Shown: positions 1-51,195 of the stretch, piece after piece
How positions within the stretch are numbered: position 1 is the stretch's first letter
Layout: the number at the start of each line of letters is the position of its first letter
Virus record (IMG/VR): IMGVR_UViG_3300020045_003677
Span: 124,098 to 175,292 of that record
DNA from: a virus
Lineage: Duplodnaviria > Heunggongvirae > Uroviricota > Caudoviricetes
Length of the DNA stretch: 51,195 nt
Reading direction: 5' to 3' (one strand)
Position numbers and translations under genes: made by a program
Notes under the pieces: generated by a model
What the model was told of the DNA's origin: nothing
The model's database searches: none
Seen by the model: the letters and a program-made list of their open reading frames with translations, nothing else

Positions 1-1
1 G

Positions 2-595
2 TACTCTGGGTCGAATCACGCCGGAATGTGGAAAACTATTGAGCAAGGTGCATGGGGTGCAAACTCTATTACCAGGCCATTTGAGATAATTCTACGGTTC
101 TTGTGGAAGATTAAAAACTTGAAGACTGTAATGTCGGTATCTGGTAACCATGATAGAACTACGGCTGATAAAGAAGCTGAAGATAGTAATGAGGGATCAA
201 AACTATTGTTCTACATGCTTAAATATGCAATGCCAAGCATTGATGTTGTGCACACCGATCACAGAACAGTACTCGAGCATGGTAGTATTGTGTTTATCAA
301 CCTTCATGGCGATCAGGGGCTAGACAAAAAGTCTGCCGATAAGATCGTATGGAAATATGGTAGTCAAGATAAATTCAATATGATCCTTGAAGGACATTTT
401 CATTCTAGAATAATTTCTAAGGATGATGACACCGCCGGTTATCGTAAGATGCATTGTCCTGCATTTGCCCCGACTGATGATTACGCTGACAGACTTGGAT
501 TAGGTTCCTTATCTGGTTGGTTGATGATCGTTGAACGTGAGGGCCTACCGATGGTTATTGACACTCCAATTAACTATGGAACAAGGAATAGGTAA
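2..595 (+). CDS. Calcineurin-like metallophosphoesterase, 5'-truncated by the window edge
   Basis: Frame is open from base 2. Motifs SGNHD, NLHGD and EGHFH match the metallophosphoesterase signature. Confidence 0.8.
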   Translation, partial: YSGSNHAGMWKTIEQGAWGANSITRPFEIILRFLWKIKNLKTVMSVSGNHDRTTADKEAEDSNEGSKLLFYMLKYAMPSIDVVHTDHRTVLEHGSIVFINLHGDQGLDKKSADKIVWKYGSQDKFNMILEGHFHSRIISKDDDTAGYRKMHCPAFAPTDDYADRLGLGSLSGWLMIVEREGLPMVIDTPINYGTRNR

Positions 596-1718
596 CACTG
601 AGTACCCTGTAATTTTTAAGCAGGATACTAAAGGTAAGATTCGAACCTTTCAGATGGAAACGTCTGGGGGTTCCTATCGAACCATTACAGGTCTAATTGA
701 TGGTAAGAAAACTATCACTGAATGGACACTGTGTACTCCTAAAAATGTTGGAAAGGCTAATGAAACAAGTATTGAGTTTCAAGCAGATGCCGAAGTCAAA
801 GCTAAGTATGCTAAGAAGTTAGCTCAGGAACATTATACTACTACTATTGAGCATGCTCAAGAGAATAGACATAAGTATTTTGCTCCAATGTTAGCTGAGA
901 AGGCTATTGATGTTAAGTTTGTTATGAAGGATGGGATGACAGTTATTCTGGATCCTAAACTAGATGGTATGCGAATGGTGGAACAGATGAATGCTAGTCA
1001 TTCAAGAAAAGGACTACCTATTGCAGCGGCCGGAAAGATTCATGATAACTTACAACAGTTCTTTGATGATAACCCAACAATCACCTTAGATGGTGAACTA
1101 TACAATCATGCATACCATGATGACTTTCAGACTCTTATGTCTTTATTTAGGAAAGAAAAGCCCACTAAAGAAGAGTTAGAAGCGATGGAGGAAGTTGCTG
1201 AATATCATATCTATGATATGTTTGACAGCGATAATCCGAACATGACAGCATTGGAAAGAAAGCAATTTCTTGACGATAATCAGATCTTGAACTCCATCAA
1301 GAAAGTTCATATTGTGAAATGGAAACTGATTACCAATCTAACCGATTACCAGAATGCGCTTGATGAGAATCTTGCTGATGGGTATGAGGGAAGTATTGTT
1401 AGAATCCCTGATAGCATATATGTTAACAAACGTAGTAGAAGCTTAATAAAAATCAAAATCTTTGACGATGCTGAATTTACGATCCTTGATATCAAGTCGG
1501 GAAAAGGTAATCGCGCCGGTGTTGCTGCTTGTATCGATGTTGACGTTAATGGTCATGTGGTTGGTTGTGGAATTAGGGGGACCGTTGCTTATTGTACAAC
1601 TCTTCTTGAAAATATGGAAGACTACATAGGACTTAAAGCAACTGTTCGTTACTTTGGGTTTACTGATGTTGGTAAGCTAAGATTCCCTAAAGTAATTGAT
1701 ATTAACAGACCTGATTAA
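576..1718 (+). CDS. lig: ATP-dependent DNA ligase
   Basis: KLDGMR (motif I KxDGxR), DGELY, YHIYD, EGSIVR, KIK, and a C-terminal OB fold ending LRFP. Start chosen at ATG 576. Confidence 0.93.
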   Translation: MEQGIGNTEYPVIFKQDTKGKIRTFQMETSGGSYRTITGLIDGKKTITEWTLCTPKNVGKANETSIEFQADAEVKAKYAKKLAQEHYTTTIEHAQENRHKYFAPMLAEKAIDVKFVMKDGMTVILDPKLDGMRMVEQMNASHSRKGLPIAAAGKIHDNLQQFFDDNPTITLDGELYNHAYHDDFQTLMSLFRKEKPTKEELEAMEEVAEYHIYDMFDSDNPNMTALERKQFLDDNQILNSIKKVHIVKWKLITNLTDYQNALDENLADGYEGSIVRIPDSIYVNKRSRSLIKIKIFDDAEFTILDIKSGKGNRAGVAACIDVDVNGHVVGCGIRGTVAYCTTLLENMEDYIGLKATVRYFGFTDVGKLRFPKVIDINRPD

Positions 1719-1719
1719 T

Positions 1720-3294
1720 ATGACAAAAATAATTAATAACGCGGAGCAAATAATAATTGAAACTATCTCTGAATTTTGTAATGCAGTATGCAGTACATTA
1801 GGGCCAGGTGGTAAAAATGTTATTATCTCTACAGGTGAGGTCGTTCCTCACGTAACCAAAGATGGTGTTACGGTAAGTGAAAGTATTCACTATACTGACC
1901 CAGCTAAAGAAGCTATCATCTCATTGGTAAAAGAGTCTGCTCGTAAAACTGCTAGTACTGTTGGGGATGGAACAACCACCTCTACTCTACTGGTTAAGGC
2001 CCTGGTAATTCAGGGTATGGCTGCTCTGAAACAAGTGAGCTCTCGTAAAGTGTTCATGGATGCTTTGGAGAATACCTTAGATGATGTTAAAGAGTATTTG
2101 GAAGATATCAAACTTATGATTGATAAAGACTCCGATCTCCTTAAATCGGTGATTAGTATATCGAGTAACAGTGATGCGGAAGTAACTAAGTTAGTAACCG
2201 AAGCTGTTAAACATGCCGGCGCCGATGGAATCATCAATGTAGAAGCTACTGACGAGATAGTCTCTGAAGTAATTACTACAAAGGGGGCTTCTCTAGATAC
2301 CCGAGTTCTTACCAGTGCTACAGGTGAATATGCTACCACTAATGTTGTACTCATCGAGGGCTCTATAAAAGAGGTGTTCGAAATTGAGCCGATACTACAA
2401 TATGCTGCAAGAACAGCTACCCCAATAGTAATCATTGCTAAAGAGTTTTCTGATAGTGTGGTGAAAGTGGTAAACGTAAATAACGGTAGAGGTAAGTTAC
2501 AGATTGTACTTGCTGAAGCTGAGGGGTTCTCTACATTCCGAATGGAGATACTAAAAGATCTTGGGTTCCTTACAGGAGCTGACATCATTAGTACCGACGG
2601 AAGTACTTCACATTCTCTGAAGGGTTTCAATGCTGATAATATTGGAGTAGTCGAAAAGGTTATTTTCAACAAGCATGAGCTAATACTGTTTCCTTTCGAA
2701 GACAAGTATACTGAGGAAGTAGATAGGCTAACAGAAGAGCTAAAAGTGACCTATAACGAGGTTAAACTCGATCCAAATAGTGCACGAGCAAGTCATATCA
2801 AACGTAGACTTTCAAAGTATGCAACAGTAGCAACTATAAGGGTTGGTGGTGTTACAGAAGGTGAAGTTAAGGAAAAGAAAGACCGGGTCGATGATGCAGT
2901 TTGTGCTGTATCTGCAGCTGTAAACGGTGGAGTATTACCTGGCGGTGGTATGGCTTTGTACAATGCTGGTCAGTTTCTAATAAGTAGTAAACTACGTCCC
3001 GATATGAATCAGGATGAGGCTAAAGCTATTAATGTGATAATTCATGCATGTTCGGCCCCAATCAATACCTTATGTGCAAACGCCGGCATCGACTGGGCCA
3101 TGTACTGTGCTAACGAGGAGCTAATGAAAAGTGAGAATAACGTTCTCGACATTAACGAGTTAGTGATTGGTGATGCGTTTGAGCTTGGAATTATTGATCC
3201 AGCTTTGGTACCGATCAACGCAATCCTGAATGCCGCTTCTGTAACTAAAACATTACTTAAATCTAAGGTAATAATAATTCCAGATATAGACTAA
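1720..3294 (+). CDS. groEL: Phage-encoded GroEL-like chaperonin
   Basis: TLGPGG, TKDGVTV, GDGTTTS, KKDRVDDA, GVLPGGG, GIIDP. About 524 aa, no GGM tail. ATG at 1720 follows the ligase stop. Confidence 0.95.
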   Translation: MTKIINNAEQIIIETISEFCNAVCSTLGPGGKNVIISTGEVVPHVTKDGVTVSESIHYTDPAKEAIISLVKESARKTASTVGDGTTTSTLLVKALVIQGMAALKQVSSRKVFMDALENTLDDVKEYLEDIKLMIDKDSDLLKSVISISSNSDAEVTKLVTEAVKHAGADGIINVEATDEIVSEVITTKGASLDTRVLTSATGEYATTNVVLIEGSIKEVFEIEPILQYAARTATPIVIIAKEFSDSVVKVVNVNNGRGKLQIVLAEAEGFSTFRMEILKDLGFLTGADIISTDGSTSHSLKGFNADNIGVVEKVIFNKHELILFPFEDKYTEEVDRLTEELKVTYNEVKLDPNSARASHIKRRLSKYATVATIRVGGVTEGEVKEKKDRVDDAVCAVSAAVNGGVLPGGGMALYNAGQFLISSKLRPDMNQDEAKAINVIIHACSAPINTLCANAGIDWAMYCANEELMKSENNVLDINELVIGDAFELGIIDPALVPINAILNAASVTKTLLKSKVIIIPDID

Positions 3295-3755
3295 TGGCTA
3301 GGTATCAAGGTAGAGTAATAGTAAAGAAGGTTGGTGAGGATGGTAAGCAGATAAGTGGATCCATCACTGATTGGAAATCCAAAAACCCGGGTAAGATGAC
3401 TTTTGATAGTATGCCCGAGTATCAGGTGTGGAAGTACATAAAAGACAGTGGATTAGAGTTTGAGTACCAACCGAACATAGAATTGTTTGATAAGTTTTCT
3501 ACTACTGAATTTGAAGATGGTGAGATTAAGACGGTTACACAGAGGAAGATTGGGTACAAACCAGACTTCTACTTGCCGGCGTATGATTGCTATATTGAGG
3601 TTAAGGGGTATGCCGACGAACTGTTTAAGCTTAGGTGGAAACTGTTCAAGTTAAAGGCATACACTGGGTTCATTGTCTATTCTCTCAAAGAGGCCGTAGA
3701 GTTGTTAGAACTACTAAAGTCAGTTACAAAGAAAGAAGATACTACTTCTGCATAA
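3294..3755 (+). CDS. PD-(D/E)xK endonuclease (DUF1064 / T7 endonuclease I-like, possible resolvase)
   Basis: FDSxxE N-terminal motif and YKPDF...IEVKG catalytic motif. TAATG coupling to groEL. Confidence 0.75.
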   Translation: MARYQGRVIVKKVGEDGKQISGSITDWKSKNPGKMTFDSMPEYQVWKYIKDSGLEFEYQPNIELFDKFSTTEFEDGEIKTVTQRKIGYKPDFYLPAYDCYIEVKGYADELFKLRWKLFKLKAYTGFIVYSLKEAVELLELLKSVTKKEDTTSA

Positions 3756-3799
3756 AGTTAAGATTGTATTTAAATACACATAATCTTGACAATACACAC

Positions 3800-4150
3800 A
3801 TGATATTTGCCCGCATAAAAATAGCAGAAGACACTGACATTAAGTTAGCGAACATTCTGATAGACATACTAGAGTCTGATGATAGCATAAGAGACGTTGA
3901 TTACTCGACAGATAAACGTGATATCAAAATCACACTGCCTGAAGACGTTGAAGTGCTGAACTTCATTGAAGGTATTCTAGAGGAATTTTTCCTTACTAAA
4001 GGTACTGTGCAGATGGATGTTTCAATGGATAACGATAACAAAGAGGTCGAACAGATTTTTAACTATCGCTATTGTGTAACTCCATCGCTGAATAGCCCAG
4101 AGAAACAGTTTTTATTAAAGTTGTTTCCGGCTAAAGATTTATTCAATTAA
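3800..4150 (+). CDS. Hypothetical acidic protein
   Basis: ORF from ATG 3800. The longer upstream start in the track overlaps the previous gene. Confidence 0.6.
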   Translation: MIFARIKIAEDTDIKLANILIDILESDDSIRDVDYSTDKRDIKITLPEDVEVLNFIEGILEEFFLTKGTVQMDVSMDNDNKEVEQIFNYRYCVTPSLNSPEKQFLLKLFPAKDLFN

Positions 4151-4155
4151 TTATT

Positions 4156-4182
4156 GTGGGATGTCTGATAAACTCCCACTTT
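4156..4182 (+). terminator. Weak intrinsic terminator-like hairpin
   Basis: GTGGGA...TCCCAC stem followed by TTTATACT, in the intergenic gap before the RNR gene. Confidence 0.4.
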
Positions 4183-4249
4183 ATACTAAATTTTTAACTA
4201 AGATAAATAATGAAAAAGTATTAGTACAAAAGTCTTTAATTAGTTGAAA

Positions 4250-6763
4250 ATGACTGTGTTTACAAAAGAAGAAGTAACGAAAAGTTGCTTAGAGTTCTTC
4301 CGTGGTGATGAATTAGCTACCAAAGTGTGGATGAACAAATATTGCTTGAAAAACAAAGAAGATCAGTTCGTAGAACTATCTCCTCGTGATAGATTTAAAG
4401 CAATCGCTGCAGAGATCCATAGAATAGATGTTAAGCGGGGAGACCTGACATACACGGAAGAAGATTATTATACTGTGTTAGTGGACCAGCAAATATGCCC
4501 CGGAGGTTCCGGATTGTATGGAATTGCTAACCCTTATTCGATAACATCGTTGGGAAACTGTTTTGTTATCGATGGTAATGAAGAAGATAGTTACGGTTCA
4601 ATCATGAAGGTTGACCAGGAGATTGTCCAGATCGCTAAGCGTAGAGGTGGAGTTGGTACTGACATGAGTCATTTACGACCTAAAGAAGCCTTTGTAAGTA
4701 ATAGTGCTGGAACTAGTTCTGGAGTTGTGTCGTTCTGTGAACGTCATAGTAATAGTTCTAGAGAGGTTGCTCAGGATGGCCGCCGGGGTGCACTCATGCT
4801 TTCTTTACATGTTAACCACCCAGATATTGCTGAGTTCATTAACATGAAGCTTGATACAAGTAAAGTTACTGGGGCCAACGTCTCAGTTAGACTTACTGAC
4901 AAGTTCATGCACGCAGTAGAAGGAGATGGATACTACCTTCAACAGTTTCCCTGTGAATTGGATATCAACCAGTTAGGTATAGACATGGATGGACTTGAGC
5001 CTAATAAGCTTAAGAAACTCATGTTCAACGACGAGCCGGTTTATGTTCGCAAAGTTAAGGCCAGATCTATCTGGAACCTTATTATAAGTGCTAACTGGAA
5101 ATCAGCAGAGCCAGGCGCATTATTCTGGGATACCATCATCAAAGAATCGGTTCCGGATTGCTACCCTAAGTTCAAGACTAAATCAACAAACCCATGTGGC
5201 GAGATTCCTCTCAGTCCGTATGACAGTTGTAGATTGATCTCTGTGAATTTGGTGAAGTGTATCAGAAACCCATTTACAATTGGTGCTGCATTTGATAATG
5301 ACCTGTTTGTCAGACTATCTCATATGGTGGTACACATGATGGATAACATCATTGACCTCGAGATTGAGAAGATTCAGCAGATAGAGAACAAGATCAAAGC
5401 TGATAAAGAGGATATTGATACTAAGTGGACTGAGCTTGATATGTGGAGGAAAATTAAATCCAACACTATTGACGGACGACGTTCTGGTATTTCTATCATA
5501 GGCCATGGAGACATGCTTGCTATGTTAGGTATGAAGTACGGTTCGAAAGAATCCACTGCTAAATTGGTGGAGATACATAAAGTATTTGCTACTGAGGTAT
5601 ATACAGCGTCAATCGGACTTGCAAAGGTTCGTGGAGCATTCCCGGCGTTCAATGCTAAACTAGAGATGGGTAACCCATTCCTACTTAGACTTGGTGTAGC
5701 TGGCATCCCAAGACGTCATATTGCTTTATTAACTATTCCACCTGTTGGAACCATGTCTATTGTGATGAACAACCAGACCAGTGGTATCGAATCGGTATTT
5801 ATGCCGGTCTACAAACGTAGTAGGAAAGTTAATCCTGGAGATAGCTCGGCAAAGGTCGACTTTGTTGATGAAGTAGGAGACTCATGGGAAGAGTTCCATG
5901 TGTTTCATCCATACTTTAAGATGTGGGCGCTAATCAATCATCCATACAAGGTGCTTGATGAGATGACGGACCAAGAGGTTGCAACACTGGTTGCAATGTC
6001 TCCGTATGCTGGTGCTTCTGCAGGTGAGATTGATCCAATTGCTAAGATTGAGTTAATTGGCGCAGTTCAGAAATGGATCGACCACTCTATTAGTAATACT
6101 ACTAACCTACCTGCCGACACTACTGAAAAGATGGTGTCTGATCTTTATCTAAGGGCCTGGAAATCTGGATGTAAAGGTATTACTATTTACCGAGATGGTA
6201 GCCGTACTGGGGTTCTTAACTCTATTGGAGGGTCGAATTCTAAGTTTGAACAACGTGATGCACCTAAGAGACTCAAAGATCTTAAGTGTGATATATTTCA
6301 ACCTACTATCAATGGAGAGAAGTATATTGTTCTAGTTGGACTATTTGACGGGAAACCGTTCGAGACTATGGCCCTTAAACGTGGGGATATTCATTTACCG
6401 GCTAAACTGGAAACTGGTATCCTACGCAAACAAAAGAGTGGAGTCTACAACTTATTAGATTCCGCAGGTACTTTATTGATTGAGGATATTACCTCTAAGT
6501 TCGAAACTCCTGAATGGGCTTTCGTTATGAGGTTGATCTCTACTGCTCTAAGACATGGTGCTGCTATACAATTCGTTGTAGAACAGTTGAACAAGTCTGA
6601 AGGTTCTGTGGTACATATCAGTAAGGTTATTGCAAGACAATTAAAGAAATACATACCAGAAGTTGATGGTGGTGTTTCAACATGCCCTAACTGTGGCGCA
6701 GAGATGCACATGGAAGGTGGATGTAAACAATGTAAGGAATGTGGTTATGGCGCATGTGGATAA
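4250..6763 (+). CDS. nrdJ: Class II (adenosylcobalamin-dependent) ribonucleotide reductase
   Basis: SLGNCF, GGGVG, GRRGA, NPCGE, PPVGT, KGITIYRDGSR, and a C-terminal CPNC...CKECG Zn ribbon. No beta subunit nearby. Confidence 0.92.
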   Translation: MTVFTKEEVTKSCLEFFRGDELATKVWMNKYCLKNKEDQFVELSPRDRFKAIAAEIHRIDVKRGDLTYTEEDYYTVLVDQQICPGGSGLYGIANPYSITSLGNCFVIDGNEEDSYGSIMKVDQEIVQIAKRRGGVGTDMSHLRPKEAFVSNSAGTSSGVVSFCERHSNSSREVAQDGRRGALMLSLHVNHPDIAEFINMKLDTSKVTGANVSVRLTDKFMHAVEGDGYYLQQFPCELDINQLGIDMDGLEPNKLKKLMFNDEPVYVRKVKARSIWNLIISANWKSAEPGALFWDTIIKESVPDCYPKFKTKSTNPCGEIPLSPYDSCRLISVNLVKCIRNPFTIGAAFDNDLFVRLSHMVVHMMDNIIDLEIEKIQQIENKIKADKEDIDTKWTELDMWRKIKSNTIDGRRSGISIIGHGDMLAMLGMKYGSKESTAKLVEIHKVFATEVYTASIGLAKVRGAFPAFNAKLEMGNPFLLRLGVAGIPRRHIALLTIPPVGTMSIVMNNQTSGIESVFMPVYKRSRKVNPGDSSAKVDFVDEVGDSWEEFHVFHPYFKMWALINHPYKVLDEMTDQEVATLVAMSPYAGASAGEIDPIAKIELIGAVQKWIDHSISNTTNLPADTTEKMVSDLYLRAWKSGCKGITIYRDGSRTGVLNSIGGSNSKFEQRDAPKRLKDLKCDIFQPTINGEKYIVLVGLFDGKPFETMALKRGDIHLPAKLETGILRKQKSGVYNLLDSAGTLLIEDITSKFETPEWAFVMRLISTALRHGAAIQFVVEQLNKSEGSVVHISKVIARQLKKYIPEVDGGVSTCPNCGAEMHMEGGCKQCKECGYGACG

Positions 6764-7085
6764 CATACCATTTGAAGAAGCACTTGAAGAGTTAAAAAAT
6801 GGTGAGATAATTGCTAGGGAAGATTGGCCATACGGTGAATTTATATTTATTGGAAAAGGCACTGTTGTTAAGATGAATAATGTTTTAACCACAGAATGTC
6901 TCCCAGAAAAGGTTAAAAAGTGGATTTTATGTAATGATAAAGACACCAATTTACCTGAAAATCAAGGGTTAGAAGAAATCCAGCTTATTGATAGTTTATG
7001 TATGAGACTATTCGATGGTTCTATTGTAAATGGATGGCTACCAACTTTTGAAGATTTATTTGCCGATGATTGGCATGTTTGGTAG
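6747..7085 (+). CDS. DUF2829 / Tad2-like (Thoeris anti-defence 2 family) protein
   Basis: N-terminal FEEALEELKNG..IAREDW and C-terminal GWLPTFEDLFADDW match the DUF2829 pattern F..AL..LK.G....R..W / W.PS..D.LA.DW. Confidence 0.8.
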   Translation: MAHVDNIPFEEALEELKNGEIIAREDWPYGEFIFIGKGTVVKMNNVLTTECLPEKVKKWILCNDKDTNLPENQGLEEIQLIDSLCMRLFDGSIVNGWLPTFEDLFADDWHVW

Positions 7086-7088
7086 ATC

Positions 7089-7784
7089 ATGAGAACGTTT
7101 GCAATAGGTGATATCCACGGTAATTACAAAGCTTTGAAACAAGTACTTGAGCGGTCTGCCTTTGATAAAGAGGTGGACCGTTTGTTTGTATTAGGTGATG
7201 TATGTGACGGATGGCCTGATGTTGTTGAGTGTATTGAGACTCTTTTAGATATTCCTAATATGATTGCAATTATGGGTAACCATGATGAATGGTCTTGGGA
7301 CTATTTGAAATTCGGAATCATCAATAAACAGTGGGAAGTTCAGGGTGGACAAGCTACCTTAGATTCCTACAGGAAGCATCCTACATTTATGGTCTCTCAT
7401 TCTAGAGAGTATTTTGGTAGAGCTCATTACTATTACATTGATGAGAATAACAATGCTTATGTGCACGGAGGATGGGGCGGAAAAGATGGTCTTGGTAAAG
7501 ACAGACTTTCTGTTTACCTATGGGATCGTGCAATGTGGACTGCAATTGGTGTAGCACATCATTTCGGACATTCAGCTAACCGAACCAAAATATACAACAA
7601 GGTATTTATAGGTCATACATCACTAGGACAAGTAAAGCCGGAGAAGCGGTGTAATTGCTGGAATTTGGATACAGGTGCCGGATGGTACGGAGTACTTACA
7701 ATCATGAATGTTGATACCGAAGAGTATTGGCAAAGTGATCCAGCTCCATTACTCTATCCGGAAGAATTTAAAGCTAGAGAATGA
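7089..7784 (+). CDS. Ser/Thr protein phosphatase-like metallophosphoesterase (lambda NinI / ApaH-like)
   Basis: GDIHG, GDVCD, GNHD, HGG, GHT, LDTG. Confidence 0.88.
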   Translation: MRTFAIGDIHGNYKALKQVLERSAFDKEVDRLFVLGDVCDGWPDVVECIETLLDIPNMIAIMGNHDEWSWDYLKFGIINKQWEVQGGQATLDSYRKHPTFMVSHSREYFGRAHYYYIDENNNAYVHGGWGGKDGLGKDRLSVYLWDRAMWTAIGVAHHFGHSANRTKIYNKVFIGHTSLGQVKPEKRCNCWNLDTGAGWYGVLTIMNVDTEEYWQSDPAPLLYPEEFKARE

Positions 7785-8092
7785 TAGCATATAAACTGCT
7801 TAGGCAACTTAAAAATGGAGACCTTACTCCACTATTTATAAATAAGACACAGCGCATACCATACAATGTATGGATGGATGCCGAGTGTCACCCAACTAAA
7901 GGCTTTGCAGTAAGACCATATTGGCACTGTACTTCGGGTCCATTTGCACCACACCTATCTAAGAAGGGTAGAATCTGGGGCATTGTGGAGATAGAAGACT
8001 ACGACAGTATGACGCGCCCTAATAACCAGGGTGGTGAATGGTTCTTAGCAAAGAAGATGAGATTAATAGGAACACTTTACATTAACGCATGA
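7781..8092 (+). CDS. Hypothetical protein
   Basis: ATGA overlaps with both neighbours. No motif recognised. Confidence 0.65.
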   Translation: MIAYKLLRQLKNGDLTPLFINKTQRIPYNVWMDAECHPTKGFAVRPYWHCTSGPFAPHLSKKGRIWGIVEIEDYDSMTRPNNQGGEWFLAKKMRLIGTLYINA

Positions 8093-8586
8093 AAGTACAG
8101 ATTCAAAAACTACATCCGGATGCGCAACTACCTAAGAGGGGTAGCGAGTTAGCTGGTGGATGGGATGTTACAGTTACTGAGATTATAGAGAAAGAACCTG
8201 GGTTCGTAGTATGTAAACTGGGATTTGCTCTGCAACCACCAGTTAATCATAAGGTTACAATAGTACCAAGAAGTAGTCTTACCGGCACACAGTGGGTAAT
8301 TCAAAACTCTCCTGGACTTGGTGACCCAGACTATCGGGGTGAATACCAAGTCAGATTTAGAGCTTTTCCAATTGGATTTACACCGGCATTTAATAATGGT
8401 GTTATCGGAGGAGGGTCCTTTTCGAGGCCTGCTAGTATTCAATACCCACCATTTCCCTATGCTATAGGAGAACGTGTAGCACAGATGTACATCGAGGAGA
8501 TTATTCCTATCGATTTCGAAGAAGTAGAAACCCTATCAGAAACAGAACGTGGTGAGGGTGGATTTGGTAGTTCTGGAAACAAATAA
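8089..8586 (+). CDS. dut: Trimeric dUTPase
   Basis: All five motifs: AGWDV, PRSS, GLGDPDYRGE, GERVAQ, RGEGGFGSSG. Confidence 0.93.
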   Translation: MKVQIQKLHPDAQLPKRGSELAGGWDVTVTEIIEKEPGFVVCKLGFALQPPVNHKVTIVPRSSLTGTQWVIQNSPGLGDPDYRGEYQVRFRAFPIGFTPAFNNGVIGGGSFSRPASIQYPPFPYAIGERVAQMYIEEIIPIDFEEVETLSETERGEGGFGSSGNK

Positions 8587-8598
8587 AATTACATTAAA

Positions 8599-8893
8599 AT
8601 GGATATGACCAAACTTATTCCGCTAATGGCGGATGCTTTCTCAAGAGAAGACCTTATTGAAAAAAATTGCTGAGAGTGTAAAACAATGCCAGCTTAACCC
8701 AAGTGATGATAACATCAGAAATTTGGAGTTTGACTGTACATTGCTATGTACCAAAAGAGCAGTTGATTTAAGTGGTGGTGTTGAGTCTCTTTCGAAAGAA
8801 CTCAAACATCATAAAGACCTGCATGACACCGATGAGATGTTACGTAACATCCCGGGAGTACAGCTTACAGGTGATAAACCATCCCCCAATTAA
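8599..8893 (+). CDS. Hypothetical protein apparently split by a +1 frameshift in an A7 run (8660-8666)
   Basis: ATG 8599 gives MDMTKLIPLMADAFSREDLIEK then a stop at 8671. Removing one A joins it to the 8633..8893 frame (...LIEKIAESVKQ...). Confidence 0.5.
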
Positions 8894-9807
8894 TGATTGT
8901 TGGTATAAGTGGTAAGAAACAGCATGGGAAAGACGTTACAGCTAAAGTACTAAACTGGATTTTCACCAGTAAACGTATGGGGCTAGATGGCGACTATCCT
9001 ATGCTATACGACTACGTTAATGGTGGTGTAAGGCTGGAGTCTGACTGGAAGACTATTAAGTTTGCAGATAAGTTAAAAGACATTATCTGTATGCTAACTG
9101 GATGTACCAGGGCCCAGTTAGAGGATGATGCTTTCAAGAACTCTTATATGCCGGTTCAGTGGAATAGAAGAGTGCATGGAACCTATGCTTCTTGTGGTGG
9201 TCAGTTTATGCAAGACGATGCTTTCTATCGTAAGTATAATCCTAAGTATCATGGTATAGAGTATGATAACCCAGATAGGTTGGAAGTGAAATTATACAAC
9301 GATGCTAAGCATAACCATGATAATGGTTGGCTTGATAGTTTCGATGGAATGAAGTACAGAGACCGTAAGTATTGTATTCAAGAACGTAGAACATATCGGG
9401 ATGCACTCCAAGAGATTGGTACTGATCTATTTAGGAATCAGTTCAACAAGAATACTTGGGTAGATGCCACCATGGCTGATTATAAACCTATGTCGTACAC
9501 CTTTTGGAATATTGGTGATATGGCTAAAAAATTAGTTGAAGAGTCAGAGGTTGGTAAAAACACTAAACCAATCTACCCAAACTGGTTCATCTCTGATGTA
9601 AGGTTTCCTGGAGAAGTAGAAGCGATTAAAGCCCATGGTGGGGTTGTTATTCGTATTAATAGGCCTGAAGTGATATCTACAGATACACATGAGTCCGAAA
9701 CAGCTCTTGATAACTATCAAGGATTTGACGCCGTTGTAGAGAATGACGGTGATTTATTTAACTTGTTCCACTCTTTAGTTGAAGTAGTGGATTTATTAAA
9801 ACTCTGA
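8893..9807 (+). CDS. Deoxynucleoside monophosphate kinase (T4 gp1-like)
   Basis: GISGKKQHGKD P-loop, FADKLK, RxxLQxxGT, SDVRF, HESE. Confidence 0.85.
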   Translation: MIVGISGKKQHGKDVTAKVLNWIFTSKRMGLDGDYPMLYDYVNGGVRLESDWKTIKFADKLKDIICMLTGCTRAQLEDDAFKNSYMPVQWNRRVHGTYASCGGQFMQDDAFYRKYNPKYHGIEYDNPDRLEVKLYNDAKHNHDNGWLDSFDGMKYRDRKYCIQERRTYRDALQEIGTDLFRNQFNKNTWVDATMADYKPMSYTFWNIGDMAKKLVEESEVGKNTKPIYPNWFISDVRFPGEVEAIKAHGGVVIRINRPEVISTDTHESETALDNYQGFDAVVENDGDLFNLFHSLVEVVDLLKL

Positions 9808-9808
9808 A

Positions 9809-10087
9809 ATGAAAAAAGAAAAAGAAGTAGTCCTTAATGCTATCCTAACGGATATGAGGGATGTGGTTATTGGTGGATTAGTTTCCTCACAGATTGCAAA
9901 AGCATCTATGTCTGATGTAATGAGAGATGGTGCTCCTGCGTTTGACAAGTATACAAAAGAAGATATTGTAGCTGCCTTTATAGGATTTGCTATGAATGTA
10001 TCGATTGAACAACTCGAACGACAAGGTAACGAGCCAGTTACTACCACAAGTGAGGAAACTCCTATGGCAAAGGGTGGTCAGGCCTAG
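9809..10087 (+). CDS. Hypothetical protein
   Basis: ORF tightly packed after the kinase gene. Confidence 0.6.
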   Translation: MKKEKEVVLNAILTDMRDVVIGGLVSSQIAKASMSDVMRDGAPAFDKYTKEDIVAAFIGFAMNVSIEQLERQGNEPVTTTSEETPMAKGGQA

Positions 10088-10094
10088 TATAAAA

Positions 10095-10122
10095 TTCCGT
10101 TCGGTGTAATAGCCGGACGGAA
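10095..10122. other. Strong intergenic hairpin, oriented like a minus-strand terminator
   Basis: TTCCGTTCGG-tgtaatag-CCGGACGGAA, 10 bp with one G-U pair. Followed by TTTTATACTA only on the minus strand. Confidence 0.55.
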
Positions 10123-10133
10123 ATACTACTACT

Positions 10134-10427
10134 ATGAAAGATATACTTGGACGAGATGTCAAGGTAGGTGATGTAGTCATTATGAATGATTATAACCGGC
10201 CAGTATTCACGATTCTATGTTACAGAACAGCAAATGGTAATATGATGGGTAAGTGGTGTGCAACCAAACATACTCAAGCTATATGGCCTGGTACTTTCAG
10301 AGCTTGTACATATATCGTTTCTCCTTACAAACCAGTTGTACTAGTTCCAGTGAATTGTATTCCACATGAACTTATGGAAGATTATGAGAGGATAGTAAAT
10401 GATCCATTATTTAACAAGAAAAAGTGA
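10134..10427 (+). CDS. Small SH3/KOW-like hypothetical protein (D.LG..V.VGD.V family)
   Basis: N-terminus MKDILGRDVKVGDVVIMNDY, shared with the ORFs at 24677 and 25048. Confidence 0.6.
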   Translation: MKDILGRDVKVGDVVIMNDYNRPVFTILCYRTANGNMMGKWCATKHTQAIWPGTFRACTYIVSPYKPVVLVPVNCIPHELMEDYERIVNDPLFNKKK

Positions 10428-10642
10428 TGATTGAAATAATAGAAGATGCAATTACTGGATTATTCAAAATATTCTTTGTATTAGGAATAGTTATTGGATT
10501 ACTTGTATGGGGTGTATGGTCATTTATTGACTGGATGTGGCTTGATGAAGTTATTAAATCACATCATGTTATTAGTCCGGCCCTGGAAGTTACAATCAAA
10601 AACGGTGTAACTGACACCCTTTACATATACAGATTACCATGA
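10424..10642 (+). CDS. Small membrane protein
   Basis: One hydrophobic helix, LFKIFFVLGIVIGLLVWGVWSFI. Confidence 0.65.
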   Translation: MMIEIIEDAITGLFKIFFVLGIVIGLLVWGVWSFIDWMWLDEVIKSHHVISPALEVTIKNGVTDTLYIYRLP

Positions 10643-11628
10643 TTACAGCAAAAATAATCAAAGACTCTGCTACTACGCAGGGGCATAGGATTACCACTTT
10701 CGAGTTAGTATTTCCTCGCATGATACTCGCGGAGCTTAACACTCACAGAGTATTCTCTAAGAACTCTGCTAGTTCTCGCGCCATACCGGCTAAGAAGATG
10801 ATCAATATGGTGGAAACTAATCCATTCTATCCTCTTGCATGGCAAAAGGAACATTCCGGAATGCAGGGTATTGAGTACCATACTGATCCGGATACAATTC
10901 GAATACTTGAGGCTGCTTGGGGATCTGCTATGGACAGTGCCGTTAGTCACTCTAAGGCATTGAATGGAATTCATCTTACTAAACAACTTACCAATAGGTT
11001 GTTAGAACCTTTCATGTATCATAAGGTATTATTGACAGCAACTGAGTTTGACAATTTCTTCAATCTACGTTGCCCTAAATATACATCTGATAAAGGTGAA
11101 GTGTTTAAGAGTCGTAAAGACTTCCGGGCAGCTAAGGATAATAAGGAAGAAGGATTTCACTATCCATGCAGTGGCGACGGATGGAGAAATATCAACAAGT
11201 CCGGTGCCGAGATTCATATGCAAGCATTAGCTGAAGCTATGTGGGATGAGTACAATCAAAGTACACCTACAATGTTAGCCCCCGGTGAATGGCATATGCC
11301 TTATGGAGAGATTGCATTAAGTGATCTTATTGAAGCATTTCCATACACAGCACCTAACTCTACTATAAGTGAACATCTACTTAACATGTCGATAAAGATT
11401 GCATCTGCACGTTGTGCTAGGCTATCGTATCAGACACTAGGAGATGATCCTAAGCTTGATTTGATTGGAGATGTTAAACTGCATGATACTTTGGTATCTT
11501 CGGGGCATGCATCTCCTACGGAGCATTGCGCAATGGCTTGTGACGACTCTAATATGTATGGTAACTTTAGGGGATGGAAACAATACAGAAAATTTCTTGA
11601 GGAGGATGGTATTTTACAAACCTATTAA
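10639..11628 (+). CDS. thyX: Flavin-dependent thymidylate synthase
   Basis: ELNTHRVFSKNSASSRAIP (ThyX RHRxxSxxxxSxR-type motif), SARCARLSY, GHASPTEH, GNFRGWKQYR. Confidence 0.9.
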   Translation: MITAKIIKDSATTQGHRITTFELVFPRMILAELNTHRVFSKNSASSRAIPAKKMINMVETNPFYPLAWQKEHSGMQGIEYHTDPDTIRILEAAWGSAMDSAVSHSKALNGIHLTKQLTNRLLEPFMYHKVLLTATEFDNFFNLRCPKYTSDKGEVFKSRKDFRAAKDNKEEGFHYPCSGDGWRNINKSGAEIHMQALAEAMWDEYNQSTPTMLAPGEWHMPYGEIALSDLIEAFPYTAPNSTISEHLLNMSIKIASARCARLSYQTLGDDPKLDLIGDVKLHDTLVSSGHASPTEHCAMACDDSNMYGNFRGWKQYRKFLEEDGILQTY

Positions 11629-11635
11629 CTATAAT
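11628..11635 (+). promoter_or_regulatory. Putative phage promoter core (ACTATAAT)
   Basis: 22 nt upstream of the GIY-YIG ATG. Same core as the motifs at 18456, 23495, 25946 and 31778. Confidence 0.4.
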
Positions 11636-11657
11636 AATAGAACACTGATCTAATATT

Positions 11658-12437
11658 ATGATAGGAATTTATAAAATAGAAAACTTGAATACTGGAGACA
11701 TTTATATTGGAAGTAGTAAGAATATCAAAGAACGTAGGACACGACATTTTAAGGATCTTAGAAATGGTAATCATCACTCTATTATTCTACAAAGAGCATT
11801 TGATAAGTATTCTGAATCTATGTTAAAGTTTCAGGTAGTAGAGGAATGTTCTATTGATGAGTTACTAATTAGAGAGCAGTATTTTATTGACACTCTGGCT
11901 CCTGTATATAATATATGCAGAATAGCTGGAAGTGTATTACACACTAAACAGTCAGATGAGGTACGAAAAAAGAGGAGTGAATATGCTCTACAGAACAAAA
12001 TAGTTCCTCCCGAAAGTACATGGAGAAATAAAATGAAAAAGGTAATAATGCTTGACTACGAATCATTGGATATCTTACAAGAATTCGAATCTGCATCCGA
12101 GGCTTGTAGATTTCTAGGTAAAAATTCCACTTTCTGCTCTTCTATCACTAATTGCTGTAGGAATAAAAGATTCTCTGCTTTTGGGTATAGGTGGGTATTT
12201 GATTCTAGTCATATACTTAGTCTAAGAGACAAAGTAAAACTTGAGGCCTGGAATAAGGGTAAGTCAGTTGACAATCATCGTAGTCGTAAAGTTATCCAGT
12301 ACTCACTTGACGGGCAAGAGATTCGAGAGTGGAGTTCTATATCAGAAGCAGAAAATTCTGTTGGCAAGGGAATATCAAGTTGTGTAAACGGAAAAACAGC
12401 GTCATCTAACGGTTTCTTGTGGAAATTTAAATTATAA
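11658..12437 (+). mobile_element. Free-standing GIY-YIG homing endonuclease with NUMOD-type C-terminal repeats
   Basis: GIY-x10-YIG-SS...R...H catalytic domain, then two NUMOD1-like repeats (KVIMLD...EFESASEA, KVIQYSLDG..IREWSSISEA). thyX upstream is complete, so it is not intron-borne. Confidence 0.9.
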
Positions 12438-12440
12438 ACT

Positions 12441-12821
12441 ATGCATATACGATTAGACGATATATCAATAGACAGGCCTAACAACATAGTTGCTTGGGGC
12501 CATGATTATTCTTATGGTAGAGTACGTTGTACCTGTCATATTAAGACACAACAGTACACTATCAATACTGATGCTAACGGGCTAACCACAATTCTTAATG
12601 ACAAAGGGTTAAAATCAGAAAGACATCCATACGATTTCTATACCAATAGATCTGACTGTGAAGAAGTTGAATTTGAATCAATTACAGATCATTTGAATAT
12701 GTTGATGACCCAGATCAAAAAGTATAAGACTGCAGCATCCGGATTACTAAAGAAGACACCACAGTTAAGATCGACTCAAGAGTATCAAGACTTGATGATT
12801 GAACTTCACAAACCTATCTAA
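12441..12821 (+). CDS. Hypothetical protein
   Basis: ORF, TAATG-coupled to the next gene. Confidence 0.6.
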   Translation: MHIRLDDISIDRPNNIVAWGHDYSYGRVRCTCHIKTQQYTINTDANGLTTILNDKGLKSERHPYDFYTNRSDCEEVEFESITDHLNMLMTQIKKYKTAASGLLKKTPQLRSTQEYQDLMIELHKPI

Positions 12822-13489
12822 TGGAGCCAACAGATATAATCGATGGTAATCGTTTGATTGCTAAGTTCATGGGATTTACTCATGAGTACACCGGACCTTT
12901 ATCTAGAGGTGGAGGTGTAATGGATAATGTCAACCTATTAAGTAAGGTAGAGTTTATGACCTTACCTGAACTTTTGGAGTCCAAGATTAATAATGAGGGA
13001 GCTCCATATACCAATCAGGGTGGAATCTGTATTGGGAAGTATGTTGGAAAAGATTTTTACGATAATGTGGTATTCTTTTCTACAGACAGCCAGATCGTAC
13101 CCACCACTATTGACTATAATGAGCGATTTCAAGCTTACCACAATTCTATAGAATGGCTGATGCCGGTTGTAGATAAAATCGAATCGCTAGCTACTCTAGA
13201 AAGAGACGGTATTTGGTACAGTACTCAGATTGGTAACATGCAAACAGAGGCAGTGGATTACTCCTGTGATCACCCTTACTGGGATGCCTTAAAAGCTGAT
13301 GAAGCTACTGAGCTTGAGTCTCCTAAAATTTACTCTAACCAATTCATATTCTCTATTTGTATGATAGGAAAATACTCTATCAACCAAGGAAGTATTGTTG
13401 GAGTTAGTAAAGCCAAGAAAATCGACGCTATATGGACCGGAGTAGTTAAGTTTATAGAGTGGTATAACAAAGAAAATAATATTCAATGA
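12821..13489 (+). CDS. Hypothetical phage protein
   Basis: Coupled at both ends. N.LIA.FMG and YH.S.EWLMPVV.KIE motifs. Confidence 0.6.
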   Translation: MEPTDIIDGNRLIAKFMGFTHEYTGPLSRGGGVMDNVNLLSKVEFMTLPELLESKINNEGAPYTNQGGICIGKYVGKDFYDNVVFFSTDSQIVPTTIDYNERFQAYHNSIEWLMPVVDKIESLATLERDGIWYSTQIGNMQTEAVDYSCDHPYWDALKADEATELESPKIYSNQFIFSICMIGKYSINQGSIVGVSKAKKIDAIWTGVVKFIEWYNKENNIQ

Positions 13490-13836
13490 AGACAGAAGAC
13501 TTCGTAAAATACGTTGAAGATCATACTCTTGATAATAGAGATGATTTCTTCACAATGAATGCCCTGGCCGGAGAGTTAGGTGAGTTAGCAAACGTGGTTA
13601 AGAAGTTTAAGTTCTACCTTGACTTTCCACATTACTCAGAGCGTATAGATCGTGAAATAGCAGAAGGTAAAACTCGCACATACCATGATCAATTTGTTGA
13701 TGAGGCTGGTGATACTCTTTTCTATCTTGTTCAGATAATGAATAAGTGGGGAGTTCCAATCGAAGAAGTCATGCAAAGACAGTATGATAAGATTGAAGGT
13801 CAGTTTGGTATCTTTAACAAGGTGTTTAAGAAATGA
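13486..13836 (+). CDS. mazG: MazG-like all-alpha NTP pyrophosphohydrolase
   Basis: AGELGELANVVKK and DEAGDTLFY provide the ExxE...ExxD metal-binding helices. Confidence 0.85.
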   Translation: MKTEDFVKYVEDHTLDNRDDFFTMNALAGELGELANVVKKFKFYLDFPHYSERIDREIAEGKTRTYHDQFVDEAGDTLFYLVQIMNKWGVPIEEVMQRQYDKIEGQFGIFNKVFKK

Positions 13837-14099
13837 CAAAACTAACAATTGAACAAGCATCAACTTTAAATACTGCTAGACTACTAGCATACTACAAAAA
13901 GTATGCTCATTCGTTTCAGTCTAAGTACATATGTGGTTGTTGTGGAGAGTTTATCTGGAACAATGAGGATATGCCTGGAAAGAAGCAAGAGTATGAAGCC
14001 GAGGTAGCCTACTGGGACTCTATAAAGGCAGTTTTAAATACTAGGGAACACGTCCCTTTAAAAAATAATCATGAAGTTAACAGCACCAAAAAACATTAA
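13833..14099 (+). CDS. Hypothetical protein with a CGCC motif
   Basis: ATGA-coupled ORF containing YICGCCGE. Confidence 0.55.
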   Translation: MTKLTIEQASTLNTARLLAYYKKYAHSFQSKYICGCCGEFIWNNEDMPGKKQEYEAEVAYWDSIKAVLNTREHVPLKNNHEVNSTKKH

Positions 14100-15381
14100 C
14101 TACTGTGCTACGGTAGTGGTGATAAAAAATAAAATCGAACTTGCTACATGTGACAATGTAGTAGGCACCATGCTATGCGGGTGTCATGTGATTGTAGGTA
14201 AGGACACTGAGGTAGGAACTGTAGGTTTGTATCTTCCAGTTGAAACCCAACTATCCGCAGAGTTCTTGAAAGCGAACAATCTATACCGCGATAGTACGCT
14301 CAATGCCGACGAAACTAAGAAAGGTTACTTCGATGAGAATGGTCGTATCAGGTGTATTAAATTCAGAGGGCATCAGTCCAATGGGTTATTCATGCCTCTC
14401 GACTGTCTATCTTATCTAGCATCCAAAACCAACCTAAGTGTTGGTGATGAATTCGATGTTATGGATGGGAAAGAGATCTGTAGGAAATATATTCCTAAAA
14501 CTACAAGGACCCCAGGAACTCCCGGCTCAGCTAATAAAAGCAAAGGGCGCAAAGCTCGCGAGTCTAAGTTACTTGAAAACCAATTCAGATTTCATTACGA
14601 TACGGCCCAGCTTGGTAGAAACATGCACAAGGTTAACCCAGACAGCTTGATCTCATTGAGCTATAAAGTACATGGAACCAGTGGTATTAGTTCTAAGATA
14701 CTATGTAAACGCAAGTTAACATGGATTGAGAAATTACTAAAGAAAACTGGCCTTGCTAAGATATCGGAATTTGAGTACGATTATATCAATGCGTCTCGTA
14801 CGGTTATTAAGAATGACGACCTCAATGCTAACCCTAGTGGATTCTATTCAGAAGATATCTGGGGTATTGCCGGTGAAGAACTTAAACCGTATCTGCTTGA
14901 TGGTATGACACTGTATTACGAAATCGTAGGGTATTTACCAGGTGGTGGTGCAATACAGGGGTCATGGGACTATGGGTGTAAACCTGGAGAACATAAAATC
15001 TATGTATACAGAATTACATTCACTAATGATTCTGGTCAGGTGTTCGAATTCAGTGCCAAACAGGTACAGGATTGGTGTAAGCTTAACGGGCTAACACCAG
15101 TAATTCAGTTATACTATGGATATGCAGGACATTTTCTTGGTAAAGAAGTAATGCTCGAAAACAATCTTGACGAATGGAGAGAAGCTTTCTTAGCTAGGGT
15201 TAAAGAACTCTATAATGAGAAAGACTGCTATCTGTGCTATCATAGAGTACCTGAAGAAGGTGCGGTATTGAAGATTGAAGGACTTCTTGCTGAGGCATTT
15301 AAGCAGAAGAGTTTTCGGTTCTTGGACAAAGAGACGCGCGAACTTGACGCTAATAAGATTGACATTGAATCACAAAGTTGA
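14071..15381 (+). CDS. ATP-dependent RNA ligase (Rnl2-like / DRB0094-type with N-terminal OB fold)
   Basis: N-terminal OB-like domain, motif I KVHGT, YYEIVG, YVYRI, EGAVL, FKQKS. Confidence 0.85.
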   Translation: MKLTAPKNINYCATVVVIKNKIELATCDNVVGTMLCGCHVIVGKDTEVGTVGLYLPVETQLSAEFLKANNLYRDSTLNADETKKGYFDENGRIRCIKFRGHQSNGLFMPLDCLSYLASKTNLSVGDEFDVMDGKEICRKYIPKTTRTPGTPGSANKSKGRKARESKLLENQFRFHYDTAQLGRNMHKVNPDSLISLSYKVHGTSGISSKILCKRKLTWIEKLLKKTGLAKISEFEYDYINASRTVIKNDDLNANPSGFYSEDIWGIAGEELKPYLLDGMTLYYEIVGYLPGGGAIQGSWDYGCKPGEHKIYVYRITFTNDSGQVFEFSAKQVQDWCKLNGLTPVIQLYYGYAGHFLGKEVMLENNLDEWREAFLARVKELYNEKDCYLCYHRVPEEGAVLKIEGLLAEAFKQKSFRFLDKETRELDANKIDIESQS

Positions 15382-15382
15382 T

Positions 15383-15863
15383 ATGATAAACGATTTAAAC
15401 AAAGAAATAGTATCCCCTAAGCCTAAGTTGTTAGTGCTACAGGGGATACCGTAATCCAGCATCTGGTAAAACCACTTATGCACGGAAATTAGTTGAAGAA
15501 GATTACTCCTATGTTAGGGTTAACCGAGATGATTTACGTAATATGCGTGGCGTCTACTGGCTACCTTCACAGGAGAAGTTAATCAGTGCCTGGGAGTTTG
15601 ACGCTATTCGTACGGCTCTAAGTCTTGGGTATAACGTGATATCTGATTCAACTAATCTTAACCTATCTACAATTGCTACTCTTACCAATATTGCAAGAGA
15701 GTTGAATGTGGATATAGAATTCAAATTAATCGAAGTGGAATTAGATGAAGCCATACGACGGGACTTACTTCGCCCCAATCCTGTGGGCGCCAAAGTCATC
15801 ACAACTTTTTATAACAAATACATCAGAAATGACGTCAGCAACAACACCACATCCGGGGTTTAA
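15383..15863 (+). CDS. Polynucleotide kinase (T4 PseT-type P-loop domain), interrupted by a 7-nt insert in Walker A
   Basis: ATG 15383 reads ...VLQGIP(CCG 15449)-TAA. The +1 frame resumes CCA(15456) PASGKTT...RVNRDDLR...SDSTNL...RDLLR. Excising 7 nt gives GIPASGKT in a 157-aa kinase. Confidence 0.8.
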
Positions 15864-16233
15864 TAGGAATGTAAGTGGGAAGCATATTAAAGTGTTTCCA
15901 GGAGATGCATTTTGGATGGGTAAGTATCGTCATTCAGGTAATGGTCTTAGTTGTTCTGAGTTGATAGTACCAATGAAGGTGTTTATCAATGAAGCAGGTC
16001 GCATTGTCACTGCTAAAGGTAAGTTAGTATCTAAGCAATATGATACACTATACCATACCGAAGCAGAAGCTAATGACGTGTACAACAGCGGATTAAAGGC
16101 CCATCTAGCTGCTTTAACTAGGAAATCGAAAGAGCTCCTGTTTACTGCAGAGAAAGTTTTAAGTAGGTCCCCATCTTTACGTGGGTCTACTCAGTATCAT
16201 GAATTTAAACATTCATTTGATGATAAAGTATAA
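15829..16233 (+). CDS. Hypothetical protein
   Basis: ORF from ATG 15829. Confidence 0.55.
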   Translation: MTSATTPHPGFNRNVSGKHIKVFPGDAFWMGKYRHSGNGLSCSELIVPMKVFINEAGRIVTAKGKLVSKQYDTLYHTEAEANDVYNSGLKAHLAALTRKSKELLFTAEKVLSRSPSLRGSTQYHEFKHSFDDKV

Positions 16234-16813
16234 ATTAGGAACACATGAGTTGTTCTTTACTTCAGATCCACACTTTGGGCACAAGAACATCATAAAGTAT
16301 TGTAATCGTCCTTTTGCTAATGTGGATGAGATGAATGAGGCTATCATAGCAAACTGGAATGCTAAAGTGCCAGCAACCGGTATAGTATTCGTAGTTGGTG
16401 ATTTCTGTATGGGGTGCTCTGTAAAGAGTATTCTAGAGATTCGCAAACGACTGAATGGTAGAATCATTCTTATTCGAGGAAACCACGATGACTTCATTAT
16501 TGATGTAAACACACGAGAAAAGATATTCGAAGCTGTCTATGATAGGTTAGATATTCGCGTGTTTACCGGGCATGAAGATGTTACGGATTACATCGATATA
16601 GAGATGCACCACTTCCCATCATTAGTATGGAATAACAGTCATAAGGGTGCATGGCAGGCCTTTGGTCACTGTCATAGCAAGCGTAGGATTCCATATCAAA
16701 GCGTGTTTCAACATGATGTTGGTATGGATGGTAATAACTTTACTCCGCTTTCCTTTAAAGAGTTTGGTCAGATCATATCTACTAGGAGATTAGAGGGATG
16801 GGAAACGGAGTAG
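16220..16813 (+). CDS. Calcineurin-like phosphoesterase
   Basis: FFTSDPHFGH, VGDF, RGNHD, HFP, GHCH, DVGMD. Confidence 0.88.
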   Translation: MIKYKLGTHELFFTSDPHFGHKNIIKYCNRPFANVDEMNEAIIANWNAKVPATGIVFVVGDFCMGCSVKSILEIRKRLNGRIILIRGNHDDFIIDVNTREKIFEAVYDRLDIRVFTGHEDVTDYIDIEMHHFPSLVWNNSHKGAWQAFGHCHSKRRIPYQSVFQHDVGMDGNNFTPLSFKEFGQIISTRRLEGWETE

Positions 16814-16815
16814 TT

Positions 16816-17517
16816 ATGTATCGTGGAAATGGTGTCTCTGCTGTAAGAGTGGAAATTGACACTACACGAAAAGTAAGTTTTGATTTCGATCATACTCTGG
16901 ATAAACTAGAAGTACAACACCTTGCTTATAACCTGATTCAATTAGGTATTGAGGTTTGGGTGTGTACTGCTAGACATTCCAATGAGAATAAGCTGGTAGA
17001 CAATTGGGGTAATGAGGACCTGTTCCTAGTTACCGATAGATTGGGCATACCACGAGACAGAATCATATTCTGTAATTATGAAGACAAGAGACCGTTCATC
17101 GAAGCGGAGAAATTTGAATGGCATCTGGATGATGATTTTATGGTGATTAACTCACTTAGAAACTCATTTGTTCCAGGTATTCATGTTCTCCAAAAAGGGT
17201 GGATGGATAAGTGTATAAAAATATTAAACTTATACGAGATGAATAATCTTGATTACGCTGAAAGAATGCGTATTGTATCAGACTCTCATGCTGGATTTGA
17301 ATCCATTGATAGTACAATAGTAAATAGCCACTTCAATATAGTTGAGGTTAGAGCAGTAGTTAAAGAAAAAGCTACCGGCAAATATTTTGCTAGCAGCTTC
17401 TTTCAAGACATAGACGTTGATAATGATACCCGGGATTGGTCTGAGATCAATGTTCCAGAAGCTCCTATCTTTAAGGAAGTGTTTCCTAAATCGGTAACAA
17501 CTATCATTTATGAATAA
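16816..17517 (+). CDS. HAD-superfamily phosphatase fused to an unknown C-terminal domain
   Basis: SFDFDHTL (DxDxT), VCTAR, HLDDD. After about residue 140 the sequence is unrelated to HAD. Confidence 0.72.
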   Translation: MYRGNGVSAVRVEIDTTRKVSFDFDHTLDKLEVQHLAYNLIQLGIEVWVCTARHSNENKLVDNWGNEDLFLVTDRLGIPRDRIIFCNYEDKRPFIEAEKFEWHLDDDFMVINSLRNSFVPGIHVLQKGWMDKCIKILNLYEMNNLDYAERMRIVSDSHAGFESIDSTIVNSHFNIVEVRAVVKEKATGKYFASSFFQDIDVDNDTRDWSEINVPEAPIFKEVFPKSVTTIIYE

Positions 17518-17869
17518 TCTATCTCAGATAGCAGAGATGTGCCATGAAGTCAATAGACTTTGGTGTGCGCAGAATGGTGACCAAACACAGGCACCATGGA
17601 TCTTGGCTCCACTGTGGCAGCGCGAGTCAGCATTGGCTCAGGTAGAGTTTCACATTGCAAGTCCGGATGCTCCGGATAGTGCTACACACGAATCCTGGCT
17701 AGCCGAAAAGATTGAAGCCGGTTGGACATATGGAGATATTAAGGATCCAGTTAAGAAAACTCATCCTTGTCTATTACCATATCACGAATTACCGGAGTTC
17801 GAACAGAAGAAAGATGCATTATTTTCCGCCGTTGTACGAGCGCTATCATCAGGGGATGGACAGGTATAG
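17510..17869 (+). CDS. RyR-domain protein
   Basis: HESWLAEKIEAGWTYG...KKTHPCLLPYHELPEFEQKKD is the RyR repeat signature (H..W...K...GW.YG...D...K.HP.L.PY..L). Confidence 0.88.
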   Translation: MNNLSQIAEMCHEVNRLWCAQNGDQTQAPWILAPLWQRESALAQVEFHIASPDAPDSATHESWLAEKIEAGWTYGDIKDPVKKTHPCLLPYHELPEFEQKKDALFSAVVRALSSGDGQV

Positions 17870-18239
17870 TGAACGATACTTAGATAATGTTCCACACTCT
17901 AAAAATCTTCCTGTAGGTGACTATTACTTAGTACATTACATACTTAGTCCTAATGGTTACAATGCCTGGAGTCTACATGGTTCATTCGAAGTTATCGAGG
18001 AACATGCAGAGGGATCCTGGAATGACCCATATGGAAGATGGTTCACTAATAAGTCAGATGCCCAGGAATTTCTGAAGTCTGTGAAGATAGAGCATGAGGA
18101 ATTGATACTTAAAAAGATGTTAAGAGACATTAATACTGCATCCCGAGCACTTAAGAAACGTCAGCTTGACGGGTCTGGTAGAGTTCAGAGGAGTATTGAT
18201 GATATAAATAAAATCCTTAATAACTTATTACCATGTTAA
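17856..18239 (+). CDS. Hypothetical protein
   Basis: ORF from ATG 17856. Confidence 0.55.
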   Translation: MDRYSERYLDNVPHSKNLPVGDYYLVHYILSPNGYNAWSLHGSFEVIEEHAEGSWNDPYGRWFTNKSDAQEFLKSVKIEHEELILKKMLRDINTASRALKKRQLDGSGRVQRSIDDINKILNNLLPC

Positions 18240-19923
18240 CAAATTATTTTTCTCAAGATTGGATTGATGCAATTGGAGAACAGTCGATACTGACTAATTT
18301 AGCCGGCATTAATACCACTCTTGCTGAAGAACGTAAGAAGTTTAATGTGTTACCCGAGCAGGGTAGTCCATTGCTATTTAAGGCGTTTAGAGAGACTCCA
18401 TTCGCAAGTTTGAAAGTTATAATTCTTGGACAGGATTAACTATTACGATTGAAAATTTACTATAATAGATATATAAACAAACTATTATGGGAAAGAAAGA
18501 TAAAATTTTATTGAAGCATACTGAAGGTATGACTGTACTGGAGATATCAAAGATTACTGGATATCCATTATCCACTGTTAGATGGGCTATAAATTCTGAA
18601 GGGTTAAAAGCAAATAAGAAGTCTCCCGGAAACTGCTTAGATCATAAGTTTCAGGAGTTTATCCTTGGGTCTATTTTAGGAGATGGAAGTATATTATCAG
18701 ATAATAGACTATCTATTGGACATGGCATCTCTCAGTTAGAGTACGCTAAGAGTAAACATGAGTTTATTCAAGCATACGAGTTAGCTGGAAAATTTAGTAC
18801 ATTTAGAGTTACTGATGACAGGTACAGTAATGGATTTGTAGATGGATGTAGGTTTAGAAGTCTTTCTAGCGATAAAATGAAAGAGATGTATTTGTTCTAT
18901 TATCCAGACAAATCTAAGGCTATACCATCTGAAGAATTTTTGTTAGAGTTTCTATCGCCATTTGCTTTAGCAATATGGTATATGGATGACGGTAACAGCA
19001 CTAACTACTCATTTGAATTCAATACCCAGTCGTTTTCTTCTATTGAGAATATGAGACTAAGATATTGTCTTCTGAGAAAGTATGGTATTGTAACAACTTA
19101 CCATGAAAGTACCAATACAATAATGGTATCAGCAGAATCTGCTGAGTTGTTTGTATCAATTGTTAGTCCATACATACACTCTAGTATGCTTTATAAAATT
19201 AACCCTAGAAATCGGGTCCTGTATAAATTGGGTGAATTACAAGAACGCTGTGATGCCAACTTGCAGCCAACTACTGATCTAAATGTTCAGTAAAGGTTCA
19301 ACGACTAATCGATGAAACTACCAAGGTAGAATATAATTCGAACACGAGCGCCCAACATCCTAGGTTTTAGGATGATGACATAGTCTGAGCTATAGTAAAT
19401 AAAGAAGCTATAGAGGTAGGAGATAAAGAGCTCCTATGATAACAAAATGCCGTACCATGATGGCTCTTATAATGGCCTAGCATTTGGTAATGGCGATCCT
19501 AAAGACCCATCAAAGACCACTGGTATATCCCCATCATTGCGGAATGTACTAGCAGAAGTTAAGAGTTCATATGGAGAACTACCACATTCATCACTGTATG
19601 AGTGGGCCCATCAAGGCGTTCTACTTATTAATACTGCCCACACTGTAGTTAAAGGTACTGCTGGTAGTCACATACCACTGTGGAGCAAGTTCACTTCTAG
19701 CGTTATTACTGCTATAAATTCAAAAGACAATATAGTGTGGATGTTATGGGGCAGCAATGCTCATGCATACGCAGATTCTATAATCAATCCAACTCATATG
19801 GTTATCAAATCAGGTCATCCCTCTCCGCTTAATAGGAGCAATCCGTTTAGTGGTTGTGGGTGTTTCTCTGAATGCGATAGTGCATTAATGGGTATGGGTA
19901 AAATGCCAATACAATGGGTTTAG
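18233..19923 (+). CDS. ung: Family-1 uracil-DNA glycosylase, two exons (18233-18436 and 19450-19923)
   Basis: Exon 1 ends KVIILGQD and exon 2 starts PYH, followed by GLAFG, QGVLLIN, WMLWG and GHPSPL. Spliced length is 225 aa. Confidence 0.93.
18456..18466 (+). promoter_or_regulatory. Putative intron-internal promoter (TTTACTATAAT)
   Basis: Exact 11-mer also at 23495 (+) and 31778 (-). Lies 20 nt before the LAGLIDADG ATG. Confidence 0.5.
18487..19293 (+). mobile_element. Intron-encoded double-motif LAGLIDADG homing endonuclease with N-terminal HTH
   Basis: FILGSILGDG and LAIWYMDDG motifs (LAGLIDADG_2 type). HTH-like TVLEISKITGYPLSTVRWA. The 3' end runs into the intron core. Confidence 0.9.
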
Positions 19924-21242
19924 AAATACAAAAACTTCAGTACACAGGAGATGACTTCTCCGCAATGGTATCGTTTGATAACGACTTCTTTATTAATGCA
20001 ACCGAGATCTATGTAGCTGCTGGGAAACCACAAACAACTTTTGTCAGCTTTAAGAATAGAACACTAATTCCAAGAGCGCAAAAGTTGATTGAAATGGGCG
20101 CAATCCAACCATCGCAAAATGCAATGGTTGATGTTAACACACCTATAACAGTAGATGACCTAATAATTACCAGATCTGGTCAACATGGAGGAGGAACTTG
20201 GATTCATCCTAAGTTGCGAATGGTTTTCACTCGATGGATAAGCGAGGACTTTGACATCTGGTGTGATATGAAGGTGGAAGAATTATTCACTAAAGGTTAC
20301 ACTGGATTGAATCAGGAAGTAACTGATGAGATCACTAAGTCTATGGCCTATAATCCAACTCTTCGAGGAGCTGTTGGTAAGCTGAAGAAGAAACGTAATC
20401 TGCATATCATGCCTTTCATAATCGACGGTATCAAGTATACTATTGAGGATGGGGTATCGTTTGACGATTTCCTTAGAACTGTGATGAGTGCTACTGATTA
20501 CGGTAGTAAAGAATTGGTGTATGGAAAGGTTCTAAAAAGTCTGGACATATCATTGATGAAAAACTTCATTACCATTGGCCAGTATACCGACATGAAGAAC
20601 ACGACAGAGATAGCTCATAAAGCCTTACTACGTCGTAGAGTATCTTCTAAAGATAAGAAGATTCTCGCTCTTACAAGTACCATTTGTGATCTTGGTAAAC
20701 AACTTGCAGATTCTACTAACAAAGAGGAGGTTGAACAACTAAGTCTTGAGATAGCAACAGTCTCTGAGGAACGAGATAAACTGAGAAGAGTGGTTACAGC
20801 GTATCAACAGTCTGAGAATGCTCCAGCGTTTAATCTTAAATCGATAACTCCGTATAACGCTTTTGTGGAGTCAAAGAGGATAGCAGACCTTATTGAAAAG
20901 GATGATAAAAGTCTATTATTTTTCCATGGTGTAGTAGTTCCTCCTAGAAACGCTGGAATGGCTGTATCTGCAGACGGAAAACAATTGGTTCCTCATTTAG
21001 CAGGAAACGCAATACCTAACTACGATCTTTCTATTTGGAGAGAAACTAAGGATAAAGGAGTATCTTTTAGAATTAGTAAGGGGTGGAAAAGGGATATGGT
21101 AGTCATTATCTATACACAATTAGAAAGGGTCCCCGGCAACAATACTCTATGGCTCGGATATAAAAAAGATGAGTACGGAACATTCTATCGTATTGCATTC
21201 GAAGAGACCTCAGACACATTACTAGTATATAAAGAACTTTAA
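19914..21242 (+). CDS. KilA-N domain protein with coiled coil and unknown C-terminal domain
   Basis: FINATEI...GGTWIHPKL...WISEDFDIWCD is the KilA-N/APSES signature. Confidence 0.82.
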   Translation: MGLEIQKLQYTGDDFSAMVSFDNDFFINATEIYVAAGKPQTTFVSFKNRTLIPRAQKLIEMGAIQPSQNAMVDVNTPITVDDLIITRSGQHGGGTWIHPKLRMVFTRWISEDFDIWCDMKVEELFTKGYTGLNQEVTDEITKSMAYNPTLRGAVGKLKKKRNLHIMPFIIDGIKYTIEDGVSFDDFLRTVMSATDYGSKELVYGKVLKSLDISLMKNFITIGQYTDMKNTTEIAHKALLRRRVSSKDKKILALTSTICDLGKQLADSTNKEEVEQLSLEIATVSEERDKLRRVVTAYQQSENAPAFNLKSITPYNAFVESKRIADLIEKDDKSLLFFHGVVVPPRNAGMAVSADGKQLVPHLAGNAIPNYDLSIWRETKDKGVSFRISKGWKRDMVVIIYTQLERVPGNNTLWLGYKKDEYGTFYRIAFEETSDTLLVYKEL

Positions 21243-22354
21243 TGAATTTAGTACAATTGAAGGCTAGCAACTATCAGATTCTATCTGTACTTGCCGGCTC
21301 GCATTTATATGGTTTGAATGTCCCGGAGTCTGATGAAGATGTCCGGGGCATCTTTAACCTACCAATGAAGGAATTCTTAAAGACTGGTGCACCTAAACAG
21401 ATTGCTGATGATACTAATGATGAAGTTCATTATGAGATCAAAAGATTTCTGGATTTAGCTGCTCAAGCCAATCCGAATATCCTGGAGATATTATTTGCTC
21501 CAAAAGATAAGATCCTACTTAAGCACCCTTCTATCGACGCATTATTGAACGAGCGTAATCAATTTCTTACCAAAGCTTGTAAAGCAAGTCTTGGTGGGTA
21601 TGCGGTTGCTCAGATACGTAAAGCGCGTGGACAGAAGAAGCTTATAGTAAACCCCTGTACAGTTAGAAAGACTCCTATTGATTTCTGCTACATACACTTA
21701 GGTACTGAACGTGTTCTCCCACTTGGAGAGTTCATGACTATCTGTGGTATAAATCCTACTCTTGTTGGACTAGCTAAAGTTAATAACTTCCCAACTACAT
21801 TTGCTTTTTATAGCAAAAGATTTGCACAACATAGATGCTTCTTACCAGATGAACAACAGATAGTTAACGATTGGGTTCCACGTGGAATCTTAAACGATAG
21901 CGAAACATCTAACGAATTACGACTGACTTCTATACCAGAATCCGTTGCAAGATTTGGGTTCATGGGAATAGTTCACTACAATCAAGAAGGCTATACTATG
22001 CACTGTAAAGAGTATGCTCAATACCAAGGATGGGTAGAGAACCGTAACCCGGTTAGATTTGCTACCAATACTGAACATGGTAAAGGGTATGACTCTAAGA
22101 ACCTAATGCACTGCTTCAGACTTCTGAATATGGGTATTGAGTTAGCTGAAACTGGTAAACTCAACGTAGTCAGGAAAGATAGGGATTTTCTTCTGCAAAT
22201 ACGTAGAGGAGAACTCGAGTATGAATATTTGGTCGATACTGCTGAAGAGCTCATTGAACGAATGGACTCAGCTTTTGATTCTTGTTCATTACCTTCATCA
22301 GTACCTAACGACCTCATTGATAACTTAGTGTGGGAATTCAAACGTGAAAAATAA
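21242..22354 (+). CDS. Pol-beta superfamily nucleotidyltransferase (PF10127 RlaP / T4 NrdC.11-like)
   Basis: GSHLYGL...SDEDVRG, ANPNILE, YDSKNLMHCFRLL, LLQIRRGE. Confidence 0.85.
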   Translation: MNLVQLKASNYQILSVLAGSHLYGLNVPESDEDVRGIFNLPMKEFLKTGAPKQIADDTNDEVHYEIKRFLDLAAQANPNILEILFAPKDKILLKHPSIDALLNERNQFLTKACKASLGGYAVAQIRKARGQKKLIVNPCTVRKTPIDFCYIHLGTERVLPLGEFMTICGINPTLVGLAKVNNFPTTFAFYSKRFAQHRCFLPDEQQIVNDWVPRGILNDSETSNELRLTSIPESVARFGFMGIVHYNQEGYTMHCKEYAQYQGWVENRNPVRFATNTEHGKGYDSKNLMHCFRLLNMGIELAETGKLNVVRKDRDFLLQIRRGELEYEYLVDTAEELIERMDSAFDSCSLPSSVPNDLIDNLVWEFKREK

Positions 22355-22691
22355 ACGAATTTACTACAACGTCTACCCATTTGGATTGAGAGTCTTCTTT
22401 GATACACCTTATAAAAAGATTCGAAAGAAACTACGTAAGACGTTACCAAAGAAAGCTCATTCCGAGATCAAAGACTTGCGAGGAACCTATGCAGCTAGAA
22501 CTATGATGTTTAGTACTGGGCAGACAGTAATAGTATTCAGATCATTTGATAATGGTATTGTTGCTCATGAAGCTTTGCATGCTGTCCAGTTTCTATTCGA
22601 CCGTATTAGAATACACGACTACGAAGCACAGGCGTATATGTTACAGTACATAGTAAGTGAAATACACAGAGTTAAAAATGGCGTCATATAA
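22344..22691 (+). CDS. Small HExxH (zincin-like) protein
   Basis: VAHEALHAV followed by EAQAY. GTG start. Confidence 0.65.
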   Translation: MKNKRIYYNVYPFGLRVFFDTPYKKIRKKLRKTLPKKAHSEIKDLRGTYAARTMMFSTGQTVIVFRSFDNGIVAHEALHAVQFLFDRIRIHDYEAQAYMLQYIVSEIHRVKNGVI

Positions 22692-23052
22692 AATAATACT
22701 AACCCACCAGTTTTACATCGAAAGAACTTATGTTGTTAGTGGTAGAGATTTGGAAGAGGCGCATGATGCAGCATTTTTCTTGTGGAGACAAGATGCCGGT
22801 CATATTGGCTCTTTCAATATTCCAACTATTAAGTCATGTGTAGAGCTAGATTCCACGGCTAGAATATTTCGAATGGTATTTGAAATGCCTGGACATACCA
22901 ATCTACAATGCGTAACAGTTACTGCCATTGATGAAGAGGATGCTAAGGATGAATGTATGTCTGAGATATATAAGATGATGGGCCCGGCATGGACTAGTGT
23001 TAATACAGGAGTTAAGATGATTCCACGTGCAATTAGTTTTACAGAGCTATGA
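22678..23052 (+). CDS. Small protein with two repeats of a [VL]xAxDxxxA domain (DpnD/PcfM-like)
   Basis: VVSGRDLEEAHDAA and VTAIDEEDAKDEC. Confidence 0.55.
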   Translation: MASYKIILTHQFYIERTYVVSGRDLEEAHDAAFFLWRQDAGHIGSFNIPTIKSCVELDSTARIFRMVFEMPGHTNLQCVTVTAIDEEDAKDECMSEIYKMMGPAWTSVNTGVKMIPRAISFTEL

Positions 23053-23285
23053 ACTGGTATAGGGTAGAACTACACAACATGGACCCTCGTGATATGCGTA
23101 TGATAACACAACTGAACTGCTTTAGTGTTACAAAGACATGGCTAGAAGTTGAAGCCGAAGATGAAGCTGGGGCAGCCGATGAAGCATTATACAAATATGC
23201 AAATCTTAATCCTAGTATACCTCACAAACCAGAAGTTCGCGCAATAGACCTAATATTCACAGACTATGATAGCATTCAGTGTTAA
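23049..23285 (+). CDS. Small DpnD/PcfM-like protein
   Basis: LEVEAEDEAGAADEALY. Confidence 0.55.
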   Translation: MNWYRVELHNMDPRDMRMITQLNCFSVTKTWLEVEAEDEAGAADEALYKYANLNPSIPHKPEVRAIDLIFTDYDSIQC

Positions 23286-23460
23286 GTATACAGACAGCGA
23301 AAAAAGTGGTGTTAAGACAATGTTACTATATGCTGAAGATAAGGAGTTTGCTCTAGACCAGGCATTGTACGATATCAAGGAGAACGGACTGTCATTTGGT
23401 CCACCGAACATTATTAGTGTTGAAGAAGATGACGATGATATGCTATACAACTTATTTTGA
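23266..23460 (+). CDS. Small DpnD/PcfM-like protein
   Basis: LLYAEDKEFALDQALY. Confidence 0.55.
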   Translation: MIAFSVKYTDSEKSGVKTMLLYAEDKEFALDQALYDIKENGLSFGPPNIISVEEDDDDMLYNLF

Positions 23461-23494
23461 AACAGTTGCTGCCTTGGTACAAGTTTAGTTAAAT

Positions 23495-23505
23495 TTTACT
23501 ATAAT
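23495..23505 (+). promoter_or_regulatory. Putative phage promoter (TTTACTATAAT)
   Basis: In a 78-nt intergenic gap, 33 nt before ATG 23539. Confidence 0.5.
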
Positions 23506-23538
23506 CATAAATACGAGTTAAAATTTAATATAAACAAT

Positions 23539-23907
23539 ATGGAAAAGAGTGAAAGAATAGCAGATGCTATTAGACCAATCCTCGAAGCATTTCTTGTATG
23601 TGAGGATTATCAGACTATATTCTGGGACATGGCCCGGGCAGTTAAGTATGAAGGTGACGATGCTAATGAAATGCGGACAGCACTGTTTACGGTATCACCA
23701 GACGGACAAATCGGGTTTGTTATTGCAGAATTAAACGACTTATTCTTTGAGTTTCAACTCATCGAGAAGGTTAAAGGGTTAGAGCCTTTCAAATCTCTAC
23801 TGGAAACTAAACCAGAGAAAAGAAAAGATATCGCAGCACTAGCAAAGTTAATACTTTCTGGAGTTGAGATCAGTAATGAGGATGTTGCTAAAGTACTGGA
23901 GGACTAA
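23539..23907 (+). CDS. Hypothetical protein
   Basis: ORF with an A-rich leader. Confidence 0.65.
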   Translation: MEKSERIADAIRPILEAFLVCEDYQTIFWDMARAVKYEGDDANEMRTALFTVSPDGQIGFVIAELNDLFFEFQLIEKVKGLEPFKSLLETKPEKRKDIAALAKLILSGVEISNEDVAKVLED

Positions 23908-23909
23908 CT

Positions 23910-24356
23910 ATGAGTGGAAGTAATGATGGTACAGGAACCTATGTTCCAAATCCTTACTATGTTGGAGAACCATTCTCAGTACCCGCTGGACCACAGTGGC
24001 CTATCATAGGTATACCTCCAGTAGTATCATATTCTACCGCGTCAATCATATCGGGCCCAATTCTTGCTAAGAGATCCGAGTCCAAAGATACTTACGATTT
24101 TCTTGTCGCAATGCCAGGTGTTGCATTGGAAGATATTGACGTCTATATTAGGGATACGATATTATGTGTTCATGTAAATACTGAGGAAGATTCAGTATAC
24201 AATCCATTTGAGGATTTGATTTCAGATCATGATTTTGATATTGCTGATATCAGAGTTACTGATGAAGTAGATGCTACTCTTGCAAATGGAATACTAACTG
24301 TAAAATTAAAGAAGGTAACTCCAGATAAACTAATCACAGTACGAAATGAAATTTAG
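23910..24356 (+). CDS. Small heat-shock protein (HSP20 / alpha-crystallin domain)
   Basis: FLVAMPGVALEDIDV and VDATLANGILTVKL match the [DE]lPG...I.V and A.L.NGVL.V motifs. Confidence 0.85.
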   Translation: MSGSNDGTGTYVPNPYYVGEPFSVPAGPQWPIIGIPPVVSYSTASIISGPILAKRSESKDTYDFLVAMPGVALEDIDVYIRDTILCVHVNTEEDSVYNPFEDLISDHDFDIADIRVTDEVDATLANGILTVKLKKVTPDKLITVRNEI

Positions 24357-24630
24357 TCCAGAAAAAAGAGTACAAGTAGCTATGGCCCAAGAGTCATTAT
24401 CAAAAGATGCTACAATCGCCGATTTAAAGGTAGAGAATTTAGAATTGCGTGGTATTATAGCACAGCTTGAAGCTGAGTTATCTGCTATTGCAAACCCAGA
24501 TCCTATCAATCCTCCAGTTACACCACCTGTAGAGGAGGTTAAGACAGAACCTGTTATACCTGTACAAAAAGGTAAAGGTAAACCAAAAGTTAAAGAAGAG
24601 CCGGCAACGACTCCAGAACCAGAAATTTAA
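24346..24630 (+). CDS. Hypothetical protein (coiled coil plus Pro/Glu/Lys-rich tail)
   Basis: ORF coupled to the sHSP gene and ending just before a terminator. Confidence 0.65.
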   Translation: MKFSPEKRVQVAMAQESLSKDATIADLKVENLELRGIIAQLEAELSAIANPDPINPPVTPPVEEVKTEPVIPVQKGKGKPKVKEEPATTPEPEI

Positions 24631-24635
24631 TCATT

Positions 24636-24663
24636 AGCCCGGGGAGTAATCTTCGGGCTTTTT
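24636..24663 (+). terminator. Intrinsic terminator
   Basis: AGCCCGGGGA-GTAA-TCTTCGGGCT (10 bp, GNRA loop) followed by TTTT. Confidence 0.85.
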
Positions 24664-24676
24664 AATCATATTTAAT

Positions 24677-25057
24677 ATGCAAGATTCATTAGGTCAAACA
24701 GCAAGAGTCGGAGACTTTATTGTATGTACTGACTACAGCCAAACAGGAATGTATTACGGAATTGTTACCAAAACAACTCCAACAAGTATAGCATTTGCTA
24801 ATCTTAAATCCTACTACTGGAGAGATGATTATACAAATAAAGTGAGGACTGATACTCAGATGTTTATAACGGACAATACAAGTAAGAAACTGTCCTCATC
24901 ATTGTACACTATTATCAACCCATTACTAGACCAGGTTCTTGGTACTAAGTGCGACATACACACTCATGCCAATAAGACTTCAGGTGCTGTAAGTACACAA
25001 GTACAATCAACTTGGGGAGAAGTCTACGAAGTGATAAAGAAAGAACTATGTTTCTAG
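24677..25057 (+). CDS. SH3/KOW-like hypothetical protein (paralogue of 10134)
   Basis: MQDSLGQTARVGDFIVCTDY. Confidence 0.6.
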   Translation: MQDSLGQTARVGDFIVCTDYSQTGMYYGIVTKTTPTSIAFANLKSYYWRDDYTNKVRTDTQMFITDNTSKKLSSSLYTIINPLLDQVLGTKCDIHTHANKTSGAVSTQVQSTWGEVYEVIKKELCF

Positions 25058-25335
25058 ATTTGTTAGACCAACCAATAAATAAAGGGGACCTCATCATTCA
25101 TATTGATAAGATGGGAGCTATAATGGGGATTGTTGATACTGTAACACCTAAAGCAGTTTATTACATAATTTTAAACAGGCCACAGTCTAGTAGAGGATAC
25201 TTCGTTCGAATAAAAGGTAGAGTACTTAAAGTAAATCTTGACGGAAATACCTGTAGAGCGGGTTACCCAGGAAAAGGAGACCCTTCAATAGAATCGTGGT
25301 TAGAAGAACACAGACAGTATGGTAGAAGTTGTTAA
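25048..25335 (+). CDS. SH3/KOW-like hypothetical protein (paralogue of 10134)
   Basis: MFLDLLDQPINKGDLII...GIVDTVTPKAV. Confidence 0.55.
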   Translation: MFLDLLDQPINKGDLIIHIDKMGAIMGIVDTVTPKAVYYIILNRPQSSRGYFVRIKGRVLKVNLDGNTCRAGYPGKGDPSIESWLEEHRQYGRSC

Positions 25336-25648
25336 CAAGTATCATCATATGGAAACCAAATCTGATGTATACATTGGACGTGGTTCGGTATTAGGTAATC
25401 CATACACCCATTTGGAGTCTCAGTATAAAGACTTAGAGAAGGTGGCAACCAGAGATGAAGCTATTGATCTGTATGCAGACTATGCTAATGCTCTTATGGA
25501 GTTTGAAAATGATTATTCAATAGCTATTAATAAGCTAAGGAAACGCTCTAAGACAGAGAGTCTTAAGTTGGTATGCTACTGCAAATTACCGAACAAAGAG
25601 GTTAGATGTCATGGAGATATTATCAAAAAGTTAATAGAACAGGAATGA
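25319..25648 (+). CDS. DUF4326-family protein
   Basis: VYIGRGSVLGNPY and LVCYCK...CHGDII. Confidence 0.85.
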   Translation: MVEVVNKYHHMETKSDVYIGRGSVLGNPYTHLESQYKDLEKVATRDEAIDLYADYANALMEFENDYSIAINKLRKRSKTESLKLVCYCKLPNKEVRCHGDIIKKLIEQE

Positions 25649-25890
25649 CAGTAATAGAAGTTATTGACGCACATATAAAGTTATCAGAAGATCTTCTGTT
25701 GACTATTGAATACATCTCGATGCCGCAGAAGATTGCGGATAAATTATCGGATGAAGTGTTTGGGCTTATATCCAGAGAGGATAGTATAGCTACAAGTACT
25801 ATAAAGACATATCGCAATATACCTATCAGAATCGTTGATAATATCAACCTGAAAGTATGTTATGCAACAAGTGATTTTTTTCGTTATTAA
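25645..25890 (+). CDS. Hypothetical protein
   Basis: ATGA-coupled ORF ending just before a terminator. Confidence 0.55.
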   Translation: MTVIEVIDAHIKLSEDLLLTIEYISMPQKIADKLSDEVFGLISREDSIATSTIKTYRNIPIRIVDNINLKVCYATSDFFRY

Positions 25891-25895
25891 GGGTT

Positions 25896-25935
25896 AGCCT
25901 CTGCATCTATTTATAGGTGTAGGGGCTTTTTTTTT
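25896..25935 (+). terminator. Intrinsic terminator
   Basis: AGCCTCTGCATCTA-TTTA-TAGGTGTAGGGGCT, 14 bp with G-U pairs, followed by a T run. Confidence 0.85.
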
Positions 25936-25945
25936 GAAATTTATC

Positions 25946-25952
25946 CTATAAT
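25946..25952 (+). promoter_or_regulatory. Putative promoter core CTATAAT directly after the terminator
   Basis: GAAATTTATCCTATAAT, a variant of the AAATTT(T)ACTATAAT motif. Confidence 0.4.
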
Positions 25953-25987
25953 GTATATAGATGTTAATCACTAATATGTAATGGGAT

Positions 25988-26353
25988 ATGAAAACAGACA
26001 ACACAGTACAAAACAAAGCAGCACAGGATTTGAAAAGACAGCAAGATAAAGCAAGAGCTAAATTCGAGTACCTATCGGATTTCGATAGACAGCACTTCAC
26101 ACATGAGTATGTTAAGTCCCAGGCCCAGGAGATTTGCGCCTACCTGAACTTTATCTCTCTTACACCGCTAAATGCATGGCACGGAGCTTTAAGGGATACA
26201 GTAGTGAACGATGAGTTCATGTACAACTTCTATCTAAAACTCAATGAGTACGGACAGTTAGAACCGGATACCGAAAGGATCGACAAACTAATCTTACCAG
26301 AACCACTTACCGCCGACGAACACTCATCAATGACAAGACCAGACTTCTTATAA
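25988..26353 (+). CDS. Hypothetical protein, apparently monocistronic
   Basis: Flanked by a terminator plus promoter-like motif upstream and a terminator downstream. Confidence 0.65.
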   Translation: MKTDNTVQNKAAQDLKRQQDKARAKFEYLSDFDRQHFTHEYVKSQAQEICAYLNFISLTPLNAWHGALRDTVVNDEFMYNFYLKLNEYGQLEPDTERIDKLILPEPLTADEHSSMTRPDFL

Positions 26354-26398
26354 AAACAAAGCCCTCTAGCAATTAAGCTAGGGGGCTATTTTTTTTTT
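26352..26398. terminator. Bidirectional terminator at the convergence of the two gene blocks
   Basis: AAAAACAA-AGCCCTCTAGC-aattaa-GCTAGGGGGCT-A-T10. Confidence 0.88.
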
Positions 26399-26400
26399 GG

Positions 26401-27042
26401 TTACATATCACCAATTTTATGCTTACCGTCATTTACCTGACCGATCTCATTTTCGAAGTCTACTATACTACCAGAGGCTTTGCATAGTCTCCACAGTCGT
26501 AGTAATGATCTAGACCATTGTTCTTCCTCTACTTGCTCATCAAGATACTTGAGGATCATCGGAAGTGCTGTGTAATCTTTATCAGCCTGGGCCTGGTCGA
26601 ACATCTCACCTATCATACCCGAAGTCTCCAACTCCCTTTCAATAGCACCTACTAATAGGCATTCCATATCTGTTAGTGGAGGACATTTATCATCCGTGGT
26701 ATGTGGGATTGGTGCACCTTTCCCAGTCTTTTGTACGTGGTCAATAAAGGCCAGTGCGTGCTTATGTTCTTCACCACTACGATCCATAAAGAATCTACTG
26801 GTTTCCGGGAAGCCATGGGCATTACACCACCCGGCGAATACCATATACAGTCTCTCGTTTGATAACTCATGAGCTATCTGTCTTGCAAATAGATCACATG
26901 TTTTTGTGCATGCTTTCTTAGGTTCATCTAGAATCAAGAAATTCTCCTGTTTATTCTGAGGAGCAGAAGCTACTGGTGTAACTTTTGGTTGTGGTACTGA
27001 TGCTGGTATAGGTGCAGTGCCATCTGGTTGTTTGAAAATCAT
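26401..27042 (-). CDS. ftnA: Non-haem ferritin (FtnA-like) with a Pro-rich N-terminal extension
   Basis: QIAHELSNERLY, EEHKHA, ERELETS, YLDEQVEEE give the ferroxidase-centre pattern. Confidence 0.88.
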   Translation of the reverse strand: MIFKQPDGTAPIPASVPQPKVTPVASAPQNKQENFLILDEPKKACTKTCDLFARQIAHELSNERLYMVFAGWCNAHGFPETSRFFMDRSGEEHKHALAFIDHVQKTGKGAPIPHTTDDKCPPLTDMECLLVGAIERELETSGMIGEMFDQAQADKDYTALPMILKYLDEQVEEEQWSRSLLRLWRLCKASGSIVDFENEIGQVNDGKHKIGDM

Positions 27043-27053
27043 AGTAATAGGAA

Positions 27054-30000
27054 TTAAGATTTGACAGAATTTATAAGTTCTGACGCTGATGTGAATGTGT
27101 TATAGGCACCGACGGTTTGAGGAACTTTTAAGAAGGATTTCATAGCGGCTTTCTCATCTCCTGTGATCAGAGAAGTAGCTGCTGCAATGGCGCTTCCTGC
27201 TGTTGTGAGAGCCATATCAATACCTGGGAACACTGTGTCTCCCATTGTGCTGGTGGCTTTCCAGATTGCCATATCACTACTAGCATTAGAGTAAGCTCCT
27301 TCTAAAGCTTTACCTACAGTTGACCCAAAGAATTCCGGATTTTCTGATTTCATAAATGCTAGCAGAGGTGCTAACATAGCTACGAATAAGAATAGATCCG
27401 CAAATAATTTACCCAGGTTCTCTAACTGAATATCGGTTGGATTGGGAATTCCCTTAAACTTAGCAATCTCTCGCATAAGCCCACCTACCGACTCCAATAT
27501 ACCTTCATGAGGTATTCCTGTCCACTTCCAGTATCCACCATCTTCTAACTCTGTGTCATCTATCCACTCCATTTTTCCACGAGCAATACTCATATCAGTC
27601 GGAGTCCAATAGTTAGCAGCTTTCTGCTGGAACCATCCCTTGTACCTCAACATAGACCTACCAATAACAGACTTCTCTGCCATGGTGGTTTTATCCTTAT
27701 TAAAGGACCCATACAATTTAGTAGAATAGAACTTCATCGAAGTTAATTCATTAGCTGTAAGAGGCAGTAACATGGCTCCATCGTCCCCTATCATTCCTTC
27801 CTTGTCCAACTCTTCGCGTATAGTTTTCCACAACGCATACTTTTTCTTTTCTGCTTCTGTAGTCGGAGGTTGTGTCTGTTTACCATCACTCAGTGATTTG
27901 TTCTCCGGATCATACACATAGAATCTATCATCTAGTGTTTCGTCGTACTTCCAGTTTGGTTTTGCATCAGTACCAGTATTAATGTAGGCCTTATCAATTC
28001 CCAAGTGATGTACTTCGGCTAAGGCTGCTAGTGTTATAGAACTGGTGAAGAATAACTGGTTTAAGTAGAACATTGGTCTGGTCTTGAATACTTTAGCCTT
28101 ACCAACATCATACCATTCTTTCTGTTTTAACTGGGCGCTATCTGCATAGGTCATACCCAAATCGTACATGATCTGGAACCCTTTAGACTGCATATTAACA
28201 TCAACTGCAGCATCCAAGTTCTTAGCAGCCCAAGCAACATCCGACGGATAGAAGTGGACTGTTTTACCTTTAGACACCAGGCCGGTTAATGAGTTGGCTA
28301 GCATAGCAGATGTTATCTGGAATGTACCAGTAAATGCCTCAGTCATAGCTTGTTTAATGGATGCACTAAAGTATATGGTAGAAGTCATCTTACTGACCTG
28401 GTCAGCATACCTTGTGATAGGCTCACTTTCCTCTTTACCATACTTGTTCTTTACAACCATATTGGTCCATTCTTTAAGGTATTCAACAGTAGATTCTGCT
28501 TTAATATCCTTGTTTGATTCTTGTCTATCCTCAATCACATTATACAATGCATCGTGAATTACTAGGATATTACCCATATGCTCTGCTTCACTAGCAGTTA
28601 CAGCAAGGTTAACAAGTATAGCTGCAAGGTTTGTTTCCACATCTCTCTTAGGAATTACATTCTGTGTATTGTTGGAGATACCTAAAGCATCTTCACGAGA
28701 ACGTGAATGTTGTACTCCTTCATTACCAACCTGAGACGTGAACTTATCAGCCCCAGTGAACTCAAAGTCATTGGCCAGCTGTGGGTCGTAATTAGCCTTC
28801 TGCATACTCTTTACGTTCTGTTTAAGAGCATCAGTCCAGTTAGATATAGATTCGTATGATTTAGAATCAAACATACTCTTAGAGGCTCTAATAACCGGTA
28901 CCAAACCTTTAGACCATAGGTCACCATTCTTGAAGCCCTCCACCTTATTAGATGGTAATAGCTTGGTATAGTACTGCTCTATTGTACTGTTGAAGTATTC
29001 GATATAAGCTCTGGTTGCTGGGCTGTTTCTTAACGATGGGTCATTTGCATCTTTTAGTTTCATCCAGCTCTTTTCGTTTCCAGACTTAAAATCCGGATCC
29101 ATCATAGCTAATGCAAATGCTTTCTTCTCGTTACCACCGTTCTCCAATATGAATTCCCTTAGTAATTCATCATGCTTATCATAGAACTTTTTAAAGTCTT
29201 TTCGTACATTCTCTGACGCAGTATTCATAAGAACCTGAGACCTTTCAATAAGAACGTCTCCAGTACCCATCGCAGTTCTACCAAACTGACGACTTAATCG
29301 CTGTCTAATCAACTGTTTAGAGTTTATATTATACTGGTTCATTTGTACGATTGCCCTATCTATTGCTAGAACCTCAGGCATCTTCTTGACATTGGTTCCA
29401 GGGTGTAATCCCATAAGCAATGAGATCACTTCGTTTCTGTATTTACTAGTAGCAACCAGAGTTTCGTATGAAACAAGATCCCCATTCTTTATTCTCTGTA
29501 GTCTTTCCTCTAAGATTCTACCAATCTCGATAACCCCTTTATTCTTGAACTCTCCTTGTCTCTGAGCAATCAGTTTCTTTAGGTGATCGATGTAAGAGAA
29601 CCCGAACGCAGCCGGCGCAACGTTAGACGGTTTGTCTAGTAGGTCTGCTACAAACTGTGGGATGTCTTCTTTAGGAGCAAACTTTCGTATTAGCTGTAGT
29701 TTGGCTATCTCCTTAGGCATGTATGTGGTAGTGATAGATGCAGAGTCACTGGACACTATTGATGCCACCTTCATCTCTTCTATCAGTACTGGTTTGCTAG
29801 TCAATGACTTAAGCTTCAATGCAGCTAATCCAAGTTTCATTGATGCGAAGTCATGCATGTAGTTCTGTTCGATTACCTCAGATCCCGAGCGTGTGTCTCT
29901 TACCGCTTTATCGTTCGCGTACTTACCAAATACAGTAGTTCTCTTATCTGTCTTATCGGTAGAGAACTTTATACTTGAGTTGAGGACCGGCATAACTGAT

Positions 30001-31757
30001 AACAAAGAGATAGCACCGGTCAGTTTATTTTCTGCAACCAGTACGTCTGCACCTACATCAGCTAGCGATGGGTGATATCTATCTGCGCGAACTAGTGTAT
30101 GGGTTTCTCTATTGATAGACCCAAGTAGATTAGCTACGATAGTTTCTCTACCACCAAGATTATGCTGTTTATGCTTTCCTTCAACATTGAAGAATTGTAT
30201 AATATTGTTAGCTAAGTGTTTCTGTTCTTCTTTGATCTGTCTGTAGTCGTTTAACAGTACAGTCTCTATTTCTGAATCAGTTTTATCATCGGTGTAGTAC
30301 CGTCTTTGATCTCTACCTAAATCAGGATTATCTCTGTTAAAGAACTTCTTCCCTCTATCGTCGGTATTTATCTGAGCCTTTTTACGTTGTACATATCCAG
30401 TAGAATTATCTCTTGTATACAGAAGGTTGATCATATCATCCTTAGATGCAAGGTCCATAATAAACTTGTGTGTACCGTTTGCCCGGGCCTGTTCGATCAT
30501 AGCTTTAGTAGCCTCAGTATCCTGTTGTAGTAAATGATGCAATGTAGGGTTAGCTATAATCTCCATCTTGTTGGCATTCATACCAGTATAGATCCACTCA
30601 CGTTCTTTTGACTGAGTGTTAGTGATTCTAGCCATATCTCCAGGAAGCATGATAACATATGTCTGTGGTACCTTATATCCATTCTCTTCTAGAATAGCGG
30701 CATAGTAAGACATTTGAACTCGCGCACTGTTAGCTGGAGTATCAAATAGATTCTCACTTTCAAACTCTCCACCAAACTTACCTGTTCCAACCTTATTCAT
30801 ATTAAGTGCAGATTCTGCAGACTTAGTCTTGAAGTCGAATACGTACGCATTACCATGATTGGTAATCATAACTAAGTCGGCGGTTCCGGCCGGTTTCCCA
30901 GGAACATTGTCACTTGACAACTTTAACTCGGGTAGTAACTGAAATGCAGGAGCTTCTCCATATCTCAATTTCTCTTGATTTACTATCTTATGAATCTGAT
31001 TAAGAACCTTTTGTGCAATCTCGTTCATGTTATCAGCTTGGATAGCAACCATACCCTTGAACTTCTTATCCTTAGATAGTGTTTCTCTAGCTGCTCTTAA
31101 CAGAACTGAATTACTGACATACGTTTCTTTACCGGTTTTAGCTTCAACATCTAGTACCTGTTTGTTGTACTCAACTATAAACTGCTGCATAACCGCGTGG
31201 AAATACTCCCCCCATTTAGCGGAAGCAGCCCATTTATCTTTGAATTGTGTCTGTGCTACTTGCTCTAGGTAGTCCTCTTCTTGGGTAGACATGAACTCAT
31301 CGTAGATTTTGTCGACTACTAATTGTTCTGGTCTTGAGTCTTCGGACTCATACCCTTTAATACGTAGTGCTTCTTTCTCAATATATCTTCTAGCTTGATC
31401 TAAGGCAATACCATCTGTGTCGAATTCACTTTTTTGAACTCGATATCCTGTTTCTACGTCTGGCTCAGTCTTTAGATTCTTAACCAGGTTGGTAATACGA
31501 TTATGTAAATTCCCAGATGTCTCATTAAGATACTGGGATTCGTCAGCGTTCAATCGTAGTTTTGCTGACTTTGTAATCAGCTCATCAACAGATAGGACAT
31601 TGCCCATACTGTCGGTGCTGAACTTAGCATTAGTGCTAAGCATGTATTCTATATAGGCTTTAAGAGCAGCTTCATGCCCTTCTTTCTTCAGTGTCTCGTA
31701 ATATACAGGTGAAGGATTACCATCAATATCGTAGTAAACGGTGTTACAAATAGCCAT
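27054..31757 (-). CDS. Giant putative virion-ejected protein with a PD-(D/E)xK (RecB-like) nuclease domain and hydrophobic C-terminal helices
   Basis: AGTADLV...VFDFKT...QMSYYAAIL. C-terminal LFADLFLFVAMLAPLLAFM. Located next to the RNAP gene. Confidence 0.75.
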   Translation of the reverse strand: MAICNTVYYDIDGNPSPVYYETLKKEGHEAALKAYIEYMLSTNAKFSTDSMGNVLSVDELITKSAKLRLNADESQYLNETSGNLHNRITNLVKNLKTEPDVETGYRVQKSEFDTDGIALDQARRYIEKEALRIKGYESEDSRPEQLVVDKIYDEFMSTQEEDYLEQVAQTQFKDKWAASAKWGEYFHAVMQQFIVEYNKQVLDVEAKTGKETYVSNSVLLRAARETLSKDKKFKGMVAIQADNMNEIAQKVLNQIHKIVNQEKLRYGEAPAFQLLPELKLSSDNVPGKPAGTADLVMITNHGNAYVFDFKTKSAESALNMNKVGTGKFGGEFESENLFDTPANSARVQMSYYAAILEENGYKVPQTYVIMLPGDMARITNTQSKEREWIYTGMNANKMEIIANPTLHHLLQQDTEATKAMIEQARANGTHKFIMDLASKDDMINLLYTRDNSTGYVQRKKAQINTDDRGKKFFNRDNPDLGRDQRRYYTDDKTDSEIETVLLNDYRQIKEEQKHLANNIIQFFNVEGKHKQHNLGGRETIVANLLGSINRETHTLVRADRYHPSLADVGADVLVAENKLTGAISLLSVMPVLNSSIKFSTDKTDKRTTVFGKYANDKAVRDTRSGSEVIEQNYMHDFASMKLGLAALKLKSLTSKPVLIEEMKVASIVSSDSASITTTYMPKEIAKLQLIRKFAPKEDIPQFVADLLDKPSNVAPAAFGFSYIDHLKKLIAQRQGEFKNKGVIEIGRILEERLQRIKNGDLVSYETLVATSKYRNEVISLLMGLHPGTNVKKMPEVLAIDRAIVQMNQYNINSKQLIRQRLSRQFGRTAMGTGDVLIERSQVLMNTASENVRKDFKKFYDKHDELLREFILENGGNEKKAFALAMMDPDFKSGNEKSWMKLKDANDPSLRNSPATRAYIEYFNSTIEQYYTKLLPSNKVEGFKNGDLWSKGLVPVIRASKSMFDSKSYESISNWTDALKQNVKSMQKANYDPQLANDFEFTGADKFTSQVGNEGVQHSRSREDALGISNNTQNVIPKRDVETNLAAILVNLAVTASEAEHMGNILVIHDALYNVIEDRQESNKDIKAESTVEYLKEWTNMVVKNKYGKEESEPITRYADQVSKMTSTIYFSASIKQAMTEAFTGTFQITSAMLANSLTGLVSKGKTVHFYPSDVAWAAKNLDAAVDVNMQSKGFQIMYDLGMTYADSAQLKQKEWYDVGKAKVFKTRPMFYLNQLFFTSSITLAALAEVHHLGIDKAYINTGTDAKPNWKYDETLDDRFYVYDPENKSLSDGKQTQPPTTEAEKKKYALWKTIREELDKEGMIGDDGAMLLPLTANELTSMKFYSTKLYGSFNKDKTTMAEKSVIGRSMLRYKGWFQQKAANYWTPTDMSIARGKMEWIDDTELEDGGYWKWTGIPHEGILESVGGLMREIAKFKGIPNPTDIQLENLGKLFADLFLFVAMLAPLLAFMKSENPEFFGSTVGKALEGAYSNASSDMAIWKATSTMGDTVFPGIDMALTTAGSAIAAATSLITGDEKAAMKSFLKVPQTVGAYNTFTSASELINSVKS

Positions 31758-31777
31758 AGTATATATTGTTTCTTTTT

Positions 31778-31788
31778 ATTATAGTAAA
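31778..31788 (-). promoter_or_regulatory. Putative phage promoter (TTTACTATAAT) overlapping a terminator U-tract
   Basis: Exact 11-mer on the minus strand, 20 nt before ATG 31757. Confidence 0.5.
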
Positions 31789-31812
31789 AAAGCCCGAGAT
31801 AATTCCCGGGCT
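31786..31812 (-). terminator. Intrinsic terminator after the RNAP gene
   Basis: AGCCCGGGA-ATTA-TCTCGGGCT-TTTTT on the minus strand. Confidence 0.8.
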
Positions 31813-31821
31813 CTTAGTTGA

Positions 31822-34800
31822 TTATACACAGACTCGCTTAATAAACCCTTTCTCAGTTAACAGATCTAGCACCTGTTTATAGTCAATCATTGCTCCCTTA
31901 CGAGATTGTGCGATTAACTGCTTAGTTTCATTAGAGAAGTCTTTTAGCATTGAGCCCTTACCATAGGCTAGCTCGCTGCCGAGTTTGTCTATTATTGACC
32001 CAAGAGAGTCAGTAAGTGTTAGGTCTAGTTTATCTTCACTAACCCCAAATGCCTTGTTAAATATACCCTTAAAGAAATCCAGTATCTTTCCAAATACTGT
32101 GGACCCTTTAGATGTTAGATCAAGTAATGCAGTCAGATGTTCATTCTCTGATGCTGTTCCCATCATATGTGCAGATACCAGCGATACAAATACTTCTTCA
32201 CCTAATTCGAACCTGGTAATATCCTTGTAGGTCTTAGCCATAGATTCAGCTAGTGGATGTTCTAACGAATGCTCTATCAACTGGTGATACAGTTCCGGAT
32301 CCTCTAGTTTAAGGTGTTGCATATAAATATGCATGTACTCATGTATTGGAGTATCGAGAGTCATTCGCTCCTGGTTGAAGATTACTTCACCATTCATTAC
32401 AAATGCTTTAACTCCTGGCCTGCTATAATGTGCTCCGAATGTCTCCTCTATTTGAGCAGTACTCATACGAGAGAAGTTACTTCCCGGGAACCTATCATTC
32501 AGAACATTTATCAGACTGTTTAGAACATCAGGAGAAGCTTCTCTACTGAACTTATTTCTAAGATCGTTAGGTACTTCATGTTCCATACTGAAAGGGGAGT
32601 ATCCTTTAGGCTTAACCTCTTTGTTAGTGATTACTCTACTAACCAGTTCTGTAGAACCATCTGGGCGACCTTTAGTTTCTTCTCCACCAATATACACATC
32701 CAGACTACCACCCTTCTTCAATAACGTATCCTTGACCAATTTCTCGAATGAGTCGTTGGTAACTCCCATCAATCGCATAAGCTGTTGTGCCTGTCCCCAT
32801 GATGTGTTATCTAAAAGTGTCTGATCTTTAAATGCTTCGATAGCTATAGATGGGGCCTTGCCGGCAACCAAATCCTTGGTAGTCTCTGGTGTAAGTTTAG
32901 CGCCCTCAAGAGATTTGAACCTATCTTCGATAATATTCTTACCCTTGTACAGAGTAATCAATTTCGATACGATACTACTCTGAGTATCAAATATGTCGTT
33001 TGTCTCTTTAATAATAGCTGCTGCAGCTCTACGCTCTCTACCAGTGTATAAATGGTTAAGTTTATCCAAGTCAAATGTCTCGAATTGTTCGAACACTGCA
33101 TTAGACAGGTACTGTTGCTTTAATGCTTCGAACTGATTATTCAATGCAGTTTCTGACATATTGAACTGTTTAGCAGCATCTAGACCGTCTATAACAGGTT
33201 TGATATTAGCAACATTAAGTCCACCATACATGTTCCTAGCTTTACCAATCCTTGATGGACTTATGGTAACGTTGTTAGTTGGAACAGATCCCTCTACTTT
33301 TCTATCATAGAGAACTCCATTTAAAGTAAAGAATCCATGGCTTACGTCTGACTTCAACTTATCTTTGATTGTTGAATAGCGTTTTCCAATCCTATGCTGA
33401 CTAAGTTCTAGTCCATCGGTACTACCGGCTAATAGGAATTGTTTTGACACTATTTCATACGCACCATTGTCGCGTTTAATCAGATACTGTTCACCTTCAA
33501 AGTTTGTATTAGAAGCAATATGTAGAGATTTGGATAGGTCCTTTTTAAATCTATCTATAAAGTACTTATCAACATAGGATATGATCTTTGCTTTAACTGG
33601 CTCTCCTGACGGAGTTACTTCTGGAAGTGTGGTTTCCCATCCTTCATCGAATCCAGTATCAGTGATCATACCTGTTTGATTTACACCAGAGAATGGAATT
33701 ACTAGACTAGGTATTCTCTGTACCATTGGGATCCACAACTTAATGAATTTATCCCATTTATAAATAAGTCCAGTTTCTTTACTCCTGATAATGTCGTCCT
33801 TTATACCATTCTTTGACATCTTACCTTTAGTAATACCTTCTGTATGAAACAGTTTTTCGTTTGCATCCAGGTATGTACGACGTCTGTGAACCTCTTCAAA
33901 TTCACCGTCGTTGTCAAAGAAATCATCTCCTACCTCACTGCCATAGTCAAAGAAGTCCTCAGTTATTTGCTCTTCATTGTTTACTGCTTGTTCATATGTA
34001 CCTATGTTATCCTTACTGGTAGATAATGCCTCTATGAATATTGGGTTATTATATTTAACAATATCCTTATTATTAGAGTTTAACGCAATAGCTGATATGG
34101 CGTCTGCATTATTCTTTATGTATCCAGAGAAGTCCACATATTTTTCAGGGTCATACAATGCAATAAATGATCCACTCGCATAACTACCTTTATTGGTAAT
34201 TAAACTATATAGAAACAGAGCATCGTATAGCTCACGGTTACTTTTCTTCAAAGCGGATAATCCAACTTTAAGTTCTGCAAAACGATCTGCTGTTACATTG
34301 TGCAAATTAGGCCCTTTAAGAATAGGTACTCTAACCTGAGTAATGTAATCGACTGTAGAATCCTGTGCCGGTATAGACGACAAGAAGTGGTTATCTGCAC
34401 CAAAGTTTGCTGCCTGATTTACTGCTTCTGGTAAGTACTGAATGAATTCGTATCTACCGCCAATACTAGTATCTGATGTCATCGGTGAAGTAGCTATTGA
34501 TAGGTCGAATGTTTTACCGTCGATCACAAACAGCTTCGTTACATCTTTCAAGTAACCTTCTACCCCAATACCATAGATTAGGTTCTGTATTCCTTTGTAG
34601 TCTTTATCAGTTACCTTACGTTTAAGTCTAGGTGCCTTAGCAGTCATGTTGTCAATGATCGTTTCTACAGTAGAGTCTACTTTTGATACTACATTAACTA
34701 ACTCTTTGGCCTTGAACATAGCCTCATAGTAACCGAAGTAGTGTGAGTTTTTAGATAGAACAAATGGTACGTTAATACCAGTTCTCTGGGTATCGAATGA

Positions 34801-37800
34801 TTTGATAATATCATGCATGTACATTCCACCATCACCACCATCTTTAACTGCTCTACTTGCACTTTTAATAAACCTCTCGAAATCAAATGCAGGTTTGCCT
34901 CCAGTGATATCGTTAAGTCTGGCCTCAATTCCACTAATGAACTTCCAACCTTCGAATGCGCTATTCTTAAGACCTTGGTTGATTGACAATAAGCTGGATA
35001 ACAATCCAAACTCTTCTGTCATTTTAGCGAAGGTAAATAGCTGTCTGAATGGGTCACTAACATATTCTCTTAGTTCCTTTTCACCAGCACCTAGAGGTAC
35101 ATCGGGTTGCATGGTTTCCAATATAGGAAGCAATCTAGCAAACCCACCACCATCTTTTTGAGTATCACCAACTTCATCAATCTTTCTGATGAGTCCACGA
35201 ATATCTCTGATGTCATTATAGGTTTTGGTTCCGATTTTAACAGTACGAGGTCTAGCCTTAGGGTCGGTATGCCCAACAAGTTGTAGAGCATATTTCAAGT
35301 CAATACCCATTCTAACCATCGTAGAGATGATGGAACTGGTTGCTGTTGTAGCATTGATCTGACCTAAGATAAGTTCTTTAGCATTATCGGTAGCAGCTGA
35401 TAGAAGCTCTGATAAATCTTCCCAAGCCTGTTCGTCAACGTTAGCATTATTAGATGCATGGATTGCGTCAACATACTCTGATAGGATAGCTATCTGCTCT
35501 TCTTCTGTCTCAGCATTCTTAAGCTTGTCTAGCCCCTCTTTTGCTTTAATACTAATACCTTTACCTTCTCCTACATACTTACCTGAGTTAGCAATAGTAG
35601 AACTTTCGGATGTAAGCTCTCCAGTCTTTAAGTCAAAGAACTGAACTGCATCTTGTCTAATACCAAGCTTCTCTGATTGAGTAATGTTTAATCCACTATT
35701 ACTCTTGAATTTGATGTACTCTCCTTCAGATGAAGGGTCGCTAGTAATGGTCGCGAAGTATGTTGCAAAATAACCTTTTAAGTCGGAAGCAAATATACCG
35801 ATACCACTCTTACCATCCATGTTAAGCTTTTCATACTTGAACATATCGGCCGGGTTAAATGGAGATGCATGCTCTCTTAGTTTAAGAATATCCTCAACGG
35901 ATTTAGATTTAACTGCTTGAGAAAGATCTGGTTCGGTTTTAGCCTGTTTAGTTTTATCCATAGATACAGGAGTATTGGCCTCAATAGCATTCTTTGGAGA
36001 CTTAAATACTGCTGTGATATTGTGTACAATGAAGTTTTGTATTGCTGATTTAAAGTAAGCATTAGCCTCTTTTGATGTCATACCTTCGCTCCATGTATTG
36101 AATTTATCCATACTTATCTGTCCGTTGGCATCTAAGAATGGTTTCCAGTCTATAAGAACTCCGTCCTCGTCAAAGGCCCAAGTCATCATATTCTGCTTAT
36201 CAATATCGTAGTCAGCACCGGTCATCTTCAACATCTCAAGTGGACCGTAACATGAGTTACGACTAGAGAACACAAAGTTCTTAATCTTACCAATGGTACC
36301 AGACTGTTTACCTTGAGCAGGAATACGAGCTGTAATAAACTCTAGTGATGTAGTGAATCCAGAAGCCAGTTTAGCTGCTTTCTTATTTATCAGCTGAGTA
36401 ATAGGCCCATTAGGAAACTCTCCTTGTTTGAACACTCTATTAAGAATATCAGCATCTGTGGTTTCCACTGTTACTGTAGACTCTTTAAGTTCGGTTAGCA
36501 ATAGGTTTAGAGCTTTTGAATACTCGGACCCACTAGGAGAGTTCTTTACTTGCTTTTCCATACGATCTATTGCTATTGCAACTGATGGTGCTGTACGGAA
36601 AGCATTGAAGTTGGACTCATACAATTTAGATACCCTCTGTTTGAAGAACTTAATCATTGACTTATTCTGAGCCCCTTTAGCAGCCTTGAATTCCGTCCAT
36701 GCAGCCTGTTGTTCAGGTGTCATCTGTTGGAAATAAGGTGAAGATGGAAGACCTATTATAGTGTTTATGGTACTGAAATTAGTATTCAGTTGTCTATAAA
36801 TATCTTCATTATCAATTAGAGAGATCTCCTTACCACCCTTAGAATATGTTCCAGGTTTAATAACACCAAGTGAAATTAGTTTATTGTAGTCCGGATCAGT
36901 AGCTCCAATAATATCATAAAGTGAGTCGGTATCACGAAGTAAGAATGTCTTCTTATGCATACTTGGCATATAGAACTCTGCCGGTTCACTTGTCCATCCC
37001 TCTTCCTGTAACAGGTTGTATAATGGTTTCTCGAACCTTTTAATAAATCCAGGATCTGTTGTCCTAGACTTGATAATAAATTCGATATCAGCAGTAGTAT
37101 CTGGGTTGTTAGCTAGTGCAGCATCTGCTTGTGCTAATTCAGTATTCGTAAATACTTCTCTGATTGGAGCGCCTTCCTCATTGTTACCATTAAAGTAATA
37201 GTATCTGCGTAGGTTTCTAGGTATTTCATCACCTGGTTTAAGAAACTTGACTGCTTGGAAAGCTTTATACTCTTCAGTATCTTTGATGTTAGTTATAGTA
37301 CCATCAGCATTGTGCTTTCTATACTGAGTCCACTGTAGTCTGTTAGAAGACCCTCTTGAGTTTCCTAATCTGTACTCGGTGTTATCTTGTACAAATCCTT
37401 CTACTAAACTATCCACATCTTCTGGATTAGTACTGGCTATCAATCGTCTTAGTTTTGAATACTGTATCTTGTCTCCAAGTTTAAGATTCATTCCTAACAT
37501 CATAGCTTCATAAGCTGGATTAACGATGGATATTGTCAGTATGTCACTTGGTACCAGATCAGCCATTACGGGAGGTTTAAGCGCAAATTGTGGATCGCCT
37601 ATCACTGCACTATATAATGGGTGTGTTGGGTTAATAGATATTTTATTGATGTCATCTCTAGTGAAACCATCTTTACCAGCTACAGTGAACGTCTTGATGA
37701 AGTCATGTGATGGTGCTACGATGTATTGTCCTCCAGGGAATGTCATTCTTACAGTGTTTCTATTGAAGTCTGAATTCACACTTGATGTAGCTACCGGCAA

Positions 37801-40800
37801 TATCTGTTTGATATCAAATGATAACTGGTCTTTGTATGTATCAGAGACTAGATCTCCAGCAATACCCGGGGCTTCCCTGGTAGCTAAAGATTTTTTCAGT
37901 ACTCCTGTTAAATATTCAAAAGTAGCTCTAGTTACCAAGTCATTATAGGCTGCAGTACCTTTAGTTATTTTAGAATCTGTTGCAATCTTATCAGCTATTG
38001 CTGCTATCTTTGCATCCACTTCTTTGGTAAAGATCTGACTTGAGATACCTACTGCTTTGTACACAGCAATTACCTCTGCCATAGTATTACCCTCACCAAC
38101 AATAGCAGACAGAATCTGGGTGATCATTGGAATGTGGTTTGGATCTTCTGGGTCTTCGTTATGATTAGCTGTTGCTTTAGATCCGTGACTAGTGTCCGGG
38201 TTGTGGTCGGCTTGTAGAATAACACAATGGTATGTGTTATCAACTTCAGACCAACCATTAAAGTTCTCATCACCGTATACATATCCAGGATCATTGATAC
38301 TAGTATCTGATAGTAACTGCTTACTACCTGTCTTTTCCTGTGATTTAAACCCTACCTTTTCCACATATGAATCCCGTACTGGGAATGTAGCAGTATCCAA
38401 TGACATGTCATTAGGTGATACAGAATGATTTCCGATCACATTAGCTACCATATTCCAGGCATTCTTATTATCGATAGATCCGAAGTATTCCCACAAATGT
38501 TGTAGATCTTGGAACTGCTTCTGAACCTTGTCTGTTTTCAATTCTCCGTTAGCAAGTCTTGTTTTTAAAGCAATTCCCGCTTGTTGTTTTTCAAATTCAG
38601 TTCCCTCACGTAATGGACGTAATAATGATTCCATAGTAACCACAGTACCTGTAGCGGTGTCTAGAACCATTTCCAATCCGTAACCTCCATTCAACCACAT
38701 CTCTTCTGTTATCATAGTTGAGAAATCTCCTCTTACTGGGCGTCCTGTAGCCGGGTCGACTTTAGGAACCATCATAAATGGGGTGTTGAATCTAACTGCT
38801 GAGTTCATTTTGACAAGCATGTTGTATAGTTCAGGAGTACCTTTCTTGGTAAGTTCTGTTGAGAACATATCAAAAGTGGCTTTCTTCTGGAATCTGTAGA
38901 ATCCCTTAGCATCTACTTCGTTGGTAATGTCCTTTACAGGAGCACCAGTAGGACTATAGTTAGATTCCTCTCCACCTAGAGAATTGGCTAGTTTAATGAA
39001 ATATAATGGGTGACCTATCTGAACAGCGTCATAGATATCCTGACCATCTTTACCTGATTTACCAAGTACTGTAAGGTCAAAACTAGGGTCTTCTATAGTT
39101 ACGTTTTTGCTAGACCTACCTAATAGTACTCCAGGCTCGTGTGCTCCGGCAAGACGTGGATGTTGTCCGGTACTACTCATACCAGCATTACGTTTAACCT
39201 GATCAATGAACTGTGTACTACTTGTTACAGCCATGTCATCGAATATCAGTGCCTTAGCTTTGACATCTGGTGACAGAGATTTATTATGTAGAATAGCTGA
39301 GTATAAAATCTTTGATTTATCTTTGCTTGAACCTACCGCATCAATTACTTCTTGAACAGTTGCTGATGATAAAGGTTTAACCTCACCATTCACTGTAGTA
39401 ATAGTCAATGCCTTAACGTTATTTAACGTAGCTTTGGCATCAATTTTACCATTGGTAACCACAGTGATATTGGATGCTTTCGGTAGTTTGAATTGTGCAA
39501 ACCCCCCGGTATGAATACGAAGTAGTTCTCCGCCTAGAGTATTACTATTGAAGAAGAACGCATCCAACAAGACCTCTTTACCACTCTCGGCATTCAGTCC
39601 TGCATTAGGAAGCTTTTCCGTTAATACCTTCAACGATTGTTCAGAGATCTTAGTATATCCTTCATCTGTTAATGCACGTTTAAACATCTTCAGATTGGTA
39701 TTTACAAATTCTGTAGCAAGAGCTGCATCGTTAAATAACGCAACATTGTTCAGAACATGCTGTGGGATAACCGAAATACCTTCTGGTCCAATTGCTATCA
39801 TAGCATTCTTAACCAAACCAGAACTAGCGGATAACCCTCTATGAGTTGTAACTTCTCCAGTTGTTGGGTTAGTCCATGTAAACTCTCCGTAAGGAATTTG
39901 TGCTGCACGAAGTTTAGCATCAATGTCGAACAGTGTATCAGTAGATGAGATATCAACTGGGAAAGGTAGTGACCTAACGGCTACTAACCACCCTTGTTTA
40001 ATCTCTTCAGCTAAGTTATTCCAGTAAGTCTGTTGACCAGCAATCATACGATTTCGTAGAATTGTAGTATCCAGACCTGTCCCATTAGAGGTAACCGGGA
40101 AGAAGAATTTCTCATCCGACTGCATCTTTACCAATGGAATATTGGTTTTATCTGAGAATACCCCAAACTGAAGCATTGTCTCAGTAAAGTTACTGTTTGC
40201 AAGAGTCTGTAAGAAAGCCTGTTCGATTTGTAGCTGGGCCTGTTCGTGAATAGTCATATCCTGATTCTTCTTTACAGTCTCTCCAACCTTAATACCAGTC
40301 TTAGTATAGAATCCGTCTATCTTTACTTCCGGTGCTGATCCTGTTAAGAACCCACCACGATGAATAGATGAAGGCTCTCCCATACGTTTAGCTAGAGTAG
40401 CACTCTCAGAGATTTTATTCTTTGGAGTTACGATAGCCATCTTATTACCACTATGGTCTTGAGCATACACCTTTCCATCTTCACCATACATTCCACGCAA
40501 ACTAGCTTCTAGAGCACGTTTGTAGCCATACATGGTATCTACTGGATCATACTTAAATGGATTACCGTAGGTAGATATAGTGTCTGATGTTATAAGAGAT
40601 AGGATATCACTAGTAGCTTTATTCATCTCCGACATTAACACTGTAGATAGTAAGAACTGCTCCAATGCGCGCTCTTGTTGTTCTGGCTGTTCCAACATTC
40701 TAGATGAACTGGAAAACTCAACCATAAAGCTATCGTTTAGTACTGCTGGACTGACCGGGAATCTGCTGTAAATTGATCTTAATTCAGAAAATGATAGCTG

Positions 40801-42939
40801 ACTTTCTGGAAACTCTAGAACAGTGAATGGAAATCCACCTTTGAATTTACCATTTATAATAGGGTTTAAGCGTACTTTATACTTAACATTGGTACCTTCA
40901 ACACTTATCTGGAACAATCTTTCATTAGATCCTGAAGTAAGTGCTATTACCCTTAGGTCTTTTAATGCATCCGGGTTGGTAAATACAGCACCGGCTTGCT
41001 CAATAGCTCTTGGGTATGAAGCCATTTCAGCTTTATACTTAGAGATGATATTGTATGACTTGGTATTAGTAGCTCTACCAACACCGTTAGATGACATGAA
41101 GCTTTCATGTTTAACAGTACTGTTTAAAGACGTAATAATACCCGACAATGATTTAGTAAGATTTTTGTTACTGGTATCGAATGGAGCAGCTTTTCCCTCA
41201 TCATGCTTTTCAGCCCATGCCATGTAGTCATCTAAGTCTACTGCTTCTTTAGAATTCTTATCCACTATACCTTTATATGATCTATAGGTTCTGGTTACCT
41301 CTTTACCCTTTTCTAACATTGAAACAGAGTAGTCTTCTGGAGAGAAGAATCTGTAGTATATAGATGCCAGGATAGGAGACGTAGCCTCATTTGGGTGGCT
41401 AAGAAACTCATTCTTAATATCTTCAGCAAGACCCAGTGCGTCTCGTCTAAAGCCTTTTTCTGTTATAACGTCGGCAATTAACTCAAAGTCAACAGCTTTC
41501 AGATATGGACTATCAGCGTTCTTTGTGATAGACGTAACTTTCCCACCTTCCACAACTACGTTTAATCGCGGAGTAGTCCTCTTATGGACAAAGATAGTTG
41601 CTGAATCCTGATCGGCCGCAGCTACTGTAGTATCATTAGCTACGTAACCTACGCGATATTTAGATTTATACCCTTTAGCTAACTGTGGATAGAAGTGCTT
41701 TAAAATCTGTACATAGTTGTTAGACAGCATGTATGAGAACAATACTTCTTTCATATTCTCATCGAAATGCTTGTCAGCTACTGACAAGGTACTGAACCTA
41801 TTATCTATCTGGTCTTCATCTGTTGGCAGTTCTTTTGCAGTTCCGTCCTCATTTATTGAGTTATCATTGAAATAGTCTACAGACAATCCCTGCATGTCAG
41901 AACGTATGGCCTCTACGGCTTCGTCGAATGATGGAGCAGAGATTATGAATAACTCCTGTTGGTTACCACTAGCCTGCATTCTACCATCTGTTATGAGATT
42001 GTGCTTATACACTGTATAAAGTACATTACCATCTTCATCCTCCCCTTCTGAGTCAATGCTTACATTCTGTGGTAATGCACCTTCCTGGAAGTAAAGGAAC
42101 TTACTTGATGTTCCATCTTTTCTATTACTAGCATTGATGGTACCCTGGGCTCTGTTCTCATAGTACTTTACCATGATATCGTTGATGTTACCGAGAATAG
42201 CTCTCGATGAATGCTCAACTGATGAGAACCCAATAATATTACCGTCAGCGTCTACTTCTTGATCAATCCACCCTTTAGCTACTTGATCGTGTAAGAAGTT
42301 AATGAATTCTCCAAATAGGTGCATACGTGATTCTCCCATCATATCCTGGATAACCGAGGATATACTACGAGTATCAGAATCTTTAACACTACTTAGATCG
42401 AAGTCTGCATATTTAGTAGTATTAATAGGAGTGTCCTGGCTTGCACCTGGACCCTCTGAACTCTCTTGGTCTTCTATTACACCACCTTCTTCAGCTGATT
42501 CAGATGTAGGCACTTCCGGTATTTCCACAGTAACTGCAGAAGCTTGACCATCGGATGTATTATCTTCAACGTAAGATTGCAATACAGAATTAAGGATGTC
42601 ATCATTTACTGTGATAAACCTTGTTACCGTAGCATCTTTCTTTTTTAGACGTTCATCAGCAACTATAGCCATCTTGCTTCTAGCAATGTTGAGCATAGCT
42701 ACCGCTCTAGACCAATCCTTATCGAACTGAATACTCTGTTCTGACTCAGGATTTTCTAGGTACTCACGTACTACTTCTTCACCATTTTCTGGGTATGCAA
42801 GAGTAACAAATCTAGTCAACAACTTCTTATGCATCTCTGCAACTATCTGTTGAGACTGCTGTGGGTCTATTGTCTTGTAGGTTAAATTAAGGCGAGCACA
42901 GAATAAATCTACGCCCGCCCATAAAGAAATACATTCCAT
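31822..42939 (-). CDS. crAss-like virion RNA polymerase (double-psi beta-barrel type, 3705 aa) with a C-terminal zincin domain
   Basis: ARIPAQGKQS and GADYDIDK (DxDxD metal motif, compare DFDID of phi14:2 gp66). C-terminal TPIHEYMH...GEE zincin. Confidence 0.9.
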   Translation of the reverse strand: MECISLWAGVDLFCARLNLTYKTIDPQQSQQIVAEMHKKLLTRFVTLAYPENGEEVVREYLENPESEQSIQFDKDWSRAVAMLNIARSKMAIVADERLKKKDATVTRFITVNDDILNSVLQSYVEDNTSDGQASAVTVEIPEVPTSESAEEGGVIEDQESSEGPGASQDTPINTTKYADFDLSSVKDSDTRSISSVIQDMMGESRMHLFGEFINFLHDQVAKGWIDQEVDADGNIIGFSSVEHSSRAILGNINDIMVKYYENRAQGTINASNRKDGTSSKFLYFQEGALPQNVSIDSEGEDEDGNVLYTVYKHNLITDGRMQASGNQQELFIISAPSFDEAVEAIRSDMQGLSVDYFNDNSINEDGTAKELPTDEDQIDNRFSTLSVADKHFDENMKEVLFSYMLSNNYVQILKHFYPQLAKGYKSKYRVGYVANDTTVAAADQDSATIFVHKRTTPRLNVVVEGGKVTSITKNADSPYLKAVDFELIADVITEKGFRRDALGLAEDIKNEFLSHPNEATSPILASIYYRFFSPEDYSVSMLEKGKEVTRTYRSYKGIVDKNSKEAVDLDDYMAWAEKHDEGKAAPFDTSNKNLTKSLSGIITSLNSTVKHESFMSSNGVGRATNTKSYNIISKYKAEMASYPRAIEQAGAVFTNPDALKDLRVIALTSGSNERLFQISVEGTNVKYKVRLNPIINGKFKGGFPFTVLEFPESQLSFSELRSIYSRFPVSPAVLNDSFMVEFSSSSRMLEQPEQQERALEQFLLSTVLMSEMNKATSDILSLITSDTISTYGNPFKYDPVDTMYGYKRALEASLRGMYGEDGKVYAQDHSGNKMAIVTPKNKISESATLAKRMGEPSSIHRGGFLTGSAPEVKIDGFYTKTGIKVGETVKKNQDMTIHEQAQLQIEQAFLQTLANSNFTETMLQFGVFSDKTNIPLVKMQSDEKFFFPVTSNGTGLDTTILRNRMIAGQQTYWNNLAEEIKQGWLVAVRSLPFPVDISSTDTLFDIDAKLRAAQIPYGEFTWTNPTTGEVTTHRGLSASSGLVKNAMIAIGPEGISVIPQHVLNNVALFNDAALATEFVNTNLKMFKRALTDEGYTKISEQSLKVLTEKLPNAGLNAESGKEVLLDAFFFNSNTLGGELLRIHTGGFAQFKLPKASNITVVTNGKIDAKATLNNVKALTITTVNGEVKPLSSATVQEVIDAVGSSKDKSKILYSAILHNKSLSPDVKAKALIFDDMAVTSSTQFIDQVKRNAGMSSTGQHPRLAGAHEPGVLLGRSSKNVTIEDPSFDLTVLGKSGKDGQDIYDAVQIGHPLYFIKLANSLGGEESNYSPTGAPVKDITNEVDAKGFYRFQKKATFDMFSTELTKKGTPELYNMLVKMNSAVRFNTPFMMVPKVDPATGRPVRGDFSTMITEEMWLNGGYGLEMVLDTATGTVVTMESLLRPLREGTEFEKQQAGIALKTRLANGELKTDKVQKQFQDLQHLWEYFGSIDNKNAWNMVANVIGNHSVSPNDMSLDTATFPVRDSYVEKVGFKSQEKTGSKQLLSDTSINDPGYVYGDENFNGWSEVDNTYHCVILQADHNPDTSHGSKATANHNEDPEDPNHIPMITQILSAIVGEGNTMAEVIAVYKAVGISSQIFTKEVDAKIAAIADKIATDSKITKGTAAYNDLVTRATFEYLTGVLKKSLATREAPGIAGDLVSDTYKDQLSFDIKQILPVATSSVNSDFNRNTVRMTFPGGQYIVAPSHDFIKTFTVAGKDGFTRDDINKISINPTHPLYSAVIGDPQFALKPPVMADLVPSDILTISIVNPAYEAMMLGMNLKLGDKIQYSKLRRLIASTNPEDVDSLVEGFVQDNTEYRLGNSRGSSNRLQWTQYRKHNADGTITNIKDTEEYKAFQAVKFLKPGDEIPRNLRRYYYFNGNNEEGAPIREVFTNTELAQADAALANNPDTTADIEFIIKSRTTDPGFIKRFEKPLYNLLQEEGWTSEPAEFYMPSMHKKTFLLRDTDSLYDIIGATDPDYNKLISLGVIKPGTYSKGGKEISLIDNEDIYRQLNTNFSTINTIIGLPSSPYFQQMTPEQQAAWTEFKAAKGAQNKSMIKFFKQRVSKLYESNFNAFRTAPSVAIAIDRMEKQVKNSPSGSEYSKALNLLLTELKESTVTVETTDADILNRVFKQGEFPNGPITQLINKKAAKLASGFTTSLEFITARIPAQGKQSGTIGKIKNFVFSSRNSCYGPLEMLKMTGADYDIDKQNMMTWAFDEDGVLIDWKPFLDANGQISMDKFNTWSEGMTSKEANAYFKSAIQNFIVHNITAVFKSPKNAIEANTPVSMDKTKQAKTEPDLSQAVKSKSVEDILKLREHASPFNPADMFKYEKLNMDGKSGIGIFASDLKGYFATYFATITSDPSSEGEYIKFKSNSGLNITQSEKLGIRQDAVQFFDLKTGELTSESSTIANSGKYVGEGKGISIKAKEGLDKLKNAETEEEQIAILSEYVDAIHASNNANVDEQAWEDLSELLSAATDNAKELILGQINATTATSSIISTMVRMGIDLKYALQLVGHTDPKARPRTVKIGTKTYNDIRDIRGLIRKIDEVGDTQKDGGGFARLLPILETMQPDVPLGAGEKELREYVSDPFRQLFTFAKMTEEFGLLSSLLSINQGLKNSAFEGWKFISGIEARLNDITGGKPAFDFERFIKSASRAVKDGGDGGMYMHDIIKSFDTQRTGINVPFVLSKNSHYFGYYEAMFKAKELVNVVSKVDSTVETIIDNMTAKAPRLKRKVTDKDYKGIQNLIYGIGVEGYLKDVTKLFVIDGKTFDLSIATSPMTSDTSIGGRYEFIQYLPEAVNQAANFGADNHFLSSIPAQDSTVDYITQVRVPILKGPNLHNVTADRFAELKVGLSALKKSNRELYDALFLYSLITNKGSYASGSFIALYDPEKYVDFSGYIKNNADAISAIALNSNNKDIVKYNNPIFIEALSTSKDNIGTYEQAVNNEEQITEDFFDYGSEVGDDFFDNDGEFEEVHRRRTYLDANEKLFHTEGITKGKMSKNGIKDDIIRSKETGLIYKWDKFIKLWIPMVQRIPSLVIPFSGVNQTGMITDTGFDEGWETTLPEVTPSGEPVKAKIISYVDKYFIDRFKKDLSKSLHIASNTNFEGEQYLIKRDNGAYEIVSKQFLLAGSTDGLELSQHRIGKRYSTIKDKLKSDVSHGFFTLNGVLYDRKVEGSVPTNNVTISPSRIGKARNMYGGLNVANIKPVIDGLDAAKQFNMSETALNNQFEALKQQYLSNAVFEQFETFDLDKLNHLYTGRERRAAAAIIKETNDIFDTQSSIVSKLITLYKGKNIIEDRFKSLEGAKLTPETTKDLVAGKAPSIAIEAFKDQTLLDNTSWGQAQQLMRLMGVTNDSFEKLVKDTLLKKGGSLDVYIGGEETKGRPDGSTELVSRVITNKEVKPKGYSPFSMEHEVPNDLRNKFSREASPDVLNSLINVLNDRFPGSNFSRMSTAQIEETFGAHYSRPGVKAFVMNGEVIFNQERMTLDTPIHEYMHIYMQHLKLEDPELYHQLIEHSLEHPLAESMAKTYKDITRFELGEEVFVSLVSAHMMGTASENEHLTALLDLTSKGSTVFGKILDFFKGIFNKAFGVSEDKLDLTLTDSLGSIIDKLGSELAYGKGSMLKDFSNETKQLIAQSRKGAMIDYKQVLDLLTEKGFIKRVCV

Positions 42940-42953
42940 ATATTATTGTTTTA

Positions 42954-45900
42954 TTAACACATTGATGTAAATAAAGCGTCTACTACGTCCATGAAACCTT
43001 CGAAATTACTTCCGGCATGAACAAAAGCTGAACTAGCTATAAGAGCACTTTCGTCTGAGAATTTATCACTAACTTCGGCATACTTCTTTTCTCCACGGAG
43101 AACCTGGGTAACTGCTTCCAATCTATCTCCTACTTCACCTTGAACCTTTGTAAGAATCTTAGTGTATTCTGCTTTCACATCTTCGGAGAGATTAGCAAAT
43201 CCTGTTGATGCAAGAATTGCTGATGATAGGTTAGCTCCTTTGCCTGTAGTATCTACAGTGTCGATTGCCTTTCTGGCTTCTTTAAACTTCTGTTCCATTT
43301 CATTGTACATATTTCCCGGGAATACTGATTGCCATCCGGATAGCGTTATTTGTAGAGCATTTAAGGCCTGAGTCTTAGTAGTGGTATCAAGTTCTTGACT
43401 CACTATAAAGTCAATATCTCTAGAGAATTCCTCAACCCATTCCTGGGCGGTCTGAGTAGAGAAAGTAAGGTTAGCGATTGCATTCTTAACATTCTCATTC
43501 TCCATTAAGTTATTGTATAGGTCAGGATTAGCTGCTTTTAATTCTAACATAGGTGCACTCTCAAGAGGTATTGGGTAACTAACCAAAGCGTCATACATCG
43601 CGTAAGCAATAACTTCAGCTCTATTTAGGTTGTCTTTCTTTCCAAACAGATAAGGCTCTAATTCCGATTTCTGTTCGTCAGTACCAATAACATATGCTCT
43701 AAGTAATTCTGTCTTGTTGTAAGGATTAATAACCTCTGGGCTAGTAAACTTATGCAAAGACTCTATAGTTTGTTCTGTAGATAACTTAGGAGCAGGTATT
43801 GTGATCTTACCTTCTTTATGTGCCTGCACTATATTTCTGATATCATCTGTAGTTCCTACTACACCGGCATTCTTGGTATAGGCTGCAACTATAGGATCAA
43901 TATACTTATCAAGAAGTTTCTTTGGTTTAACTTTAGAAGCAAGTTCTCTAAGAGCATTGATTGTATCTTTCAGATATCTCTGGTCTGATATTGAAGCAAC
44001 CTCATCGAATATTGATAAATCGAGTATTGGGTTATCTTCCTTGATCTTTGCTACTATCTCTGAGTTAGGTCTTGGGAAATTACCATTCCTGATATCTTCA
44101 AATGACACTACCTTAGGAGTACTGAATCTGTTTATAATACCTTTTATCTTATCCAAAACTTCATTGTATCTGGTCTCAATAGTCTTCAGTACCTTAGTAC
44201 TTTTATTCTTTGATCCAGAAGCTTTAAGTGTATTAACAGCATTAACTGCCTGTGTACCTTTCTGTTTCAACCAAGCCTCAGTAGGAGTTTCGTTTGCAGC
44301 TATATCCTTTTCAAGATTGTCCACAATAGTATCCATCTGAGTTAATATGGTATCTACTTCTTTAGTATCTGCTACAGCTTTTGTAACTACTTGCTCTTTC
44401 TTAGCATCTTCAACTGACTGTATTAAGTTGTCTAGATTGAATGCTAGTGCAGAACTTCTGATATCCTTAACCGGAGTTGTTAGTCTAGACTCTAGGTCTA
44501 TACCTCCTGATAATGTACCCCAACTTGAGGTTTTACCCATTTTGGTCATAGAAGGAGGAACCTTGATTCCTAAGTTAAGAGTACCTTTAATTGAGTGATC
44601 TAACATTAAAGTGTCAAATAATCTCAATGTTTCCTGAGCAACTTCTGGTGTAGCATTCTTTAATAACAAGTTGAAGAACGATTCCATATTCAGCTTCATT
44701 GGTTGGAATTCTGATGAATGTCCTGCAGCTTTTGCTACCGAGCTTGGTATGAATATTAACGGTCTTTTGTTGATATTTAGAATAACCGGTTTCCCAGATA
44801 ATTCTGAAGTTACTAGTTTGAATGTTCCTGGTTCTAAGTTAGATGCGGGGTACGCATGATACCTAGTCATATCAACATCCGGAGTCTCTTCAGTTATTGC
44901 TGATGTTAACAAATCTGCCTTGTAGTTTCCCATGTTGGCATCCTTTGTCATCGTATCGATTATAGATAAAAAATGTGTAATTACAGGGTCATTAGCATCA
45001 TATTTTGATACCAAATCTTTAACAAAACCTTCCATTTTACTGTCGTCTAGTACCCTTATAACATTACCTTTTTCGTCCGTATTAGCCTTGCGAAGTTCCT
45101 TGATTCTTTCGAATTGAGTTCTATCTCGGCCCATAGATGGATTGTTAGCATCCATACGGTTAACATCTTTGATAGCTGTTGCAATATCAGTGAAGAAAGC
45201 TATGAGTCTTTTATTGACCGCAGAGTTTGATGGTATTGCATATCTATTGAACTCCTCTTTAGGAGTATTCTGATAGATGTTAGCTAATTCAGAGAATGTA
45301 GAATGTGGGTAATCCAGCATCAATACTCCAATACCATCTCTTAGAGATGCGACTGCACCTTCAATAGAATTATCTTTGGATTTAGTAGCAAACTCCTTTA
45401 TCTTATTCTCAAGTCCCATTACTACTGATGGATCCGATAGATCATACTTACCATTAGATGAGTACAATACGAATATCTTACCCGCAGTCTTAGCTCCCTT
45501 TTTACCGGGAACATCTTGCCTAAATACAAGTGGTGCTGAGAACGTCAGATCTTTTCTGTTGTTGTTTCTAGTATACCCCTTTTCATCATCTATATCAGTC
45601 TCATGCTTTGTAAGCGCCTTAAGTTCATTAAGTGTTATTGAGACGTTCTCAAATGATTTAGTGGTAATATTCTTTATACCTCTGGTTGCATTCCTGATGG
45701 TCTCCAGTCTAGAATATGTGTTATCAATATCAGGTAAGGAGTAACCAAGTACAGATGCGATATTACTTCTGAGTATGTTGATAGACTCATTATCGAATGT
45801 CTTAGCAGATCCCATCTTTATATCCAAAGTCATTGACTCAAGAGATTTCCTGATAGCATTGACTTCAGAGTATATTTCCTCATCACTACCGTTAACCTCA

Positions 45901-48900
45901 TCGAATATAGGTGTACCTTCTGCAGTTAATCCAAAGAATGGTTTAAACACTCTACCATCTGTAGTAAGATATGGTATTGATATACCAGGAGTTACTTTAA
46001 CCAGTACGATATTGAGATCTCCAAATTTAGCAACTAGATGCTTTCCACCAAACTGTGTGAACACCTTGGTAGCTTTTACAGCATTTGTGTTGGTATCGTC
46101 TATCTTCAGGCCCTTAGTTAGATCAGTAAACTTATCTACTAAAGTATTTACACTAAGCGCTTTCTTAGCATCTCTTAGTTCGCGTAAATGATCGTTGCTC
46201 CAGCTAGAGTCAGTCATCTCTGACATAACGTTCATTATAGCATCCGAACTACGCATAAGAGTACCAGGAGTAGATCCAAGTAGAATCTTATTTCCAGATA
46301 AGAACGCTTTAGTAATAGCAGTTTCCATTACTATTGGCAGTTGTATCTGTTTGTTAGCGTTGTACCCACGTATTGAATTAGACTTATCTCTCTTTAATAG
46401 AATAGCTGAGGCCTGTCGTAGAACTGACCCTGGAATCTGAGTAAACTCATATGATTCTGGATTAGTAGTCTTGGTATCAGCCATGTATTTATCAGCAACT
46501 TCTGTTAGTACTCTAGTACGTTCTTCCACAAAAGTTTTGAATTTACCATCTTCTAGAGTAGATGTTGGGAAATGTGATAACACAAATCTCTTACCAGAAC
46601 TTAATTCAGTAGCTACTATAGAATGTCCATCACGTACAGACTTATTCTGCATATACTGATGGCTTACAAACGAATACGAGAATTTACCCATATCTGACTG
46701 TTTAGTCATTCCGGATGCACGTCTTGTAAGTTCTTCTAATTCAGCAGTATCACTTATTTTAGTACTGGACAATCCGTTCCAGAAGTTATCCTGACTATTC
46801 CATAATTTAGACTGAAGCGAGTGATTGTACGTTTCGGATCCAAACTCTTTAGCAATCTCAGTATAACCTACCACAATACCCTTAGACTCGAGTTCTTTCA
46901 TTGCTTCAACCTTGCCGGTCTTGTCGCCTTCCATAGTGAAAGTCTCATCAGCAATGTTTGTGACTATGTCGATCTGATCCTCTGTTAGGTCCATATCGTC
47001 TTCATCTTGCATCAATAAGTTGTCTAAATTATTTAGGGCATTTACAGCCTTTTTTAGAGACTCTTTAGTCTTATATGCCTTACTGTTTATTGCATCAGTA
47101 ATTCTCTTTTTATAGTCCTGTATCTGGTCATAATCGAACGAATCCAGTTTAAGAATATCCTTTACCTCTGACAACAGAATCTCTGCATCCAGATTATCCT
47201 CTGGAGTTAGACTAGGGTCCTGTAATGGTTTAGCAGCAGGGGCTTTCTTGGCCTGTTTCTTTGACTCTTGTTTAAGAGCCTTGGCTGTTGCACCAACTCT
47301 AGTATCTTCTATTCTATCTACCTTTACTGTCTTACCAAGATCCGAGTCTCTGTCTATCGTTACAATAGTTTCTGGGTCGTCTTCTGTTGATAATGTAGTA
47401 GGACTCAACATAGTAGCTTTCTTACCATTGAAGGTAACTTTACTACCCTTACGTAGAGACACTTTTCTATATGCAGCTACGTACTCATCTTCTACTTCAG
47501 ATGGTACTTCAGGAGGAGTTAGTAGTGTATTAGCAGGATTACCTGGGTTCTCTGATTCACCTCTTCTTAGAATGGTTCCAAGATTAGGTGTAGTATGAAC
47601 ATTTAAACCAATATCAAATGGAGTTGCCTCAGCATCACCGACTTCTGATACTATGATATCTCCTGTATCACTAATAGCTTCAACCTTAAACTGTCCTTCA
47701 AATGTGCCATCAGATGCCATCTTAGACACTATCTCACCTTCTTCGTATTGAATATCTGTATTTGATACCTTTTCAGTAGCAGGACTTACAACAGTACTCT
47801 TACCAATGCCACCAAGCAAGTTAACTCTAAAGTCTGTCCATGCTCCCATAAACTGGGTAGTCGAATGTTTGATGGAGAATATTGGTGTCTGTGCTTCGGC
47901 AGAAGCGATGTCGATGTTCGAATCAACTCTGACTTTAGCATAGTATCTAGCGCGTCCTACAAGCATTGACAGTAGGTTATACTTGAATGATTGTCTTGAA
48001 TCCGGATCATTTATTTGTGGTAACCACCCATTCTCAGGAAGGTTTACTATTACATAACTGGACTCCATTCCTTGAGCACCGAGAATTGATCTGACTTTCA
48101 CATTACTCTCTTCTTTGAAGTTCTCGATCTTGAATGCGCCTGGGTATTTTTCAACCAGCGCTTGTAGATCAGCAGGAAGATCCTGAGCAGACCCAATCGA
48201 TTCATCAACTATAAGTACAGTGAATTTAGGATCATCCTCTAGCTGTTTAGTTAACTCAGCTGCCAGTCCGTTGTACAACTCTCCTCTGGTATTAACTACC
48301 TGAACACCACCCATTTTGCCGGTAGAGTCATCTACTATTGGTCCATAGTGGGTTCTTATTTTTGATTTCTGTGAGCGTAAACTCTTAGAGATTCCATATT
48401 GGTCAACTTCTTTAGCAGCTTTTGCGAATGAATCAATCACTGTTACAAATGCTCTAAAGTTAGTAGTAAGAGGTTTAGTCTTAAGAATCACAGACATCGG
48501 ATCTGATATATTCAGTACAGTTCCGGCTTCGTCTTTAGACCCAATAACAGTTCCACTTAATGAAGTATCACCGGCTCTAAAGCCGCCCTGGCTACCATCA
48601 CCCAAACCAATGAAAGATAGCATAGGAAGTTTAGGATCCTTAGCACGCTCTGTGTTAATGTAGTTCATTCCTTCAGCTAGAAGTGTGAACAAAGACTTTT
48701 CAGTTCCAGACTCATAGCGCTCTATCAAAGTAGCCTCATCAAATACTATTAAAGATACTTTCTCAAGTTTCTTCATAGCTACAGTTGGGTCTTTAAACAT
48801 TAAGAATAAATCCTCTTTTGTAAACCCATAGCTCTCTCCGTTCCCTAAAGTATTAATACCAAAGGTATTGGCTGCTTCATGTAGCTTGTTGATCTGATCT

Positions 48901-51195
48901 GTGTTATTAGCACACACCATGGCTGAATTACCACGTTCTACTGGGAACTTAGACTGCATGTATAACTGAGATGCTTTAGCAGCATACCCCATAACTACTT
49001 GAGTCTTACCAGTTCCATATGCACCCGGAACAAATAGCATATTATTTTCACCAACTCTATAGCTAGGATAAGAGGCTATCTTCTGTTTCAGAAGATTCTT
49101 ACTGTTAGGAACAGTAGCAAATGAGAATGCTTCAAATGCAACAATCTCTTGCTCCATAGTTGGCATAATCAGCTCTTTACCAGATGCTTTTACATCAGCA
49201 ATTACTTGTTTAAAGTTGGTATGAAACTCATCTATATTAGAGTTCATGAATGCTACTATATCCATATCCCTAGCTAACTTATCTTTTGAGGTAAGTCTTC
49301 CCAGAATGTCTGCTTTAGCGTCGTCGCTTAATGCATACAGTGTACGTGCTACTTCAATGAAGTCATTATACAAATCTGCTACTGCTTTGTCATCCGTACT
49401 ATCTGCTGATGCGGCTTTAGTAGTAAGAGACATAACCTTCTTCTGAAGGTCGTTATCGTCAATGTCTTTAGTAAGTAGAGTGAGTCTAGCTGCTAGAGAT
49501 GAGTCACCCTTACCAATGTAAGTTTTGATTGAACCTTTAAACTTAGCTGCAACCTGCAATTCATTCTGACTCTCATCACCTAGTTTTATCAACTCATCTA
49601 GACCTGCGTCTATATCATCTAATTCGATCAGGTTAACATTTAGAGAAGCTAAAACTTTCTCCATTGCTTTACGCTGATTTAACTCTTCTGTAGATGGTGT
49701 TTGTTTGGATAGTATCTCAGTAAACTTGACTGGGTCTAACAACCAACCAGATACGAATTTAGAATACTTAGAGTATTTGGTATCTTTGATACTGGCATTG
49801 AACTCTTCAGGGCTAAGTGTTTTAGCATTGTATTTTCTAAGAGTAGATAGTACACTACCTATAGTCATTGCTTTAAGAGCGTAATTAGCCTTCCCAGTTT
49901 TAGGATCTGTTTGAACCGGTAATTGATTCATAGGATCTCCCAATCTGAATAGAAGTTCTAACTGTGCCTTTCTTGCTTGTACAACCTTCTGTAACGCAGC
50001 GGCTTCTTCGGTTGCGTCAAATAACCCATCAGCAGATTTTCTAGAATGGAGTTTCTTGAACTCATCCAACACACTGTTATTATTTGTTTCCACACCATCA
50101 CCGGCAGCAGAGAAGGTTTTCAAGAACATGTCAGCAAATTCACCAGGCTTATCTACAGATGATTCACTAGCACTTGCGTCTAGAAGAGACACTGTCTCAA
50201 AGTACTTAATAGACTCTGATTTCAGAGAGTTGGACATTGGGATTAACTCAGTCTTACTACCTATAGTACTGTCGTTATACACCATTGGTGCTTCCTCCAG
50301 CATTATTTCAGCAGGTAGTTTATCCCCATAATCAACATGCCCTTCTACATATAGATTGGACCAGTGAGTTTTAAGAGCTGTTTTGAATGTATCTAGGTCA
50401 CTAACCTGAGACGTTAAAATGTCATAGGCCCCTGTCTTTCCATCACGACTTAGGTAACTCTTTAGTACAGAAGATCTACCATATTGGTATAGATCCTTAG
50501 CATGTTTTTCTACAAACCCATCAACTAGTTCAGCTCTTTCAACAGTATTCTCTTCTGTACTAGCTATAGCTTCCAATTCGTCTTGTATTGACTGGTCCAA
50601 TAACGCTTCCGTAGAACTCTCTAGGTTTGCAGTTACTGCATATTCTTGTTCTACAAGATCAAATAGACCTCGTACGTCAGCATCTGAATAGCCACCAACC
50701 TGTTTACCGTCAACAACGTTACCTTCCGATACTATAGAGCGAACTGTAGATTTTAGTACTTCACGCTTTTCTGGGGAAATATAGAAAGGATTACCACTTT
50801 CATCAACTATGGTAGCTAAATTAGTAATATCATCCGATGTTTTAAGAGAGTCAACCATTGACTCGTACTCTTGTTTCTTAACTAGATATGCAGCGTGGTC
50901 TTTTTGTTGAGAATTAAACCTATCAATATCAGCAACTGTGATGGCATCTAATACACTACCTTCTACACTCTTGAACATAGGATCCGATAGAATACCAAAT
51001 GTCTTAGGGTCTGAAGCAACAATCATATCGATGTAGTCTCTCTCCACAGTTTTACCTGTAAGGATATCTTCCATCTCTTGTTCTTTATCCAACAGTCTTT
51101 TAGCAAACTCTGGGGTCTTACCCATTCTGTTTGCGTACTCTTTGATTTGATCTGAATAAGCTAGATTATCTTCTGGTAATAAATTAGCTGTCTCA
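42954..51195 (-). CDS. Giant putative virion-ejected protein with an SF1 helicase domain, 5'-truncated by the window edge
   Basis: GAYGTGKT (I), VFDEA (II), GDGSQ (III), TNFR (IV), AQGMES (V), GRAR (VI). The frame stays open from 51125 to the window end. Confidence 0.8.
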   Translation of the reverse strand, partial: ETANLLPEDNLAYSDQIKEYANRMGKTPEFAKRLLDKEQEMEDILTGKTVERDYIDMIVASDPKTFGILSDPMFKSVEGSVLDAITVADIDRFNSQQKDHAAYLVKKQEYESMVDSLKTSDDITNLATIVDESGNPFYISPEKREVLKSTVRSIVSEGNVVDGKQVGGYSDADVRGLFDLVEQEYAVTANLESSTEALLDQSIQDELEAIASTEENTVERAELVDGFVEKHAKDLYQYGRSSVLKSYLSRDGKTGAYDILTSQVSDLDTFKTALKTHWSNLYVEGHVDYGDKLPAEIMLEEAPMVYNDSTIGSKTELIPMSNSLKSESIKYFETVSLLDASASESSVDKPGEFADMFLKTFSAAGDGVETNNNSVLDEFKKLHSRKSADGLFDATEEAAALQKVVQARKAQLELLFRLGDPMNQLPVQTDPKTGKANYALKAMTIGSVLSTLRKYNAKTLSPEEFNASIKDTKYSKYSKFVSGWLLDPVKFTEILSKQTPSTEELNQRKAMEKVLASLNVNLIELDDIDAGLDELIKLGDESQNELQVAAKFKGSIKTYIGKGDSSLAARLTLLTKDIDDNDLQKKVMSLTTKAASADSTDDKAVADLYNDFIEVARTLYALSDDAKADILGRLTSKDKLARDMDIVAFMNSNIDEFHTNFKQVIADVKASGKELIMPTMEQEIVAFEAFSFATVPNSKNLLKQKIASYPSYRVGENNMLFVPGAYGTGKTQVVMGYAAKASQLYMQSKFPVERGNSAMVCANNTDQINKLHEAANTFGINTLGNGESYGFTKEDLFLMFKDPTVAMKKLEKVSLIVFDEATLIERYESGTEKSLFTLLAEGMNYINTERAKDPKLPMLSFIGLGDGSQGGFRAGDTSLSGTVIGSKDEAGTVLNISDPMSVILKTKPLTTNFRAFVTVIDSFAKAAKEVDQYGISKSLRSQKSKIRTHYGPIVDDSTGKMGGVQVVNTRGELYNGLAAELTKQLEDDPKFTVLIVDESIGSAQDLPADLQALVEKYPGAFKIENFKEESNVKVRSILGAQGMESSYVIVNLPENGWLPQINDPDSRQSFKYNLLSMLVGRARYYAKVRVDSNIDIASAEAQTPIFSIKHSTTQFMGAWTDFRVNLLGGIGKSTVVSPATEKVSNTDIQYEEGEIVSKMASDGTFEGQFKVEAISDTGDIIVSEVGDAEATPFDIGLNVHTTPNLGTILRRGESENPGNPANTLLTPPEVPSEVEDEYVAAYRKVSLRKGSKVTFNGKKATMLSPTTLSTEDDPETIVTIDRDSDLGKTVKVDRIEDTRVGATAKALKQESKKQAKKAPAAKPLQDPSLTPEDNLDAEILLSEVKDILKLDSFDYDQIQDYKKRITDAINSKAYKTKESLKKAVNALNNLDNLLMQDEDDMDLTEDQIDIVTNIADETFTMEGDKTGKVEAMKELESKGIVVGYTEIAKEFGSETYNHSLQSKLWNSQDNFWNGLSSTKISDTAELEELTRRASGMTKQSDMGKFSYSFVSHQYMQNKSVRDGHSIVATELSSGKRFVLSHFPTSTLEDGKFKTFVEERTRVLTEVADKYMADTKTTNPESYEFTQIPGSVLRQASAILLKRDKSNSIRGYNANKQIQLPIVMETAITKAFLSGNKILLGSTPGTLMRSSDAIMNVMSEMTDSSWSNDHLRELRDAKKALSVNTLVDKFTDLTKGLKIDDTNTNAVKATKVFTQFGGKHLVAKFGDLNIVLVKVTPGISIPYLTTDGRVFKPFFGLTAEGTPIFDEVNGSDEEIYSEVNAIRKSLESMTLDIKMGSAKTFDNESINILRSNIASVLGYSLPDIDNTYSRLETIRNATRGIKNITTKSFENVSITLNELKALTKHETDIDDEKGYTRNNNRKDLTFSAPLVFRQDVPGKKGAKTAGKIFVLYSSNGKYDLSDPSVVMGLENKIKEFATKSKDNSIEGAVASLRDGIGVLMLDYPHSTFSELANIYQNTPKEEFNRYAIPSNSAVNKRLIAFFTDIATAIKDVNRMDANNPSMGRDRTQFERIKELRKANTDEKGNVIRVLDDSKMEGFVKDLVSKYDANDPVITHFLSIIDTMTKDANMGNYKADLLTSAITEETPDVDMTRYHAYPASNLEPGTFKLVTSELSGKPVILNINKRPLIFIPSSVAKAAGHSSEFQPMKLNMESFFNLLLKNATPEVAQETLRLFDTLMLDHSIKGTLNLGIKVPPSMTKMGKTSSWGTLSGGIDLESRLTTPVKDIRSSALAFNLDNLIQSVEDAKKEQVVTKAVADTKEVDTILTQMDTIVDNLEKDIAANETPTEAWLKQKGTQAVNAVNTLKASGSKNKSTKVLKTIETRYNEVLDKIKGIINRFSTPKVVSFEDIRNGNFPRPNSEIVAKIKEDNPILDLSIFDEVASISDQRYLKDTINALRELASKVKPKKLLDKYIDPIVAAYTKNAGVVGTTDDIRNIVQAHKEGKITIPAPKLSTEQTIESLHKFTSPEVINPYNKTELLRAYVIGTDEQKSELEPYLFGKKDNLNRAEVIAYAMYDALVSYPIPLESAPMLELKAANPDLYNNLMENENVKNAIANLTFSTQTAQEWVEEFSRDIDFIVSQELDTTTKTQALNALQITLSGWQSVFPGNMYNEMEQKFKEARKAIDTVDTTGKGANLSSAILASTGFANLSEDVKAEYTKILTKVQGEVGDRLEAVTQVLRGEKKYAEVSDKFSDESALIASSAFVHAGSNFEGFMDVVDALFTSMC

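Follow-up and report, generated by a model that had tools for sequence, protein, structure and literature searches.

The window, a 51,195-nt stretch of the Caudoviricetes virus record IMGVR_UViG_3300020045_003677, contains a predicted polynucleotide 5'-kinase gene whose reading frame is broken within the Walker A motif. The kinase gene lies between genes for an RNA ligase and a calcineurin-like phosphoesterase. The parts of the locus are listed below. Take-off and landing codon are named according to the translational reading proposed further on, and carriers are the five assemblies, the window included, in which the same interruption was found.

14071 to 15381, + strand: RNA ligase gene (phrog_968 RNA ligase, 2e-61), 79% identical to the ligase of locus L001.
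15383 to 15451, + strand: putatively cassette-borne gene start of 23 codons, MINDLNKEIVSPKPKLLVLQGIP, comprising the start codon, filler with the 5' hairpin arm, strand beta-1 and the G-I-P of Walker A.
15410 to 15418, + strand: 5' arm of the hairpin, GUAUCCCCU, invariant in all five carriers.
15420 to 15438, + strand: inner stem and loop, with 7 further pairs that are mostly kept; one-sided changes occur in L002.
15441 to 15449, + strand: 3' arm of the hairpin, AGGGGAUAC, which spans the Q-G-I codons and reaches one base into the take-off codon; rich in G, it is Shine-Dalgarno-like.
15449 to 15451, + strand: proposed take-off codon CCG (Pro).
15452 to 15458, + strand: 7-nt insert TAATCCA, consisting of the stop codon TAA (15452 to 15454), U 15455 and the proposed landing codon CCA (15456 to 15458).
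15459 to 15863, + strand: remainder of the predicted polynucleotide 5'-kinase, beginning at GCA, the resume codon (Ala of GIPASGKT), and ending with the stop codon TAA (15861 to 15863).
16235 to 16813, + strand: calcineurin-like phosphoesterase (phrog_547, 2e-44), the healing partner in the RNA-repair module.

The kinase matched the polynucleotide kinase family phrog_505 (4e-27), and the family-invariant residues are present in the window copy. As in kinases of the T4 Pnk type, a P-loop kinase domain with the Walker A motif GxxxxGK[ST] is combined with an RxxRDD block. The Pfam AAA_33 match to the downstream part of the gene (5e-14) begins only at profile position 8; strand beta-1 therefore sits in the short upstream ORF. 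An uninterrupted homologue, P0006, matched the structures of Pnkp1 (PDB 4XRP, 1e-14) and T4 Pnk (1LTQ, 1e-10). On the strength of these matches and of the ligase and phosphoesterase neighbours, the gene is predicted to encode the polynucleotide 5'-kinase of an RNA-repair module, and its neighbours would fit a role on 5'-OH ends of RNA or DNA. On record, the kinase gene is represented by a 106-residue fragment (P0004).

The ORF that begins with the ATG at 15383 to 15385 ends in GGG ATA CCG TAA, so that its stop codon directly abuts a proline codon. The kinase continues in the +1 frame from the CCA at 15456, with the translation PASGKTTYARKL..., and this downstream frame is intact over 134 codons. 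The +1 frame is open from 15435 only, and its earliest ATG, GTG or TTG is the ATG at 15543, past the P-loop. Omission of exactly 7 nt yields GIPASGKT, which matches the uninterrupted homologues, while a +1 shift yields GIPNPASGKT. The earlier note on this sequence had described a stop behind a proline codon, a +1 resumption without a start of its own and the restoration of GIPASGKT by removal of 7 nt; this description was correct in every detail.

Several other ways of decoding the gene were considered and rejected. Reinitiation after the stop would lack a start codon, as the downstream frame contains no ATG, GTG or TTG ahead of 15543, and the relatives have none at the equivalent place. Reassignment of a stop codon leaves the 7-nt offset unmended, and the long ORFs of the genome do not become longer when TAG, TGA or TAA is treated as a sense codon. 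The odd anticodons that ARAGORN reported ('gaag', 'taaa' and 'aa') match neither CCGU nor UAAU and so give no support to quadruplet decoding of the gap. In a genome-wide scan for hops between matched codons, the kinase site was found together with five weak candidates. The phage itself encodes a tRNA-Pro(UGG), a tRNA able to read CCG, CCA and CCU.

We compared the locus with its relatives in DNA and protein searches. Uninterrupted relatives found in a protein search are 65-87% identical to the downstream part, and their loop reads LLVLQGIPASGKTT; uninterrupted homologues read LLVLQGIPASGKTTYAR at the corresponding site, and the 7-nt insert is missing from them. Most of the uninterrupted relatives start with MAKLLVLQGIP or similar; P0006 begins MNDLNKEIVSPKPKLLVLQGIPASGK and has the same N-terminus as the window. 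The loop G[IL]P[AG]SGK[ST] is constant in length across about 100 homologous loci. Loci L001, L002 and L120 were examined as DNA because their protein matches were oddly short. Each contained the same interruption as the window, as did the IMG/VR contig L006 (identical in sequence to L036 and L118). A search of GenBank phage records with positions 15000 to 16300 returned no DNA match.

All five carriers, which come from different samples, read CAG GGG ATA CCG TAR T CCN GCN. The stop varies between TAA and TAG and the landing codon between CCA and CCT, giving the gap variants TAGTCCA and TAATCCT. Take-off and landing codons can thus be read by one tRNA throughout, from CCG to CCA in the window and to CCA or CCT in the relatives. 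The presence of the insert in four other independent assemblies rules out both an artefact and chance. All five carriers also have the 23-codon N-terminus, which elsewhere occurs only in L003. In L003 the N-terminal block is kept, the insert is missing and GGT stands in place of GGG. The last 60 nt of the block show 87-98% nucleotide identity among the five carriers and L003, compared with 61-79% in the gene body, where synonymous sites are saturated between carriers. Omega between the carriers' kinase bodies is about 0.1-0.2. In relative-rate comparisons of carriers with their uninterrupted sisters, the private amino-acid changes numbered 5 versus 5, 4 versus 7 and 9 versus 7; with these small counts, the carriers' kinase bodies show no excess of amino-acid change.

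The structural element conserved among carriers is a 9-bp hairpin that pairs 15410-15418 with 15441-15449 and ends on the take-off codon. Both arms are invariant, whereas the filler varies. The hairpin region with its inner stem folds at -29.4 kcal/mol (z = -3.2), and the GGT of L003 creates a mismatch in the stem. A take-off stem-loop inside the gap is absent; the gap is only 7 nt long, and the conserved structure lies 5' of the take-off codon. The earlier note had pointed to two small complementarities, GGAT/ATCC and CCAG/CTGG. Both exist; however, they are not the conserved signal, since the first overlaps the 3' arm of the larger hairpin, which dominates the region, and the second is broken in L001. 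A Shine-Dalgarno-like drive by the AGGGG of the 3' arm was also considered and rejected. Shine-Dalgarno motifs are not enriched at gene starts in this genome (12 of 132, against 22 of 132 positions inside ORFs), and the host group appears not to use Shine-Dalgarno pairing. The absence of enrichment favours the hairpin over a role of AGGGG like that in prfB.

A maximum likelihood tree of the kinase body places every carrier next to an uninterrupted gene. The window pairs with L121/L122 (support 96/91), L120 with L124, and L006 with L003. Constraining the carriers to a single clade costs 69.6 log-likelihood units and is rejected by the AU test (p = 2.4e-6); on the kinase tree the carriers require five changes. 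Because the tree rejects a single origin of the carriers, we conclude that the 23-codon block moves horizontally.

The RNA ligase and kinase genes of L001 and L002 are separated by a gene for a 271-residue protein. This protein matched the TnsA-like endonuclease N-terminal family PF08722 with 32.2 bits (the Pfam cut-off is 26.5), and also phrog_15427, annotated as 'endonuclease'. It carries a D...E-x-K signature and CxxC fingers. The last 12 codons of the nuclease gene overlap the first 37 nt of the kinase N-terminal block in both loci. The endonuclease gene is also found in L130. Upstream of the nuclease, a stub of the native P-loop gene is still recognizable as GGGATTCCTGCAT in L001 and as MNVKLIICRGIPG* in L130; L131 likewise retains a stub, ...LWLWSGPGLGL*, and there the spare start is fused in frame without a gap. 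Relatives of the nuclease were found in at least 114 IMG/VR stretches, and in 37 of the 69 distinct loci that were read a GK[ST] motif follows within 240 nt of the nuclease stop. In the usual layout, the end of the nuclease gene overlaps a spare start that continues in frame into a P-loop gene. A tblastn search of GenBank phages with two endonuclease queries returned no match, and thus no cultured carrier was found. The window genome, a complete 175-kb virus record with terminal repeats, contains no such endonuclease gene. In the window the ligase stop codon lies 1 nt ahead of the cassette ATG, with no endonuclease gene in between, and a stub of the native gene start was not found.

These observations show in part, and suggest for the remainder, that the start codon, the filler, the hairpin and the gap move together as a single cassette, belonging to a homing endonuclease element with a TnsA-like (PD-ExK) nuclease. 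The element would insert into DNA coding for Walker A motifs and bring a spare gene start with it. The phage of the window would retain the cassette after loss of the nuclease gene, or without ever having carried that gene; we class its copy as a nuclease-less relic. The gap probably breaks the nuclease target site in the rebuilt P-loop and so confers immunity. Since the window genome has no endonuclease gene, its copy would still be protected, but only against co-infecting relatives that bear the nuclease. Among the origins offered by the earlier note, a mobile-element scar was half right: the insert does belong to a moving, nuclease-linked cassette, whereas the inactivity implied by a scar is judged wrong. 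The purpose proposed there, a limit on kinase dosage, found no support; the insert more likely exists to break the nuclease target site, as in the case of mobA and gene 60 in T4. A hop of modest efficiency would lower kinase expression as a side effect.

We used a pattern scan over all loci compared here to look for similar interruptions in other P-loop genes. The scan revealed 13 interrupted genes in four cassette families, with the following junctions.

Window's type: CCG TAR TCCN, gap of 7 nt.
L130: CCT TAA ACA, gap of 6 nt, in frame.
'RGVP' kinase family: CCG TAR CTA (6 nt), CCG TGA CA (5 nt) and CCG TAA CCA (6 nt).
'LRGLP' family: CCG TGA CA and CCG TAA CCA.

In all 13 genes the stop codon, which may be TAA, TAG or TGA, lies right behind a proline codon, with 2-4 nt after it. 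The gap closes with the triplet CCA, CCU, CUA or ACA, never more than one mismatch from CCA (13/13); three gap types end in near-cognate triplets (CUA, ACA) rather than cognate ones. The downstream frame is open for 117-287 codons in every case. A hairpin of 7-11 contiguous pairs ends 0-1 nt from the proline codon in each of the 13 genes, while the arm sequences differ by family (GUAUCCCCU/AGGGGAUAC, GGAUCCCUC/GAGGGAUCC, CGCCCCUCUCA/UGAGAGGGGUG and AGCCCUCG/CGAGGGCU). The best corresponding stem in 120 uninterrupted P-loop genes is shorter, with a median of 5 pairs (Mann-Whitney p = 3.5e-8; as the 13 genes come from only four lineages, this value overstates their independence). CCG serves as the take-off codon in 12 of the 13 interrupted genes and stands at this position in 27 of 122 uninterrupted P-loop genes. 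No N-terminal peptide motif is shared across the four families; the 23-residue N-terminus is conserved within the family of the window.

The 7 nt most likely represent the coding gap of a short programmed translational bypass, or 'stop-hop'. This hop from proline codon to proline codon over a stop, which the earlier note had put forward from the window alone, is also the explanation best supported once the relatives are compared. We put the probability that the window carries the relic of a homing cassette that has no endonuclease, and that this relic is decoded by a hop of 7 nt from Pro to Pro, at roughly 0.7. The ribosome would initiate at the ATG at 15383, translate 23 codons and pause once CCG, bound by peptidyl-tRNA-Pro, occupies the P site and UAA the A site. 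Peptide release after proline is slow, which would prolong the pause. The tRNA would then leave CCG, the mRNA would slide by 7 nt, and the tRNA would re-pair on the CCA at 15456-15458. Decoding would restart at GCA and produce a normal kinase with the loop GIPASGKT. In this exchange, tRNA-Pro(UGG) would presumably gain a Watson-Crick pair on CCA in place of the U-G wobble on CCG. Re-formation of the 9-bp hairpin behind the ribosome most likely drives or biases the forward slide. At take-off the 3' arm of the hairpin is inside the ribosome, and the action of the hairpin is a model rather than an observation.

The sister families favour the hop, as no single kind of frameshift, nor readthrough, can account for gaps of 5, 6 and 7 nt. 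Without a hop, the 5-nt gap would call for a -1 or +2 shift, the 6-nt gap for readthrough and the 7-nt gap for a +1 shift. The products of shift or readthrough would all have a longer loop, and only a hop would give a canonical Walker A motif in every case. The hop is also favoured by the variation among carriers, which preserves the stop, the proline landing codon and both hairpin arms. UAAU is a strong termination context, which argues for a low efficiency of hopping.

An unlikely alternative is that the kinase is dead: the insert would be a nuclease-immunity mark or scar left by the cassette, translation would terminate at UAA, and no full-length kinase would be made. The stop lies right inside the P-loop in the strong UAAU context, the cassette is selfish and spreads horizontally, and the insertions may be recent. 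The kinase of an RNA-repair module is also not essential in every host. The intact downstream ORFs and the low omega could stem from the uninterrupted state. Because the cassette moves horizontally, we downgraded the low dN/dS between carriers as evidence of function; it may largely predate the insertion and is no proof that the interrupted genes work. However, long open downstream frames are present in all 13 interrupted genes of four families, and the carriers lack an excess of amino-acid change. The ligase and phosphoesterase partners are intact. Cassettes within a family diverge by up to 12% without loss of their features; while sequences change, the stop, the proline codon, the final triplet resembling CCA and the adjoining hairpin persist. 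A spare start with a recoded strand beta-1 would be pointless in a gene meant to die; it makes sense only if the target gene is restored, which supports the hop. The earlier note had also listed a recent inactivating insertion, and the comparison with relatives, with their shared 23-codon block and conserved hairpin, led us to reject it.

We consider it improbable that the site is a programmed +1 frameshift of the prfB type at CCG-UAA-U, which would lengthen the loop by two residues to GIPNPASGKT. The sequence AGGGG-AUA-CCG-UAA-U does resemble the prfB (RF2) site, AGGGGG-UAU-CUU-UGA-C, in two respects: a stop occupies the A site, and a G-rich element lies 3 nt ahead of the P-site codon. The downstream frame is indeed +1, and the change from CCA to CCT would be synonymous in this reading too. 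Unlike in prfB, however, the P-site tRNA could not re-pair at +1, as tRNA-Pro is unable to pair with CGU, and the +1 product does not match the homologues: its Walker A length was seen in 0 of about 100. The 5- and 6-nt gaps of the sister families could not be resolved by a +1 shift, and the genome shows no use of Shine-Dalgarno pairing. The second proline codon, exactly at the landing position, would have to be a coincidence.

Removal of the 7 nt from the RNA, through two cuts and re-ligation by the neighbouring ligase and healing enzymes or through a process like that of a micro-intron, is very improbable. The gene does lie in a cluster of RNA ligase, kinase and phosphoesterase genes, and the gap adjoins a hairpin. 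In contrast, the stop after proline and the CCA-like last triplet are features of decoding and not of cleavage, and the cut that yields the kinase mRNA would require the kinase for its healing. We know of no splicing system that removes 5-7 nt. An assembly or sequencing artefact, also raised in the earlier note, has a negligible probability: contigs of four public runs (80% likeness) leave 15416-15523 uncovered, with five runs sharing 0.05-0.12 of the stretch, but four other assemblies from different samples have the insert with function-preserving variants, and a heteropolymeric insertion of 7 nt is untypical of sequencing error.

The hop proposed for the kinase can be compared with known cases of recoding. 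To our knowledge, efficient translational bypass is essentially represented by one well-studied natural family, T4 gene 60, whose many signals are hard to separate. The bypass and its association with the mobA homing-endonuclease cassette were reportedly described by Huang et al. in 1988 and Bonocora et al. in 2011. As in gene 60, the gap in the kinase is absent from relatives, one tRNA can serve take-off and landing, and a stop lies right after the take-off codon. The gene start that appears to come from the element, the link to a free-standing homing endonuclease and the sporadic, recent-looking distribution are also alike. The T4 system further provides a precedent for decay: some lineages lost the nuclease and kept the bypass, and others then lost the bypass and kept the extension (bioRxiv 10.1101/2022.08.31.505936). 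The window, with the nuclease lost and the gap kept, and L003, with the gap lost and the N-terminal extension kept, would correspond to these two stages. In T4, MobA nicking is blocked by the 50-nt gap and not by flanking polymorphisms, and pairing of the exiting mRNA was proposed to drive the forward slide (bioRxiv 10.1101/2022.08.31.505936).

The two systems also differ. The gap is 7 nt (5-7 nt in the sister families) instead of 50 nt, the conserved structure is a 5' hairpin, the tRNA is a proline and not a glycine tRNA, and the target is the Walker A motif of small kinases instead of a topoisomerase. The nascent chain at take-off is only 21-26 residues long in the interrupted genes, unlike in gene 60. 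The nuclease, recognized here from its sequence, is TnsA-like PD-ExK, whereas MobA is an HNH enzyme.

A second comparison is offered by the terminase gene of Streptomyces phage phiHau3, which contains two 10-nt inserts led by UUA, with a 5' stem-loop and a Shine-Dalgarno-like element beside it as proposed stimulators; mass spectrometry detected a bypass junction for a UAA variant in E. coli (PMC10732093). The kinase resembles this case in its short frame-breaking block, the adjacency of the flanks in relatives, the slow A-site codon at take-off and the 5' stem-loop. In contrast, the phiHau3 inserts begin with UUA, a rare sense codon for which regulation through a host tRNA was proposed; no homing cassette was described there, and gene and host clade are different. 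In the laboratory, 'stop-hopping' was reportedly seen in E. coli by Weiss et al. in 1987, with peptidyl-tRNA leaving the codon that precedes a stop and pairing with a matching one immediately beyond the stop. The movement is alike, but laboratory stop-hopping is low-level and concerns synthetic or chance sequences without a dedicated stimulator or natural conservation. A search of the full-text literature returned neither a description of Walker A motifs interrupted by stop-containing gaps nor one of this TnsA-like nuclease as a homing enzyme.

Beyond the window, the sister cassettes make it probable, as judged from sequence, that a widespread natural family of 5-7-nt ribosomal hops exists in phage homing-endonuclease elements that target Walker-A-coding DNA. 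In such elements, the hairpin of the spare start, the proline codon and the stop would make ribosomes jump a gap that shields the gene from the nuclease. This would be a second, simpler endonuclease-linked bypass family after T4 gene 60 and the first natural stop-hop, and the device would outlive its nuclease, as in the window.

If this is true, the cassettes provide a minimal system, consisting of a 9-bp hairpin, a proline codon, a stop and a gap of 5-7 nt, together with natural variants, in which codon release and landing could be tested directly. It would also mean that homing endonucleases invade the most conserved motif of an enzyme without an intron or intein, bringing their own recoding signal. 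Because gene callers split or truncate the interrupted kinases, the RNA-repair capacity of phages is under-annotated.

A 4-bp mini-hairpin covers the landing codon of the kinase gene (window 15456-15466), and the same place was compared in the four relatives' loci that carry the same 7-nt gap (L001, L002, L006, and L120). Among these five sequences, a small number, the stem differs on both sides, reading CCAG..CUGG in the window and L002 versus CCUG..CAGG in L006 and L120; in L001, the mini-hairpin is broken.

The whole genome was also scanned with a crude criterion: a stop codon with a matching codon after it and a long start-less frame. Besides the kinase site, five further matches were recovered, all outside the window (C1 5822-5876, 5943-6015, 7733-7796, and 76983-77211, + strand); these probably arose by chance.

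Two further loci encode related TnsA-like endonucleases. In L131 (2509-4642), the endonuclease lies inside the P-loop of another, GC-rich AAA ATPase gene, with a 45-codon native stub, the leftover start of the original gene, upstream and a complete recoded copy without a gap downstream. In L130 (729-1600), the nuclease gene is preceded by the native stub MNVKLIICRGIPG, ending at a stop, and the rebuilt P-loop contains a 6-nt gap, TAAACA, that is in frame. The kinase, phosphoesterase, and ligase of this locus are arranged in another gene order.

In some relatives, a conserved ORF of 74 residues is located between the ligase and kinase genes (L003:4780-5004, L127:3780-4004, and L120:1-93). An ORF of 134 residues (window 15829-16233) overlaps the 3' end of the kinase gene; its position is kept in relatives, and it had no match to any Pfam or PHROG family.

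ARAGORN identified 22 tRNA genes in the complete 175-kb genome, outside the window (C1 53915-55096 and 73216-92627). The ARAGORN calls on C1 include:

among the 22 genes, outside the window: tRNA-Pro(UGG)
85248-85320, outside the window: UAG-reading suppressor tRNA, anticodon CUA
88342: odd anticodon-loop call 'gaag'
88833: odd anticodon-loop call 'taaa'
92546: odd anticodon-loop call 'aa'

Despite the suppressor tRNA and the three odd anticodon-loop calls, the standard code fits the ORF statistics of the genome. Shine-Dalgarno enrichment was not found before 132 long ORFs of the whole genome, and G is depleted upstream of these ORFs. This pattern fits a host without Shine-Dalgarno-led initiation.

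Follow-up and report, generated by a model that had tools for sequence, protein, structure and literature searches.

The window analysed here (51,195 nt) forms the end of a circular record whose terminal repeat measures 121 bp, and it carries three very large genes on the minus strand, which are referred to as A, B, and C from the first chain to the last. Gene A (42954-51195) encodes a giant P-loop/helicase-like presumed cargo protein and runs past the window end over the end of the circular record; its visible ORF (42954-51125) comprises 2,723 aa, and the full-length protein reaches approximately 3,539-3,548 aa once extended across the record end. Gene B (31822-42939), the middle chain of 3,705 aa, joins a homologue of the virion RNA polymerase core of crAss-type phages to a C-terminal zincin-like domain, and gene C (27054-31757), the last chain of 1,567 aa, carries an N-terminal PD-(D/E)XK nuclease domain. 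The B-C spacer (31758-31821, minus strand) contains a terminator-like hairpin with a T-run (31786-31811) followed by ACTATAAT (31778-31785), an arrangement repeated in five related loci (L003, L004, L009, L010, and L012). A ferritin-like gene (D) sits after C in most close relatives.

The domain content of these proteins is recognizable to different degrees. Gene A has a Walker A motif (GAYGTGKT, 49002-49025, minus strand) and weak Pfam matches below the cut-offs (SLFN-g3_helicase at 3.7e-4, and AAA_22); in its relatives, matches to AAA_30 and AAA_19 are marked as weak or faint, and only the A-B fusion at locus L011 has an unmarked match. Gene B gave no match in tblastn against phages or in PHROGs, Pfam, or the PDB (sequence and profile searches). 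However, its core aligns with the core of phi14:2 gp077 (hhalign 94.9%, E 4.5e-8, 313 columns) with the DxDxD motifs in register (DYDID at 36199-36213, minus strand, B residues 2243-2247; alignment A4 shows D351, D353, and D355 as invariant columns). We assign B as a homologue of the crAss-type virion RNA polymerase (phi14:2 gp66-like), solely by profile-sequence comparison. The last domain of B has no Pfam match but contains a zincin-like HExxH...E signature (HEYMH at 32329-32343, minus strand) approximately 170 residues ahead of the terminal cysteine, and H78, E79, H82, E127, and C249 of this domain are all invariant; its model reaches a pLDDT of 69, and several of the weak Foldseek matches (E >= 0.23) are zinc peptidases. 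Gene C matches PF12705 with 24.7 bits (cut-off 22), which places it among PD-(D/E)XK nucleases, and the nuclease residues D294, D308, and K310 (30828-30878, minus strand) are invariant in alignment A1.

The genome also encodes a crAss_MUZ protein, and giant proteins follow the muzzle gene here as they do in crAss001 (gp47/gp50/gp49; PMC10172136) and phi14:2 (g067-g066-g065, GenBank gp078/gp077/gp076; bioRxiv 10.1101/2020.03.07.982082). A, B, and C are best explained as RNA-polymerase-associated cargo and as counterparts of these proteins, even though no tblastn, PHROG, or Pfam link connects them to the canonical crAss proteins. There are further differences: the genome measures 175 kb compared with approximately 100 kb in canonical crAss phages, the chains are approximately 1.5 times the canonical length, the PD-(D/E)XK domain lies in C rather than in gp47 as in crAss001, and the zincin motif lies in B rather than in gp076 as in phi14:2. 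In the relatives, crAss001 virions hold gp47, gp49, and gp50 (PMC10172136), the three phi14:2 chains are MS-verified structural proteins (GenBank notes), and packaging and ejection are known for both phages (bioRxiv 10.1101/2020.03.07.982082; PMC10172136), the literature on the relatives' proteins also describing partial unfolding. By analogy, judged from synteny after the muzzle gene and from cysteine avoidance, A, B, and C are probably packed in the virion and injected.

Cysteine avoidance is indeed extreme in this block. A, B, and C contain 8 cysteines in 8,820 aa (0.091%), compared with 492 in 45,289 aa (1.09%) for the remaining ORFs of this crAss-like genome. A script count gave two in the visible part of A (C738 and C2723), five in B (C3, C14, C1572, C2230, and C3704), and one in C (C4), identical to the hand count of the first-pass annotation; the part of A beyond the window adds none, its N end included. 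Five of the eight lie at ends that face a neighbouring chain, again as first described, and the C end of C has none. These are the last residue of A (TGT codon 42957-42959, directly before the TAA stop), B Cys3 (TGT, 42931-42933) and C14 (42898-42900) at the N end facing that junction, the penultimate B Cys3704 (TGT, 31828-31830), which closes the conserved motif GF-I-x-x-V-C and occupies an invariant column, and C Cys4 (TGT, 31746-31748), which is invariant in alignment A1; all are on the minus strand, with 31746 and 42959 marking the outermost junction cysteine codons. C14 is confined to this subclade (4/20 B homologues). Start-codon choice does not affect the N-terminal cysteine positions of B and C, whose ATGs are the first and the seventh codon, respectively, past the upstream in-frame stop. 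The binomial probability that at least five of eight uniformly placed cysteines fall in the 56 residues beside the four facing ends is approximately 6e-10, the 14-residue limit having been set post hoc.

Conservation is a stronger argument for the terminal pattern than these within-window statistics. The first-pass annotation had proposed that terminal cysteines and their paired co-occurrence at junctions be tabulated across orthologues, and this table has no exceptions: in 22 modules (ten divergent relatives, crAss001, phi14:2, DAC15, IAS, Carjivirus, crAss002, FpV4, and Suoliviridae), a cysteine lies within 12 residues of the end at 73/73 junction-facing termini versus 0/34 outer termini, counts that come from phylogenetically related phages, for which a Fisher value overstates independence, and that include crAss002 gp33 only with Met33 as its true start and IAS only with gp055 and gp056 taken as one gene. 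In all ten syntenic loci, where B identity is 25-46%, cysteines occur in the last 1-5 residues of A, at positions 3-8 and in the last 1-3 residues of B, and at positions 3-5 of C; P0176-P0179 likewise have one in their last 1-5 residues. In L006 and L007 the four terminal cysteines are the only ones in approximately 8,900 aa. Every full-length B homologue (20/20) has a cysteine at position 3-8, as does every long representative of the C family at position 2-7 (102/102, pairwise less than 50% identical), 64 of which have no other. The 1-2-1 pattern of terminal cysteines recurs in crAss001, phi14:2, DAC15, IAS, and cr126_1; it is identical in the crAss001 and phi14:2 cargo and in A-B-C, and the four cysteines of the phi14:2 chains (5,398 aa) all lie at facing ends. 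In alignments with 22-27% mean identity, B C249 and C C4 are as invariant as the catalytic residues.

The cysteine rule depends on the breaks between polypeptides and not on domains or gene order. Where C is extended at its N end by 300-1,700 aa, the cysteine stands at the true N end and not by the nuclease domain, and stand-alone nucleases of 230-300 aa have no N-terminal cysteine. The first-pass annotation had placed the cysteines only at termini adjacent in gene order; the pattern of facing termini stands, but adjacency is not essential, as the chain that has a C-terminal cysteine only is encoded on the opposite strand in crAss001 and DAC15, and the 1-2-1 pattern still holds. This first chain may thus be on the other strand, the terminal codons are TGT or TGC, and the inter-gene spacers range from -1 to 79 nt; selection therefore acts on the residue and not on a nucleotide signal.

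Natural fusions provide a test that the first-pass annotation had not anticipated. In some phages, the three cargo proteins are fused into one polyprotein (bioRxiv 10.1101/2020.03.07.982082), and wherever a joint is fused, its two cysteines are absent, whereas those of the other joint persist. The A-B fusion P0023 of L011 ends in its single cysteine, and C3 is the only one in the protein that follows; FpV4, cr50_1, cr10_1, and cr52_1 behave in the same way. Conversely, the RNA polymerase chains of Carjivirus LMMB and crAss002 (B-C fused) and of cr271_1, which are annotated as a fusion (LMMB) or are single proteins of 4,070-4,620 aa, keep the N-terminal cysteine and have none at the C end. This loss fits heterotypic head-to-tail pairing. 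The removal of exactly one joint's two cysteines opposes both a single four-cysteine cluster and a combination of an intramolecular bond in B with A-C pairing. The domain order of the fused forms (FpV4 gp32, Suoliviridae cr50_1 and cr52_1, the Carjivirus and crAss002 RNA polymerase fusions, and L011 P0023) is the same as here, and their fused joint stands where a cysteine-cysteine link is read in A-B-C. In those phages a peptide bond makes the connection, whereas here the chains are translated separately, and between B and C there even lie a terminator and a promoter-like box. That the rule is kept in every relative checked with separate genes and dropped where the genes are fused suggests an end-to-end tie that has not been described.

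We favour, with a probability of roughly 0.55, a head-to-tail joining of the facing ends, with disulfides as the simplest bond. On this reading, selection strips cysteines from A, B, and C, as from other ejected phage proteins, but retains exactly one approximately 1-11 residues from each end that faces another chain. The partners would be the C end of A with the N end of B, and the C end of B with the N end of C; each pair could form an inter-chain disulfide after the virion enters oxidising surroundings, so that separately translated proteins would become one unbranched chain of approximately 8,800 residues, comparable to the fused polyprotein of other crAss-like phages and to the N4 vRNAP with its single chain. 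Because the links would be terminal and hardly any other cysteine is present, the chain would stay linear and might fit the narrow tail channel. A 1:1:1 stoichiometry and a fixed sequence of exit would follow from the link, which would open in the reducing cytoplasm of the host.

Several observations bear on this disulfide-linked chain. Conserved and complementary cysteines are found on both partners, as is required of inter-chain disulfide-linked virion proteins. Co-folding, another check put forward at the outset, lent weak support: the last 250 aa of B and the first 130 aa of C scored 0.47 versus 0.08 for the best control (contact agreement at least 24%, partner pLDDT at least 45). The mark applied is reached by 58/80 solved complexes and 2/110 mismatched pairs, with only 7/80 and both mismatches at 0.60 or below. 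Nonetheless, virion assembly takes place in a reducing cytoplasm and many hosts are anaerobic, which complicates the timing of any disulfide, and no Erv-type oxidase, thioredoxin, or glutaredoxin was detected in the genome. We found no published description of a cysteine link between cargo ends; the word cysteine is absent from Bayfield et al. 2023 (PMC10172136) and Drobysheva et al. (bioRxiv 10.1101/2020.03.07.982082), and neither mentions cargo disulfides.

Comparison with known systems helps to define what would be new. The virion of coliphage N4 packages a giant polymerase, gp50, which is proposed to pass unfolded through a tail of 30-45 A (PMC13434306), and it shares with A, B, and C an extreme avoidance of cysteine (none in gp50 and the ejection proteins gp51 and gp52, of 3,500, 644, and 150 aa, respectively). 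However, the N4 vRNAP is a single chain of unrelated polymerase fold, with no terminal cysteine and no sign of inter-protein links; since N4 ejects this polymerase and two partners, all free of cysteine, ejection as such needs no link. Tail and portal-vertex proteins of crAss001 carry inter-subunit disulfides (PMC10172136), which shows that proteins made separately can be disulfide-bonded in purified particles of a crassvirus, although there the bonds use internal cysteines to stabilise a static assembly and not terminal cysteines in mobile cargo. In its working principle, the proposed link may be similar to that of two-chain AB toxins. In diphtheria toxin and the clostridial neurotoxins, a disulfide holds the chains together during unfolded passage via a narrow channel, and cytosolic reduction releases them; the toxin chains, in contrast to A, B, and C, derive from one nicked precursor with internal cysteines flanking the nick, and we know of no homology between the two systems and of no phage context for the toxins. 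As a general statement, the RNA-polymerase cargo block of all crAss-like phages might be a split polyprotein whose cuts are re-joined by cysteine pairs once translation is complete and which is ejected as one thread of approximately 5,000-9,000 residues and freed by the reducing host cytoplasm. We would place this extension just short of even odds; if true, it would represent a mode of protein delivery undescribed for any virus.

The chemistry of the joint might also differ from that of a disulfide. A shared metal ion, for example zinc or iron in a clasp or a Cu(I)-type ion in a two-coordinate bridge, could join the same facing ends, with the chain otherwise unchanged, and could arise in a reducing cell. 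In this subclade, B C3 and C14 together with the last cysteine of A supply three thiols, the zincin-like domain lies close ahead of the terminal cysteine of B, and the ferritin-like D follows C in most close relatives. However, C14 is limited to the 4/20 homologues mentioned above, and no conserved second ligand is found near the terminal cysteine (histidine in 6/102 and a second cysteine in 0/102 C-family members). With one thiol per terminus in the minimal systems, and two in total where there are two chains, thiols are too few for a tetrahedral site, and a distance to the end of 1 to 11 residues suits a flexible tether over a fixed site. Moreover, D lacks cysteine in L006 and is missing from L007, L008, and the canonical crAss phages. 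A metal bridge is thus unlikely.

It is likewise improbable that the terminal cysteines act without the neighbouring chain, in homotypic dimers (A-A, C-C), in contacts with other virion parts (portal, capsid interior, or small cargo proteins), or as sites of modification. Some small cargo-block proteins do have a single near-end cysteine and no obvious partner (LMMB QIN93289 at -2, crAss002 gp30 at -8, FpV4 gp30 at 5, and the 679-aa protein of cr52_1 at 9), and the hetero-disulfides of crAss001 tail proteins point in the same direction. Yet this would leave unexplained the strictly complementary occurrence of a C-terminal and an N-terminal cysteine at each break, the cysteine-free outer ends, and the joint loss of both cysteines in fusions.

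Far less credible is a cysteine switch, in which the C-terminal cysteine of B would cap the zinc of the zincin-like domain and hold a protease inactive until ejection, with no relation to the remaining terminal cysteines. The invariance of C249 alongside H78, E79, H82, and E127, the zinc peptidases among the best, albeit weak, fold matches, and the HExxH located approximately 200-220 residues ahead of the C-terminal cysteine in LMMB, crAss002, and FpV4 are compatible with it, but phi14:2 gp077, crAss001 gp50, and DAC15 gp63 keep this cysteine in a chain without HExxH, and a switch accounts for no N-terminal cysteine, nor for that at the C end of A. A split intein or trans-splicing is rejected, as the last-residue position in A and position 3 in B leave no room for intein halves (the Pfam search found no intein family), and so is a lipoprotein lipobox, which has its cysteine after a signal peptide of approximately 15-25 residues, whereas here it stands at 2-8, just past the methionine and a few polar or basic residues. 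Finally, chance or a compositional by-product of low-cysteine proteins, to which the post hoc residue limit and the general cysteine poverty of ejected proteins, down to zero in N4, might be thought to point, is negligible given the 73/73 versus 0/34 division over lineages with undetectable sequence identity, the invariant columns in such divergent alignments, and a cysteine that tracks the true terminus when domains are added.

Gene A (P-loop/helicase-like product), gene B (virion RNA polymerase (RNAP)-like product), and gene C (nuclease), whose giant products are probable ejected cargo, lie in tandem in the right half of the window, on the minus strand (42954-51125, open to the window end, 31822-42939, and 27054-31757, respectively). 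The window covers the final 51 kb of the 175,292-bp virus record, which carries a 121-bp direct terminal repeat, and on the circle gene A spans the record end (window 42954-51195 plus G000:C1:1-2526 of the complete record), with a true length of ~3,539-3,548 aa compared with the 2,723 aa visible. The Cys residues of these proteins had been counted by hand in the first-pass annotation, and a script reproduced the count exactly: C738 and the last residue in A; C3, C14, C1572, C2230, and the penultimate residue in B; and C4 alone in C, with zero further Cys in the out-of-window portion of A. The total of 8 Cys in 8,820 residues (0.091%) is twelve-fold below that of the remaining ORFs of the genome (492 Cys in 45,289 residues, 1.09%). 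Because an in-frame stop immediately precedes the B start codon, the position of its N-terminal Cys is independent of annotation. The additional C14 of B (codon at window 42898-42900), ten residues past C3, is found only in the homologues P0002, P0004, P0006, and P0010; the same position is Ser in P0005 (72% identical).

Within the same clade, a word-indexed search yielded 22 B homologues at 22-86% identity. All 20 full-length homologues carry Cys near both ends, one at position 3-8 and another in the last three residues, typically with 2-5 Cys per ~3,800 residues. Ten loci were fetched around divergent B homologues, and nine of them show the gene order A-B-C, often with gene D next, i.e., a ferritin-like gene (26401-27042, minus strand; PF00210, 1.9e-17; 213 aa, 6 Cys) that lies directly after C in this phage. 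Gene D is kept after C in L003, L005, L006, L010, and L012 and is absent from L007, L008, and the canonical crAss phages. In all three-chain loci, a Cys is found in the last 1-5 residues of A, at each end of B, and at position 3-5 of C, whose C end lacks one; L006 and L007 contain no Cys beyond these four in ~8,900 residues. An exhaustive profile search with the N-terminal region of C gave 102 long representatives (pairwise <50% identical), all of which have a Cys at position 2-7, and 64 of which have no other; the internal Cys rate of the family is 0.051% (175,227 residues). The Cys stays at the true N end in forms bearing 300-1,700 added N-terminal residues, and stand-alone nucleases of 230-300 aa matched by the same profile are without an N-terminal Cys. 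In the alignments, C4 of C is an invariant column, on par with the PD-(D/E)XK residues D294, D308, and K310, as is C249 of the last domain of B, like H78, E79, H82, and E127.

The same 1-2-1 pattern (one Cys at the C end of the first chain, two on the RNAP chain, and one at the N end of the last chain) is found in canonical crAss-like phages, the Cys positions of which were read from GenBank records. In crAss001, the Cys are at -3 of the first chain (gp47), 5 and -9 of the RNAP chain (gp50), and 5 of the last chain (gp49), gp47 and gp49 having a single Cys each. In phi14:2, they are the last residue of gp078, residue 3 and the penultimate residue of gp077, and residue 3 of gp076, i.e., 4 Cys in the 5,398 residues of three chains that are all annotated as MS-verified structural proteins. 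In DAC15, they are at -3 of gp61, 5 and last of gp63, and 4 of gp62, and in IAS at the last residue of gp058, 5 and -3 of gp055+gp056, and 5 of gp057; in cr126_1, for which the first chain was not retrieved, they are at 5 and last of the RNAP chain and 4 of the last chain. The IAS genes gp055 and gp056 (L017 4019-13001) are annotated as overlapping, with ambiguous bases at the joint, and have the appearance of a single RNAP gene that sequence errors have divided; the N-terminal Cys is present only in the merged protein. The chain whose sole terminal Cys is at the C end sits on the opposite strand in crAss001 and DAC15, and thus the rule belongs to the proteins rather than to gene junctions. 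The original proposal that Cys occur at termini adjacent in gene order therefore holds for the facing ends of the chains, whereas adjacency of the genes is not essential.

Fused forms are especially informative. In the tenth fetched locus (L011), A and B are fused in P0023 (4,237 aa), with a match to A at residues 18-592 and collinearity with B over residues 2423-4188. The sole Cys of this fusion is its final residue, and that of the following protein is C3. Similarly, FpV4 gp32, a 4,287-aa protein in which DxDxD and HExxH motifs are both present, has its only Cys at the penultimate position, and gp33 begins M-A-C, an arrangement shared by the Suoliviridae cr50_1, cr10_1, and cr52_1. In Carjivirus LMMB, crAss002, and cr271_1, the RNAP chain either bears a fusion annotation (LMMB) or is a single protein of 4,070-4,620 aa; here, the first protein has its Cys at -2, and the fusion begins M-S-C and has no C-terminal Cys (in crAss002, if Met33 is the real start). 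The annotated start of crAss002 gp33 (L020 12088-12186) probably lies 32 codons upstream of the real one; Met33 gives M-S-C, the N end also found in LMMB and cr271_1. A search for longer fused B forms within 4,387-5,000 aa gave just one more ordinary homologue. Over 22 modules, a Cys lies within 12 residues of the end at 73 of 73 junction-facing termini, compared with 0 of 34 outer termini, so that the paired occurrence of terminal Cys anticipated for orthologues is borne out; Fisher's exact test gives 1e-28, a value that, given the relatedness of the lineages, overstates their independence.

In the simplest interpretation, A pairs with B and B with C through their facing ends; that exactly both Cys are absent at a fused joint supports such heterotypic pairing. 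Hypothetically, the cargo would leave as a single disulfide-stitched thread, the ends of which would later be freed by reduction; Cys at the ends, with all others removed, would keep the product linear, as threading through the tail channel would require. It is possible that a metal bridge joins the facing ends instead, as might be suggested by the extra C14 of B in this subclade and the nearby ferritin-like gene D. However, a single thiol is available at each terminus, and neither a His nor a second Cys is conserved close to it, which makes a disulfide more likely than a canonical metal site. The loss of both Cys at fused joints also argues against independent roles of the terminal Cys and against an intramolecular bond within B combined with A-C pairing, as well as against one shared four-Cys cluster, which was also rejected because two-chain systems have two Cys. 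A nucleotide-level junction signal was rejected on account of variable spacers (-1 to 79 nt), the use of both TGT and TGC, and the opposite-strand cases, and intein and lipobox readings of the terminal Cys were rejected.

With respect to pairing of the facing ends, co-folding, which had been suggested as a check, was run on the B-C pair. The last domain of B and the first 130 residues of C gave a score of 0.47 (best control, 0.08), with contact agreement of at least 24% between runs and partner pLDDT of at least 45; in calibration, 58 of 80 solved complexes reached the mark, as did 2 of 110 mismatches; only 7 of the 80, but both mismatches, did so at <=0.60. The co-fold thus lends weak support to such pairing. 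Searches of the genome revealed no phage-encoded Erv1/ALR, thioredoxin, or glutaredoxin, the Erv search having no positive control.

The catalytic region of B aligns with the core of the phi14:2 virion RNAP (hhalign 94.9%, E 4.5e-8, DxDxD aligned), a link not returned by library searches or a PDB sequence search; sequence and profile searches of the same region against the PDB were empty. The last 250 residues of B contain an invariant HExxH...E, and Foldseek matches to the fold model of this domain (pLDDT 69) are weak and none is significant, several being zinc peptidases. C has a PD-(D/E)XK domain above the Pfam cut-off, and A has a Walker A motif with weak helicase-family matches only. The A-B-C block had no match in 50,697 phage records (megablast and tblastn) or in PHROGs, and an IMG/VR related-locus search seeded with single proteins gave no relatives. 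The PD-(D/E)XK profile of the last chain of this clade matches residues 1574-1872 of crAss001 gp47 (L014; iE 3.6e-6), the chain with a C-terminal Cys only, which indicates that domains are distributed differently among chains across clades; the zincin motif, found in B in this phage, is in gp076 in phi14:2. The Cys rule tracks polypeptide breaks despite this difference. Because HMMs of the N-terminal region of C and the C-terminal domain of B from this clade did not detect crAss001 gp49 or phi14:2 gp076, the evidence across clades is for a shared pattern rather than for one-to-one chain orthology.

Crassviruses are the most abundant human-gut phages. How they store several huge proteins inside the capsid and deliver these in order is considered an open question (Bayfield et al. 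2023, PMC10172136; a 2026 N4 study, PMC13434306), and the latter calls their ejection proteins unresolved. [quoted passage not shown] Neither of these two papers contains the word cysteine or mentions disulfides among cargo proteins, the available part of the supplementary text of Bayfield et al. 2023 has nothing on gp47, gp49, or gp50, and full-text literature searches on terminal-Cys linking of crAss cargo returned nothing. In N4 (L026, EF056009), which ejects a single-chain giant polymerase, the virion RNAP (3,500 aa) and the ejection proteins gp51 (644 aa) and gp52 (150 aa) have zero Cys, whereas 4 and 3 Cys occur in their neighbours gp53 and gp54, respectively. Avoidance of Cys thus seems to be a general feature of ejected proteins, one against which the terminal Cys of the crAss-like phages stand out. 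Across the order, the rule would provide a concrete and cheap hypothesis of delivery, i.e., exit of the cargo as one stitched thread; it predicts touching ends and chain order, exposes mis-annotated gene starts, such as that of crAss002 gp33, and accounts for free gene fission and fusion within the cargo block.

Several smaller proteins of the cargo block have a lone Cys near one end (-2, -8, 5, and 9) and no obvious partner (L019 1341-3926, L020 1393-3066, L021 3054-4850, and L024 1949-3988, respectively); these may be more chain members or may be linked to something else. The present genome encodes the crAss muzzle protein (PF25731, above the cut-off), and the muzzle gene is followed by a run of small, nearly Cys-free genes and then by A-B-C. 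The muzzle gene and A are separated by nine genes (G000:C1:2501-10201, minus strand, outside the window). The one adjoining the muzzle gene encodes 138 aa with 4 Cys; the remaining eight (130-674 aa) have just 2 Cys in ~2,400 residues and thus look selected against Cys. A replication/nucleotide module makes up the plus-strand half of the window, with DNA ligase, ribonucleotide reductase, ThyX, and a Cpn60/GroEL-like chaperonin (1696-3294, plus strand; PF00118, 1.1e-42), which might help to fold the giant proteins; GIY-YIG (11658-12437) and LAGLIDADG (18487-19293) homing endonuclease genes lie near the chaperonin gene. Finally, the B-C spacer (window 31778-31811) contains a GC-rich hairpin and a T-run followed immediately by ACTATAAT, an arrangement kept in most close relatives (L003, L004, L009, L010, and L012). 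It resembles a terminator followed by a promoter-like box, and C therefore seems to be transcribed apart from B.
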